A DNA stretch of 32,000 nucleotides. It comes from Okeania sp. Lineage in GTDB: Bacteria > Cyanobacteriota > Cyanobacteriia > Cyanobacteriales > Microcoleaceae. Of this stretch, positions 1 through 32,000 are shown one piece after another; within the stretch, counting starts at the first letter, position 1, and every line of letters begins with the position of its first letter. A program made the position numbers and the translations under genes. The notes beneath the pieces are model-generated. The model searched no databases. It saw nothing but the letters and a program-made list of their open reading frames with translations, and was not told the DNA's origin. The DNA lies in contig NZ_JAYKGW010000157.1 of assembly GCF_035285525.1 (NCBI RefSeq), positions 1 through 32,000 of the forward strand, read 5' to 3'.

Positions 1-1548
1 GCAGTAACAATAACTCGTAGCAACGGTAGTGATGGAGCAGTCAGCGTTACACTCACCCCCAGCAATGGTACAGCAACAGCACCTGAAGATTATGATCATA
101 CTTCTATAGTGGTTAACTTTGCAGATGAGGAAACAGAAAAAAACGTGAATATTCCCATCGTCGATGATAGTGAAACAGAGGGAAATGAAACTATTAATTT
201 AGCTTTATCAAACCCCACAGGAGGAGCCACTATTGGTACTCAAGATACAGCAGTCTTAACAATTGTAGATAATGAAGTAATACTTGGTACCGAAGCAGGA
301 GAAATTTTAACAGGAGACGAACAGGATAACTATATTAATGGTTTTGGTGGCGATGATACTCTCAATGGTTCTGGGGGAGATGATAATTTATTTGGGGGTT
401 CTGGCAACAATATCTATGATGGCGATGATGGTAATGATACAGTCAGTTATGCCAACAACCAAACCAGTGGAGTTATTGCTAACCTCGAAACTGGCAATGT
501 CTCTCGTAAGTTTGAAACTTGGTCTGAAGATTTTAAAATTCTGCCTCTAGGTGACTCCAACACCAGTGGATACAGTAAATCTAGTCCCGGTGGGTATCGC
601 ATCAACCTATGGAGGTCTTTAGATGGTGCTGGGTACAATTTAGATTTTGTTGGTACAGCCTACAATGGTCCTTCTGATATTGATAGAGATCATGAAGGTC
701 GCGGTGCTTTCACTATTAATCACCTTATAGATAACACTGTCACTCAATTTCAAGGTTACAATACACCATCAGTAGCAACATACACAACTATTGAAGATAC
801 CTTGGGCACTTATGACCCAGATATGGTGTTATTAATGGCAGGTACTAATGACATTAGGGAAGGTGATGATGTAGATACGGCGATCGCTGATTTAGAGGAA
901 CTTGTGGATAGGATTGTTATTGCTGCACCTGATACCCATGTATTGGTTGGCTCTATTCTGCCAAATACTGCAAATGCTACTCGTGAGGCTAAAACTATTG
1001 AGTTTAGTAGCCGTGTTGAAAGCGAAATTGTCCAACCCCAAGTAAATGCTGGTAACTATGTCAGTTTTGTAGATATCTTTAATGCTCCACTCATTCCCAG
1101 TGACTTTACCTCTGATGGTACCCACCTGACATCTGGTGGTTATGATAAGTTAGCAGAGGTTTGGGAAGATGCTATCATTAATACGGTTGTTGCCGAAGAC
1201 ACTCTAATAGATGTAGAAAACTTAATTGGTTCTGATGGTAATGACGAACTCACAGGGAACAATGTTGCCAATGAACTTACTGGTGGCGCTGGAAATGACA
1301 CCATTACTGGTGGCGGTGGAGATGATTTATTTATCTACAGTGAAGGAGATGGAACTGACCTGATTACAGACTTTGAACTTAGTAACGATTTATTTGGACT
1401 ATCTGGTGGTTTAACTTTCAGTAAATTAACAATTGAAGATGCAGGGGCAAACACTGAAGTTAAAGTTACCCTCACTGACGAAGTTTTAGCTGTACTTCCA
1501 GGAGTGGTCGCAAATGATATTACCTCTGCTCATTTCATAACTGTCTAA
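1..1548 (+). CDS. Secreted multidomain protein, 5'-partial: Calx-beta domain, RTX (hemolysin-type Ca-binding) repeats, SGNH/GDSL hydrolase domain, second RTX block
   Basis: Frame 1 is open from base 1 (AVTITRSNGSDGAVSVTLTPSNGTATAPEDYD...), so the gene starts upstream of the window. Calx-beta signature: NFADEETEKNVNIPIVDDSETEGNETINLALSNPTGGATIG. GGxGxD nonapeptides: GGDDTLNGSGGDDNLFGGSGNNIYDGDDGND and GGAGNDTITGGGGDDLFIY. SGNH block I is ILPLGDSNTSGY, with GTND mid-block and DGTHLT as the final D-x-x-H block. Confidence 0.85.
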   Translation, partial: AVTITRSNGSDGAVSVTLTPSNGTATAPEDYDHTSIVVNFADEETEKNVNIPIVDDSETEGNETINLALSNPTGGATIGTQDTAVLTIVDNEVILGTEAGEILTGDEQDNYINGFGGDDTLNGSGGDDNLFGGSGNNIYDGDDGNDTVSYANNQTSGVIANLETGNVSRKFETWSEDFKILPLGDSNTSGYSKSSPGGYRINLWRSLDGAGYNLDFVGTAYNGPSDIDRDHEGRGAFTINHLIDNTVTQFQGYNTPSVATYTTIEDTLGTYDPDMVLLMAGTNDIREGDDVDTAIADLEELVDRIVIAAPDTHVLVGSILPNTANATREAKTIEFSSRVESEIVQPQVNAGNYVSFVDIFNAPLIPSDFTSDGTHLTSGGYDKLAEVWEDAIINTVVAEDTLIDVENLIGSDGNDELTGNNVANELTGGAGNDTITGGGGDDLFIYSEGDGTDLITDFELSNDLFGLSGGLTFSKLTIEDAGANTEVKVTLTDEVLAVLPGVVANDITSAHFITV

Positions 1549-1565
1549 AATATTCTCATATTATT

Positions 1566-1634
1566 AGGACTAAAGCCACGCGAACCCAGAAACCCGGTTT
1601 TTCCTAAAAACCGGGTTCCTCCCGTGTAAGTCCT
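1566..1634. mobile_element. MITE family A, short variant (ends AGGACTAAAGCC ... GTAAGTCCT)
   Basis: Ends match the longer copies at 2341-2446, 4140-4242, 6542-6643 and 11894-11997. Internal perfect 12-bp inverted pair AACCCGGTTTTT / AAAAACCGGGTT at about 1591-1617. Confidence 0.7.
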
Positions 1635-1639
1635 GAAAC

Positions 1640-1871
1640 TATTGTACAATAGTTTTTAAAGCTACATATAGCGTCTCTGCATCAGTCCTATAATAGACAT
1701 CTCCAGAAAAGAGGGAACGCTTAACTGGGAACGCTTAACTGGGAACAGGGAACAGGAAGAAAGAATTGATAATTTATGGGTAAGAATTGATTTGATTTTT
1801 TATTTTTGGAGATGTCTATTGTACAATAGTTTTTAACGCTACATATAGCGTCTCTGCATCAGTCCTATAAT
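1640..1871. repeat. Two 55-bp direct repeats (1640-1694 and 1817-1871) bracketing the 123-bp inverted-repeat element at 1695-1817
   Basis: TATTGTACAATAGTTTTTAA(A/C)GCTACATATAGCGTCTCTGCATCAGTCCTATAAT occurs twice with one visible mismatch. The repeated sequence resembles one arm of the MITE at 26362-26451 in reverse complement. Confidence 0.8.
1695..1817. mobile_element. MITE family B (TIR AGACATCTCCA ... TGGAGATGTCT)
   Basis: Terminal inverted repeats read directly. A second copy in the opposite orientation lies at 13180-13275 and shares internal GGGAACAGGGAA / AATTGATAATTT segments. Confidence 0.7.
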
Positions 1872-2249
1872 GTGTAAATATTCCAGCGTACATTGCTATA
1901 ATTTAGGACTTATATCATGTCCGTTGGTATCGTTTGTGTAAAAATTGGAGAAATATCTAGGGTTTGCTGAAAAAGTCTGATGGTGAAGGTAGGGAGTAGG
2001 GACGTTGCATGCAAAGTCCGTACAGAATCAAGAGGAATCAAGAGTTTTAGAGAATGTACTTGTAAAAATTATCCCTTGCCAATTCTGCTCAAGTCTTACC
2101 CAGATACTGACTTTTTCAATCTTATCAAGCGAAAATCTGGTACTTTTTCACGATCTCAAAAGCCTAAAACCTTTACCAGTAAATGCCTTTATATTTAATC
2201 AGCAAGCCCTATCTACCTTTTTTAAGGTTTTTTTCTTCTCTTAAAGCTT

Positions 2250-2312
2250 CTTCCTTCTTCCTTCTTCCTTCTTCCTTCTTCCTTCTTCCTTCTTCCTTCT
2301 TCCTTCTTCCTT
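2250..2312. repeat. Heptamer tandem repeat (CTTCCTT) x9, STRR-like
   Basis: Nine perfect consecutive CTTCCTT units counted from 2250 to 2312. Confidence 0.95.
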
Positions 2313-2340
2313 ACCTTCTCTATACAAGACCGATGCTACC

Positions 2341-2446
2341 GGACATGATATTACGCAAAGAAACCCGGTTTCTACGATAAATCGTTGTTTTGAGTAGTAA
2401 TAATCTACCCTCGTACCGGGTTTCTGGGTTCAACTGCGTAAGTCCT
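2341..2446. mobile_element. MITE family A, opposite orientation to the 4140-4242 copy
   Basis: ...TTACGCAAAGAAACCCGGTTTCTACGATAAATCGTTGTTTTGAGTAGTAATAATCTACCCTCGTACCGGGTTTCTGGGTTCAACTGCGTAAGTCCT aligns with the reverse complement of 4140-4242. Confidence 0.75.
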
Positions 2447-2688
2447 GTAATTGTTAATTAGGGCTTGCGTATGGAAATGTAAAAACTTTGACAGATCGAG
2501 CTTTTAGCATTTTTAGGTATAGAAAAAGTACCTACTTTTCAGCTATTAATGCTGAAAAAGTTACCATTTTAGGCACATCCTTGGGCAAAAAAAATTACTT
2601 TCCTGCTCCTCTACTCCCCTACTCCCCTACTCAAGCGCTCCCCTACTCCTTAAAAAAGACTTTTTCAGCAATCCCTAATTATTCATTA

Positions 2689-3390
2689 TTAGTCCGATTT
2701 CATTCGTTGAGAAATAACCTTTGCAGGCACTCCCACTGCAATAGAATAAGGGGGAATATCCTTAGTTACCACTGCCCCTGCTCCTATCACGCTACCTTTA
2801 CCTATTCTGACACCATCAACTACTCTAACTCCACTACCCAGCCAACAGTCATCTTCAATCACAATACCTTGATAAGAACGGCCTTGTTCCTTAATCTTGC
2901 GATTTGGGTCTGAATATATATGATTATTTGCATATATTCCTGTGTGAGAAGCAATTAGACAATCATTACCTATCACAATATTACGTCCAGAAAGACAAGT
3001 GTAAGGACCTATATTGGTGCGATCGCCTATAACTATTAAACCCTCATCATGGACTCTAATATCTACTCCTCGTTCTAATCTACTTTTATTACCTATTTTA
3101 ATCCAGCTATTTAAACCATCTGCAGCTATATTAGCCCCAGAGCGAATATAAACCCCACTGCCTATTTCTATCCAATAGGTACGGTTAAATTCCACATTGT
3201 GTTGAATTTGAATATTACTTCCCCAGTTAGCAAAAATTAGACTATACATAGAGCTTCGTAATTTCATTCCCAATGATAAGGGTATGCCACCGATTGTAGC
3301 TAAAACTACACGATATAGATTAGTTAGTTTAGCCTGAGAGTCTTTCTTGACAAACTCATCAAATTTGTATTGATCTTGAGTAATAGTCAT
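2689..3390 (-). CDS. Left-handed beta-helix (hexapeptide-repeat) O-acetyltransferase, WbbJ/WcaF-like, possibly HpsU-like
   Basis: 233 aa. Hexapeptide repeats throughout: IGNDCLIASHTGIYANNH, GIVIEDDCWLGSGVRVVDGVRIGKGSVIGAGAVVTKDIPPYSIAVGVPAKVI. Hydrophobic N-terminal segment. Lies in a glycosyltransferase neighbourhood. Confidence 0.85.
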   Translation of the reverse strand: MTITQDQYKFDEFVKKDSQAKLTNLYRVVLATIGGIPLSLGMKLRSSMYSLIFANWGSNIQIQHNVEFNRTYWIEIGSGVYIRSGANIAADGLNSWIKIGNKSRLERGVDIRVHDEGLIVIGDRTNIGPYTCLSGRNIVIGNDCLIASHTGIYANNHIYSDPNRKIKEQGRSYQGIVIEDDCWLGSGVRVVDGVRIGKGSVIGAGAVVTKDIPPYSIAVGVPAKVISQRMKSD

Positions 3391-3485
3391 TTTACTTATA
3401 TTTTTTCTCTAAATAATAATTTTATGTGTCCTTACTTACTGCTTCATAAAACGTCATGAAATGACATTTTACTGTTTACTTTCTG

Positions 3486-4082
3486 CTATGTATATGTCTT
3501 ATATATAGCAATCCTAAATTCATCAATTATAAACACTGTCAGATTTTCAGCTTGTATTTCCGGTTCCCATCTGGCTAATAATTCCTCTATATCTTTTCTC
3601 TTATTCGAGGGATGGAGAGGTATCCTTGCCATCCCTCGACCAGTTCTTTGAGCTTTCACTAATTCATCATTTTTAGGGGGATTATTGTTCTGAGTTTTTT
3701 TCCAACTTATTCCTGCTTCTTTAAGTAAATTATAATAACTTTGAGCCGACTCAAAAACTACATCATATTCATTCTGTAAATAGTTTTGTAAATCTGATAA
3801 TTTCAAATAATATTTTGCCCTTAACCACTCAATTGTTTCCTGTTTTTCTTGCGCATTTAAGAAACCTTTTCTGTCTTGATACTCAAGTCTTAAACTTTCT
3901 ACACCATGAAATAGTGCTTGGTGTTTCCATTGACTAATAAAACTATAAGAAACATTTAATAATTCTTTGATTTCATGGTAGGATTTTCCTAACAAAATCA
4001 TTTTTACTGCCAAGGCTCTTTTAACTTCTTTAGACTCTCTTGTTTGATTGATAAAATCATCTAATTCATCTATAATATTCAT
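3486..4082 (-). pseudogene. IS630-family transposase remnant: N-terminal HTH/winged-helix part only, DDE domain mostly missing
   Basis: Typical IS630 N-terminus (KRALAVKMILLGKSYHEIKELLNVSYSFISQWK ... GISWKKTQ). The ORF stops just after FIIDEF, the position of the first catalytic D. Only about 95 bp remain before the next gene. A 10-bp perfect hairpin (3606-3615 / 3629-3638) sits inside the ORF. Confidence 0.7.
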
Positions 4083-4139
4083 TTTTAGTCTTTTTCCTGG
4101 ATATGTTATTCTTAACTATTTATACAGATATCATTAATC

Positions 4140-4242
4140 AGGACTAAAGCCATATGAACCCAGAAACCCGGTACGAGCGTACACATCTATTACTCAAAAC
4201 AAGGATTTATCCTAGAAACCGGGTTCCTCCCGTGTAAGTCCT
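4140..4242. mobile_element. MITE family A, full-length copy
   Basis: AGGACTAAAGCCATATGAACCCAGAAACCCGGTACGAGCG...CTAGAAACCGGGTTCCTCCCGTGTAAGTCCT. Lies between the IS630 remnant and the PP-loop gene. Confidence 0.8.
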
Positions 4243-4383
4243 AATTAATATCTAAGAAACCAGTGACGATCCGAATTGTACACAAAGCACTCTGTGAAAA
4301 TGGTACAAAGGATGGATGATTTAATAACCTTTGTGTAATTAATTTTGTATTTGAGTTTTTTCTCAGCATAAGTATCGTTATCG

Positions 4384-5607
4384 TTAAGGTTTCCAAATAC
4401 TTGCCTTTTGTTTTTGCTTCTTTAATCCTGGTAATAGATTATAAATTGTATTTTTGATAGGATACCAAAATAGTTTTAATCTTGCTTCCAGACGGTTGCG
4501 CCATAAACAAAACTTCAAAGCATTTACCCAAGAAGCAGAAATGCCTGCCTTTTCTGCTTCTTGAAGTATTGATCTAAATTCATTAGCCTGTGTTTGATCG
4601 AGATTTCTTAAACTTGATATATGAGCATCACTAACATCTTGCTCAAAACTTTCTGGTAGTGGAACTCCTACAACTCGCAAGTTTAAAATTGTGCGAACAC
4701 ACTTTTCGCAACGTCCACAGTTCAAACGATCAAAATTCTTTTGATTTTGAGGACCATACCAACATACCCGTAGTCTAGATAAAGCTTCAGGCCACTCAGA
4801 CAACATGGCCATTTTCTGAGTACGTGTAAAATCTGCACTATCGTGAATAATCTCAAAAGCATCACTGGAAACTAAAGGATCTGTTAATGGATTTGTTCCC
4901 CAAGGTATTACCAGTGATTGGTAAGGTTCTGTACTAGAAATTAATCCGGCTCTATATGTTCCCTGAAATAACATTAAACAGGAACCAGTCATACCAGCAA
5001 AAGCATCTTGTCCTAAACTTAAAGCCTTGAAATTTGTCGCCATCGTTATTAATTCTACCCCCAGACTCTCAAGAATTGCTTCTGAGTTTTGATAAGCGCG
5101 TTCAAATACTTCTTTTTGTTTCAGAGGAATATCAACACCATGAATCATCAATCCTGCTTTCAAATTTCGACTTAATCTACCACAGCGATTAGCAGCATGA
5201 CGAAAAGCAGTAAAACAAGCATCAACTCCACCGGAAAAAGCCATAATATCTCCAGCAGCATCATCTGCTCTTTGCTGTTCTATTTCTTTATCTGCAATGA
5301 CATCAATTTTTTTAAAGGATTTAGGTCGCCAGCAGGCCCATATTATTTGTAACTTTTCCAGGTTGCGTAATAAAGAAGGAGAAATTTCACCATGAACGTG
5401 CAAATCTGCTCCTCTTTTCATTCCCCAAAAAATGCTTCCTACAACCAGTGGATCCCAACTTTTAGTAATTTTAGAACTATGTTCTGCGGGTACACGATAC
5501 CATAAAGGAATTTTTGATTGTTTGGAGTCTTCTATAATAGCAGTTATAGTAACTGAACCATCTGCTTCGGTTTTTTCTTCTCTCCAGATATGAGCTAGAT
5601 TTTTCAT
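4384..5607 (-). CDS. PP-loop (adenine-nucleotide alpha-hydrolase superfamily) ATPase with a QueC-like C-terminal Cys motif and an unrecognised N-terminal domain
   Basis: 407 aa. PP-loop variant IMAFSGGVDACF (SGGxD-A instead of SGGxD-S/T). C-terminal NCGRCEKCVRT resembles the CGxCxxCxxR zinc motif of QueC-type enzymes. The first ~115 aa match nothing I recognise. Confidence 0.65.
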   Translation of the reverse strand: MKNLAHIWREEKTEADGSVTITAIIEDSKQSKIPLWYRVPAEHSSKITKSWDPLVVGSIFWGMKRGADLHVHGEISPSLLRNLEKLQIIWACWRPKSFKKIDVIADKEIEQQRADDAAGDIMAFSGGVDACFTAFRHAANRCGRLSRNLKAGLMIHGVDIPLKQKEVFERAYQNSEAILESLGVELITMATNFKALSLGQDAFAGMTGSCLMLFQGTYRAGLISSTEPYQSLVIPWGTNPLTDPLVSSDAFEIIHDSADFTRTQKMAMLSEWPEALSRLRVCWYGPQNQKNFDRLNCGRCEKCVRTILNLRVVGVPLPESFEQDVSDAHISSLRNLDQTQANEFRSILQEAEKAGISASWVNALKFCLWRNRLEARLKLFWYPIKNTIYNLLPGLKKQKQKASIWKP

Positions 5608-5716
5608 AAAAAAAAACTAAAATTATTTAGCACTAATTAGGAATAACAAGACTTACGCAGTACACCCATACAGAAGTTTTCGGAAATATTACCATCCGTA
5701 TTCAAGAAAAAAAATT

Positions 5717-6508
5717 TTAGTATAAACCAAAATCTTTTCTAATTGATAATGTTATCGGACGATAATTGAATAAGACTTTTTTGATTTTAGGCAATAACCC
5801 TTTAGGATTAATTAAATTTTCTTTTCTTAATACATTTTCATTATGGCAAACAATATAAACACTACCAGGAAAAGGCAAAGGTGATATTGGTGTCTCTCGA
5901 TTAGCCAACAACTCCACTGCTTTGCTATGAGGAATATAGTACCTATTGTAGTAATCCAAATTATTAGATTCTAGAGTCTCAGGTAATGGATATAAGTCAC
6001 GTCTCAAAATAATTGATGTTCCACACCAACGATCAAAATTTTGCCTTTTAATATAGAGATATTTACTACCTTCTTTATATAAATAGCCTTTGTTGACAAA
6101 CCAACCATTATTTTGAGGACTTTGTTCAACCAACTGTGCTAGATGTTTGCTAACACAATCATCTGCATCGACAACCATTATATGAGTAAAACTATAATTT
6201 TCTTGAGCATATTTTATCCCAGTTAGTACCTTCCTAACCTTATCTGTTCGCTTTCTTATCAGTAAATTTACTTGATCTTGACTAGAAACTTGGGGAAATT
6301 CTACTCTCACATAATCAACATAAGGATGTATATATTGATTATTGGGCAATTCGTGACACACTACTACTACCCTAAAAGAATTAGAACTTTGATTACAAAC
6401 AGACTTAATAGTTCTTTCAAAAAGTCTAGATACAGTTTCCCATGACTTAGAAGTCTGCTGGCTCTTCAAAGGTATGACAAATAAAAGCATTTTTAAACTA
6501 TTACCCAC
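5717..6508 (-). CDS. Probable GT-A fold glycosyltransferase (GT2-like)
   Basis: 263 aa. Begins with a Rossmann-like strand (LLFVIPLKS...). DxD-type motif MVVDADDCV. Operon-like position among sugar-modifying genes. The start could instead be the Met at 6490 (MLLFVIPL). Confidence 0.55.
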   Translation of the reverse strand: MGNSLKMLLFVIPLKSQQTSKSWETVSRLFERTIKSVCNQSSNSFRVVVVCHELPNNQYIHPYVDYVRVEFPQVSSQDQVNLLIRKRTDKVRKVLTGIKYAQENYSFTHIMVVDADDCVSKHLAQLVEQSPQNNGWFVNKGYLYKEGSKYLYIKRQNFDRWCGTSIILRRDLYPLPETLESNNLDYYNRYYIPHSKAVELLANRETPISPLPFPGSVYIVCHNENVLRKENLINPKGLLPKIKKVLFNYRPITLSIRKDFGLY

Positions 6509-6541
6509 CTGAGAATTTGTAGTGACGACATTAACTTAATC

Positions 6542-6643
6542 AGAACTAAAGCCATGGGAACCCAGAAAACCGATACGAGCGTAGATGTTTATTGTCAAAA
6601 ACAATGATTTACCCTATAAACCGGGTTTCTTTGCATAAGTCCT
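6542..6643. mobile_element. MITE family A, diverged copy
   Basis: AGAACTAAAGCCATGGGAACCCAGAAAACCGATACGAGCG...TATAAACCGGGTTTCTTTGCATAAGTCCT. Lies between the GT-A gene and the phosphodiesterase-family gene. Confidence 0.75.
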
Positions 6644-6706
6644 GTTAATGTGTGAAATATAAATTATCACTTCAGAATAGCGATCGCTACTCCCAAAAGT
6701 CTACTA

Positions 6707-8368
6707 TTACATTAAAGAAGCAACAGATGTTTGTAATAATGACTTACCATCAAAACGACGAGAAATTGGGGCATCCATTAACTGAAGAATAGTAGGTGGA
6801 AGGTCAATAACATTACCTTCGGGCAAAATTGAACCGGGAGTAATACCATTACCTTGCACCATAACAAACCCTCTGGAACGATGACTACCTGTACGCCTGT
6901 AGGGAACAGGCCCAATACGTCCATACTTAGGACTATCAATAACATCAGTAGGTTTATCATCCCATTCTATCACCAAATCAGCACCTGGTAGTTTGGGATC
7001 CCTTTGTTGAGGAGATTGGCGCGTCCGCATCACTTTCTTCACAACTGACAACCCATTCCTGGGATTCTTCAAAGCATATAATTCCTCAGTTAATTCTTCA
7101 CACAAAGCATCATACTCTATGACAGAAACTATTCCTTGAGGTTCCCTACCTTCCAAGTTAATCCGAATATAGCCTTCAGAAAAACTTGGTAAAGCAAACG
7201 CTTTCATTTTTGGCCAGAAAGGTTTGTACCAACTGACAGGCTCCCAATAAAATGGGTCTGACTCTTTTTGCAACTGTTGAGCAGAAGCTAAATCAGGATT
7301 TTGAGCCACACCAAAAAACTTATCTATATAATCATGGAACTTACTGGGTGTATACTCCCTTAATAAACCTCTAATTGGGTTAGGATCGTACTTGCGTTGC
7401 CAAATTTCCCCCGCCCAAGTTTTGCGTTTTGTTTTTAATACAGGTGATGGCACAGGACCTCCAACTTTTCCAGGAGCAATCATTGCTTTACCAGGAAAAT
7501 TAAAGCGATAAAGAAACTCACCCAAAAGGAACATACTGGAAACATCAGTAGTATTGTTATCACTACCATGAACAGAAAACACCATGAAATAAGCATTTTC
7601 TGGAGCTGCTGCTAAGATTTCACCCACTGCATGATCTGTCGCTTCAAAAACTTCCAAAAGTGGGTCTTGGTCAAACAAGTTCTTTGGTCTATACTGATAT
7701 AAAGGATGATCAGGTTGACTGAGGAACCAAAAATCATGACCGGCTGAATGTGGTTCGCCAAATACTGTTAAAAATAAATCCCACTTCTCCTGGTGCAACA
7801 AGTCACGACATATATCAATACGCTTAGAAATACCTGCTTTTAGTGCCTCTCGCAGACGAGTTAAATAAGCTCCATCCCACCAATCACCATGATCTTTATG
7901 CAATGCTGGATGTTTGCCGTAACGATGATTAATTTCTGGCAGTATATTTGCAGGTAGAGAATGACTAGGAGTACCAGGAGAATGCGCACCCCAAGCTAAT
8001 ACCTGAATACCATTAACTTCTGGGGAAAGAGTAGATTTAGGCAAATCGAATGCACATACTCGATAATCATCTCCCAAAGCATAGAATGGAGCATAATCTC
8101 CAAAATCATAAGCACCAACATTTTCAACTTTGTATGTTCCCTCGTGAAACTTAATACCGCCCCAATATCCAGTATTCTGAGGCCGTGTACCTGCTATGAA
8201 AGTAGTCCAGGGAGTTTCTGCTTTGTAGTGGTCTAGACCTGTTAAGCGACCGTAAGCTCCCTGTTTTCGGAGTTTACTTAAATTCTTCAGATACCCTTGA
8301 GACATCCAAGATTCTAATAACTCTGGGTCTGCTGCATCTAATCCAATAGCAATAACAGGATTTTTCAT
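6707..8368 (-). CDS. Alkaline-phosphatase superfamily protein (type I phosphodiesterase / nucleotide pyrophosphatase-like)
   Basis: 553 aa. N-terminal metal-site strand VIAIGLDAADPELL. Candidate Thr nucleophile region ETPWTTFIAGT. His-rich blocks EPHSAGHDFW, VFSVHGSDNN and RRTGSHRSRGFVMVQG are typical of this fold. Confidence 0.8.
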   Translation of the reverse strand: MKNPVIAIGLDAADPELLESWMSQGYLKNLSKLRKQGAYGRLTGLDHYKAETPWTTFIAGTRPQNTGYWGGIKFHEGTYKVENVGAYDFGDYAPFYALGDDYRVCAFDLPKSTLSPEVNGIQVLAWGAHSPGTPSHSLPANILPEINHRYGKHPALHKDHGDWWDGAYLTRLREALKAGISKRIDICRDLLHQEKWDLFLTVFGEPHSAGHDFWFLSQPDHPLYQYRPKNLFDQDPLLEVFEATDHAVGEILAAAPENAYFMVFSVHGSDNNTTDVSSMFLLGEFLYRFNFPGKAMIAPGKVGGPVPSPVLKTKRKTWAGEIWQRKYDPNPIRGLLREYTPSKFHDYIDKFFGVAQNPDLASAQQLQKESDPFYWEPVSWYKPFWPKMKAFALPSFSEGYIRINLEGREPQGIVSVIEYDALCEELTEELYALKNPRNGLSVVKKVMRTRQSPQQRDPKLPGADLVIEWDDKPTDVIDSPKYGRIGPVPYRRTGSHRSRGFVMVQGNGITPGSILPEGNVIDLPPTILQLMDAPISRRFDGKSLLQTSVASLM

Positions 8369-8491
8369 AGGTTTTTGTTCCTTTTTCTATGATTTATATC
8401 TGAGGTATTTTTGACAAAAATCAAACAGTTTATAGTAATTCCCATACTTGTGATGTACCTTATGACTATGGGAGACGTATAAATAATTTTC

Positions 8492-9451
8492 TTAGCTAGT
8501 TTTATTTACAGCAATACTCTTCATAAACTGTTTTTTAATCAACTCAAAAGGACTGAGCATACTACTCAAGAAAAATTCTAGTTCACAGGCCGCTACTAAA
8601 TCAGTTTGAAGATTCTGTCTGTATTTATAAATGTGTAAGATAGCTCGGCGTAGACTTCCCATAACTATCTTAGTCATTACAATTGGCTTTTGCCAACTTT
8701 TGATATTAATCAAACGTAGTTCACAAATACAAAGACCTACAGTTCTAGATAAAGAAAGTAGATAATCTCTTTCTAATCTCCAGCTTGGTATTTTATGATC
8801 TAGGTGCATATCTGGATTATACCAAATTTCCCAGCCTCCCCTGTGTAAGTGGAGAGATATTTCAAAATCATTTCCTCCTCTTGTCGTTCTAACTAGGCGC
8901 TGAGGAACATTTTCTAACCAAGCCTTTTTCCTAACAACTAATCCTGCTCCTGGAGGTAAACTTAAATTTTCTGGATTGTATAAATGAGCTTTTGAACCCC
9001 GCTCTTTAATTGCTAAAAATGATTTAATTCTCCCAAAATTTTCAGGAGGTTCTACTTCAAAATCACCATGAATTTGACCGCCATAAGCTCCTGCTTTAGG
9101 ATATTCTTGAGCAAATTTATATGCCATAGATACCCAGTCTGGGGCTGGAAAAACATCGTCATCTATGAAACCGATTAATTCTCCTTTTGCTGCTTCGATA
9201 GCCTTCTGTCTAGCAAAAGCTAATCCTTGTTCGGCTTCAAAACAATATCTTAAATTATAAGACTGCGACCAATTTTTTTGGTAATCTTGAACTACTTTTG
9301 CTGTATTATCTTTGCTGTTATTATCAACAACCAGAATTTCCCAATCAAAATGTTCAGTGTTAATTTGCTCTCGCAATTTATCCAGAACTTTTGGTAAACG
9401 TTTTTCCCCATTATAGGTAGGGATCGCTACCGTGAACTTTATCTGTTTCAT
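8492..9451 (-). CDS. hpsE: Family-2 glycosyltransferase, HpsE-like (hormogonium polysaccharide type)
   Basis: 319 aa. FTVAIPTYNGEKRLPKVLDKLREQI...ILVVDNNSKDNTAKVV, then FIDDDVFPAPDW (DxD). The N-terminal region is a close paralog of the first ~330 aa of the next gene. The symbol is a family-level assignment only. Confidence 0.8.
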   Translation of the reverse strand: MKQIKFTVAIPTYNGEKRLPKVLDKLREQINTEHFDWEILVVDNNSKDNTAKVVQDYQKNWSQSYNLRYCFEAEQGLAFARQKAIEAAKGELIGFIDDDVFPAPDWVSMAYKFAQEYPKAGAYGGQIHGDFEVEPPENFGRIKSFLAIKERGSKAHLYNPENLSLPPGAGLVVRKKAWLENVPQRLVRTTRGGNDFEISLHLHRGGWEIWYNPDMHLDHKIPSWRLERDYLLSLSRTVGLCICELRLINIKSWQKPIVMTKIVMGSLRRAILHIYKYRQNLQTDLVAACELEFFLSSMLSPFELIKKQFMKSIAVNKTS

Positions 9452-9503
9452 AGAGACTTTTAAAGTTATTGTCGATCATAACTTATGTTGTATTTAAGGT
9501 CGG

Positions 9504-9646
9504 TATAGCAATCAGGAATCAGATGTGAGATTTTAGTCGTAACTAGGTAGGATTCAGGAGTTAGAAATCAGGAGTCAGAATGTAAAAAGATTTTGATTGA
9601 TCTTGATCATTCTTAAATATCTCATCAATCATTCCTGATTGCTATA
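9504..9646. mobile_element. MITE family C (16-bp perfect TIR TATAGCAATCAGGAAT ... ATTCCTGATTGCTATA)
   Basis: Perfect 16-bp terminal inverted repeats read directly. 143 bp, located between the two GT2 genes. Confidence 0.7.
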
Positions 9647-9887
9647 GACGAAAAAAATTACAAGTACGTCCGAAACGACTGGAACTGACTACAAGGAAGC
9701 AATAGATAAGGGTTGCAACTACTTTAACATTTCGTTACTGAAAAATAAAAGTATAAAACCTCTCCTTTTAAGGCGCAACTGCTTTTGGGAACACAACCTT
9801 CCAGGTTGTTACAGCCTGGAAGGCTGTGTTACAAATGTACCTCACAATCTTTAGGCATTGCTGTAATCAGCAAGCTCTATTTTAATT

Positions 9888-11714
9888 TTAGGTAAATCTC
9901 AAAGGTTTAGGAGAATCTATAGCATAGCCTTGAGCATAATGCAATCCTTGGGTAATAATATTATCCATTATCTTGCTGTTTTCAACCGCTTCCGCAATCG
10001 TTTTAATACCTAATTTATCACCCAGACTATGGATTTTTTCTATGCTGATGAGATTTCTACTGTTGTTAATAACTCCTTGAATTAATTTGCTATCAATTTT
10101 CAGATAATCTATAGGTAGTTGTTTGATATGCTCAGACATGGAGCTAAGATAGCCATCATTATCTGAGGTAAGATGACCAGCATTATCTAAGGTAAACTGA
10201 CAACCAATTTCTTTCAGCATCTTCATCAGTTTTGCTACTTTTTCTTTATTATAAATAGCAATACTTTCACTGATTCCTAAACTAATTATTTCTGGTGAAA
10301 TTTCATGCTTATCAAACTGCTGACGCAAGAAATCTACGAATGTTTCATCATTGACACTAGCAGCACTAATGTTAATCTCATACAAACATCTATTGTCTTG
10401 AACTTTAGCCCCAGAAAGTTGACTCAACAACTTCCAAATTACCCATTTATCAATGATTCCCATAAAATTGTAACGTTCAGCAGTAGGTATAAACTTTCCA
10501 GGTAATATAATCTTCCCTTTTCTGTCTTCTATTCGCAGCAGAATTTCTAAATGTCTTCTGTTTAAATCTTGGTTGCTAATAGGAGATATGCTTTGACCAT
10601 AAAGACAAAAGTTTTGTTCTTTAAAAGAAAAGTTTTGTTCTCCACAACAACAGTTTTGTTCTTCAATAGCTGTAGCAATAATCTCTAACCAATTTTCACT
10701 GCCATCAAGTCGTCGGTAACTTCTGGCTTGAGCTTGAGACTCTTGTTGTTTAGCCCACAGGAAAAAAGGACTTTTGATTGTATTCCACAAAAATTCTGTT
10801 TGGCAAGCTGTCACAGTATCAGTTTTGATTAACTTACCTTTTTTCATCCTGTGAAGTACCAATTGTCGCCAATCATTAGCCATGTATGCTGGAAAAGCTA
10901 AAGGTTTTTGCCAACTTTTGAGAGTCATCATTCTCATACGATTTCGACTCAAACCTACACAACGAACTACCTTGAGTAAGTAATCTTTTTTCAGTCGCCA
11001 ATTAGGAATTTTATGATGAACCACCATTGCTGGGTTGTACCAAATTTCCCAACCTGCTTGCTGAATATGTCTTAAAGCTTCTAAATCTTCACTAGCTAAT
11101 CCAGCCTCTTTATCAGTATGATTCAAAAATAATGTCTTGGGAACTGCTTTTTCCCAGGCTTGTTTACGAACTACTACTCCAGCACCAGGGGGTAACATCT
11201 TATTTTTAGGCTTGTATAAACTTGGTTTATTACCTCGATTTATAATTCCTAAAAAACAAGCTATCTCTTTAAAGTTTTCTGGCAATTCTGATTCTGAATT
11301 TTGTTCAAAAAAGTATCCATGAATCTGACTGCCAAAAGCACCAACTTGAGGATGATTTTTCCCAAAACTATAAGCTTGGGATACCCATTCAGGAGCAGGT
11401 AAATTGTCATCATCTAGGAAACCAATAAATTCTCCTCTGGCTTTTTCCACTGCTCTTTCTCTAGCAAATGCCGCTCCTTGCTTTGCTGCAAAAGCATATC
11501 TTAATGGAATTAATTTAGGCCAGTCAGTCTTTTGATGATTTGCATAATCTCCTACTACTTCCGCAGTTTTATCCGTGCTGTTATTATCAACTACGATTAC
11601 TTCCCATGAGAAGTTCTCGGTATCTATTTGTGATTTTAATTTGTCTAATACATCTGGTAGACGAGCTTCCCCATTGTAGGTAGGGATAGCAACTGTGAAA
11701 TCAACCCTGTTCAT
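9888..11714 (-). CDS. Fusion protein: HpsE-like GT2 glycosyltransferase (N-terminal) plus EAL domain (C-terminal, apparently degenerate)
   Basis: 608 aa. N-terminus: FTVAIPTYNGEARLPDVLDKLKSQI...VIVVDNNSTDKTAEVV, FLDDDNLPAPEW. C-terminus carries EAL-domain blocks: LEILLR, PGKFIPTAERYNFMGIIDKWV, EINIS, LGISES, FTLDNAG, YLKIDSKLI, IAEAVEN, AQGYAI. Confidence 0.85.
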   Translation of the reverse strand: MNRVDFTVAIPTYNGEARLPDVLDKLKSQIDTENFSWEVIVVDNNSTDKTAEVVGDYANHQKTDWPKLIPLRYAFAAKQGAAFARERAVEKARGEFIGFLDDDNLPAPEWVSQAYSFGKNHPQVGAFGSQIHGYFFEQNSESELPENFKEIACFLGIINRGNKPSLYKPKNKMLPPGAGVVVRKQAWEKAVPKTLFLNHTDKEAGLASEDLEALRHIQQAGWEIWYNPAMVVHHKIPNWRLKKDYLLKVVRCVGLSRNRMRMMTLKSWQKPLAFPAYMANDWRQLVLHRMKKGKLIKTDTVTACQTEFLWNTIKSPFFLWAKQQESQAQARSYRRLDGSENWLEIIATAIEEQNCCCGEQNFSFKEQNFCLYGQSISPISNQDLNRRHLEILLRIEDRKGKIILPGKFIPTAERYNFMGIIDKWVIWKLLSQLSGAKVQDNRCLYEINISAASVNDETFVDFLRQQFDKHEISPEIISLGISESIAIYNKEKVAKLMKMLKEIGCQFTLDNAGHLTSDNDGYLSSMSEHIKQLPIDYLKIDSKLIQGVINNSRNLISIEKIHSLGDKLGIKTIAEAVENSKIMDNIITQGLHYAQGYAIDSPKPLRFT

Positions 11715-11893
11715 ATTGAACGCACCTCAACTAAAGTTTTTGCAATGTTTCTACATGGTGCTTTTGTTGCTTGATTTTCGCTGGCCTTGAAGGCGATCGC
11801 GAAATACAAACAATCAGGATACTCTACAGTCTGAGTTTAAGTGCTTAAGCAAAATTAGCAGATTCCAGGTACATTAAGTACAGATATTCAGAT

Positions 11894-11997
11894 AGGACTA
11901 AAGCCATGGACGCTACTGGTAGGGTGTGTTTTGCTACGCGACATGAAAAGCCTACTTCGTAATGCACCAATATATATAGAGCCTTTGCGTAAGTCCT
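11894..11997. mobile_element. MITE family A-related element (same ends, different core)
   Basis: AGGACTAAAGCCATGGACGC...GCCTTTGCGTAAGTCCT. Sits about 180 bp upstream of the GT2-EAL start codon. Confidence 0.65.
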
Positions 11998-12672
11998 GTC
12001 AGAATTAAATCTAGTGCGGGCATCTTGCCCGCGACGGGTAGATATTGCCTGTGACAGGCGCTCCTCACGCTTAGTGGAATCCGCTATAATTGTGCATTGA
12101 TTTCTCAATTGGTCAGACTTAGAGACGAAATTATATACAAATAATTTTGCACAACTACTTATCCTGTAAATTCACCAAGTAGTTTGAATATTCTCTCTTC
12201 GGTTAAGTAGAATTACTGATCGTTTAATTGAGATGCACCCGAGCTATTGGCGTTTATAGCAATTTTTTCAAAGATTCTGACTAACTCTATAACTCATCAA
12301 AAAAGACATAATACAGCAACTGAGGCTAAGTTCTAAACAGAGTTAATCAGGAGTAAACAGAAGAGAAAAAGTGAGTAATCTATAGATTATTCAATAATGT
12401 TCTAATTTTTTAGACCTGATTTACTATTAACTAATCCAAAACTTTAAGACTGTACTATATTTTTGTAAGATTTTTTATTAGTCGGATATGAAATCAATAT
12501 ACACCCTTTTATGAAGAATTGGTGAAAATTTCCCAGAGATTTATAAATTTTCAGTAAAAACACTTAAGATTAAAATTAACCAGCTCAAAGCCTTGACAAA
12601 CTAATTTTAAAGTGGTAAAAAATCAGCAAATTTAATCCTTTTATGATTATTCTCAAAATATGTTGGCCATTT

Positions 12673-12692
12673 CAGTTATCAGTTATCAGTTA
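12673..12692. repeat. STRR-like heptamer (CAGTTAT), about 3 units
   Basis: CAGTTATCAGTTATCAGTTA read directly. The same heptamer recurs at 12981-13006, 15144-15163 (reverse complement) and 22303-22320 (reverse complement). Confidence 0.9.
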
Positions 12693-12980
12693 GGGTTTGC
12701 TGATTAAATATAAAAGCTTTTACTGGTAAAGGTTTTAGCCTTTTTAAGTCTGGAAAAAGTTCAACTTTTTAAGGATGAGGAAATGATGTATACTAACGCT
12801 ATTTTTTATTTATTGATATCGTCACTCCTGTCTCCTGAATCTTGACTCCTGTCTCCTAGTCCTCACTTTTGCAAAGACACGGTTAGGGGTTATATAACCC
12901 ATATTCGGCAGTTCAAGTTGTAGTATTAAAATTATGCAACTTACAGCGCTTTTCTTTCCTGATAAACCACATCGTCATTT

Positions 12981-13006
12981 CAGTTATCAGTTATCAGTTA
13001 TCAGTA
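12981..13006. repeat. STRR-like heptamer (CAGTTAT), about 3.7 units
   Basis: CAGTTATCAGTTATCAGTTATCAGTA read directly. Confidence 0.9.
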
Positions 13007-13179
13007 GAGAGTGAACCTCCGACTAAACTTGGAGGCTGGAAATACTGAGTTAAAATTTTTTCATCCCCGAACCAGGGGAGGCTTTATACCTCTTTTTTTG
13101 GTCATAACCAAAACTCCAGGGGCGAATGGGATTCGCCTTCATTGTTGTATGCAATGTCCGTACATATAAAAATGTCAAT

Positions 13180-13275
13180 AGACATCTCCAAAAATAAAAA
13201 GTAAAATCAATTCTCCCATAGGAAATTATCAATTCTTATTCCCTGTTCCCTGCTCCGTCTTTCCTGGAGATGTCT
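13180..13275. mobile_element. MITE family B, second copy (inverted relative to 1695-1817)
   Basis: AGACATCTCCAAAAATAAAAAGTAAAATCAATTCT...CCCTGTTCCCTGCTCCGTCTTTCCTGGAGATGTCT. Confidence 0.7.
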
Positions 13276-13334
13276 AATTGTTATGATGTTTTATATAGGT
13301 TTTATGGCAGTGTCAAATATAGTTGAATAAAATT

Positions 13335-14519
13335 ATGCGAATCTTACAAATAATACCTTCTATTTCTCTAGTTTACGGCGGTCCTAGTCAAATGGTTTCA
13401 GGACTTTCTACCGCTCTTGCTGCCCAAAATATAGATGTTACTATTCTTACCACAGATTCTAATGGGGATATTGGTCAACCGCCTTTAGATGTTCCCCTAG
13501 ATAAACCTGTCACACAAAATGGTTATCAAATTCGTTATTTTCGTTGTTCTCCGTTTCGTCGTTATAAATTTTCTCTACAATTATTACAATGGTTAAATCA
13601 ACACGCTAATGAATTTGATTTAGCTCATATTCATGCTCTTTTTTCTCCAGTAACTACTATAGCTGCAACTGTTGCTAGAACTAATAATTTACCCTATATT
13701 TTAAGACCTTTAGGAACTTTAGATCCTGCTGATTTACGCAAGAAAAAACAACTGAAAAAAATTTATGTTTCTCTGTTAGAAAAGCGGAATATTGCTCATG
13801 CTGCTGCTTTGCATTTTACCAGTACCCAAGAGGCAAAAATTTCTGAAAGATTTGGTTTATCTACAAAAGATTTAGTAATTCCTTTAGGTGTTAATCCTCC
13901 CAAAAATATTCCAGAGGAAAGTTTAGTTAATTTTCTTCAATCTCAAGGTATAGAAACTAAATATCCGATAATTTTATTTATGTCTCGCATTGAACCAAAA
14001 AAAGGATTAGATTTATTATTACCTGCTTTAGAAAAGTTATTGACTGAAGGGATAAATTTTCAATTTATTTTAGCAGGTGCTAACCCTCAAGACCCTAATT
14101 ATGAGGAAAAAATTAGGTCAAAAATACAAAATTCACCTCTGGCTAAATTTACAAAAATAACAGGTTTTGTTACAGGAGAAATAAAAGCAAGTTTATTGCA
14201 AGTTTCTGACTTATTTGTATTGCCTTCTTATTATGAAAATTTTGGTATTGCCGTAGCAGAAGCAATGGTAGCAGGCACCCCAGTCCTTATTTCTGACCAA
14301 GTTCACATTTGTCAAGATGTCGCAAATGCAAAAGCAGGTTGGGTTGGTGCTTGTCAAATAGAAGATATGGTTACTTTAATTAAGTCAGCTTTGCAGGATG
14401 AAACCGAAAGAAAACAACGAGGTTTGAATGCTAAAAAATTAGCTGAAAATAGTTATAGTTGGCAGGCGATCGCTACACAAACTATTCAAGCTTATGAAAA
14501 AATTATTGCTGATAAATAG
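13335..14519 (+). CDS. GT-B fold family-4 glycosyltransferase (Glycos_transf_1 type)
   Basis: MRILQIIPSISLVYGGPSQ N-terminus. E-x7-E motif in PSYYENFGIAVAEAMVAGTPVLIS. The ORF track begins at TTG 13323; ATG 13335 is the more plausible start. Confidence 0.85.
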   Translation: MRILQIIPSISLVYGGPSQMVSGLSTALAAQNIDVTILTTDSNGDIGQPPLDVPLDKPVTQNGYQIRYFRCSPFRRYKFSLQLLQWLNQHANEFDLAHIHALFSPVTTIAATVARTNNLPYILRPLGTLDPADLRKKKQLKKIYVSLLEKRNIAHAAALHFTSTQEAKISERFGLSTKDLVIPLGVNPPKNIPEESLVNFLQSQGIETKYPIILFMSRIEPKKGLDLLLPALEKLLTEGINFQFILAGANPQDPNYEEKIRSKIQNSPLAKFTKITGFVTGEIKASLLQVSDLFVLPSYYENFGIAVAEAMVAGTPVLISDQVHICQDVANAKAGWVGACQIEDMVTLIKSALQDETERKQRGLNAKKLAENSYSWQAIATQTIQAYEKIIADK

Positions 14520-14588
14520 GTTAAAAGTTAGAACAAATATTTATAGCAGTCACCAGGATAGTTGAGGATATTCTCATTCTTTCAAAAA

Positions 14589-15104
14589 TTAATCAAAGAG
14601 AATTTCAACTTCTGACTTATCTTCAGAGTTTTGATTAATTCTCTGCTTTTTAGACTTCCTTTTACTAATCTGATGAATTTTTAATTTGTCTTCAAAAATT
14701 TTTGAAGCTGTTTCTTGATGCAGTTCCAATACCTGACACAAACGAAGTAAAAATACTCGTTCTTTTCCGGAGAAGACCCCATCTACTAAAACTAGATCGG
14801 CAGCTAATATAAAAGCTGTTTCTTTATGCTCCTTATTTAAGGAATCATTAGCTATAGCTACTAAATTATTAATTCCTTTTTCGGTGACTGTATTGAACAA
14901 CTTATTCAGCATATTTGTAATCTGTTTTTCTGAATAGCTTTTAAACATTTCCATTTCAGACAAAAGCAACATAACTCGTTCTGTTTCTTCATCTAAAATA
15001 TAGCCATCTGAAGCAATAGCAGATACTGCAATAGCTGCTATTGCTTCGGGTTGTGAGAATATACCTCGATGTCCATTGTCAAATACCTTATCTAGTAAAT
15101 TCAT
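14589..15104 (-). CDS. TerB-family (tellurite-resistance-like) domain protein with a basic/acidic C-terminal tail
   Basis: 171 aa. Two-fold pattern typical of TerB-like domains: AIASDGYILDEETERVMLLL and AADLVLVDGVFSGKERVFLLRLCQVL. Confidence 0.5.
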   Translation of the reverse strand: MNLLDKVFDNGHRGIFSQPEAIAAIAVSAIASDGYILDEETERVMLLLSEMEMFKSYSEKQITNMLNKLFNTVTEKGINNLVAIANDSLNKEHKETAFILAADLVLVDGVFSGKERVFLLRLCQVLELHQETASKIFEDKLKIHQISKRKSKKQRINQNSEDKSEVEILFD

Positions 15105-15177
15105 TTTAGGTATTGTCTCCTAATTTATTGTTTTTTGACTTCACTGATAACTGATAACTGAAATTACTAGACGTCCT

Positions 15178-15358
15178 CTACATCTTTTCCCCCCTTCCGA
15201 AGGAGGGGTTAGGGGAGATACTTTTATTGGGTTTCCTCCCTCAACCCAACCTACATCTTGTTCCCCCCTTCCGAAGGGGGGGGTTAGGGGGGATACTTTT
15301 GTTGGGTTTCCTCCCTCAACCCAACCTACATCTTGTTCCCCCCTTCCGAAGGGGGGAG
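15178..15358. repeat. Tandem repeat, about 2.5 copies of a 73-75 bp unit containing two G/C-rich hairpins
   Basis: Unit CTACATCTTGTTCCCCCCTTCCGAAGGGGGGGGTTAGGGGGGATACTTTTGTTGGGTTTCCTCCCTCAACCCAAC starts at 15178, 15251 and 15326. Hairpins are CCCCTTCCGAAGGGG and GTTGGGTT...AACCCAAC. Confidence 0.9.
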
Positions 15359-15469
15359 ATGAGGTACACCCACACGAGCAACATGCTCCCACTGTAAGGA
15401 TTTAACTATTTTGTCTTGTACATCATTAGTCCAAAATATACTGTATTTATTAATTGATAAATGAATTCA

Positions 15470-17950
15470 TTATCCATTATCAAAAGGCAATTTTGGTGGT
15501 GGTGGAGGAACTACCAAGCACTCAACAACTGCTTTATGACTTTCGCGGTCAGTTTGGACTTCTGCCGCGATCGCCTCAAACCTAATTTCCAAACAACCAT
15601 AAGCAATATCTAAGTCTGTAATTACTTCTACTTCTCCCATTCCATTTGGGATAAAATCAGTTAACCAGCGAGGTCCAGCTACTATTGCTTGAGCTTGGCG
15701 ATCATAAACCCATATTTTAACATAAATCCGAGGTAAACCTTCTGGTAATTTCACCCTTACTTTTACTGCTCGTCCGGCAACAATATCTTTGGCCATCAAT
15801 TCTAAATTAGGAACTGGCAATGGTTGTTCATCTGATAAAATATAAGGTTTTGTCGAAATAGACTCATCTTTTTGTTGAGAAAGATTATCTAAACCAAAGT
15901 CCCATTGGTTCTCTTGGCCTGGCCAGATTTCTTCTGGTTGTTCATCTTCGACCACAAATTCTTCTGCTTCCCAATTAATTTCATCATTATCCTCACTAGC
16001 AAATTCTTCATCATCAACCATTACACTAATAGAATCATTATCCTGTAATTCTTCTGTTTTATCTAATTCTGTATTACCCTTGTCCGTTTTCTCAGTTGGT
16101 TCCACAGAAGAAATCTTCATCCATTGCAATAACTCAGAATCGTTAATCAAGGAATTTAAACGAGAAAAGAATCTATCTTCCAAGTTCAAAGCTTTAAATT
16201 CGTGATTTATAGGAGTAAAGTTTGTGGGAAAGGGTACAAGATTTTGTTTAGTTTCAAGTGTTGCTTCTTTATTAAAAGTTTCTGACTTTGACTCTACTTC
16301 TGATTGTAAATTTGTCTCTTCTTCAGACGGTTCTGAATCTCTCCAAACATCATCCATTTCATCAGAATCTTTAGTATAATTTGACTTAGCCAAATCATTA
16401 ATTTTAGTTGGATTTTTCGCCCTATTACTATTATCCGGTAGTGAATTTCCAAATGTTGGTAATTTTAATATTTCAGAATTTGACTTACCTGTAATAGGTT
16501 TGTTTATTTGTGGTGGTAAAGGTTTTTCTCTATCTGTTTTCTGCTCTGGTTGAGTCTGATTAATTTTTTTGACTAAATCCTGAAAAGAATTATGTTTTTC
16601 TTCTGGCTTTCTTGCTATTAAATTTGTTTTCGGATCAACTATTTCCTGATATTCATCTTCCCAAAAATTATCATCAATTACAGCTAGTAAGTTTTCAACT
16701 GAAGCGGTAATTGTAAAAGATTGATTTGCTAAAACATTATTATTATTTTTGAGGATAATTTCTCCTAATATTAGACGAGTTTTCATATTTTCTGGCACAT
16801 TAATTATACAGGCAAAGAAAATAGGTAAAGCTTGCTCTGGTAAAATTTGTTCTACTTCTATTAAAATTTCTGAAGTTTGAGGATTACGCAAACAAATATT
16901 TAAGTTCCCATTGATTATGGGAGTATTATTCGTTGCAAGAGCATAATTTTTTTCTGTTAAATTATCCTGGGCAAGTAGATTGTTAAAGCCTTCATTAGAT
17001 TGAATATTCTCATCTTGATTATCAATAATTATTTGTCCAGATATAGTTAATGCTTCTCCTGGTTGAGCAATATAAGATAATCTATCTAAAATTAGTTCTA
17101 GAGATAAATTTAGAATAGAGTTAGCTTGAGTATTAGTATTTGTTTCTTGATTTTCTTCTACTTTTATATCTGGCTCTTTCTGCAGTTCCTCCAATATTGA
17201 TGAGCTATTGTTCAGGGTTTCAGTTAGTTCTCTTAGTTGACTCTCTATATTTTTAATTTCTTCGTTTTGATTTTGAATGTTTGGTGTTTGCTGTTTATAA
17301 CTATCTAGTAAATCAGTCAGATTTTCTATACTTTCTGATTCTTCTGATAATGCTTGTAATTTCTCTTGAATCTGACTGTCTAATAATTCTATTTCATCTG
17401 ATTTAATTGTCTCAAGTTTTGGCAACTCAGGATAGTTTTTTCCTATATTTTCTTCTTGATTAATTGTTACTTCATTTTGACCTGAAAAAAACGAAATATT
17501 TTCATTAGTTATCAAATTCTTTAGCTCAGGTTCAGTATCTTTTACTTTATATAATTCTTGACTTTGTGGTTCTAGTTGTTGTGAAAAATCTGAACTATCC
17601 CAGTCATTAGACAATACTTCTAGATAGACAATATGTTCTCTTGTTTCTATTGATGATGTGGTTGGTTTAGCTAAACAGCGAAACTCCCACTTACCTGGTT
17701 TGAGTCTGGTAAATGGAATAATAGATATGAGACCTTGAGAGCGAGTACGACTAGAACGTTTATGAACTCGCCTTATGGGAGGGATTTCTTCATTAGAATT
17801 ATGAATAATCTGAATTTGGACTTCTGTATTAGCTATATGAGTATTCGCAACTATCCGATAGCGACCCTCTAGAATTTCCACATCGGCTAATTCTAAGGGT
17901 AGCCAGGTTTGGTCTCCCTCTTTCTGTAGCAAAAATTCCCAGTCTGACAT
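15470..17950 (-). CDS. Large acidic low-complexity protein of unknown function; apparently ordered N- and C-terminal domains flank an E/N/Q/S-rich centre
   Basis: 826-aa uninterrupted ORF in AT-rich DNA. Ordered-looking N-terminus (MSDWEFLLQKEGDQTWLPLELADVEILEGRYRIVANTH...KPGKWEFRCL) and C-terminus (VKVRVKLPEGLPRIYVKIWVYDRQAQAIVAGPRWLTDFIPNGMGEVEV...). No motif recognised. Confidence 0.75.
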   Translation of the reverse strand: MSDWEFLLQKEGDQTWLPLELADVEILEGRYRIVANTHIANTEVQIQIIHNSNEEIPPIRRVHKRSSRTRSQGLISIIPFTRLKPGKWEFRCLAKPTTSSIETREHIVYLEVLSNDWDSSDFSQQLEPQSQELYKVKDTEPELKNLITNENISFFSGQNEVTINQEENIGKNYPELPKLETIKSDEIELLDSQIQEKLQALSEESESIENLTDLLDSYKQQTPNIQNQNEEIKNIESQLRELTETLNNSSSILEELQKEPDIKVEENQETNTNTQANSILNLSLELILDRLSYIAQPGEALTISGQIIIDNQDENIQSNEGFNNLLAQDNLTEKNYALATNNTPIINGNLNICLRNPQTSEILIEVEQILPEQALPIFFACIINVPENMKTRLILGEIILKNNNNVLANQSFTITASVENLLAVIDDNFWEDEYQEIVDPKTNLIARKPEEKHNSFQDLVKKINQTQPEQKTDREKPLPPQINKPITGKSNSEILKLPTFGNSLPDNSNRAKNPTKINDLAKSNYTKDSDEMDDVWRDSEPSEEETNLQSEVESKSETFNKEATLETKQNLVPFPTNFTPINHEFKALNLEDRFFSRLNSLINDSELLQWMKISSVEPTEKTDKGNTELDKTEELQDNDSISVMVDDEEFASEDNDEINWEAEEFVVEDEQPEEIWPGQENQWDFGLDNLSQQKDESISTKPYILSDEQPLPVPNLELMAKDIVAGRAVKVRVKLPEGLPRIYVKIWVYDRQAQAIVAGPRWLTDFIPNGMGEVEVITDLDIAYGCLEIRFEAIAAEVQTDRESHKAVVECLVVPPPPPKLPFDNG

Positions 17951-18363
17951 CTACGGCTACAGCTTTACTTTACAAAATATATTTTTCTAAGTTTATCTCA
18001 GATTGTTGATTATCTAGATAAATTTTAGATATTAAAGTTATAATTTTTTTAATCTTAATATTTGATTTATTTTTACTTATCACAAATAGTTACTTTTGTC
18101 AAATATATTTTTCTAAAACTATGACTAAAACTGGACTTTAGACTAAATGTATTAGTGTAAATTTGTAGTGGACTGTTTCACTTGAAAAATGGTGCCATAA
18201 GTTTAGGTTGGGTTATTTGCGTGAGCGTTGCGTTGGCTTTAGCATGGCAAAGCAAAGCATGAGACCGAAACTCAATAATAATTTTTATTCTCTATTACCC
18301 TAATACAAAAAAGGTTTTAACCTTACTTTTCACTCCTTTAGACAGATTTGGTATAAAATTGTC

Positions 18364-18386
18364 AGGACTTACCCAGAAACCTGGTT
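18364..18386. mobile_element. Truncated MITE family A terminus abutting the tandem array
   Basis: AGGACTTACCCAGAAACCTGGTT matches one family-A end plus the CCAGAAACCCGGT core. No second terminus is present. Confidence 0.5.
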
Positions 18387-18393
18387 AATTAAT

Positions 18394-18852
18394 GAAATTT
18401 CCTGATTTATTTGAAAGACTAAATCTTAAAGAAACCCATCTGGCTTTTTGGTTGGTTTGTGTAACTCCTGATTTCTGAAATTTCCTGATTTATTTGAAAG
18501 GCTAAATCTTAAAGAAATCAATTTGGCTTTTTGGTTGGTTTGTGTAACTCCTGATTTCTGAAATTTCCTTACTTATTTGAAAGGCTAAATCTTAAAGAAA
18601 TCAATTTGGCTTTTTGGTTAATTAATGAAATTTCCTGATTTATTTGAAAGACTAAATCTTAAAGAAATCCATCTGGCTTTTTGGTTGGTTTGTTTAACTC
18701 CTGATTTCTGAAATTTCCTGATTTATTTGAAAGGCTAAATCTTAAAGAAATCAATTTGGCTTTTTGGTTAGTTTGTGTAACTCCTTACTTATTTGAAAGG
18801 CTAAATATGAAAGAAATCCATCTGGCTTTTTGGTTGGTTTGTGTAACTCCTA
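18394..18852. repeat. Tandem array of about 6 units of an 83-bp repeat with higher-order A-B-C-A-B-C structure
   Basis: Units start at 18394, 18477, 18560 (truncated, 67 bp), 18627, 18710 and about 18783. Unit: GAAATTTCCTGATTTATTTGAAAGGCTAAATCTTAAAGAAATCAATTTGGCTTTTTGGTTGGTTTGTGTAACTCCTGATTTCT. The junction GGTTAATTAATGAAATTTCCTG occurs at 18383 and again at 18615. Confidence 0.9.
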
Positions 18853-18945
18853 ATTGCCTATGAGGTAAATATTTACTGTTAAAATAAAATTCCATTTCCC
18901 TACACTTTATCAAAACCCAAAGTTTCATTAATAAAAACTAACTCT

Positions 18946-20403
18946 CTAAATTTGAGGTTGATATTTGTACCAATCATTAGATTGTTCATAAACATGAGCA
19001 ACTTCAAATAATAAAGATTCTTTCAAAACATTACTAATAAATTGCATACCAATAGGTAAACCTTTTTCATCAAAACCACAAGGTAAACTCAAAGCAGGTA
19101 AACCAGCCAAATTAACTGGAATAGTCATTAAGTCAGACAAATACATATTCAGTGGATCGTTAGTTTTTTCACCCACCTTAAATGCTGTAGTTGGAGCAGT
19201 GGGGCACGCCAAAATATCTACTTGAGCAAAAGCCTTATCAAAATCTTCCTTAATTAAAGTTCTAACTTTTTGAGCTTTCAGATAATAAGCATCATAATAT
19301 CCAGCCGACAAAGCATAAGTACCAATCATAATTCGGCGCTTAACTTCTGAACCAAAACCTTCAGCACGAGTTTTCCCATACATACTTAAAAGGTTTTCTG
19401 AATCAGGAGTACGGAAACCATATTTAACCCCATCATAACGAGCTAAATTCGCCGAAGCTTCTGAGGGAGCAATAATATAATAAGTAGGTAAACCATATCT
19501 AAATCTAGGACAAGAAATTACCTGAATTTCTGCTCCTAACTCTTGCAGTAGTTCCACCGCTTTAGTGAAAGCTGCTAAAACAGATGAATCTAAACCTTCG
19601 CCAAAAGTCTCTTGAATTAGACCAATTCTCAGTTGTCCTCTAGGTCTTAAATTAGGTTTCAGATTTTTCCTGTAATCTGGTATTGGTACATTCAAACTGG
19701 TAGAATCCTTCGGGTCATAACCAGCGATCGCCTGCAATAAAATGGTCGAATCTTCGACAGTTCTACTAAAAGGACCGATTTGGTCCAGAGAAGAAGCATA
19801 AGCCACTAACCCATAGCGAGAGACCAAGCCATAAGTAGGCTTCATTCCTACCACTCCACAAAAAGATGCTGGTTGACGAATGGACCCACCTGTATCTGAA
19901 CCTAATGCTACTATAGATTCTTGAGATGCCACTGCTGCTGCCGATCCTCCGGAAGAACCTCCAGGTACTCGTTCTACATCCCAAGGATTAGCCGTAATTT
20001 GATAGGCCGAATTTTCTGTAGAACTGCCCATCGCAAATTCATCCAAATTAGTTTTACCTAAAATTACTGCTCCAGCATCCACAAGTTTTTGAGTCACCGT
20101 AGATTCATAAGGGGGAATAAAATTTTCGAGAATTTTAGAACCACAAGTAGTCGGGATACCTCTAGTACACATATTATCTTTAATGGCAATCGGAATCCCT
20201 GCCAGTTGTCCAATTTTTTCTCCTGCTGCAATTTTGGCATCCACCAGACGAGCTTGAGTAATGGCCTGATCTGCGGTAACACAGATAAAGCTTTTTAACT
20301 TTGGCTCTAACTGGTTGATGCGTTCCAGAGCTTCTTGAGTAATTTCTACAGCAGAGCGTTCTTTGCTGATTAGTTGTTTATGCAGCTCGCTAATGGATGC
20401 CAT
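18946..20403 (-). CDS. gatA: Asp-tRNA(Asn)/Glu-tRNA(Gln) amidotransferase subunit A
   Basis: 485 aa. Amidase signature [12 protein letters not shown]...[25 protein letters not shown]. Typical GatA N-terminus ([24 protein letters not shown]) and end-to-end colinearity with GatA. Confidence 0.97.
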
Positions 20404-20851
20404 GCTTATACCGTTATTCCTACAAATTAAAATTTAAAATATTTATGATTATTTTGAGATTCTCGCTGTTAATTATAACAGGAGATTCTTTGGTGGGAGT
20501 GAATTTGCGCAACTGGGAATCACTAGAGAAAAGAATTTATTAGTCTACCCGCATTAACACAAGCTGAATTTTAGCACAAACCTTGTAGATATTTAACGTA
20601 AAAAGTTGATATAGCAATTCTTAATATTTGTGACAAAATTTTTAGACTTGGTATGGAGGGAACAGGGAATAGAAAGACCAAATAAAATTATACCTCACAA
20701 GCTTAAGAAACGCTACAAATATTAAGTTTTAAGTTGAAATTAGATAATTTTACTGATGATAATTTTTTAAATTCAAACTTATATTTTATCCGGAATATGG
20801 TACAGATAGGCTGAGAAACTATGAAGTTCCCACGATTTCTTAGTAAGAGCT

Positions 20852-21307
20852 ATGCCACCAAAAGCTCGTTTGAAAAACTATCTGACTACAGAAGAATTGA
20901 AAATTCGCTATCGACAAGCTCCAGATACCATCGAATCCCGTCGATGGCATCTCCTGCTTTTAATTGCTCAACAATGGTCTATTAAAAAGGCAGCTCAAGT
21001 TATTGGGCTTAATTATGATTATGCCAAGGAAATTGTTGGACGTTATAACCGAGAAGGACCGGAGTCTGTGAAAAATCGTAGCAAGGATCGTCAACCACCT
21101 CCTGCTAAATCTTTATTGACTTTTGCTCAACAGCAGGAACTATTAATGGCTTTACAAGGGCCTGCTCCTGATGGTGGGACTTGGTCTGGTCCAAAAGTAG
21201 CTCGTTGGATAGCTGATAAAACTGGTCGGGATCATGTCTGGCCTCAACGAGGTTGGGATTATCTAAAAAGGTTGGGTATTGACTGGAAGAAAAAAGATCA
21301 CAAGTAA
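20852..21307 (+). pseudogene. Orphan IS630-family orfA-like HTH ORF with no DDE partner downstream
   Basis: 151 aa. HTH region SIKKAAQVIGLNYDYAKEIVGRYNREG and second winged-helix region WSGPKVARWIADKTGRDHVWPQRGWDYLKRLGIDWKKK. Ends next to an A6G run (21290-21296) like the IS630 frameshift site. Downstream DNA is non-coding repeats. Confidence 0.6.
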
Positions 21308-21741
21308 GTATTTCCTCTGGAATGCTTACAATAACAAAGACAACAATAACTGATAATTATTAACCTAGTTTTGGAACCTAAAATTATTAATAAAAACTAT
21401 ATATAAATGATTTAATTGGCAATGTATTTTGTAAGCATTTAGTCTTCAGCTATTTAGGCTTTTCTGAATAAATATAAAAGCTTTTAGATATAAAGTTTTG
21501 AGGATTTTTAGGTAGGTCAAAAGTGCAAATTCTGAGGTTGGGAAAGCACGGTTCCCGAAAAATCCTAAATTTAGGATTTTCCCCTAACTATGGCAGAAAA
21601 TAAAGGGATAATTTTTATGATTATATCCTCTATAAATCTTGATTCTTTTTGATTCTGTAGAGACCTTGGGTAAAGGTTTCCCTACCTACTTCCTACTACC
21701 TCTCTCAATCAAAAGACTTTTTCAGTAATACCTATGTATTT

Positions 21742-21905
21742 GAGTTTGATAAAAAAGCTTTATTGGTTGAAGTAAATTCAATTTTACTATCAAAGAAGAC
21801 TTTAAAGGTTATTTTCATTGAAAGCTATTTTCAAGTTTAGATTAGGATTTGCTGTTGGCGCGACATTCCGCAAAAATAGCCGACAGTTAATAGCTGAATG
21901 CTTAC
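21742..21905 (-). repeat. Dispersed repeat family D, about 165 bp with a GTAAGCAT terminus; inverted relative to the copies at 26058 and 26262
   Basis: The reverse complement (GTAAGCATTCAGCTATTAACTGTCGG...GCGGAATGTCGCGCCAACAGCAAATCCTAATCTAAA...AATAACCTTTAAAGTCTTCTTTGATAGTAAAATTGAATTTAC...AAGCTTTTTTATCAAACTC) aligns with 26262-26527 once the nested MITE there is removed. Confidence 0.75.
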
Positions 21906-22486
21906 TGTATTTTTTTTAAAATATTTTGTAATTATTCAGTCGTCAACTATGAGTTATTAGCTTTATTAACTATGATTTAAATTCAAGATTAGCTTTTTTT
22001 TATTCAATTATCTACTTGAAAATATGTAAGGATTCATCCTTCAGCTATTAGCTATCAACTATTTGTAATTCACTCATTATTCCACTAGAGGAGCATTATC
22101 CATAAAGGAATATTCATGGTTATTTTGGTACAGTATTCCGTAGGAAATGAAATTGGTAATAAAACCTAACCTTAGTCATTACTTCCCACATTCAAAAGCT
22201 GATAGCTGAATGCTTATGAAAATATAGTAGAACACAAGAATGAATCGACCAAGAGAAAATTAACTTGAGTATTTCAAGCCTCTGGCTTAAGTAAGAGGTA
22301 ATGATAACTGATAACTGAAATGACAGATTATGGCTAAATGCTTAACATTAAATCAAATACTTTTCCGGAATCATAGTAAAAATATTGAGAAATTAGATGA
22401 AGGTTTTATTAACCATAATTATTCATGAATTATCAATTATTAATTTAGTAAAACCTGAAATAAAAATATCTCAATATTTAGTAGCT

Positions 22487-23182
22487 ATGAAAATCAATAT
22501 TTGCACAAAAATCATCCTAGCATTTGCCTTATGTTTTGGGATTAATTTAACTCTCAATAATTCCGCTTTTGCTAGACCAAAGCCTCAATTAATTTGTGAA
22601 TTAAAACCGCAATTATGTCAAGAAAACCAAGAAACTGTGTGTAAAGAAAATGAAAGTTGCCATCAAAAAGCACTAGAAAGTTGCCAGCAACATAATCCAA
22701 ATTCCTGCGAAAAAACACAGTCTGTAGTTGAAGAAATTCGACCTGAAATTCGACCTAATAAATTTTATTGTGAACAAGGTAAAAATGGTATTCCAACTAC
22801 TTTTGTTAAAACACCACAAGGTACTTATCCAGTCATTCGTTGGGTTTCTAATTATTTCTTATCTGCTGGATATACTCCCATGACTCGTTGTCGTCAAGTA
22901 TCAAATAAATTTCAATTATTCTATGATGATGAGAGACTAAATTACATTACGACTGGCATTGTTAATCGTCAACCAGTTGTTTGTGTTTCTAGTAAAAATG
23001 GTGGTCCTTGTCAAGGAGTATTATTTACTCTTAAACCACAACAAAATGCTAGTCAAACAATTCAAAAATTATTTGATATTCGAGTTGGTGCTTCTACAGG
23101 TCCCCTGTATGAAAGTAGTTCCCGTTTCTATTTAAACTTCAATGATTATTTAAAGAGTTTAGCAAACCAGAGAATGGAGTAA
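22487..23182 (+). CDS. COP23-domain (circadian oscillating protein 23 family) secreted protein with an extra Cys-rich N-terminal region
   Basis: Signal-peptide-like start MKINICTKIILAFALCFGINLTLNNSAFA at ATG 22487; the ORF track starts earlier at 22397. COP23-like core: FYCEQGKNGIPTTFVKTPQGTYPVIRWVSNYFLSAGYTPMTRCRQVSNKFQ...GIVNRQPVVCVSSKNGGPCQGVLFTLKP. Confidence 0.75.
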   Translation: MKINICTKIILAFALCFGINLTLNNSAFARPKPQLICELKPQLCQENQETVCKENESCHQKALESCQQHNPNSCEKTQSVVEEIRPEIRPNKFYCEQGKNGIPTTFVKTPQGTYPVIRWVSNYFLSAGYTPMTRCRQVSNKFQLFYDDERLNYITTGIVNRQPVVCVSSKNGGPCQGVLFTLKPQQNASQTIQKLFDIRVGASTGPLYESSSRFYLNFNDYLKSLANQRME

Positions 23183-23185
23183 TAT

Positions 23186-24124
23186 TTGGTGAGTCTGCGA
23201 TCGCTAATTTTAGCAACTTATATTAATAGTGGTTTATTTTTTTTGCCTATACAAATGTTGCCTCAAAAGTTTTCTGAGTTGGAAAGTTTGGCAACTCAAA
23301 TCCCAATTCAAAATTGTGTTGAATGTAATAATTTTTGCACGATTAAAGAACTTAAAAGTATAGCTAAATCTATCACTGTTAAGATTATTTCGGAAACTGG
23401 TTGGGGGTCAGGAATTATTTTGAAACAGGAGGGAGAAGTTTATACAGTTATTACGAATCAGCACGTTTTAAATACTAATAATAACTCTTATCTTATTCAG
23501 ACTCCAGATGGTATTTTTTATCAGGCAAATAAAATAGAAAATGAAAATTTTCAAGGAAATGATTTGGCTTTATTAGAATTTCGCAGCACTCACTCAATTT
23601 ATGCTGTTGCTTCTCTGGAAAATTCTACTACTCTTTCTCTAGGAGATAAAACTTTTGCTGCTGGTTTTCCTACTTTGGAAAAATCTGAAGACACAGAATT
23701 TTTATTGACTAGAGGAAGAGTTTCAATTTTGTCTAAGCAACCTTTAGAAAAGGGTTATCAAGTTGGCTACACTAATGTTGTTAAAAAGGGTATGAGTGGG
23801 GGTCCTTTACTGAATATTTACGGACAAGTAGTTGGTATTAATGGAATGCACGCTTATCCTTTATGGGGAAATCCTTATGTATATCGTGATGGTTCTGAAC
23901 CAACTTTAACTTTGCGTCAAAAAATGAGTCATTTAGCATTTGCTATTCCTATGGAAACTGTGGCTAAGTTGGCTCCAAATTTTGCATCTATATCGACTAT
24001 TAAATTTGATGAAACTGTTAGTATTAAATTTTTAAATTATTTGTTTTTTGATGATTTTGGTGAATTACTGAACTGGCAGTTTTATCCATATATTTTGTCT
24101 ACTTCGTGTCATGGAAATAGTTGA
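23186..24124 (+). CDS. Trypsin-like (S1 family) serine protease
   Basis: 312 aa. Catalytic triad contexts: TVITNQHVL (His), NDLALLEF (Asp), KKGMSGGPLLNIYGQVVGING (Ser). Hydrophobic N-terminus. Starts 3 nt after the COP23 stop codon. Start codon is uncertain (TTG 23186, GTG 23189 or an internal ATG). Confidence 0.8.
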   Translation: MVSLRSLILATYINSGLFFLPIQMLPQKFSELESLATQIPIQNCVECNNFCTIKELKSIAKSITVKIISETGWGSGIILKQEGEVYTVITNQHVLNTNNNSYLIQTPDGIFYQANKIENENFQGNDLALLEFRSTHSIYAVASLENSTTLSLGDKTFAAGFPTLEKSEDTEFLLTRGRVSILSKQPLEKGYQVGYTNVVKKGMSGGPLLNIYGQVVGINGMHAYPLWGNPYVYRDGSEPTLTLRQKMSHLAFAIPMETVAKLAPNFASISTIKFDETVSIKFLNYLFFDDFGELLNWQFYPYILSTSCHGNS

Positions 24125-24247
24125 ATAATTAATAATTACCTCTTCTTATTTAATAAGTAGAAACTTTTATGGCGCTATAGGCAACATAATTTCTGACTTT
24201 CCTCTAGAGATAAATTTAGTAAGCAGAAATTTTTATTATAAAAAAAT

Positions 24248-25774
24248 ATGAAATTTAAGAATTTTTTACGGAGCTTCGTCAAATTTTTACTCCCTATTAA
24301 ACCCTTACTTATAACTTCTTCTTTATTACTAATTCCTGCTACAACAATTGTTTTCAAACAACCTGTTGCTTTAGCCTTAATGGCAGATCAAATAAAGGAA
24401 ATTTCTACAGAATTTACAGTATTAATTGATGCTATAAATCCCGCTTCCGGAATAATTATTTCTCATAAAAAAGATACTTATTATGTTTTAACTGCAAAGC
24501 ACGTTGTCGAAACTCAAGATGAATATGCAATTATTACTAAAGATGGAGAAAGATACGAAATTGACTATCAAAGAATCATTAAATTACCAAGAGTTGATTT
24601 AGCAATTTTAGAATTTCGGAGTAATAAAAAATATCAAATTGCTACTTTAGCTAAATATGATTATCAAGCAGAATTTCGTCATGTTTTTGTCTCTGGTTGG
24701 CCTGAGTCGAGATTACCTTTTGCAGAAAGAGAACATTTATTTAGTCCTGGTTTATTAATTAATGAAGATTATGAATTAGCCTTTATTAAAGATCCGGTTT
24801 CTAATGGTTATGAACTTTTTTATAACAATATTACGGAGTTAGGTTTAAGTGGCGCACCTGTTTTAGATACTCAAGGAAGAGTAATTGGAATTCATGGTGC
24901 TTCTGAAGGTACAAAAATTTATGATGAAGAATCTAATTCAGTAGCAAGAGTAAATATTGGTTTTAGTTATGGCATTCCCATTAATACTTTTTTAGAATCA
25001 GTAAATAAGTTAAATATTGGGTTAAATTTTCAACTAGAAAATTCACCCCCACCACCACTAACTAGAAAAGAAGTTTTTTCTATAGAAGCTTATTTAAAAG
25101 TTCCAGAAACAACAGATATTTCTAGTGCAGCAGCATGGGCAAATCGCGGGAATCATTTATATAGATTAGAAAGATTTGCCGAAGCATTAGTAGCTTTTGA
25201 ACGTTCCATAAAAATCAGGGAAAATTTTTATCCAGCTTGGTATGGAAAGGCAAATGTTTTATCTGCTTTAGGTAGATATAATGCAGCAATAGATGCTTAT
25301 AAAAAGACAGTAAAAATTAAACCAGATTTCTATTTAGCTTGGCGAGACCAAGGAGCTTTATTTGCTTATTTAGATCGACCTCATGAAGCATTAATATCTT
25401 TTCATCGAGTAATTACATATAAGCCAGATGATTTTGCAGTTTGGTATCTGAAAGGGAATGTTTTAGCAGCCAATTTGCAGAAATATGAAGAAGCGATCGC
25501 TGCCTATAATAAGGCAATTCAATTAAAGTCTGATTTTGCGGATGCTTGGATAGGAAAAGGGGAAGCTTTTTATCGTTTAGGAAATTATGAAAAAGCTAGA
25601 GAAGCTGTTCAAGAGGCAGTGAGACTTAAGCCTAACGATCAAGAAATATCAAATTTTTTAAATTCTTTGAATAAAGATAATTTGCCACAACATTCTGTAG
25701 AGTTAATACCAAATCAAAGAGAAGTTGAAAGAAGAAGTTATCCTCCTCGTAAACAACCTAATTTATTGTGGTAA
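24248..25774 (+). CDS. Trypsin-like serine protease fused to C-terminal TPR repeats
   Basis: 508 aa. Signal/anchor LLPIKPLLITSSLLLIPATTIVF. Triad contexts YVLTAKHVV, VDLAILEF, ELGLSGAPVLDTQGRVIGIHG. About 5-6 TPR units follow (AWANRGNHLYRLERFAEALVAFERSIKI..., AWYGKANVL..., AWRDQGALF..., VWYLKGNVL..., AWIGKGEAFYRLGNYEKA...). Confidence 0.85.
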   Translation: MKFKNFLRSFVKFLLPIKPLLITSSLLLIPATTIVFKQPVALALMADQIKEISTEFTVLIDAINPASGIIISHKKDTYYVLTAKHVVETQDEYAIITKDGERYEIDYQRIIKLPRVDLAILEFRSNKKYQIATLAKYDYQAEFRHVFVSGWPESRLPFAEREHLFSPGLLINEDYELAFIKDPVSNGYELFYNNITELGLSGAPVLDTQGRVIGIHGASEGTKIYDEESNSVARVNIGFSYGIPINTFLESVNKLNIGLNFQLENSPPPPLTRKEVFSIEAYLKVPETTDISSAAAWANRGNHLYRLERFAEALVAFERSIKIRENFYPAWYGKANVLSALGRYNAAIDAYKKTVKIKPDFYLAWRDQGALFAYLDRPHEALISFHRVITYKPDDFAVWYLKGNVLAANLQKYEEAIAAYNKAIQLKSDFADAWIGKGEAFYRLGNYEKAREAVQEAVRLKPNDQEISNFLNSLNKDNLPQHSVELIPNQREVERRSYPPRKQPNLLW

Positions 25775-26057
25775 TAAAGTAAGCATTTAGCAGTTAGTTA
25801 GCCTCCTACTGAGGCGGAATTCAGATATTGTTTTTGGTTTGAGATTTAGACCTCTCCTTGAAAACTATATTTTATCAACATATCTCTTGAAATAGAATTT
25901 TATAATGGATAGCTTTAAAGGCAGGATATTATTACTGACAGCTAATAGCTAAATGCTTAGTTAGTAAATATAGCATTCAACCTTTACCAAAGATTTATAG
26001 TAATTTTCAATTTTATGTAATAAAATAAAAACTAGGATAGCTCAAAGGAAAAATAGC

Positions 26058-26237
26058 GTAAGCATCCAGCTATTAGCCGTCAGCAAATCCTATCTAAGAT
26101 ATAAAAATGGCTTGAAATGAATATAACCTTTAAGGTCGCTTTTGATAGTAAGATTCAATTTACCTCAACAAAGCCAAGCTTTTATCTCAAAATAAAATAA
26201 ATAGCTGACTGCTAAATGCTGAGTGCTGAATGCTTAC
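26058..26237 (+). repeat. Dispersed repeat/MITE family D copy, bounded by GTAAGCAT ... ATGCTTAC
   Basis: GTAAGCATCCAGCTATTAGCC...AATATAACCTTTAAGGTCGCTTTTGATAGTAAGATTCAATTTACCTCAACAAAGCCAAGCTTTTATCTCAAA...GCTGAATGCTTAC. Confidence 0.75.
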
Positions 26238-26261
26238 AAAATAGCAGACTGCACTATCAGG

Positions 26262-26574
26262 GTAAGCATTTCCTGGGAGCTATTAGTCGTTATCTCTTCC
26301 TGCGGAATGCTGCGCAAACAGTAAACCCTATCTAAATCTTAAAAATGACTTTAAATAAATTAGAACTTACGCACCAGACGCTATATGTGGCTTCCAAAAC
26401 TATTGCGCAATCGTTTTTGAACTCTATAGATAGTACCTTTGCGTAAGTCCTGTGAATATAACCTTTAAAGTCGGTTTTGATAGTAACATTCAATTTACCT
26501 CAACAAAGCCAAGCTTTTATCTCAAACTAAAATAAATAGCTGACTGCTGACTGCTGACGATGCAGAATGCTTAC
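26262..26574 (+). repeat. Dispersed repeat/MITE family D copy carrying a nested MITE
   Basis: Same sequence family as 26058-26237, including a near-identical ~95-bp block at 26455-26548. Interrupted at 26362-26451 by an element with AGAACTTACGCA...TGCGTAAGTCCT ends. Confidence 0.75.
26362..26451. mobile_element. MITE with family-A-type termini (90 bp) nested in a family-D repeat
   Basis: AGAACTTACGCACCAGACGCTATATGTGG...ACCTTTGCGTAAGTCCT. The 12-bp termini are near-perfect inverted repeats. The copy at 26058-26237 lacks this insert. Confidence 0.75.
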
Positions 26575-26821
26575 TTATCAGATAAGATAAAAAAATATTG
26601 TTCAGATCTAATTGTAAGCAGTCAGCCATCAGTCATCAGCTTTATTAACTTTAAAAGAGGAAAAAGAAATCAGCTAGATTTCCGAGAATTATAGAGTATG
26701 GTTTATTAATGAATAATGGATGATTACGTCATTTATTAAAAAGGTGATATTAATTAAAAAGCTTAGAGCTAACGGCTAATAGCTGGATACTTGCAGACAA
26801 TTAGGGAAATAGTGATTAAGT

Positions 26822-28303
26822 ATGTTATTTAACTCTTATGTTTTTATATTTGGTTTTTTACCTTTAACTTTGATTATATTTTTTGCTTTAACTAAGTTTC
26901 GCTTAATTAAAGCAGCTAAGGTTTGGTTGACTGCTAGTTCTTTCGCTTTTTATGGTTATTGGAATGTTGCCTATGTTCCTCTACTGATAATTTCAATTTT
27001 ATGGAATTATCAAATGGGTAAATTTATTGCTGAAGCTAAACCAGAAAGTAAGAAAGTAAATGTTTTACTTTGGTTAGGTATAGCTGTAAATTTAGTAATA
27101 ATTTCCTATTATAAATATGCCAACTTTTTCTTAGATAGTTTTAATTCAGTAGTTTCTACAAATTTCAATGCTGGGGAAATTATTTTACCTCTGGCAATTT
27201 CTTTTTATACTTTTACTCAAATAGCTTATTTAGTAGATGCTTATCGTGGAGAAACTAGAGAAACTAATTATGATTTACTCACTTATAGTTTATTTGTAGT
27301 TTTCTTCCCTCAATTAATCGCCGGACCTATTTTACGTCACGATGAACTTATTCCGCAATTTCGTCAATTGCGTAATTATGTTTTTTCCCAGAAAAATATG
27401 GCTTTGGGTTTGAGTCTTTTTAGTTTAGGATTGTGTAAAAAAGTATTGATAGCTGATACTATATCACCTTGGGTAACACTAGCATTTAATAATACTTCTG
27501 ATTTGAGTTTTATTGAAGCCTGGGTAGGGGCTTTAAGTTACACTTTTCAACTATATTTTGATTTTTCTGGTTACTCAGATATGGCAATAGGTTTAGGGTT
27601 AATGTTTAATATTAAATTACCCATTAATTTTAACTCTCCCTACAAAGCTACTTCTATTAGTGATTTTTGGCGACGCTGGCATATTACTTTATCAAATTTT
27701 CTGAGAGATTATCTATATATTTCCCTGGGTGGAAGTCGTCGCGGAGAAGTTCGTCGTTATACTAATCTTTTAACAACAATGCTATTAGGTGGATTATGGC
27801 ATGGTGCTGGTTGGACTTATGTAATTTGGGGAGGTTTACATGGTATCTATTTATGTATTAATCATGGTTGGCGAAAGTTAAATATTCCGATGCCAAAATT
27901 ATTAGCATGGGCAATTACTTTTATTTCTGTTATTATTAGTTGGGTGTTATTTCGAGCCGAAAATATTCAAGATGGTTTAGATATTTTACAAACAATGACC
28001 GGTTTTAATGGAATAGCTATACCAGGAGAAGCTAAAGGGAAATTATCTATATTAACTAATTTTGGTTTTCAGGTTAAATCTTGGTCGGAATTAACTTATT
28101 TGCCAGAACTTTGGGGTAGTAAAACTTTCTCAATATTGACTTTAATAGCTTTAACTTTTTCTGTAAGTTTTCTACCAAATACTCAGGAAATTTTAGCAAA
28201 GCTAAAACCTACTTGGTGGTGGGCAGCTTGGATTGGTATTTTGACAAGTTTAGCTTTATTATCACTGAACCGTGTGTCTGAGTTTCTTTATTTCCAATTT
28301 TAA
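26822..28303 (+). CDS. MBOAT-family membrane-bound O-acyltransferase (AlgI/DltB-like)
   Basis: 493 aa, polytopic. Conserved blocks DFWRRWHITLSNFLRDYLYISLGGSRRG and LGGLWHGAGWTYVIWGGLHG (catalytic His region). Confidence 0.92.
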   Translation: MLFNSYVFIFGFLPLTLIIFFALTKFRLIKAAKVWLTASSFAFYGYWNVAYVPLLIISILWNYQMGKFIAEAKPESKKVNVLLWLGIAVNLVIISYYKYANFFLDSFNSVVSTNFNAGEIILPLAISFYTFTQIAYLVDAYRGETRETNYDLLTYSLFVVFFPQLIAGPILRHDELIPQFRQLRNYVFSQKNMALGLSLFSLGLCKKVLIADTISPWVTLAFNNTSDLSFIEAWVGALSYTFQLYFDFSGYSDMAIGLGLMFNIKLPINFNSPYKATSISDFWRRWHITLSNFLRDYLYISLGGSRRGEVRRYTNLLTTMLLGGLWHGAGWTYVIWGGLHGIYLCINHGWRKLNIPMPKLLAWAITFISVIISWVLFRAENIQDGLDILQTMTGFNGIAIPGEAKGKLSILTNFGFQVKSWSELTYLPELWGSKTFSILTLIALTFSVSFLPNTQEILAKLKPTWWWAAWIGILTSLALLSLNRVSEFLYFQF

Positions 28304-28318
28304 TTTTTTAGAGAAATT

Positions 28319-29554
28319 ATGAGTATTAATAATCAGGTTAATTCTACTTACTATCAAGCTTTAAATGCTGAGGAATCAGAGAAAAATGCAACAAATAGAA
28401 AAAAATATTACTGATATAATTGGATATTTTTACTGTCGGCATTTATGCCTGTAGTAACTGTAGGAATATTGAATATAATTGTCGATCCTTACGATGTATT
28501 TAATACTCCTAATTTCCTGGGAATAAATCATTCAAAACCTCGAAAAGATAATAGCGATCGCCTTTATAAAGCAATTGATATTATTCGGTCTAAACCTGTA
28601 ACAGTTTTGATGGGTTAATCTAGGACAGAAAATGGTTTAGACCCTAATCATCGAGCATTAAAAAATTAGCAACCTATCTATAATTTAGGGCTGAGTTTCA
28701 TTAATACTTATGAATTAAAACCTTATATAAAACATGTATTCGCTAATCAAAAAGAATTAGACTTGATTATTCTGGGGTTAGATTTTTTTATGTTTAACAA
28801 ATTCTTGGAAAATCAACCAAGTTTCTCGGAAAATAGATTAGAAAAGCAGAATATATCCCTAGTAGATTTTATCAACGTTACCTTTTCTTCAGATATGCTT
28901 TTAGCAAGTAAAGAAACCATAGTTGATAGTCAAAAAAATCCACCAGATAGTATTAGTTATGAAGAGAGTGGATTTATCTGATCTCGAGAACGCTATCGTG
29001 ACCAAAAAACAACTCAGGTGCTATTATTTAACTCTAATATAAAGTATTATTATAAATTTTTTACCAAATATCAATTACCTACTCAATTAATTGAATTGAA
29101 AAAAATAGTAGACTTTTGCAAACAAAAACAAATAAAACTAATAGTATTCATTTCTCCTTCTCATGCAACTCAATGGGAAATTATTAAAAATGCTGGTCAC
29201 TGGTCAAGCTTTGAAGAATGGAAACGTGAAGTTGTAAAAATTACCCCTGTATTTGATTTTTCTGGATACAACACTATCACAACTGAACCTATTCATAATA
29301 ATATGGAAAATTATACAGAAAATTCTCATTATACTCCCAAAGTAGGGAATTTAATTCTTAACCGAATTCTCTCTTACAAAGAAGAAGAACTTCCAGAGGA
29401 TTTTGTAATTTTAATTAATTCAAAAAATCTTGAATCTCATCTAGAAAAAATTCGTCAAGACCGAGAAGTTTGGGTGAAAAATAATCCTGATGAAGTGAAC
29501 TTGGTAATAGAAATTAAACAAAAATATGATGCTTCACTAGCAAATAAAAATTAG
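28319..29554 (+). pseudogene. Decayed copy of the MBOAT partner gene, paralog of 29701-30924
   Basis: Colinear with the downstream 407-aa gene but broken. A stop follows 32 codons (TGA near 28415), followed by a frame change. In-frame TAA at 28617 lies exactly where the intact copy has LGSSRA. Further stops near 28667 (TAG) and 28980 (TGA). The ORF-track fragments 28763-28981 and 29018-29554 are pieces of it. Confidence 0.8.
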
Positions 29555-29607
29555 ATGGAAAATTGATGTTAGTTTAAATATACATTAGAATCGGAAATCA
29601 ATTACCG

Positions 29608-29694
29608 GGTGCATCTCAACTATTTACAAAAATACTTTTTTTCTATTCCCTAAAAGCGATAAATTTTTGGCTTTCTTGAAAATTGAGATGCACC
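29608..29694. repeat. 87-bp inverted-repeat element (12-bp perfect TIR GGTGCATCTCAA ... TTGAGATGCACC) ending 6 nt before the start codon of the next gene
   Basis: TIRs read directly. A solo terminus TTGAGATGCACCC also occurs at 12228-12240. Confidence 0.65.
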
Positions 29695-29700
29695 TAAATT

Positions 29701-30924
29701 ATGAATATCAATAACAAACATTATCCTAACTATTCCCTAGTTTCATATTCCCAAAAATCAAAAAAATATCGTAGATTTAATTGGATATTTTTACTGTCGG
29801 TATTTTTCCCTGTAATTACAGTAGGAATATTAAATATTATTGTCAATCCTTATGATGTATTTAATACTCCTAATTTCATCGGAATAAATCATTCAAAACC
29901 TCGGAAAGATAATAATGATCGCCTCTTTAAAGCAACTGATATTATCCGAATTAAACCTGTTACAGTTTTTCTAGGTTCCTCCAGAGCAAAACGCGCTCTA
30001 GACCCAAATCATCCTGCTTTAGAAAATCATCATCCAGCTTATAACTTAAGCATTGATAACCCCAATATTTATGAATTACGACGCTATTTAGAACACGCGA
30101 TCACTAATCAGGAAAAATTAGGTTTAGTGATTATCGGATTAGATTTTTTTACGTTTAATTCATTTCAGGAAAATCAAGTGAATTTTTCTGAAAATAGATT
30201 AGAAAAACAGCATATTTCTGCCAAAGATTTTATTAATATCACCTTTTCTCTAGATGCATTGTTGGCAAGTAAAGAAACAATAATTGATAGTCGTAAAACT
30301 CCAGCAAATAACCTTGGTTACGGAGAAAATGGATTTATGCCTGAGTTAAATGTTGACCCTGAAAAAACTCAGCAGAGATTTAACCAACTTATCAGTTACT
30401 ATGTAAAACATCGATATGCCAGATATCAATTATCTGCTCAATTTTTAGATGAATTAAAAACAATAGTAGATTTATCTGAAAAAAATCAAATTAAGTTAAT
30501 ATTATTTATTTCTCCTTCTCATGCGACTCACTGGGAAGCAATGAAAAGGAAAGATAAATGGTTAATTTTTGAAGAATGGAAACGTGAAGTTGTAAAAATT
30601 ACCCCTGTATTTGATTTTTCTGGATACAACAGTATCACAACTGAACCTATTCATAATAATATGGAAAATTATACAGAAAATTCTCATTATACTCCCAAAG
30701 TAGGGAATTTAATTCTTAACCGAATTCTCTCTTACAAAGAAGAAGAAGTTCCAGAGGATTTTGGAATTTTAATTAATTCAAAAAATCTTGAATCTCATCT
30801 AGAAAAAATTCGTCAAGACCGAGAAGTTTGGGTGAAAAATAATCCTGATGAAGTGAACTTGGTAATAGAAATTAAACAGAAATATGATAGGTCACTGACA
30901 GATAAAAATGAGATGGCAAATTGA
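29701..30924 (+). CDS. Putative MBOAT partner protein: N-terminal membrane anchor plus extracytoplasmic DltD/AlgJ/SGNH-like domain (function inferred)
   Basis: 407 aa. TM anchor WIFLLSVFFPVITVGILNIIV. Candidate Ser block VFLGSSRAKRAL. Later blocks FISPSHATHW and ENSHYTPKVGNLI. Sits in the canonical position downstream of an MBOAT gene. Confidence 0.7.
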   Translation: MNINNKHYPNYSLVSYSQKSKKYRRFNWIFLLSVFFPVITVGILNIIVNPYDVFNTPNFIGINHSKPRKDNNDRLFKATDIIRIKPVTVFLGSSRAKRALDPNHPALENHHPAYNLSIDNPNIYELRRYLEHAITNQEKLGLVIIGLDFFTFNSFQENQVNFSENRLEKQHISAKDFINITFSLDALLASKETIIDSRKTPANNLGYGENGFMPELNVDPEKTQQRFNQLISYYVKHRYARYQLSAQFLDELKTIVDLSEKNQIKLILFISPSHATHWEAMKRKDKWLIFEEWKREVVKITPVFDFSGYNSITTEPIHNNMENYTENSHYTPKVGNLILNRILSYKEEEVPEDFGILINSKNLESHLEKIRQDREVWVKNNPDEVNLVIEIKQKYDRSLTDKNEMAN

Positions 30925-30927
30925 TGA

Positions 30928-30955
30928 GAATAGGGAATAGGGAATAGGGAATAGG
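30928..30955. repeat. Heptamer tandem repeat (GAATAGG) x4
   Basis: GAATAGGGAATAGGGAATAGGGAATAGG read directly, immediately after the stop codon at 30924. Confidence 0.9.
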
Positions 30956-31431
30956 AGATTATCAAAGAGTTTCAGAATTGATACCATTTTTCTGTAACAA
31001 TGCACCTAATAATTCTTACCAAGACCTGAATTTTTCAACAACTATTACCTTTTTATTAAGTGCAACTTCATGGAGAAATGGTATTAGAAATTTCCGCGTC
31101 CTTTGCTTTGACTATTATATTAGTTCAAATTACTTGAACTCGGAAATAAATTAAGTGCCTAGGGAAAATTAACTTGCTAATTTTATTACCAAATTACTGA
31201 CAAGAAAAATATTGCTTTTAGCTGAAAAGTTTACCAATTTTTTTACTTTTTAGGTAAGCATTTCCTGCAAAATACTGTGCAAACAGCAGTCAGATCGAGT
31301 GCAATAAAAATGCAAGCTTTCTTTTAATTTATACTACATTTTTAATCATAAATTTTGAGTTTTAAACCCATATAATTTGTGACAGGAAGTTATAAATTTT
31401 TCTTGAAAGCTGACTGCTGAATGCTGACTTT

Positions 31432-32000
31432 TTAGTTTTGACTTTTTTGTTCCAACCAAGCTAAACCAGCAGCAAAAGTTTCAGCTAAAACACTAATCAA
31501 CCGATAAAATGCAATAGCACTTAACAGAATACCAGGAGAAAATTTATGCTCTAGTAAAGTTAAAGCAGTGACTTCAAATACTCCCACACCTCCAGGTGCT
31601 CCAGGTACAACTAAACCTAATAACCATGCTAAACTAAATGCACTAAATATTAAAAAAATTTGATTCAATTCAACAGAATTAAAAGCTAATATAGTCAGTA
31701 AAAAGCCAAAACCTCGAATCAATACAAAACAAATTTCTCCCAGAAAAGGCTTCACTAAATACCGCTCTAATTTTAATTCAGTAACTGGCTGAATATCAGC
31801 AGATTTTTTACCTTTTAATTTGATTTTAGCTAAGTATTTAATTACTGGGTTTAAAACTCGTGGATGCAGAATAGAAACTACTGCCAAAAAACACAAAAAT
31901 TGTATAAACCAGCTTTCTTGAGTAGAACCAATTAAAGCAACTCCTAAAGCAGATGCAGCCATTAAAAGTGGTTCTATTAAAACACTTAAAATTGCAGTTT
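31432..32000 (-). CDS. UPF0104 / lysylphosphatidylglycerol-synthase-TM-type integral membrane protein, N-terminus outside the window
   Basis: The reading frame stays open beyond Met 31962 to the window edge. Multi-TM. The PGAPGGVGVFE motif is typical of this family. Confidence 0.6.
   Translation of the reverse strand, partial: TAILSVLIEPLLMAASALGVALIGSTQESWFIQFLCFLAVVSILHPRVLNPVIKYLAKIKLKGKKSADIQPVTELKLERYLVKPFLGEICFVLIRGFGFLLTILAFNSVELNQIFLIFSAFSLAWLLGLVVPGAPGGVGVFEVTALTLLEHKFSPGILLSAIAFYRLISVLAETFAAGLAWLEQKSQN

Follow-up and report, generated by a model that had tools for sequence, protein, structure and literature searches.

Recent work has shown that anti-phage defence systems have co-opted the scaffold of QueC, the 7-cyano-7-deazaguanine synthase (PF06508 cluster 1, structure 3BL5), for modifying proteins. 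In QueC and Cap9, and probably in QatC, a carboxylate is first adenylated and then transferred to a nitrogen nucleophile (PMC13329287, PMC13279940, PMC13376578). Cap9, the QueC-like ligase of type IV CBASS, is an ATP-dependent carboxylate-amine ligase, so the QueC scaffold is capable of forming N-substituted, not just primary, amides. QatC belongs to the anti-phage system QatABCD (PDB 9y02; PMC13279940, PMC13376578) and its operon partners are qatA (ATPase), qatB and qatD (TatD nuclease). Its signatures are D(x)4R(x)7WxR, DxWxxxF and a catalytic aspartate, D63, in the N-terminal extension, and its basic C-terminal patch binds the protein partner. Amidotransferases of the WbpG/WbuX/PseA type (PF06508 cluster 5, subcluster 2) are proteins of 300-400 residues that modify sugars with nitrogen (PMC13329287).

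We analysed a stretch of 32,000 nucleotides from Okeania sp. (the window), in which one open reading frame (4384..5607, minus strand, ATG start, 407 aa; the target) represents a protein family that can be compared with all of these systems. With QueC the family shares an SGGxDS motif early in the core and a four-Cys zinc motif at the core end, and the expected chemistry, carboxylate adenylation followed by attack of nitrogen, would be shared as well. The target differs from QueC by about 110 extra N-terminal and about 80 extra C-terminal residues, and queuosine-pathway context is absent. QatC and the family are of similar size (about 400-460 aa) and both consist of an N-terminal alpha/beta extension, an SGGxDS core with a C(x)nCxxCxxC zinc motif and a basic C-terminal helical extension, while canonical QueC motifs for CDG binding are missing from both. 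Nevertheless, QatC and the target are only about 9% identical, the QatC signature motifs are absent from the family, and the neighbours of the family are polysaccharide genes, not qatA/B/D. A PP-loop and residence in polysaccharide or O-antigen loci are common to the family and the WbpG-type enzymes; the Cys motif lies before the P-loop in the latter and after it in the former (PMC13329287), and the partner genes differ, the family having pyruvyl transferase. Cap9 is unlike the family in being minimal (about 185 aa), in keeping the canonical QueC motifs and in modifying a protein N-terminus.

Motifs, fold and distribution of the family

The earlier note on this DNA had pointed out a PP-loop variant and a CGRCEKCVRT motif in the 407-residue protein. 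Both are indeed present in the target translation (AFSGGVDA, residues 123-130; NCGRCEKCVRT, residues 296-306) and both are conserved across phyla. Among 30 homologues, S125, G126, G127, D129, C282, N296, C297, C300, K302 and C303 are invariant; after addition of members from other phyla, with identities of 18-27%, this still holds for G127, D129, K265, C282, N296, C297, C300, K302 and C303. By its SGGxDS-type loop the target belongs to the PP-loop ATP pyrophosphatase (adenine nucleotide alpha-hydrolase) superfamily. The loop aligns with SGGVDS of GMP synthase, MnmA and TilS and with FSGGMDS of QatC, and in the target model it is surrounded by a strand (120-123) and a helix (128-138). SGGVDA, common to the target and its two closest orthologues, is a natural minority variant (31 of 268 family proteins, versus 149 with SGGVDS), and the change of the last serine to alanine is scattered phylogenetically.

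The resemblance of the CGRCEKCVRT motif to the zinc site of QueC-type enzymes had been noticed before, with the fourth cysteine, C282, overlooked. Since this invariant upstream residue is present, the motif is the full QueC-type C(x)nCxxCxxC. The arrangement C..CxxCxxC is carried by 261 of 268 family proteins, usually in the form C(x)9CxxCxxC. It aligns with C354/C357/C360 of QatC and, in the Pfam QueC profile, with positions 165-201, and it is a predicted zinc site. Further downstream, DSSP finds helices at 327-403 of the target model. The C-terminal tail of the family has a mean net charge of +8.9, compared with -6.2 for the body, and there are no transmembrane segments; the target is best read as a soluble, cytoplasmic protein.

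The AF2 model of the target (pLDDT 89.9, pTM 0.88) has one significant neighbour in the PDB, which is QatC (9y02_B; Foldseek E=7.9e-6, probability 1.0, 398 columns; TM-score 0.42, rmsd 9 A). Canonical QueC (3BL5) and Cap9 are missing from its top 50 Foldseek matches. In a profile search of the PDB, all 10 sub-threshold matches were PP-loop enzymes aligned on SGGVDS. The hhalign probability was 45% against a single QatC sequence and 76.5% (E=2e-5) against a QatC profile, the latter alignment being centred on the PP-loop; when extended, it sets NCGRCEKC on the zinc-binding cysteines of QatC. With the domains split, core against core reached 48% and the N-domain gave nothing significant, so that sequence does not establish homology of the N- and C-domains to QatC. 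Sequence-level kinship with QueC and QatC thus rests almost wholly on the P-loop and the zinc motif, and the best reading is that the family branches near QueC/QatC as a distant relative.

Curated models do not cover the family. For the target, no model of Pfam, NCBIfam (E<=0.1) or PADLOC and no PDB phmmer match reaches threshold; specifically, it has no match to Pfam QueC (PF06508), to the named Hps models of NCBIfam or, at E<=0.1, to the NCBIfam N-acetyl sugar amidotransferase model. Among 27 members, Pfam QueC is found weakly in nine (best E=0.008, at most 16 bits versus a cut-off of 22), on the zinc motif only. DUF6395 (PF19932) is found weakly in 19 (best E=8e-5), over about 30 residues of the Cys motif only and, among 10 members scanned individually, with at most 17 bits against a gathering cut-off of 25. 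As these matches are short zinc-motif stretches below the cut-offs, we rejected membership in QueC or DUF6395 via Pfam. On inspection of homologue alignments, the canonical QueC motifs YxQxHxxE, VPxRN and YPDC are absent; in their places stand HGFDIPL, ATNFR and SSxPY. The NCBIfam QatC model has no match, PADLOC/Qat models match none of 30 members, and no family homologues were found in phage records; an association with defence systems or phages was rejected on these last two grounds. The earlier description of the target as a QueC-like PP-loop ATPase is nonetheless upheld by QatC as the sole significant fold neighbour, by the profile alignment and by the weak QueC matches, with curated QueC and QatC models unmatched. 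Profile searches, which the same note had recommended beside Foldseek with an AlphaFold model, brought up no confident match to a characterised family unrelated to sugar chemistry.

The N-terminal part of about 112 residues has no Pfam or NCBIfam match. Modelled separately (pLDDT 92.4), it finds nothing in the PDB at E<=1e-3 with Foldseek, and QatC is not recovered; the first 115 or so residues, formerly called unrecognisable, are no more recognisable to these searches. Their conservation is considerable, with W8, E26, W36, Y37, D52, G73, SPSLL (76-80), N82, L83, W90, W93, E108 and E110 invariant. An hhalign comparison of the N-domain only with the QatC N-extension gave E=0.16, and relaxed settings put the invariant D52 opposite QatC D63 with negligible confidence. 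An RNase H-like topology occurs among the Foldseek matches, all of which are insignificant, and we do not claim this fold.

Altogether 831 database homologues of the target were found, and the family comprises 8,541 clusters at 50% identity, every one of them labelled "hypothetical protein". Of the enzyme families that go by this label alone, it is among the larger. Its members are spread over Cyanobacteria, Pseudomonadota, Desulfobacterota, Chloroflexota, Acidobacteriota, Actinomycetota, Verrucomicrobiota, Bacteroidota, Bacillota and haloarchaea.

Gene neighbourhood in the window and in other genomes

Coordinates of the target's parts and of neighbouring genes in the window.
Feature	Position	Strand	Basis
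Hexapeptide-repeat (WbbJ/WcaF-like) sugar O-acetyltransferase	2689..3390	-	Pfam, NCBIfam scans
Transposase-like HTH ORF	3486..4082	-	Pfam HTH_33/HTH_23
C-terminal helical extension of target, with sequence-variable, strongly basic tail	4387..4632	-	DSSP, charge count
PP-loop (adenine-nucleotide alpha-hydrolase) core of target, residues ~117-325	4633..5259	-	Foldseek, PDB profile matches, hhalign
Four-Cys motif C282-x14-C297-x2-C300-x2-C303, predicted Zn site	4699..4764	-	alignments
PP-loop motif F124-S-G-G-V-D-A130, pyrophosphate-binding loop	5218..5238	-	alignments
N-terminal alpha/beta domain of target, residues 1-112	5272..5607	-	alignments, N-domain model
Weak GT-A (GT2), 263 aa	5717..6508	-	Pfam E=3e-4, below cut-off
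Alkaline-phosphatase-superfamily (Phosphodiest) protein, 553 aa	6707..8368	-	Pfam PF01663 E=3.5e-10
HpsE hormogonium-polysaccharide glycosyltransferase (GT2)	8492..9451	-	NCBIfam NF038302, 476 bits vs cut-off 300
HpsE-like GT2 fused to EAL (c-di-GMP) domain	9888..11714	-	HpsE 448 bits; EAL E=5.6e-39

With two HpsE genes and one HpsP gene that score above the NCBIfam cut-offs, the window is, to judge by its gene content, a hormogonium-polysaccharide locus. The order of HpsE, alkaline-phosphatase-family gene and target recurs in relatives with 92% and 61% identity (L024 and L026), the alkaline-phosphatase-family protein is conserved in both, and synteny of the target with HpsE and HpsE-EAL extends over three taxa. 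The acetyltransferase, the weak GT-A and the alkaline-phosphatase-family protein listed in the earlier note as surrounding the target are all there; the HTH ORF that lies between target and acetyltransferase had been passed over. This ORF fills the place of a gene for a 547-aa membrane protein in the closest relative (L024) and marks a break in synteny. The slot upstream of the target, occupied here by the weak GT-A, is variable too, with another gene in the 92%-identical relative. In one further locus (L006) a 1,589-aa gene and a pseudopilin gene, HpsA/HpsB-like by position, are found at a distance of about 3 kb from the family gene. Another ORF of the window (29701-30924), also of 407 aa, was considered as a paralogue of the target and rejected; it bears no similarity to it and is a member of an MBOAT-associated family.

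For a wider view, 101 loci from more than 10 phyla were retrieved by motif pattern and ranked by similarity, with ORFs called naively. They originate from a scan of a genome collection (at least 16 loci, with no cyanobacteria among the matches listed), from exact-protein look-ups and from a metagenome scan. Polysaccharide genes surround family members in more than 10 phyla. Together with the synteny at 92% and 61% identity, this bears out the linkage to glycosyltransferases and sugar modification that had been expected from the window, and inspection of other genomes, proposed at that time, finds it conserved. The chemistry suggested in the earlier note, an amide, amidine or thio group placed on a sugar, is a conjecture.

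The dominant partner of the family is polysaccharide pyruvyl transferase. Of the 101 loci, 47 have PS_pyruv_trans; so do 28 of the 43 with at least 8 kb of flanking sequence and 17 of the 24 with at least 15 kb, that is, 65-71% of well-covered loci, as raw frequencies uncorrected for how common the enzyme is in polysaccharide loci. In 27 loci its gene is the immediate neighbour of the family gene (<=300 nt), 26 times on the same strand, and GT2 is so placed in two only; individual pyruvyl transferase neighbours were confirmed by Pfam. In two proteins, P0127 and P0139, the pyruvyl transferase is fused C-terminally to the family domain. According to RefSeq annotation, p3 of Azospirillum brasilense Sp7 holds an isolated two-gene cassette of pyruvyl transferase and family member among unrelated genes, and Gloeothece PCC 7822 has three glycosyltransferase genes followed by pyruvyl transferase and family genes. 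The pairs are AMK58_RS27450 and RS27455 in A. brasilense, where the family protein is WP_035682648.1, and CYAN7822_RS29240 and RS29245 in Gloeothece. No pyruvyl transferase is found within 10 kb in the window, in its two closest relatives and in about 30% of well-covered loci.

Other partners recur as well. Of the well-covered loci, 44% have Wzt, the family gene directly follows wzm-wzt in L004, L010, L011 and the contigs of P0087, and one protein (P0178) is a fusion of the Wzt nucleotide-binding domain with the family. Fusions with O-methyltransferase were seen in P0087, P0130 and P0173. In 14 loci the family gene adjoins one for an AsnB-like amidotransferase.

Proposed role in glycan modification and its alternatives

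Because the family stands most often beside a pyruvyl transferase, and is sometimes fused to it, it probably modifies a pyruvate-derived acid group on surface sugars. We hypothesize that the target is a cytoplasmic adenylating enzyme which activates a carboxylate of a glycan, most likely that of a pyruvate ketal, for amide formation, and we assign this reading a probability of roughly 0.4. In the presumed reaction, the SGGxD(S/A) loop would bind ATP-Mg and the four-Cys site would hold structural zinc. The carboxylate to be adenylated would sit on a polysaccharide that is lipid-linked or still growing; in most lineages it would probably be the 1-carboxyethylidene group (pyruvate ketal) coming from the adjacent pyruvyl transferase. 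A nitrogen nucleophile would then displace AMP, resulting in an amide. The nucleophile might be an amine or else ammonia, for which the AsnB-like neighbour is a possible source; AsnB-like enzymes possess an adenylation domain of their own, however, so finding them here does not necessarily point to a supply of ammonia. The basic C-terminal tail may serve as an anchor to the membrane or to the anionic glycan. The QueC scaffold would thereby be extended into glycan chemistry.

Pyruvyl transferase is absent from the window, its closest relatives and about three tenths of well-covered loci, and the pyruvate ketal is hence not a universal substrate. The acceptor could differ in the window's clade; candidates are some other sugar acid in the hormogonium polysaccharide and pyruvate attached by an enzyme encoded elsewhere.

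A more daring version of this model concerns the loci with Wzm/Wzt. WbdD-type chain terminators act in ABC-transporter-dependent O-antigen synthesis (E. coli O8/O9a). The family is analogous to them in its position after wzm-wzt, in the combination of an ATP-using domain with a methyltransferase in some members and in the C-terminal helix with a basic tail, although the folds, kinase versus PP-loop, are unrelated. Its product in these loci may form part of a non-reducing-end cap, a role which is speculation by analogy. It is doubtful, though conceivable, that the family and pyruvyl transferase jointly install an undescribed amidated (or further processed) pyruvate ketal, which in Wzm/Wzt loci would be a non-reducing-end cap that stops growth and licenses export. 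If this were true, the family would be a PP-loop-based, widespread counterpart of the WbdD kinase/methyltransferase terminators and a glycan-directed sister of QatC. Amide-modified pyruvate ketals do not figure in a review of pyruvylated glycans (PMC6801904). Our literature search found no paper joining pyruvyl transferase with a PP-loop protein, or a QueC-like protein with polysaccharide or pyruvyl.

An enzyme of the same class, working in the same glycan context, might perform different chemistry, namely amidation of the carboxylate of a uronic or nonulosonic acid or, like WbpG/WbuX/PseA, conversion of an N-acetyl to an acetamidino group. This is suggested by the window's clade with no pyruvyl transferase nearby, by a nonulosonic acid synthase gene (NeuB) directly beside the family gene in one locus (L047), by UDP-glucose/GDP-mannose dehydrogenase and AsnB-like genes in several loci, and by the PF06508 superfamily shared with WbpG-type enzymes (PMC13329287). 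We hold it for possible rather than probable, since the pyruvyl transferase is by far the commonest immediate neighbour, and even fused to the family, the loci examined lack a HisH/HisF-like ammonia-supplying pair, and the N-acetyl sugar amidotransferase model of NCBIfam has no match. The order of motifs is also opposite to that of WbpG-type enzymes; the unlike position of the Cys motif had been remarked on previously, in agreement with PMC13329287. A QueC-style two-step reaction on the glycan, from carboxylate through amide to nitrile, or a LarE-like formation of thiocarboxylate would be in keeping with QueC, the model ATP-dependent nitrile synthetase in this branch, and with the near-identical zinc spacing (C(x)9CxxCxxC in the family, C(x)8CxxCxxC in QueC), and the AsnB-like neighbour of 14 loci could make the amide for dehydration. 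We give this idea very little credence, as YxQxHxxE, VPxRN and YPDC are missing and sulfur-relay genes were not seen in the loci; we know of no bacterial polysaccharide bearing a nitrile or a thioacid.

The family could also act on proteins, as a ligase similar to QatC or Cap9 that adenylates a small carboxylic acid and attaches it, instead of to the glycan, to the N-terminus of a partner in the polysaccharide machinery. QatC is, after all, the closest structural neighbour with the same three-part layout, its partner-binding basic patch has a counterpart in the basic C-terminal helices of the family, and tandem paralogues and one family-family fusion suggest oligomeric assemblies. Such a role is nevertheless improbable: qatA/B/D neighbours occur neither in the window nor in more than 100 loci, the PADLOC and phage searches came out empty, QatC-specific motifs are missing, N-domain homology is not demonstrable, and queD/queE-type genes for CDG supply were not seen in the loci. 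The pyruvyl transferase itself was rejected as the modified partner; its domain is C-terminal in P0127 and P0139 and so has no free N-terminus to modify. Alternatively, the PP-loop fold might merely be retained in a catalytically inert scaffold or chain-length regulator, as could be imagined from the position after wzm-wzt, typical of WbdD-type terminators, from the long C-terminal helix with its basic tail and from the alanine that replaces the last P-loop serine in the target. We find this hard to believe, because that replacement is common and scattered, and the P-loop Ser/Gly/Gly/Asp, the four cysteines, K265, N296 and K302 are invariant across phyla, a pattern expected of an active enzyme.

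Returning to the pyruvate-ketal model, pyruvate substituents control the charge of surface glycans, binding of lectins and SLH domains, and antigenicity. The pairing and fusion with pyruvyl transferase predict a specific, so far unreported processing step for these substituents. With the fold class and partner gene defined, the family can now be annotated. It represents a tractable relative of QatC, with clean cassettes in tractable hosts, Azospirillum brasilense Sp7 (p3) and Gloeothece/Cyanothece PCC 7822. The likely substrate has been narrowed to the pyruvate-ketal carboxylate, which was not among the candidates put forward in the earlier note.

A large unannotated family with a QatC-like predicted fold

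The target, a 407-aa ORF with an ATG start, is clearly a real gene. The motifs that the earlier note had picked out in it are indeed read in its minus-strand translation, AFSGGVDA at residues 123-130 and CGRCEKCVRT within NCGRCEKCVRT at 296-306. That note had overlooked a fourth cysteine, C282, which extends the second motif to C(x)14CxxCxxC; the usual family form is C(x)9CxxCxxC and that of canonical QueC is C(x)8CxxCxxC (PMC13329287). The four-Cys motif is found in 261/268 family proteins. Their P-loop reads SGGVDS in 149/268 and SGGVDA in 31/268; the terminal Ala, common to the target and its orthologues at 92% and 87% identity, is by sequence comparison a natural minority variant.

Homologues number 831 at E<=1e-3 in a 90%-clustered database, nearly all of about 400 aa and every one labelled "hypothetical protein". 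Searched exhaustively with a profile, a set of 1.84 billion representatives yields 8,541 family clusters at E<=1e-3, of which 2,653 reach E<=1e-30. No family homologue turns up in phage records. Conservation among 30 aligned homologues spans the full length, the N-terminal part having invariant residues of its own (D52, G73, S76-P-S-L-L80, N82, L83, W90, W93, E108, E110). When members from other phyla (18-27% identity) are added, G127, D129, K265, C282, N296, C297, C300, K302 and C303 are still invariant.

The target has no above-threshold match in Pfam, NCBIfam, PADLOC or a PDB sequence search. Profile searches against the PDB give sub-threshold matches only, all to PP-loop ATP pyrophosphatases (GMP synthase, MnmA, TilS) and all aligned exactly on SGGVDS. 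An alignment-based AlphaFold2 model is confident (pLDDT 89.9, pTM 0.88) and predicts three parts: an alpha/beta domain at the N-terminus (about residues 1-112), a Rossmann-like core whose strand 120-123 is followed by the P-loop and helix 128-138, and C-terminal helices (327-403). Its sole significant Foldseek match in the PDB is QatC of the QatB-QatC complex (9y02_B; E=7.9e-6, probability 1.0, 398 aligned columns), a moderate one with TM 0.42; the remainder is noise, and canonical QueC is not recovered.

A QatC profile, made from the P. aeruginosa sequence in the source data of the QatC paper and collected homologues, matches the family with 76.5% probability (hhalign, E=2.2e-5); at a relaxed alignment threshold the same match covers residues 62-351 and places NCGRCEKC opposite HCGFCVPC of QatC. 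Domain by domain, hhalign finds signal in the P-loop region only (48%), and the N-domains of the two do not match (E=0.16). A model of the N-domain alone (pLDDT 92.4) has no PDB neighbour at E<=1e-3 in Foldseek, QatC included, so the domain is as unrecognisable as the earlier note had found it. When 27 diverse members were scanned singly with Pfam, weak matches to QueC (9/27) and DUF6395 (19/27) appeared, each of about 30 residues on the Cys motif and under cut-offs; the family lacks YxQxHxxE, VPxRN and YPDC, the canonical motifs of QueC.

In sequence, the link to QueC and QatC rests on two short motifs. These hallmarks and the predicted fold together place the target among the PP-loop enzymes of the QueC/QatC branch, in agreement with the QueC-like assignment first made for it. 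It lies outside every curated family, and its N-terminal domain is without recognised relative. The protein has no transmembrane segment and its C-terminal tail, variable in sequence, is strongly basic (mean charge +8.9 vs -6.2 for the remainder), which suggests a cytoplasmic enzyme docking on a membrane or a polyanion.

Partnership with pyruvyl transferases

Genomic context was sampled at 101 non-redundant loci from exact-protein look-ups, a metagenome scan and a genome scan of Desulfobacterota, Chloroflexota, Acidobacteriota, Actinomycetota, Verrucomicrobiota, Bacteroidota, Gammaproteobacteria and Bacillota. A motif pattern served to retrieve the loci, which were then ranked by similarity; ORFs were called naively, a weakness chiefly in high-GC contigs. 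Neighbours were classed by jackhmmer from Pfam-annotated seeds, with Pfam spot checks. Such seeds undercount divergent pyruvyl transferases: that of locus L047 was at first missed, and that of L057 was missed and found by synteny.

Neighbour classes at family loci (pyruvyl transferase counts stand without a background frequency for polysaccharide loci in general)
Class	Loci	At >=8 kb flank	At >=15 kb flank	Adjacent (<=300 nt)
PS_pyruv_trans (PF04230)	47/101	28/43 (65%)	17/24 (71%)	27
AsnB-like	23/101	13/43 (30%)	8/24 (33%)	14
Wzt	27/101	19/43 (44%)	10/24 (42%)	7
GT2	28/101	21/43 (49%)	15/24 (62%)	2

GT2 genes occur in the loci about as frequently as pyruvyl transferases, yet adjoin the family gene only twice. 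Adjacent pyruvyl transferases share its strand in 26/27 cases, 20 lying downstream and 7 upstream. RefSeq annotation independently confirms the pairing: on plasmid p3 of A. brasilense Sp7 a "polysaccharide pyruvyl transferase family protein" and a family "hypothetical protein" make up a two-gene cassette that stands alone between unrelated genes, and Gloeothece verrucosa PCC 7822 has the order GT1-GT4-GT-pyruvyl transferase-family. The family gene also often follows wzm-wzt directly (L004, L010, L011 and the contigs of protein P0087).

Fusions tell the same story as the neighbours, joining family proteins to pyruvyl transferase (P0127, P0139), O-methyltransferase (P0087, P0130, P0173), the Wzt nucleotide-binding domain (P0178), thioesterase (P0252, 771 aa) and a second family protein (P0122). 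Esterase-type partners recur beyond P0252, as a PHB-depolymerase-like esterase (L097 11205-12443) and a SASA/sialate-O-acetylesterase-like gene (L025 11382-12311). Tandem paralogues of two or more copies are common (16/101 loci), which may point to a (hetero)oligomeric enzyme or to copies that have diverged in specificity. Metagenomic locus L039 (7571-14042) carries five tandem copies, preceded by a 707-aa spermine-synthase-like/methyltransferase-domain protein.

A recent QueC-superfamily survey, which drew on PF06508 members, leaves the present family out (PMC13329287). No paper that connects PP-loop or QueC-like enzymes to pyruvyl transferases came up in full-text literature searches, and amide-modified ketals are missing from a review of pyruvylated glycans (PMC6801904). 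New here are a very large unannotated family, its N-terminal domain and a conserved enzymatic partnership.

Proposed chemistry

PP-loop enzymes work by adenylating the oxygen of a carboxyl or carbonyl group, after which the activated carbon goes to a nucleophile. A pyruvyl transferase gives a glycan exactly one new functional group, a carboxylate. We suggest, as the simplest account of the adjacency, the fusions and the cassette of two genes, that the family enzyme would adenylate the pyruvate-ketal carboxylate of a cytoplasmic, lipid-linked glycan and convert it to an amide. That the family is an active adenylating enzyme of polysaccharide modification has a probability of about 0.8; amidation of the pyruvate ketal specifically is tentative, at somewhat less than even odds. 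In Wzm/Wzt loci the product would plausibly form part of a non-reducing-end cap, by analogy with WbdD, in view of the Wzm/Wzt link and of the fusions to Wzt and to methyltransferase.

Pyruvyl transferase is absent from about 30% of well-covered loci, among them the window and its close relatives, where the acceptor may be another sugar acid or the transferase may be encoded elsewhere. NeuB directly adjoins the family gene in L047, and the order family gene, NeuB-family nonulosonic-acid synthase, divergent pyruvyl transferase (L047 6279-8360, L057 11238-13327) offers a possible alternative carboxylate-bearing sugar as substrate; upstream in L057 lie a radical-SAM enzyme and a UDP-GlcNAc 2-epimerase-like gene. 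As a rival to pyruvate-ketal amidation, a different acceptor or amidine formation is rather unlikely.

QatC, a QueC-family protein, has an alpha/beta extension at its N-terminus, then a QueC core that contains SGGxDS and a four-Cys Zn site, and lastly a basic extension of C-terminal helices; its reaction is unresolved (PMC13279940, PMC13376578, PMC13329287). The target has the same three-part layout, with basic C-terminal helices behind a four-Cys PP-loop core, and is predicted to work like a QueC/QatC-type ligase, but in membership tests it falls outside QatC, as it does outside PF06508 (QueC), the WbpG-type amidotransferases and DUF6395. A QatC-like protein ligase is quite improbable. Enzymes of the QueC branch use a nitrogen nucleophile, which is ammonia for QueC and the alpha-amine of a protein for Cap9 (PMC13329287, PMC13279940, PMC13376578). 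We give very little weight to nitrile or thioacid chemistry, and just as little to an inert scaffold.

The hormogonium-polysaccharide locus

Features of the window
Feature	Position	Strand	Remarks
Calx-beta/RTX/GDSL protein	1-1548	+	secreted-type; RTX calcium-binding repeats, GDSL esterase domain; runs past window start
Hexapeptide acetyltransferase	2689-3390	-
Transposase-like ORF	3486-4082	-	HTH domains only
Target	4384-5607	-	407 aa
Weak GT-A	5717-6508	-	263 aa
Alkaline-phosphatase-superfamily (AP-family) protein	6707-8368	-
HpsE	8492-9451	-	glycosyltransferase
HpsE-EAL fusion	9888-11714	-	HpsE-type GT2, C-terminal EAL domain
HpsP	13323-14519	+
ORF without Pfam or NCBIfam match	15470-17950	-	826 aa; between TerB-like gene and amidase
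Second transposase-like ORF	20852-21307	+	HTH domains only
MBOAT acyltransferase	26822-28303	+	DltB/AlgI-like
Partial duplicate	29018-29554	+	178 aa; 80% identity to C-terminal half of next protein
Protein without Pfam match	29701-30924	+	407 aa

HpsE-EAL, HpsE and HpsP mark the window as a hormogonium-polysaccharide locus from a filamentous cyanobacterium; all genes between 11714 and 2689 lie on the minus strand. Among named relatives, a Microcoleaceae MAG is the closest. Locus L024 (a relative at 92% identity) keeps HpsE-EAL, HpsE, AP-family protein, a variable gene, target and, further on, the acetyltransferase. L026 (61%) keeps HpsE-EAL, HpsE, AP-family protein and target, rearranged, its acetyltransferase being on the other contig, L025. 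Linkage to glycosyltransferase genes, on which the earlier note had staked its reading, is thus conserved and the reading survives.

In L024 the target is followed by a gene for a 547-aa polytopic membrane protein (11371-13014); the window has the transposase-like ORF 3486-4082 exactly in that place, and this genome has apparently lost the membrane protein gene or had it replaced. Both transposase-like ORFs are short (HTH_23/28/32/33). The slot directly upstream of the target is a mosaic hot-spot, differing between orthologous loci about 90% identical in DNA: against the GT-A gene of the window, L024 has an unrelated 268-aa protein (8624-9430) and a 61-aa remnant that corresponds to the 3' end of that GT-A gene.

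The HpsE-EAL fusion, kept in L024 and L026, suggests that c-di-GMP directly controls a glycosyltransferase for hormogonium polysaccharide, EAL being a c-di-GMP phosphodiesterase or receptor domain. The Calx-beta/RTX/GDSL gene borders the locus in L024 too. MBOAT and the 407-aa protein 29701-30924, with the duplicate between them, are probably an O-acylation pair; homologues of that protein adjoin MBOAT both in L024 and in L025, the latter having the pair directly upstream of its target family gene.

Follow-up and report, generated by a model that had tools for sequence, protein, structure and literature searches.

Several bacterial polysaccharide systems couple glycosyl transfer directly to c-di-GMP binding by a receptor module within the enzyme or beside it. 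In BcsA/XcsA, Alg44, PelD, PgaCD, and BgsA the module is a PilZ domain, an I-site, a composite PgaC–PgaD site or a BgsA-specific C-terminal domain, and all of these systems are processive membrane synthases. Those that are well characterized are activated by c-di-GMP. A second type of receptor, exemplified by LapD and FimX, uses a degenerate GGDEF domain paired with an EAL domain, and acts on a periplasmic protease trap or on pilus machinery. Active EAL phosphodiesterases of the RbdA (PA0861) type, including cyanobacterial PAS-GGDEF-EAL proteins, are attached to sensor and GGDEF domains and carry no transferase.

In cyanobacteria, a 2023 review considers the downstream targets of c-di-GMP to be poorly investigated, gives the PilZ-containing cellulose synthase XcsA and CdgR as the only known receptors, and treats c-di-GMP control of motility as an outstanding question. 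Hormogonium polysaccharide is essential for gliding, and in one filamentous species motility is suppressed by a diguanylate cyclase. Genetic evidence for a role in hormogonium polysaccharide secretion and motility comes only from hpsEFG of Nostoc punctiforme, whose hps cluster is of the Wzx/Wzy type. The gene described here joins an HpsE-type glycosyltransferase to an EAL domain. It lies in a 32,000-nt window (the whole stretch of Okeania sp. DNA that was analyzed); Okeania belongs to the Oscillatoriales.

The fusion protein and its domains

The fusion is encoded by one uninterrupted reading frame with the following parts:

9888–11714, minus strand: whole gene, 608 aa (ORF scan; ATG start, stop codon at 9888–9890)
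10758–11705, minus strand: HpsE/GT2 module, aa 4–319, including long C-terminal helices (NCBIfam NF038302, Pfam)
11406–11414, minus strand: GT2 active-site DxD motif, D101-D102-D103 (conservation in 112 fusions)
10626–10757, minus strand: helical linker between the GT and EAL domains, aa 320–363 (AF2 helices)
9915–10625, minus strand: catalytically degenerate EAL domain, aa 364–600 (Pfam PF00563)

The N-terminal 320 aa resemble N. punctiforme HpsE in passing the HpsE equivalog model (NF038302, 448 bits vs. a cutoff of 300), with model positions 1–307 aligned to aa 4–319. The canonical model has 307 positions and no EAL, whereas the window protein adds one (PF00563, 134 bits vs. a cutoff of 31.3, aa 364–600). 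PF00535 (GT2) matched aa 7–132 with 84 bits, and PF13641 and PF10111 were further GT2 family models with matches; GT2 models and EAL were the only Pfam families found in the window protein, with no match to PilZ. Both domains were confidently modeled by AF2 (pLDDT 92.1, pTM 0.90), the linker region comprising helices 300–332 and 339–354, and pLDDT fell below 50 solely at residues 361–364. The TIM-like EAL barrel is intact in its fold; Foldseek gave TM-scores for the domain of 0.87–0.88 to RbdA, 0.91 to the LapD EAL, and 0.90 to the FimX EAL; the RbdA EAL was the best solved relative (E about 1e-41). An initial annotation, made from the letters of the DNA, had described a 608-aa frame joining complete GT2 and EAL domains, and this description stands: the frame is intact, NF038302 and PF00563 both score above their cutoffs, and the hmmscan it had proposed against PF00535 and PF00563 returned both models. 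The protein is 100% identical to an NCBI Okeania sp. protein (P0001), which is probably from the same assembly as the window and so is not independent evidence.

Genomic setting and extent of the fusion family

The fusion gene usually stands first in a cassette that continues with an HpsE paralog, a PF01663 protein and an acetyltransferase. The neighboring genes in the window are:

8492–9451, minus strand: HpsE paralog, 319 aa, second cassette gene, downstream of the fusion (NF038302, 476 bits)
6707–8368, minus strand: PF01663 (alkaline-phosphatase-superfamily) protein, 553 aa, third cassette gene (Pfam)
2689–3390, minus strand: hexapeptide-repeat acetyltransferase, fourth cassette gene
13323–14519, plus strand: HpsP (GT4), divergent from the fusion gene, with a 1.6-kb spacer between the two (NF038295, 698 bits, cutoff 550)

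With an HpsE paralog adjacent and HpsP divergent, the neighborhood is of hps type. The neighboring HpsE and the fusion share 51% identity across 323 aa and both pass NF038302, in agreement with the paralogy that had been proposed for the GT2 part and this 319-aa protein. In the window, two additional ORFs and an IS630 fragment lie between the acetyltransferase gene and the rest of the cassette. The acetyltransferase gene directly follows the PF01663 gene in Laspinema (L081) and in a Pseudanabaenales MAG (L029), in both of which the HpsE paralog and the PF01663 ortholog hold the same positions as in the window. The cassette is conserved in both clades of the fusion family (below) and its synteny spans three orders; at two further loci (L082 and L083) the fusion also heads polysaccharide clusters. 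Regulatory elements were sought as well. A search of 9400–13400 for a c-di-GMP riboswitch or other RNA gave nothing credible (one chance miRNA match at E 0.56), and promoter and terminator scans did not rise above shuffled sequence. Matches to GGGAATACT, which we take to be the SigJ 'J-box', numbered eight with at most one mismatch, vs. 7.3 expected, and were hence attributed to chance.

The HpsE–EAL fusion family comprises at least 112 full-length members from several cyanobacterial orders; more than 100 full-length fusions were found by database search at 42–76% identity. The source names of these database matches, together with three loci, place the fusion in Okeania, Dapis, Laspinema, Phormidium, Phormidesmis, Leptothoe, and MAGs. 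The initial annotation had proposed a survey of Nostocales genomes for the architecture; the organism is an Okeania, and no named member of the family comes from Nostocales. At 50% clustering of 1.84 billion proteins the family is reduced to ∼10 representatives and therefore forms one compact family. HpsE-only proteins were far more common than fusions among the top profile-search matches, and other profile matches of ∼600 aa, considered as independent GT–EAL fusions, proved to be GGDEF-EAL or GT2-GT2 proteins. A scan of species genomes with one generic EAL pattern yielded mostly Pseudomonas RbdA-like genes among the matches listed, with the Pseudanabaenales gene (L029) as the sole fusion.

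The fusion is genuine and old, and the proteins that carry it are monophyletic. In an EAL tree rooted on canonical EALs, the latter formed a single clade with zero fusions inside, and the fusions fell into clades A (n = 38) and B (n = 74); a tree of the GT module alone recovered the fusion group as monophyletic with the same two clades. Of the DxD residues, D102 and D103 never vary among the 112 fusions and D101 is kept in at least 90% of them, so the transferase itself is presumably functional. Family members share a mean pairwise identity of 0.64 in the GT module, 0.38 in the EAL and, at the lowest, 0.31 in the linker; the EAL domain has thus diverged far more quickly than the transferase part. 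In the P0128 lineage the binding residues of the EAL have been lost as well, and one ortholog of the GT module (P0130) has no EAL. The fast evolution and the decay in the P0128 lineage suggest that some backgrounds, at least, can do without the EAL.

Active-site residues of the EAL domain

We compared the window EAL with the active phosphodiesterase RbdA/PA0861 and with family alignments, expressing residue numbers in RocR terms. RocR numbering maps by spacing exactly, except for eight additional residues between D295 and K316. The sites and repeats concerned are:

10533–10547, minus strand: EILLR, the EALxR motif, kept (E390, R394; invariant in 112 of 112)
10275–10277, minus strand: G480 codon, replacing a metal-coordinating Glu (RocR E265, first E of ExxE; alignments)
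10182–10184, minus strand: N511 codon, replacing the second Asp of DDFG (RocR D296; alignments)
9990–9992, minus strand: E575 codon (RocR E352 equivalent), Glu in the window protein (family alignment)
10141–10201, minus strand: in-frame tandem duplication, 24 nt × 2.3, adding 8 aa to loop 6 (the switch loop) after D510-N511 (TRF)
10605–10666, minus strand: in-frame tandem duplication, 21 nt × 3, at the linker/EAL boundary (TRF)

The window EAL keeps E390, R394, N448 (INIS), K539 (KID), E575/E578 (AEAVEN), Q595, and G596, and its D318 equivalent is Asp. These assignments agree with the initial annotation, which had listed EILLR, INIS, KID, AEAVEN, and QG as kept and had read the first Glu of ExxE as Gly (LGISES) and the second Asp of DDFG as Asn; all proved correct in the RbdA and family alignments. 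Conservation of all metal-binding residues, which it had named as evidence against a degenerate site, was not found, the E265 equivalent being Gly and the D296 equivalent Asn. It had given the DDFG region as "DNAG/DNDG" because the 24-nt duplication doubles loop 6, yielding the copies LDNAGHLTS and DNDGYLSS. Instead of the conserved loop 6 of active EAL phosphodiesterases, DFG(T/A)GYSS, the window protein thus carries DNAGHLTSDNDGYLSSMSE with the 8-aa duplication, at which AF2 pLDDT falls to 80–83. The second duplication reads EEQNCCC/GEQNFSF/KEQNFCL, and both are exclusive to the window protein among the 112 family members. From studies of RocR, loop 6 is reportedly required for activity, and a duplication beside the binding site could impair the function of this particular protein.

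An intact EAL site has been defined by retention of RocR E175, N233, E265, E268, D295, K316, and E352 (PMC2952852). The window protein lacks part of this set, and none of the 112 family members retains it whole (0/112), vs. 77 of 77 non-fused RbdA-like relatives, a control drawn from the matches listed in the EAL-pattern scan and containing, from cyanobacteria, the PAS-GGDEF-EAL proteins L003 and L017. Eight additional fusion representatives were likewise non-canonical. Each fusion deviates at one to three sites, all of them among positions 480, 483, 511, and 575 (n = 112), so that the two-metal hydrolysis residues (E265, E268, D296, and E352 equivalents) are broken in every fusion. Every fusion has a degenerate loop 6, whereas the canonical relatives keep DDFGxGMSSF.

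The lesions differ between the clades. Position 480 (RocR E265) is non-Glu in 38 of 38 members of clade A and Glu in 74 of 74 members of clade B, and position 511 (RocR D296) is non-Asp throughout clade A. In clade B the E352 equivalent has become Lys within the motif AKG[VI]E; Lys occupies this position (575) in 69 of the 112 family members. Because the two clades carry different lesions, it is probable that one fusion event was followed by two losses of catalysis. By parsimony, the ancestral fusion probably had an intact site, with catalysis lost at least twice and the binding residues fixed.

The ligand side of the pocket has a different record. The dinucleotide and first-metal residues (equivalents of RocR Q161, E175, R179, N233, K316, and Q372) are invariant, and the D295 equivalent is kept in 110 of 112; in window numbering, Q374, E390, R394, N448, K539, Q595, and G596 each occur in 112 of 112 and D510 in 110. 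The literature lists D296 and D318, with Q161 and R179, as c-di-GMP recognition residues. Among these receptor-class contacts, Q374/R394 are found in all 112, whereas the D296 and D318 equivalents (Asn and Asp, respectively, in the window protein) vary in the family, D318 being Asp in about 39 of 120. The initial annotation's picture of a degenerate EAL with an apparently retained c-di-GMP pocket is largely supported, by the catalytic census (0/112 vs. 77/77), the invariant ligand-site residues, and the inactivation in two clades.

A putative c-di-GMP sensor on a glycosyltransferase

The nearest sequence relatives of the fusion EALs are RbdA and the cyanobacterial PAS-GGDEF-EAL phosphodiesterases (about 30–40% identity), with which they share an 'IDRWV' block. 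The RbdA-like phosphodiesterases retain all catalytic residues and the DDFGxGMSSF loop 6 (77/77 among the matches listed), and sequence affinity places the origin of the fusion EAL within this active subfamily. LapD and FimX, to whose pattern the domain had initially been matched, are more distant, at merely about 20–23% identity to the window EAL. The likeness lies in the EAL fold, the replaced metal-ligand residues, and a switch loop/helix α6 surface for ligand-coupled dimerization, and the loss of hydrolysis residues holds for both. The match fails at the EAL motif, where LapD has KVL and Xanthomonas citri FimX has AFL, their Glu being lost, whereas the fusion family keeps E390 and N448 throughout and D510 in 110 of 112. 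A change of a metal-ligand Glu to Lys is common to clade B, at the E352 equivalent, and to the proven receptor LapD, at KVL. Judged by these residues, the degeneracy of the fusion EAL is milder than that of LapD/FimX and different in kind. The fusions are also without GGDEF, and their output is a covalently attached glycosyltransferase.

We favor, with moderate confidence, the reading that an HpsE-type GT2 has acquired an EAL domain converted from a c-di-GMP phosphodiesterase to a sensor controlling the transferase. The hydrolysis-impaired EAL probably senses c-di-GMP, given the conservation of its pocket. It would still bind the dinucleotide without meaningful turnover; by analogy with LapD, binding would alter the switch-loop/helix α6 surface and EAL dimerization, and this could change how active the attached transferase is, or how it is assembled, placing polysaccharide synthesis by the cassette under direct post-translational control by c-di-GMP. 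We lean slightly toward activation at high c-di-GMP, since the well-characterized gated synthases respond in that direction. On the same reading, and with the same confidence, the window protein would be a cytoplasmic, non-processive HpsE-type GT2 of a Wzx/Wzy pathway. Such a soluble enzyme would differ from the c-di-GMP-gated synthases described above, from which it is further set apart by using an EAL domain as the proposed receptor. To our knowledge, polysaccharide systems are otherwise gated by c-di-GMP at processive synthases, and the fusion would add a Wzx/Wzy-type pathway.

Among the alternatives, the EAL could be a ligand-independent scaffold like YdiV, supporting transferase dimerization or docking to Hps or Wzx/Wzy components with no response to c-di-GMP. 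We consider this unlikely. The variable D296 and D318 positions, the fast evolution of the EAL (0.38 identity), its full decay in the P0128 lineage, the existence of EAL-less GT orthologs (P0130), and the GT2-GT2 tandem fusions found elsewhere, which hint that bringing Hps transferases physically together is important, are all consistent with it. However, YdiV-like ligand-blind proteins have lost their c-di-GMP recognition residues, whereas in EALs averaging 38% identity the pair Q374/R394, whose sole role is holding the dinucleotide, is invariant in all 112, as are E390, N448, K539, and the QG pair Q595-G596. A pocket that is kept while just the catalytic residues are lost is unexpected for a pure scaffold.

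Residual catalysis is rather improbable on present evidence. The EAL would then be a weak, one-metal or partner-activated phosphodiesterase, serving, where the polysaccharide is assembled, as a local sink for c-di-GMP or as a 'trigger enzyme'. Its closest relatives are active-type RbdA-like enzymes, the fusion ancestor probably had an intact site, and 15 clade B members depart from the canonical set solely by E352K. Three of the four M1 metal ligands are intact (E390 and N448 invariant, D510 in 110 of 112), and the catalytic Lys, K539, is also invariant. Against this stand the published seven-residue set, complete in no member, the absence of the E265 and D296 equivalents from the window protein, and a loop 6 that has degenerated throughout the family and carries a duplication in this protein; because the two clades probably lost catalysis independently and by different substitutions, we argue that hydrolysis is not under selection.

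It is very unlikely that the pocket has been retuned to another ligand, such as pGpG, another cyclic dinucleotide, or a nucleotide sugar. The variable D296, D318, and E352 positions do line its phosphate/metal side, where the clade B Lys would alter the electrostatics of ligand recognition, but the base-recognition residues (Q161 and R179 equivalents) and QG are unchanged and the literature searched offers no precedent. An assembly or frameshift artifact, of the kind the initial annotation had raised as a frameshift splitting the ORF, or a decaying pseudogene is extremely improbable despite the two recent in-frame duplications, the IS630 fragments nearby, and a 100% database match that probably stems from the same assembly, because more than 100 full-length orthologous fusions (112 in the family) extend down to 42% identity, and the GT and EAL phylogenies are congruent, the synteny spans three orders, the frame is open, and AF2 models both domains with confidence.

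Returning to the sensor reading, a more specific form of it is tentative: a single RbdA-type/HpsE fusion may have become a pure receptor independently in two lineages, giving the first EAL-type gating of a non-processive Wzx/Wzy glycosyltransferase. Possibly, one lineage did so by removing M1/M2 ligands and the other by placing a Lys in the M2 site. With similar reserve, the fusion may be the missing post-translational link between the c-di-GMP signal and production of gliding slime in filamentous cyanobacteria. The fusion family is in any case a candidate effector, in which the gene for an HPS-type transferase bearing a putative receptor domain leads a conserved cassette of four genes, and if the sensor reading is true the few known EAL-type receptors would be joined by one with a new kind of output, a glycosyltransferase. 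No bacterial paper joining HpsE with EAL was found in the searchable literature, and the GT–EAL fusion is absent from the c-di-GMP and HPS papers, receptor reviews, and cyanobacterial domain census that it comprised, a body lacking some key hps and RocR-mutagenesis work; within that scope the initial annotation was right that no such fusion had been described. Clades A and B, with their different inactivating substitutions, offer a natural experiment on the change from enzyme to sensor. The NCBI annotation calls the fusion proteins just 'HpsE', which hides the EAL domain.

The glycosyltransferase–EAL protein and its relatives

The fusion protein is encoded by one uninterrupted ORF with an ATG start.

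9888-11714, minus strand: fusion gene, 608 aa

Pfam placed a GT2 domain at residues 7-132 (PF00535, 84 bits; PF13641 and PF10111 also matched this part) and an EAL domain at residues 364-600 (PF00563, 134 bits; cutoff 31.3), and residues 4-319 matched the NCBIfam HpsE equivalog NF038302 (448 bits; cutoff 300). The protein belongs to the HpsE/GT2 and EAL domain families. The initial annotation had described a single 608-aa ORF joining GT2 to EAL, with a GT2 part closely paralogous to the neighboring 319-aa HpsE-like gene; both descriptions held, the neighbor sharing 51% identity with the N-terminal 323 residues of the fusion and itself matching HpsE. An AlphaFold2 model built from 112 homologs was confident for both domains and their relative placement (mean pLDDT 92.1, pTM 0.90), with pLDDT below 50 solely at residues 361-364, and the modeled EAL domain gave target-normalized TM-scores of 0.87-0.91 against the solved EAL domains of RbdA, MucR, LapD, and FimX. 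The EAL fold is intact. The GT2 module is likewise intact: D102 and D103 of its DxD motif are invariant in 112 fusions, D101 is at least 90% conserved, and its mean pairwise identity across the family is 0.64 vs. 0.38 for the EAL, the faster-evolving domain.

The protein database held an Okeania sp. entry at 100% identity, and its full-length GT2+EAL proteins numbered more than 100, with identity as low as 42%, which rules out an artefact; nor does a frameshift split the ORF. Named sources (Okeania, Dapis, Laspinema, Phormidium, Phormidesmis, Leptothoe, “Cyanothece sp. SIO1E1,” and various cyanobacterial MAGs) fall in the Oscillatoriales and Nodosilineales of the NCBI taxonomy, with no Nostocales among them; a Pseudanabaenales MAG also has the fusion. 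Databases already list these proteins, though their name conceals the EAL domain, the NCBI label being plain “HpsE” (the JGI label gives both domains). When 1.84 billion representatives at 50% identity were searched exhaustively with the profile, only about ten full-length fusion clusters emerged, followed by HpsE-only proteins of ∼320–340 aa and then by ordinary PAS/GAF/CBS-GGDEF-EAL proteins. This makes the fusion a minority architecture in the HpsE family, of single origin, and one compact, widespread family. As the initial annotation had supposed, neither a GT2-EAL nor an HpsE-EAL fusion was described in the searchable literature, which included recent reviews of receptors, reviews of pili and HPS, and the census of c-di-GMP domains in cyanobacteria.

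Two other kinds of relative were recovered. P0130, a 339-aa database protein without an EAL domain, scored 530 bits against the family profile, almost level with the fusions, and has in common with them a “LASEDLE” loop that the neighboring HpsE paralog lacks. It was placed outside the fusion clade in the GT tree and is probably orthologous to the fusion’s GT module, as a standalone protein. Proteins of 635-673 aa from other genomes (P0129, P0173, P0015, P0038, P0040, P0044) combine an HpsE-type GT2 with a non-EAL extension, which in P0129 and P0173 was confirmed to be another GT2 module arranged in tandem. Such GT2-GT2 tandems are a Rosetta-stone hint that adjacent HpsE paralogs act as a physical pair.

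Active-site residues of the EAL domain

Among solved structures, the active phosphodiesterase RbdA/PA0861 is the best relative of the EAL domain (E about 1e-41), and residues were called by alignment against RbdA/PA0861 and MucR. The window protein retains Q374 in the QxI strand, E390 and R394 (EILLR), N448 (INIS), E483, D510, K539 (KID), E575 and E578 (AEAVEN), and Q595-G596. G480 occupies the first-Glu site of ExxE and N511 replaces the second Asp of DDFG; with these two changes, not all metal-binding residues are conserved. Both substitutions had been read from the sequence beforehand, as had retention of E and R of EALxR, the Asn, the Lys, the EGVE Glu, and QG, which the RbdA/MucR and family alignments corroborated. 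Spacings equal those of RocR exactly (N233-E265, 32; E265-D295, 30; K316-E352, 36; E352-Q372, 20) with the sole exception of D295-K316, which is 29 in the window protein and 21 in RocR because of the first of two in-frame tandem duplications.

10141-10201, minus strand: 24-nt x2.3 duplication (LDNAGHLTS/DNDGYLSS), switch loop of the EAL half
10605-10666, minus strand: 21-nt x3 duplication (EEQNCCC/GEQNFSF/KEQNFCL), start of the EAL domain

The former, which adds eight residues, is also the source of the earlier double reading of DDFG as “DNAG/DNDG.” Both duplications are absent from every other family member, the 8-aa switch-loop duplication being peculiar to this Okeania protein. Two recent duplications in loops or linkers of one gene’s EAL half may reflect a general short-tandem-expansion tendency of this genome, or relaxed loop constraint.

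We scored nine positions (RocR E175, N233, E265, E268, D295, D296, K316, E352, Q372) in the 112 full-length fusions, none of which had the full catalytic set. One deviation was found in 15, two in 68, and three in 29, all confined to the equivalents of E265, E268, D296, and E352. Q374, E390, R394, N448, K539, Q595, and G596 were present in 112/112, D510 in 110, and E578 in 106 (Asp in the remaining six). Eight further representatives from the exhaustive profile search were likewise non-canonical. Among the matches listed, 77 of 77 non-fused RbdA-like EAL controls retained every scored residue, including cyanobacterial PAS-GGDEF-EAL proteins of Nostoc (locus L003) and Phormidesmis (locus L017), in which EVLLR, FEVTET, DDFGxGMSSF, KID, AEFVEN, and QG are intact. 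By a published criterion, an EAL site is intact only with E175, N233, E265, E268, D295, K316, and E352 all present (PMC2952852), a seven-residue set that is incomplete across the whole fusion family. Equivalents of D296 and D318, listed c-di-GMP recognition residues (PMC2952852), vary within the family. Judged by these alignments, the ligand/M1 pocket appears conserved and the two-metal catalytic apparatus broken, and the fusion protein falls outside the active-phosphodiesterase class; three M1 ligands are still present in the family, and some residual activity may therefore persist.

In one of the eight further representatives, P0128, the EAL region has lost ligand-contact residues too (R of EALxR, N, and QG). 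Its full decay shows the EAL domain to be dispensable in some backgrounds.

Two clades and a putative c-di-GMP sensor

In a neighbor-joining EAL tree, the canonical non-fused controls formed one clade with no fusions inside, a single split setting the two groups apart; with these controls as root, the fusions fell into two clades. Clade A (38 members, the window protein among them) never has Glu at position 480 (G/S/C/A) or Asp at 511, and mostly has Glu at 575; clade B (74 members) always has Glu at 480, mostly Asp at 511, and Lys at 575 in nearly all. The signature lesion of the proven receptor LapD is likewise a Lys in place of a metal-ligand Glu (KVL motif; PMC3032553). A tree of the GT module only, with standalone HpsE proteins as outgroup, again recovered both clades and a monophyletic fusion group, which means that GT and EAL have evolved together from one fusion event onward. 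By parsimony on these distance trees, which carry no support values, the ancestral fusion probably had an intact site (E, E, D, E), and catalysis would have disappeared on at least two occasions and by different routes, with the ligand pocket unchanged. The family would be a clean example of an enzyme turned into a sensor, twice.

We infer that c-di-GMP is bound by the EAL domain without significant turnover and that the domain may pass its occupancy on to the transferase; LapD, taken as a model, suggests the switch loop/helix alpha-6 dimerization surface as the route. The likeness to LapD and FimX would be one of working; the architecture is non-homologous, these being GGDEF-EAL proteins in which the EAL Glu itself is lost. 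With BcsA/XcsA, Alg44, PelD, PgaCD, and BgsA the fusion would share the coupling of polysaccharide synthesis to c-di-GMP, but its receptor fold is another, and its transferase is soluble and non-processive and belongs to a Wzx/Wzy-type pathway. The hps system has been described as being of this type and as essential for gliding. In the well-characterized c-di-GMP-gated polysaccharide synthases, c-di-GMP is an activator; as a counterpoint on sign, HPS supports motility, and a DGC suppresses motility in Leptolyngbya. The finding overturns nothing already known. The output of c-di-GMP signaling in filamentous cyanobacteria is poorly known, and the fusion is a specific, testable candidate for it.

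Genomic context

On the minus strand, the fusion gene is followed by its HpsE paralog, a PF01663 protein, two extra ORFs with an IS630 fragment, and a hexapeptide acetyltransferase; an HpsP gene is divergent.

8492-9451, minus strand: HpsE paralog, downstream of the fusion gene, 319 aa (HpsE, 476 bits)
6707-8368, minus strand: PF01663 protein, 553 aa (type I phosphodiesterase/nucleotide pyrophosphatase, alkaline-phosphatase superfamily)
11715-13322: 1.6-kb spacer between the fusion gene and divergent hpsP
20852-21307, plus strand: second IS630 fragment

The operon is conserved: Laspinema olomoucense (clade A, locus L081) and the Pseudanabaenales MAG (clade B, locus L029) have the four genes in this order and lack the insertion. 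Two other clade B genomes have the fusion as the opening gene of a polysaccharide cluster that also holds GT4, epimerase, acetyltransferase, Wzx-like flippase, methyltransferase, and sulfotransferase genes. In three orders the PF01663 gene keeps strict synteny with the fusion. Its 553-aa product had no NCBIfam match and might perhaps handle a phospho-substituent. Unlike in L081 and L029, the cassette is interrupted between this gene and the acetyltransferase (3486-6508) by a 263-aa ORF whose GT2 match is below threshold, a 407-aa ORF matching no family, and the IS630 transposase fragment. The spacer between fusion and paralog (9452-9887) is unusually long at 436 nt, compared with 27 nt in L081. 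No Rfam families, promoter excess, or J-box enrichment were found in the examined part of this spacer and that upstream of the fusion.

Elsewhere in the window, an 826-aa ORF (15470-17950, minus strand) had no Pfam or NCBIfam matches. At 22397-25774 and 26822-28303 (plus strand), a COP23 (circadian oscillating protein) homolog precedes two trypsin-like/HtrA-like proteases, of which one carries fused TPR repeats, and an MBOAT O-acyltransferase comes farther along; these genes have no obvious connection to the fusion. RTX-type calcium-binding repeats occur in a 479-aa protein (109-1548, plus strand) that matched serralysin and hemolysin models in the models’ repeat regions only.

Follow-up and report, generated by a model that had tools for sequence, protein, structure and literature searches.

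Comparative sequence analysis places COP23 in a conserved cyanobacterial gene module with an anciently duplicated pair of HtrA-like proteases

Introduction

Why should a COP23 gene in Okeania sp. lie immediately ahead of two genes for putative secreted serine proteases? COP23, the 23-kDa circadian oscillating protein of Synechococcus/Cyanothece RF-1, was discovered thirty years ago and no partner has been named since; published work deals with it in isolation, as a clock-output or nitrogen-fixation-associated protein whose function is unknown. The family owes its name to circadian oscillation of transcript and protein together with membrane location, features described in the literature only for RF-1, UCYN-A and relatives. 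According to a second-hand statement in the discussion of a preprint, COP23 of RF-1 undergoes both rhythmic synthesis and rhythmic degradation, the degradation rhythm being light- and Ca2+-dependent (10.64898/2026.04.23.720389). COP23 is among the top-expressed and most strongly day-night-regulated genes of UCYN-A (the nitroplast lineage), in diatom spheroid bodies or diazoplasts it ranks among the top-expressed genes or most ammonium-regulated proteins, and Anabaena COP23 responds to nitrogen step-down. Here the three-gene locus was compared with related loci across cyanobacteria and the possible relationships between COP23 and its neighbouring proteases were weighed.

Results

Three same-strand genes with predicted export signals

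The window analysed is a stretch of 32,000 nt of Okeania sp. DNA. A sequence-only reading had placed a trio of same-strand genes at 22487-25774, and all three ORFs were found there:

22487..23182, + strand, COP23-domain protein, 231 aa (Pfam COP23, PF14218)
23186..24124, + strand, P1, predicted exported PDZ-less HtrA-like serine protease, 312 aa (Trypsin_2)
24248..25774, + strand, P2, predicted exported serine protease paralogous to P1, 508 aa (Trypsin_2 and TPR)

The 3 nt described between the COP23 stop codon and the start of P1 were borne out with the TTG at 23186 as start codon. Tight packing of the genes holds for the Okeania window but not for close relatives, in which COP23-P1 and P1-P2 gaps are 0.3-2.5 kb, and is thus not conserved; across the loci compared, gaps between module genes range from overlap to more than 2 kb. 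The hydrophobic N-termini claimed for all three proteins are present, with Kyte-Doolittle maxima of 2.4 (COP23), 1.6 (P1) and 2.0 (P2), and AxA-type cleavage sites are visible in orthologs of the module proteins. From these N-terminal signals and conserved signal peptides, COP23, P1 and P2 are all predicted to be exported.

The COP23-protease linkage is near-universal in the sample

The sequence-only reading had regarded the protease pair as dedicated to COP23 rather than as a chance neighbour. This view was upheld, as an adjacent protease was present at 52 of 53 evaluable COP23 genes. These comprised 36 loci from an unbiased genome scan with COP23 as its only anchor (35 with an adjacent protease), seven genes from six context look-ups (7/7) and ten plasmid-borne paralogs of 28-45% identity (10/10). 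Co-occurrence in other genomes was therefore conserved, and the linkage spans many cyanobacterial orders, on chromosomes and plasmids alike, with COP23 almost always preceding one or two secreted HtrA-like proteases. Reciprocally, COP23 lies immediately upstream of six out of six P1-like proteases looked up in other genera, and in 698 kb from 58 related loci every P1/P2-family protease is within 4 kb of a COP23 gene, with no strays. The single exception is a Leptothermofonsia locus (L031) with COP23 and no adjacent protease, while proteases lacking COP23 were absent from the sample. This asymmetry, in which COP23 can stand without a protease and the proteases never stand without COP23, was counted toward COP23 being a substrate.

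The genes flanking the module vary. In Oscillatoriales they are gatA and a helix-turn-helix (HTH) gene, in Nostocales leuA and the gene of a VWD protein, and on plasmids they are mobile or toxin-antitoxin genes; the chromosomal copy beside gatA is syntenic and vertically inherited. COP23 identity correlates with that of the adjacent protease (Spearman 0.85 for P1 and 0.63 for P2, Mantel p 0.001), a correlation partly expected from the shared species phylogeny. COP23 also occurs within fusion proteins. A metagenomic protein (P0263) has the order signal peptide-COP23-COP23-TPR-Trypsin_2 with an intact catalytic triad, P0279 is a COP23-CHAT fusion, and Fasciclin-COP23 fusions exist. That COP23 is joined both to a serine S1 protease and to CHAT, proteases of unrelated mechanism, was counted against a substrate reading, and a regulatory or targeting COP23 domain accounts for these fusions no less well than a substrate does.

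No description of the COP23-protease link was found in the searchable literature, in agreement with the earlier reading, to which no such description was familiar, and the accessible parts of cyanobacterial papers naming COP23 contained no mention of protease neighbours. Taken on the sequence comparisons, COP23, P1 and P2 are a conserved cyanobacterial module with an anciently duplicated protease pair.

P1 and P2 are paired HtrA-like proteases lacking PDZ domains

Translation of P1 can begin at the TTG at 23186 or at a GTG at 23189, and one public gene call begins at the ATG at 23255 to give 289 aa (P0126). The long form is preferred because its hydrophobic N-terminus is kept in ATG-starting orthologs (MNWRSLIL...). 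Both proteins match Trypsin_2 (PF13365) well above the cut-off of 27.6 bits, P1 with 73.8 bits (E 3e-20) and P2 with 55.8 bits (E 1.1e-14), and are organized as follows:

P1 aa about 50-270, + strand, protease domain with triad H93, D126, S204; the C-terminal 30 aa of P1 are disordered
P2 aa about 48-285, nt 24389-25102, + strand, protease domain with triad H85, D117, S201
P2 aa 295-464, nt 25130-25639, + strand, five TPR units, followed by a 44-aa tail ending ...NLLW

The His-Asp-Ser contexts assigned in the sequence-only reading are correct for both proteins, and the triads are invariant in 18 P1-like and 23 P2-like sequences. Paralogy of P1 and P2 was likewise confirmed, with about 31-33% identity over about 175 residues (E 1e-17 to 1e-19). 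The estimate of about 5-6 TPR units in P2 resolves to exactly five, each of 34 residues and in register, with Pfam matches to TPR_1 (E 1.8e-33, four stretches) and TPR_2 (E 4.9e-29). Presence of TPR repeats on the second protease holds for P2 of the window but is not constant, the repeats being missing in Nostocales-type and some other loci.

The AF2 model of P1 has pLDDT >90 over residues 50-270, and its best Foldseek matches are the protease domains of DegP, DegQ and DegS (E about 1e-13, target-normalised TM up to 0.8). Closest PDB sequence matches of the proteases are likewise to the HtrA/Deg family (phmmer 1.7e-11). A Pfam profile search detected no PDZ domain in P1 or P2, and scores are far below family cut-offs both for the Do family (TIGR02037; P1 72.8 and P2 37 bits, cut-off 416) and for HhoA_HhoB_HtrA (NF041521; 50.5 and 19.3 bits, cut-off 450). 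Beyond the catalytic Ser, P1 also has an invariant motif peculiar to its family, HAYPLWG.PY...DG.

P1-like and P2-like domains form separate ancient clades. The gene order P1 then P2 never varies, plasmid paralog modules included, and the two are joined in a single polypeptide in at least four lineages (L033, L045/L053, L050 and L061). In Oscillatoria (L033) a single ORF of 930 aa encodes P1-P2-TPR, and such fusion ORFs are also present on Stanieria and Aulosira plasmids and in L061.

COP23 has an invariant domain and a lineage-specific linker

The COP23 profile PF14218 is matched over its entire length (positions 1-138 of 138, residues 92-223), scoring 151.6 bits where the cut-off is 27 (E 1.5e-44). 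The NCBI product is longer, with 261 aa from 22397 (P0001). A start at 22487 is better supported, since the ortholog alignment begins at MKIN and in one Trichodesmium relative (L010) a 1-nt indel breaks the frame in the region upstream of the COP23 start. The protein is divided as follows:

aa about 1-29, nt 22487-22573, + strand, predicted signal peptide with hydrophobic N-terminus and AFA site
aa 30-91, 22574-22759, + strand, Cys-rich tandem-repeat linker
aa 92-223, 22760-23155, + strand, COP23 domain with invariant Cys C95, C135, C166 and C175
aa 199-210, 23081-23116, + strand, conserved loop ...GASTGPLYESSS, of low model confidence

Invariant residues were derived from alignments of 21 and 50 homologs; in the latter the four cysteines, W119, R134 and others are invariant. 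In the AF2 model pLDDT is >90 for residues 90-190, 55-65 for the linker and <50 for the loop at 199-210. This loop, containing GPLYES, is invariant and modelled as exposed, and rather than being cut it might act as a reactive loop of the inhibitor type. Foldseek comparison of the COP23 model with the PDB gave no match at E <=0.001 (best E 0.46, TM <0.2). A known serine-protease inhibitor fold was rejected for COP23, as no solved inhibitor in the PDB is similar by Foldseek; COP23 may still represent a new inhibitor fold.

The Cys-rich stretch picked out in the sequence-only reading is present, although its spacing is C-x6-C-x7-C-x5-C-x7-C-x7-C and not x8 in two of the intervals. It is an 8-residue tandem repeat, with a 24-nt direct repeat at 22643-22690, was found only in Okeania, Trichodesmium and Dapis, is partly deleted within Okeania and is modelled with low confidence. 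By this distribution among orthologous sequences it is a lineage-specific tandem-repeat linker and not a feature of the COP23 family. A Trp or Phe C-terminus is present in 58% of COP23-family proteins. The window COP23 lacks this typical aromatic tail, which counts against the mechanism proposed below.

An upstream HTH gene and a probable promoter block

Two conserved elements precede the COP23 gene:

20852..21307, + strand, helix-turn-helix protein, 151 aa, cytoplasmic (Pfam HTH_23/28/29/32/33)
22355..22486, + strand, conserved block of about 130 nt 5' of the COP23 start (blastn)
22363-22370, conserved palindrome TTCCGGAA within this block

The HTH protein resembles the N-terminal DNA-binding domain of IS630 transposases without the transposase catalytic part. 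Its gene precedes COP23, with 62-76% identity, in Okeania, Trichodesmium, Dapis, Coleofasciculaceae, Zarconia, Leptothermofonsia, Kamptonema, Planktothrix and Limnospira, and the protein is conserved more than COP23 at the same loci; Nostocales-type loci lack the gene. We infer that it belongs to the module, as a candidate regulator. The block at 22355..22486 has 75-81% identity in 12 relatives by blastn, with invariant blocks in the alignment, while the remainder of the 1.18-kb spacer is not conserved among Okeania, Dapis and Trichodesmium. It has no Rfam match and probably serves COP23 as promoter and 5' UTR.

COP23 and both proteases respond together in Arthrospira

Co-expression of COP23 with both proteases was evident in one relative. 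In published Arthrospira platensis RNA-seq the COP23 gene RS07465 falls (log2FC -1.97) together with the adjacent serine protease genes RS07460 (-2.08) and RS07455 (-2.10); these three loci are consecutive and belong to a set of only 21 differentially expressed genes in the table (PMC13114239). COP23-family proteins are cyanobacterial and either exported or membrane-associated; the Anabaena homolog Alr2313 was detected in the exoproteome (PMC4390845), and alr2313 is reduced in an Anabaena sigG mutant (PMC4390870).

Discussion

COP23 as a possible client of the protease pair

The reading that we prefer, while judging its chances to be about even, is that P1 and P2 constitute one extracytoplasmic protease whose dedicated client is COP23. 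From the gene order and the P1-P2 fusions we infer hetero-association of the two, which would act as a single hetero-oligomeric protease in the periplasm or cell envelope and cut COP23, either for processing or for scheduled removal. Docking might occur via flexible parts of COP23, namely the linker and the invariant exposed GPLYES loop, or in many other lineages a flexible C-terminus with Trp or Phe as last residue, with the TPR domain of P2 as a putative peptide-binding recruitment module. The extracytoplasmic protease that the reported rhythmic degradation calls for could then be P1/P2; the RF-1 rhythm is tied to the module by family membership only. Physical interaction, cellular location and a role for COP23 as substrate rather than regulator are all presumptive parts of this proposal.

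A doubtful but still serious alternative is that COP23 is a regulatory or targeting subunit of P1/P2 (an inhibitor, allosteric activator, adaptor, or membrane or cell-wall anchor) whose substrates lie elsewhere. COP23 is first in the gene order, no protease in the sample lacks it, and its occurrence in fusions with both a trypsin-like (P0263) and a CHAT caspase-like (P0279) protease is a pattern typical of regulatory or sensor domains; the Fasciclin-COP23 fusions suggest surface binding, and the poorly modelled GPLYES loop (pLDDT <50) could be a reactive-site loop. Against this, COP23 has no fold likeness to solved protease inhibitors or other PDB entries, and the Leptothermofonsia gene has no adjacent protease. 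Its very high expression in reduced endosymbiont genomes would be unusual for a subunit of a specialised protease and fits an abundant client better, and the reported regulated degradation of COP23 has a simpler explanation if COP23 is the client.

It is unlikely that the module is instead a proteolytic signalling device, in which COP23 cleavage would release or destroy a ligand sensed by membrane-spanning Hanks-type Ser/Thr kinases, which would relay information such as the state of the envelope or the time of day to the cell interior. Kinases with a transmembrane segment and periplasmic tail, or with TPR, do lie beside five modules (L042, L046, L048, L051 and L060), a further kinase is close by in L045, several of these module-adjacent kinases are mutually 38-51% identical, and the lowered alr2313 level in the sigG mutant (PMC4390870) is in keeping with such a role. 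Yet no kinase is beside the module within the 32-kb window or at most chromosomal loci, the released peptide is hypothetical, and Ser/Thr kinases are so abundant in filamentous cyanobacteria that some adjacency is expected by chance.

General HtrA-type periplasmic quality control, with the adjacency to COP23 reflecting co-regulation or historical accident, is close to refuted. The HtrA-like sequence and fold of the protease domains and the variable gene gaps, from overlap to more than 2 kb, would suit it, but the adjacency persists across orders and plasmids though other neighbours change, the linkage is reciprocal and extends to COP23-protease fusion proteins, and P1 and P2 lack the PDZ domain of housekeeping HtrA proteins and score far under the cut-offs of those families. 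Defence against phages or another kind of conflict system, with trypsin-like proteases as effectors, is most improbable of all, since its signs, namely weak domain-level PADLOC matches of P1/P2 (RT-Protease_XI E 1.8e-15, LmuA E 1e-10) and plasmid paralog modules beside genes for toxin-antitoxin, WD40, TPR and CHAT-type proteins, are opposed by the export signals of all three proteins where those effectors are cytoplasmic, by PADLOC matches that are generic to the protease domain in P1/P2 and lacking for COP23 and the HTH protein, by the syntenic, vertically inherited chromosomal copy next to gatA, and by the high, diel- and nitrogen-regulated expression of COP23.

Implications

The linkage supplies the first concrete candidates for proteins that cut or control COP23, and candidate enzymes for its reported rhythmic degradation; further handles are provided by a candidate recognition loop and tail and by a candidate regulator, the conserved HTH gene. 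P1 and P2 define a new branch of HtrA-type proteases, paired and PDZ-less, in which TPR takes the place of PDZ in some members. Microcystis, Planktothrix and Limnospira, genera that are not known to fix nitrogen, also have the module, and this corrects the idea of COP23 as restricted to nitrogen fixers. A bolder extension, for which we see a small chance, is a self-contained extracytoplasmic timing or signalling device that would combine clock- or nitrogen-controlled synthesis of an abundant COP23 with its own heteromeric HtrA-like protease. Were it true, COP23 level could oscillate outside the cytoplasm, beyond Clp, FtsH and Lon, receptor-type Ser/Thr kinases would read the cleavage state of COP23 in paralogous modules, and COP23 would be founder of a protease-coupled family of envelope signals reaching the nitroplast and diazoplast.

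Comparison with known systems

P1 and P2 have in common with HtrA, DegP, DegQ and DegS (MEROPS S1C; HhoA, HhoB and HtrA in cyanobacteria) the chymotrypsin-fold domain, the His-Asp-Ser triad and predicted export. They differ in being a fixed pair tied to a COP23 gene, and in P2 TPR repeats stand where HtrA carries PDZ domains. DegS, itself an HtrA protease, serves a single substrate, RseA, and is activated by peptides with aromatic C-termini, a feature paralleled by the Trp or Phe tails of 58% of COP23-family proteins. Two paralogous HtrA-type proteases act together in plant Deg5/Deg8 of the thylakoid lumen and in magnetosome MamE/MamO. Deg5, like P1 and P2, has no PDZ domain, whereas MamO lacks the full triad that both P1 and P2 possess. 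In the magnetosome system, too, HtrA-like proteins are accompanied by a TPR protein, MamA, resembling the P2 TPR region; the latter matches the MamA model with E 5.9e-19 and 68.3 bits, below the equivalog cut-off of 200, and P1/P2 score 28.1 bits for MamE and 26.4 bits for MamO against a cut-off of 800. In contrast to these systems, the window has no magnetosome or thylakoid context and the P1-P2 partnership is a proposed one, based on gene order and fusions. Compared with COP23 of RF-1, the window protein adds the Cys-rich linker and is without the aromatic tail, and both contain a full-length COP23 domain.

The COP23 gene and its two downstream protease genes

An ORF map of the window contained the three plus-strand reading frames that a sequence-only reading had placed at 22487-25774:

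22487-23182, plus strand: COP23-domain protein (Pfam PF14218, E 1.5e-44, full profile, residues 92-223)
23186-24124, plus strand: P1, serine protease (Trypsin_2, E 3e-20), with a TTG start 3 bases past the COP23 stop
24248-25774, plus strand: P2, serine protease (Trypsin_2 domain, then TPR repeats)

An NCBI protein from Okeania sp. matches the COP23 product at 100% identity; NCBI gives it a start at 22397 and a length of 261 aa, the extra 30 residues (window 22397-22486) standing before the signal peptide. This annotated start is probably too far upstream, since orthologs begin at MKIN and a Trichodesmium MAG locus (L010) carries a 1-nt indel within 22397-22486. One public gene call puts the P1 start at a later ATG; ortholog conservation supports preference for the longer form with a signal sequence. 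Hydrophobic N-termini are indeed present in all three proteins and are kept in orthologs, with AxA cleavage sites clear in many P2 orthologs. Reading the window COP23 as a lipoprotein was rejected, given a signal-peptide Cys that lacks conservation and a Leu at position -1. The protease motifs quoted in the sequence-only reading were correct, giving triads H93/D126/S204 in P1 and H85/D117/S201 in P2, and the paralogy of the two proteases was borne out at approximately 31-33% identity. The TPR region of P2 consists of five clean 34-residue units (residues 295-464) followed by a 44-residue tail.

Conservation of the COP23-protease neighbourhood

Gene neighbourhood across cyanobacteria was examined using a COP23 homolog alignment alone as query, neighbours not being considered, against the GTDB collection, with each species represented by one genome. 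Of the 38 loci recovered, 36 had enough downstream sequence for the neighbours of COP23 to be read by tblastn and ORF map. A P1-like and/or P2-like protease gene followed COP23 on the same strand at 35 of these 36 loci, in taxa that include Okeania, Dapis, Trichodesmium, Symploca, Caldora, Coleofasciculaceae, Geitlerinema, Zarconia, Leptolyngbya, Xenococcaceae, Oscillatoria, Spirulina, Calothrix and several MAGs. The sole exception was the complete genome of Leptothermofonsia ETS-13, in which no protease adjoins COP23. Gene context looked up for six further COP23 proteins, covering seven COP23 genes, was positive in every case (6/6 proteins, 7/7 genes). A tblastn search of a plasmid collection identified ten plasmid-borne COP23 paralogs with only 28-45% identity, and a protease of the P1/P2 family directly adjoined COP23 in all ten, including a Calothrix PCC 7716 plasmid, where the COP23 neighbour is labelled 'hypothetical protein', and a Nostoc sphaeroides plasmid, where the module spans the plasmid origin. 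In the reverse direction, COP23 was found immediately 5' of the P1-like protease in 6/6 cases (Kamptonema, Planktothrix, Limnospira, Laspinema and two MAGs).

The remaining neighbours vary by lineage, with gatA and a gene for a helix-turn-helix (HTH) protein in Oscillatoriales, leuA and a von Willebrand D (VWD) protein gene in Nostocales, and mobile and toxin-antitoxin genes around the plasmid modules. The conserved unit is therefore the module and not a larger syntenic block. Pairwise identities of COP23 rise and fall with those of the neighbouring proteases (Spearman 0.85 for P1 and 0.63 for P2; Mantel p 0.001), a pattern that fits co-inheritance of COP23 and proteases as a unit and to which shared species history adds. 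The tight packing taken from the sequence as a sign of an operon-like unit holds here, with 3 bases between COP23 and P1, but not in close relatives, where gaps reach approximately 1 kb between COP23 and P1 and approximately 2.5 kb between P1 and P2. These data indicate that the COP23-protease association is real, ancient and specific.

Architecture of the P1/P2 pair

Profile scores divide the protease domains between two clades, P1 and P2, and wherever both are present the order is P1 then P2, even in the distant plasmid paralog modules; the P1/P2 duplication is therefore old. Variants of the pair are listed below.

Variants of the P1/P2 pair in COP23 modules
P2-TPR only
P1 only: some Okeania
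P1 and P2 without TPR: Nostocales, Xenococcaceae and others
P1-P2-TPR as one polypeptide: Oscillatoria PMC 1068.18 (930 aa), Stanieria plasmids (1067 aa), an Aulosira plasmid (881 aa), an ENA contig (785 aa)

The fusions keep the gene order, an argument for a single enzyme made up of P1 and P2. No substitution of the catalytic His, Asp or Ser was seen among the 18 P1-like and 23 P2-like sequences examined, so neither is a pseudo-protease.

The closest solved relatives of P1 by sequence are DegP, DegQ, DegS and HhoA (best E 1.7e-11), with P2 more distant. Modelled with AF2, P1 reaches pLDDT above 90 over residues 50-270; Foldseek matched the model to HtrA-family protease domains (E ~1e-13), and DegS and DegQ structures lacking their PDZ domains gave target-normalised TM values as high as 0.8. 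As a domain search revealed no PDZ domain in P1 or P2 and HtrA family scores lay far under curated cut-offs, both are regarded as HtrA-like rather than HtrA proper. Past the catalytic Ser, the P1 clade has an invariant, acidic and Gly-rich motif, H-A-Y-P-L-W-G-x-P-Y-x-x-x-D-G (P1 residues 222-236, window 23849-23893), which is not known as a feature of HtrA proteases; a tie between this motif and the reported Ca2+ dependence of COP23 degradation would be pure speculation.

Two further arrangements were observed. At two loci with P1 and P2 lacking TPR, a VWD protein of approximately 755 aa is encoded after both proteases on the same strand (L039, Cylindrospermum, 9267-11534; L040, 8554-10836). 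On a Cylindrospermopsis curvispora plasmid (L051), two GUN4-annotated proteins (2104-3207 and 6341-7630) beside a COP23-P1 module also carry P2-like protease domains and are, as judged from their predicted domain content, protease-GUN4 fusions.

The COP23 protein

An exhaustive profile search gave a COP23 family of 1907 representatives at 50% clustering. The model of the window protein has pLDDT above 90 at residues 90-190 and low values for the Cys-rich linker and for a loop at 199-210, in which the family-invariant residues P206, L207, E209 and S210 lie. This loop is conserved, is placed with little confidence by the model and is probably exposed. A Foldseek comparison of the COP23 model with the PDB found no relative (best E 0.46), so no function can be transferred from structure.

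The added Cys-rich stretch noted in the sequence exists in the window COP23, but among relatives it occurs only in Okeania, Trichodesmium and Dapis, is of variable length and has lost part of its sequence in some Okeania; its spacing had also been misread and is C-x6-C-x7-C-x5-C-x7-C-x7-C. Its unit is an 8-residue repeat, matching a 24-nt tandem repeat in the DNA. The idea that it forms a structured or metal-binding domain was rejected in view of this repeat structure, the variability and partial deletion in close relatives and the low model confidence, and the stretch is a lineage-specific linker between signal peptide and COP23 domain.

Fusions involving COP23 comprise a COP23-COP23-TPR-Trypsin_2 protein with a signal peptide and intact triad, found on two contigs (P0263), a fusion to CHAT, a caspase-like protease (P0279), Fasciclin-COP23 proteins (P0119, P0265, P0308 and P0319) and tandem COP23 proteins (P0246-P0248).

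DNA flanking the module

Within the 1.18-kb spacer 5' of COP23, only the last ~130 nt (22355-22486) are conserved, at 75-81% identity among Okeania, Dapis and Trichodesmium. This block, which contains a palindrome, TTCCGGAA, at 22363-22370 and an invariant ACTTTTCCGGA block, probably represents the promoter and 5' UTR of COP23, as judged by conservation. It is duplicated in one locus (L003), and in two others (L011, L016) its distal half is swapped for CTT-rich repeats. Scans of 20400-26900 for sigma-70 promoters and intrinsic terminators gave fewer matches than shuffled sequence and no operon definition, and Rfam gave no match in the whole window. A GTA-N8-TAC (NtcA) site has been reported for a diazoplast COP23 gene. 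NtcA control of the module was considered and rejected, as the five GTA-N8-TAC matches in the window equal the chance expectation and none is near the module.

A 151-aa HTH protein is encoded at 20852-21307 (plus strand), and its gene lies 5' of COP23 in many Oscillatoriales-type genomes (L001-L031, L055-L057, L059), usually divergent from gatA. The protein resembles the N-terminal DNA-binding part of IS630 transposases, the catalytic part being absent, and its identity of 62-76% is above the conservation of COP23 itself. The gene still adjoins COP23 in Leptothermofonsia (L031), where the proteases are absent, and the protein is a candidate domesticated regulator.

The window has three copies of a repeat of approximately 120 nt (21732-21854, inverted; 26081-26200; 26453-26574), all in non-coding DNA on both sides of the three-gene cluster, and a related copy is found at another position in the Trichodesmium MAG. 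The flanking spacers are also rich in short AGCTGA(A/T)TGCTTA-type repeats. The ~120-nt repeat resembles a small mobile or dispersed element and does not look like a component of the module.

Published expression data and distribution

In the published text available, COP23 features as a protein of unknown function tied to clock output or to nitrogen fixation. According to a preprint summary of earlier work, both synthesis and degradation of COP23 in Synechococcus/Cyanothece RF-1 are rhythmic, and degradation needs light and Ca2+ (10.64898/2026.04.23.720389). The Anabaena homolog Alr2313 was found in the exoproteome (PMC4390845) and alr2313 was lower in a sigG mutant (PMC4390870). Among 21 differentially expressed genes tabulated from Arthrospira platensis RNA-seq, three consecutive ones encode a COP23 domain protein (RS07465, log2FC -1.97) and two serine proteases (RS07460 and RS07455, log2FC -2.08 and -2.10; PMC13114239). 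The available passages of that paper on RS07465-RS07455 do not mention their adjacency, and the table independently supports co-regulation in a relative. Searchable literature, as far as its text is accessible, contained no link of COP23 to proteases, and the Epithemia preprint makes no mention of proteases; the association thus appears undescribed there.

Microcystis, Planktothrix and Limnospira/Arthrospira are known as non-nitrogen-fixing genera. COP23 modules are present in loci from Microcystis (L046), Planktothrix (L056) and Limnospira (L057) and in Arthrospira (PMC13114239), contradicting the statement, repeated in the UCYN-A literature, that COP23 occurs only in nitrogen-fixing cyanobacteria.

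Proposed relationship between COP23 and the proteases

The conserved, reciprocal, co-inherited and co-regulated module, together with the P1-P2 fusions and the rare COP23-protease fusions, suggests that P1 and P2 would form one extracytoplasmic protease dedicated to COP23. COP23 would then be its client, processed or removed on schedule, although the odds on the direction of the relationship are about even. A client role is favoured because COP23 is very abundant in several systems, because the founding member is reported to undergo regulated degradation, because an exported protein is beyond cytoplasmic proteases, so that its oscillation needs an external one, and because COP23 occurs without an adjacent protease whereas every protease of the family encountered had a COP23 gene nearby. 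In the main rival reading, COP23 acts on the P1/P2 protease as inhibitor, activator, adaptor or anchor, and its fusion to two unrelated protease classes points in that direction. A signalling version, in which the module is read by receptor-type Ser/Thr kinases, is suggested by Hanks-type kinases adjoining modules at six loci (L042, L045, L046, L048, L051, L060), mostly plasmid or paralog copies; several are 38-51% identical to each other, and those of L042, L046, L048 and L051 have a TM-like segment at approximately residues 295-332 and then a predicted C-terminal extracytoplasmic tail or TPR, but the window locus has no such kinase. Chance adjacency is poorly supported, as a protease-family HMM, applied as an internal control to every ORF in 698 kb from 58 loci, matched nothing farther than 4 kb from COP23. 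A defence system is likewise poorly supported, PADLOC having given generic protease-domain matches only. The association makes testable the role of COP23 and the identity of the enzyme that degrades it, both long-standing questions.

Aromatic C-termini, above all Trp, are a hallmark of the module proteins. The last residue of COP23 proteins is Trp in 125/265 and Phe in 30 more, and 22 of 120 P1-family proteins end in Trp, in most cases within LLW or PLW. In Okeania, Trichodesmium and Dapis the P2 C-terminus reads N/F/D-LLW, the window P2 ending NLLW (LLW at 25763-25771), though the window COP23 and P1 lack a C-terminal Trp. This residue may be a docking or sorting tag of module proteins. TPR domains are classic binders of C-terminal peptides, and HtrA proteases, DegS among them, are activated by binding peptides with aromatic C-termini. 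By analogy, and as a lead only, the aromatic C-terminus of the COP23 family would fit a docking tail, recalling the peptides that activate DegS.
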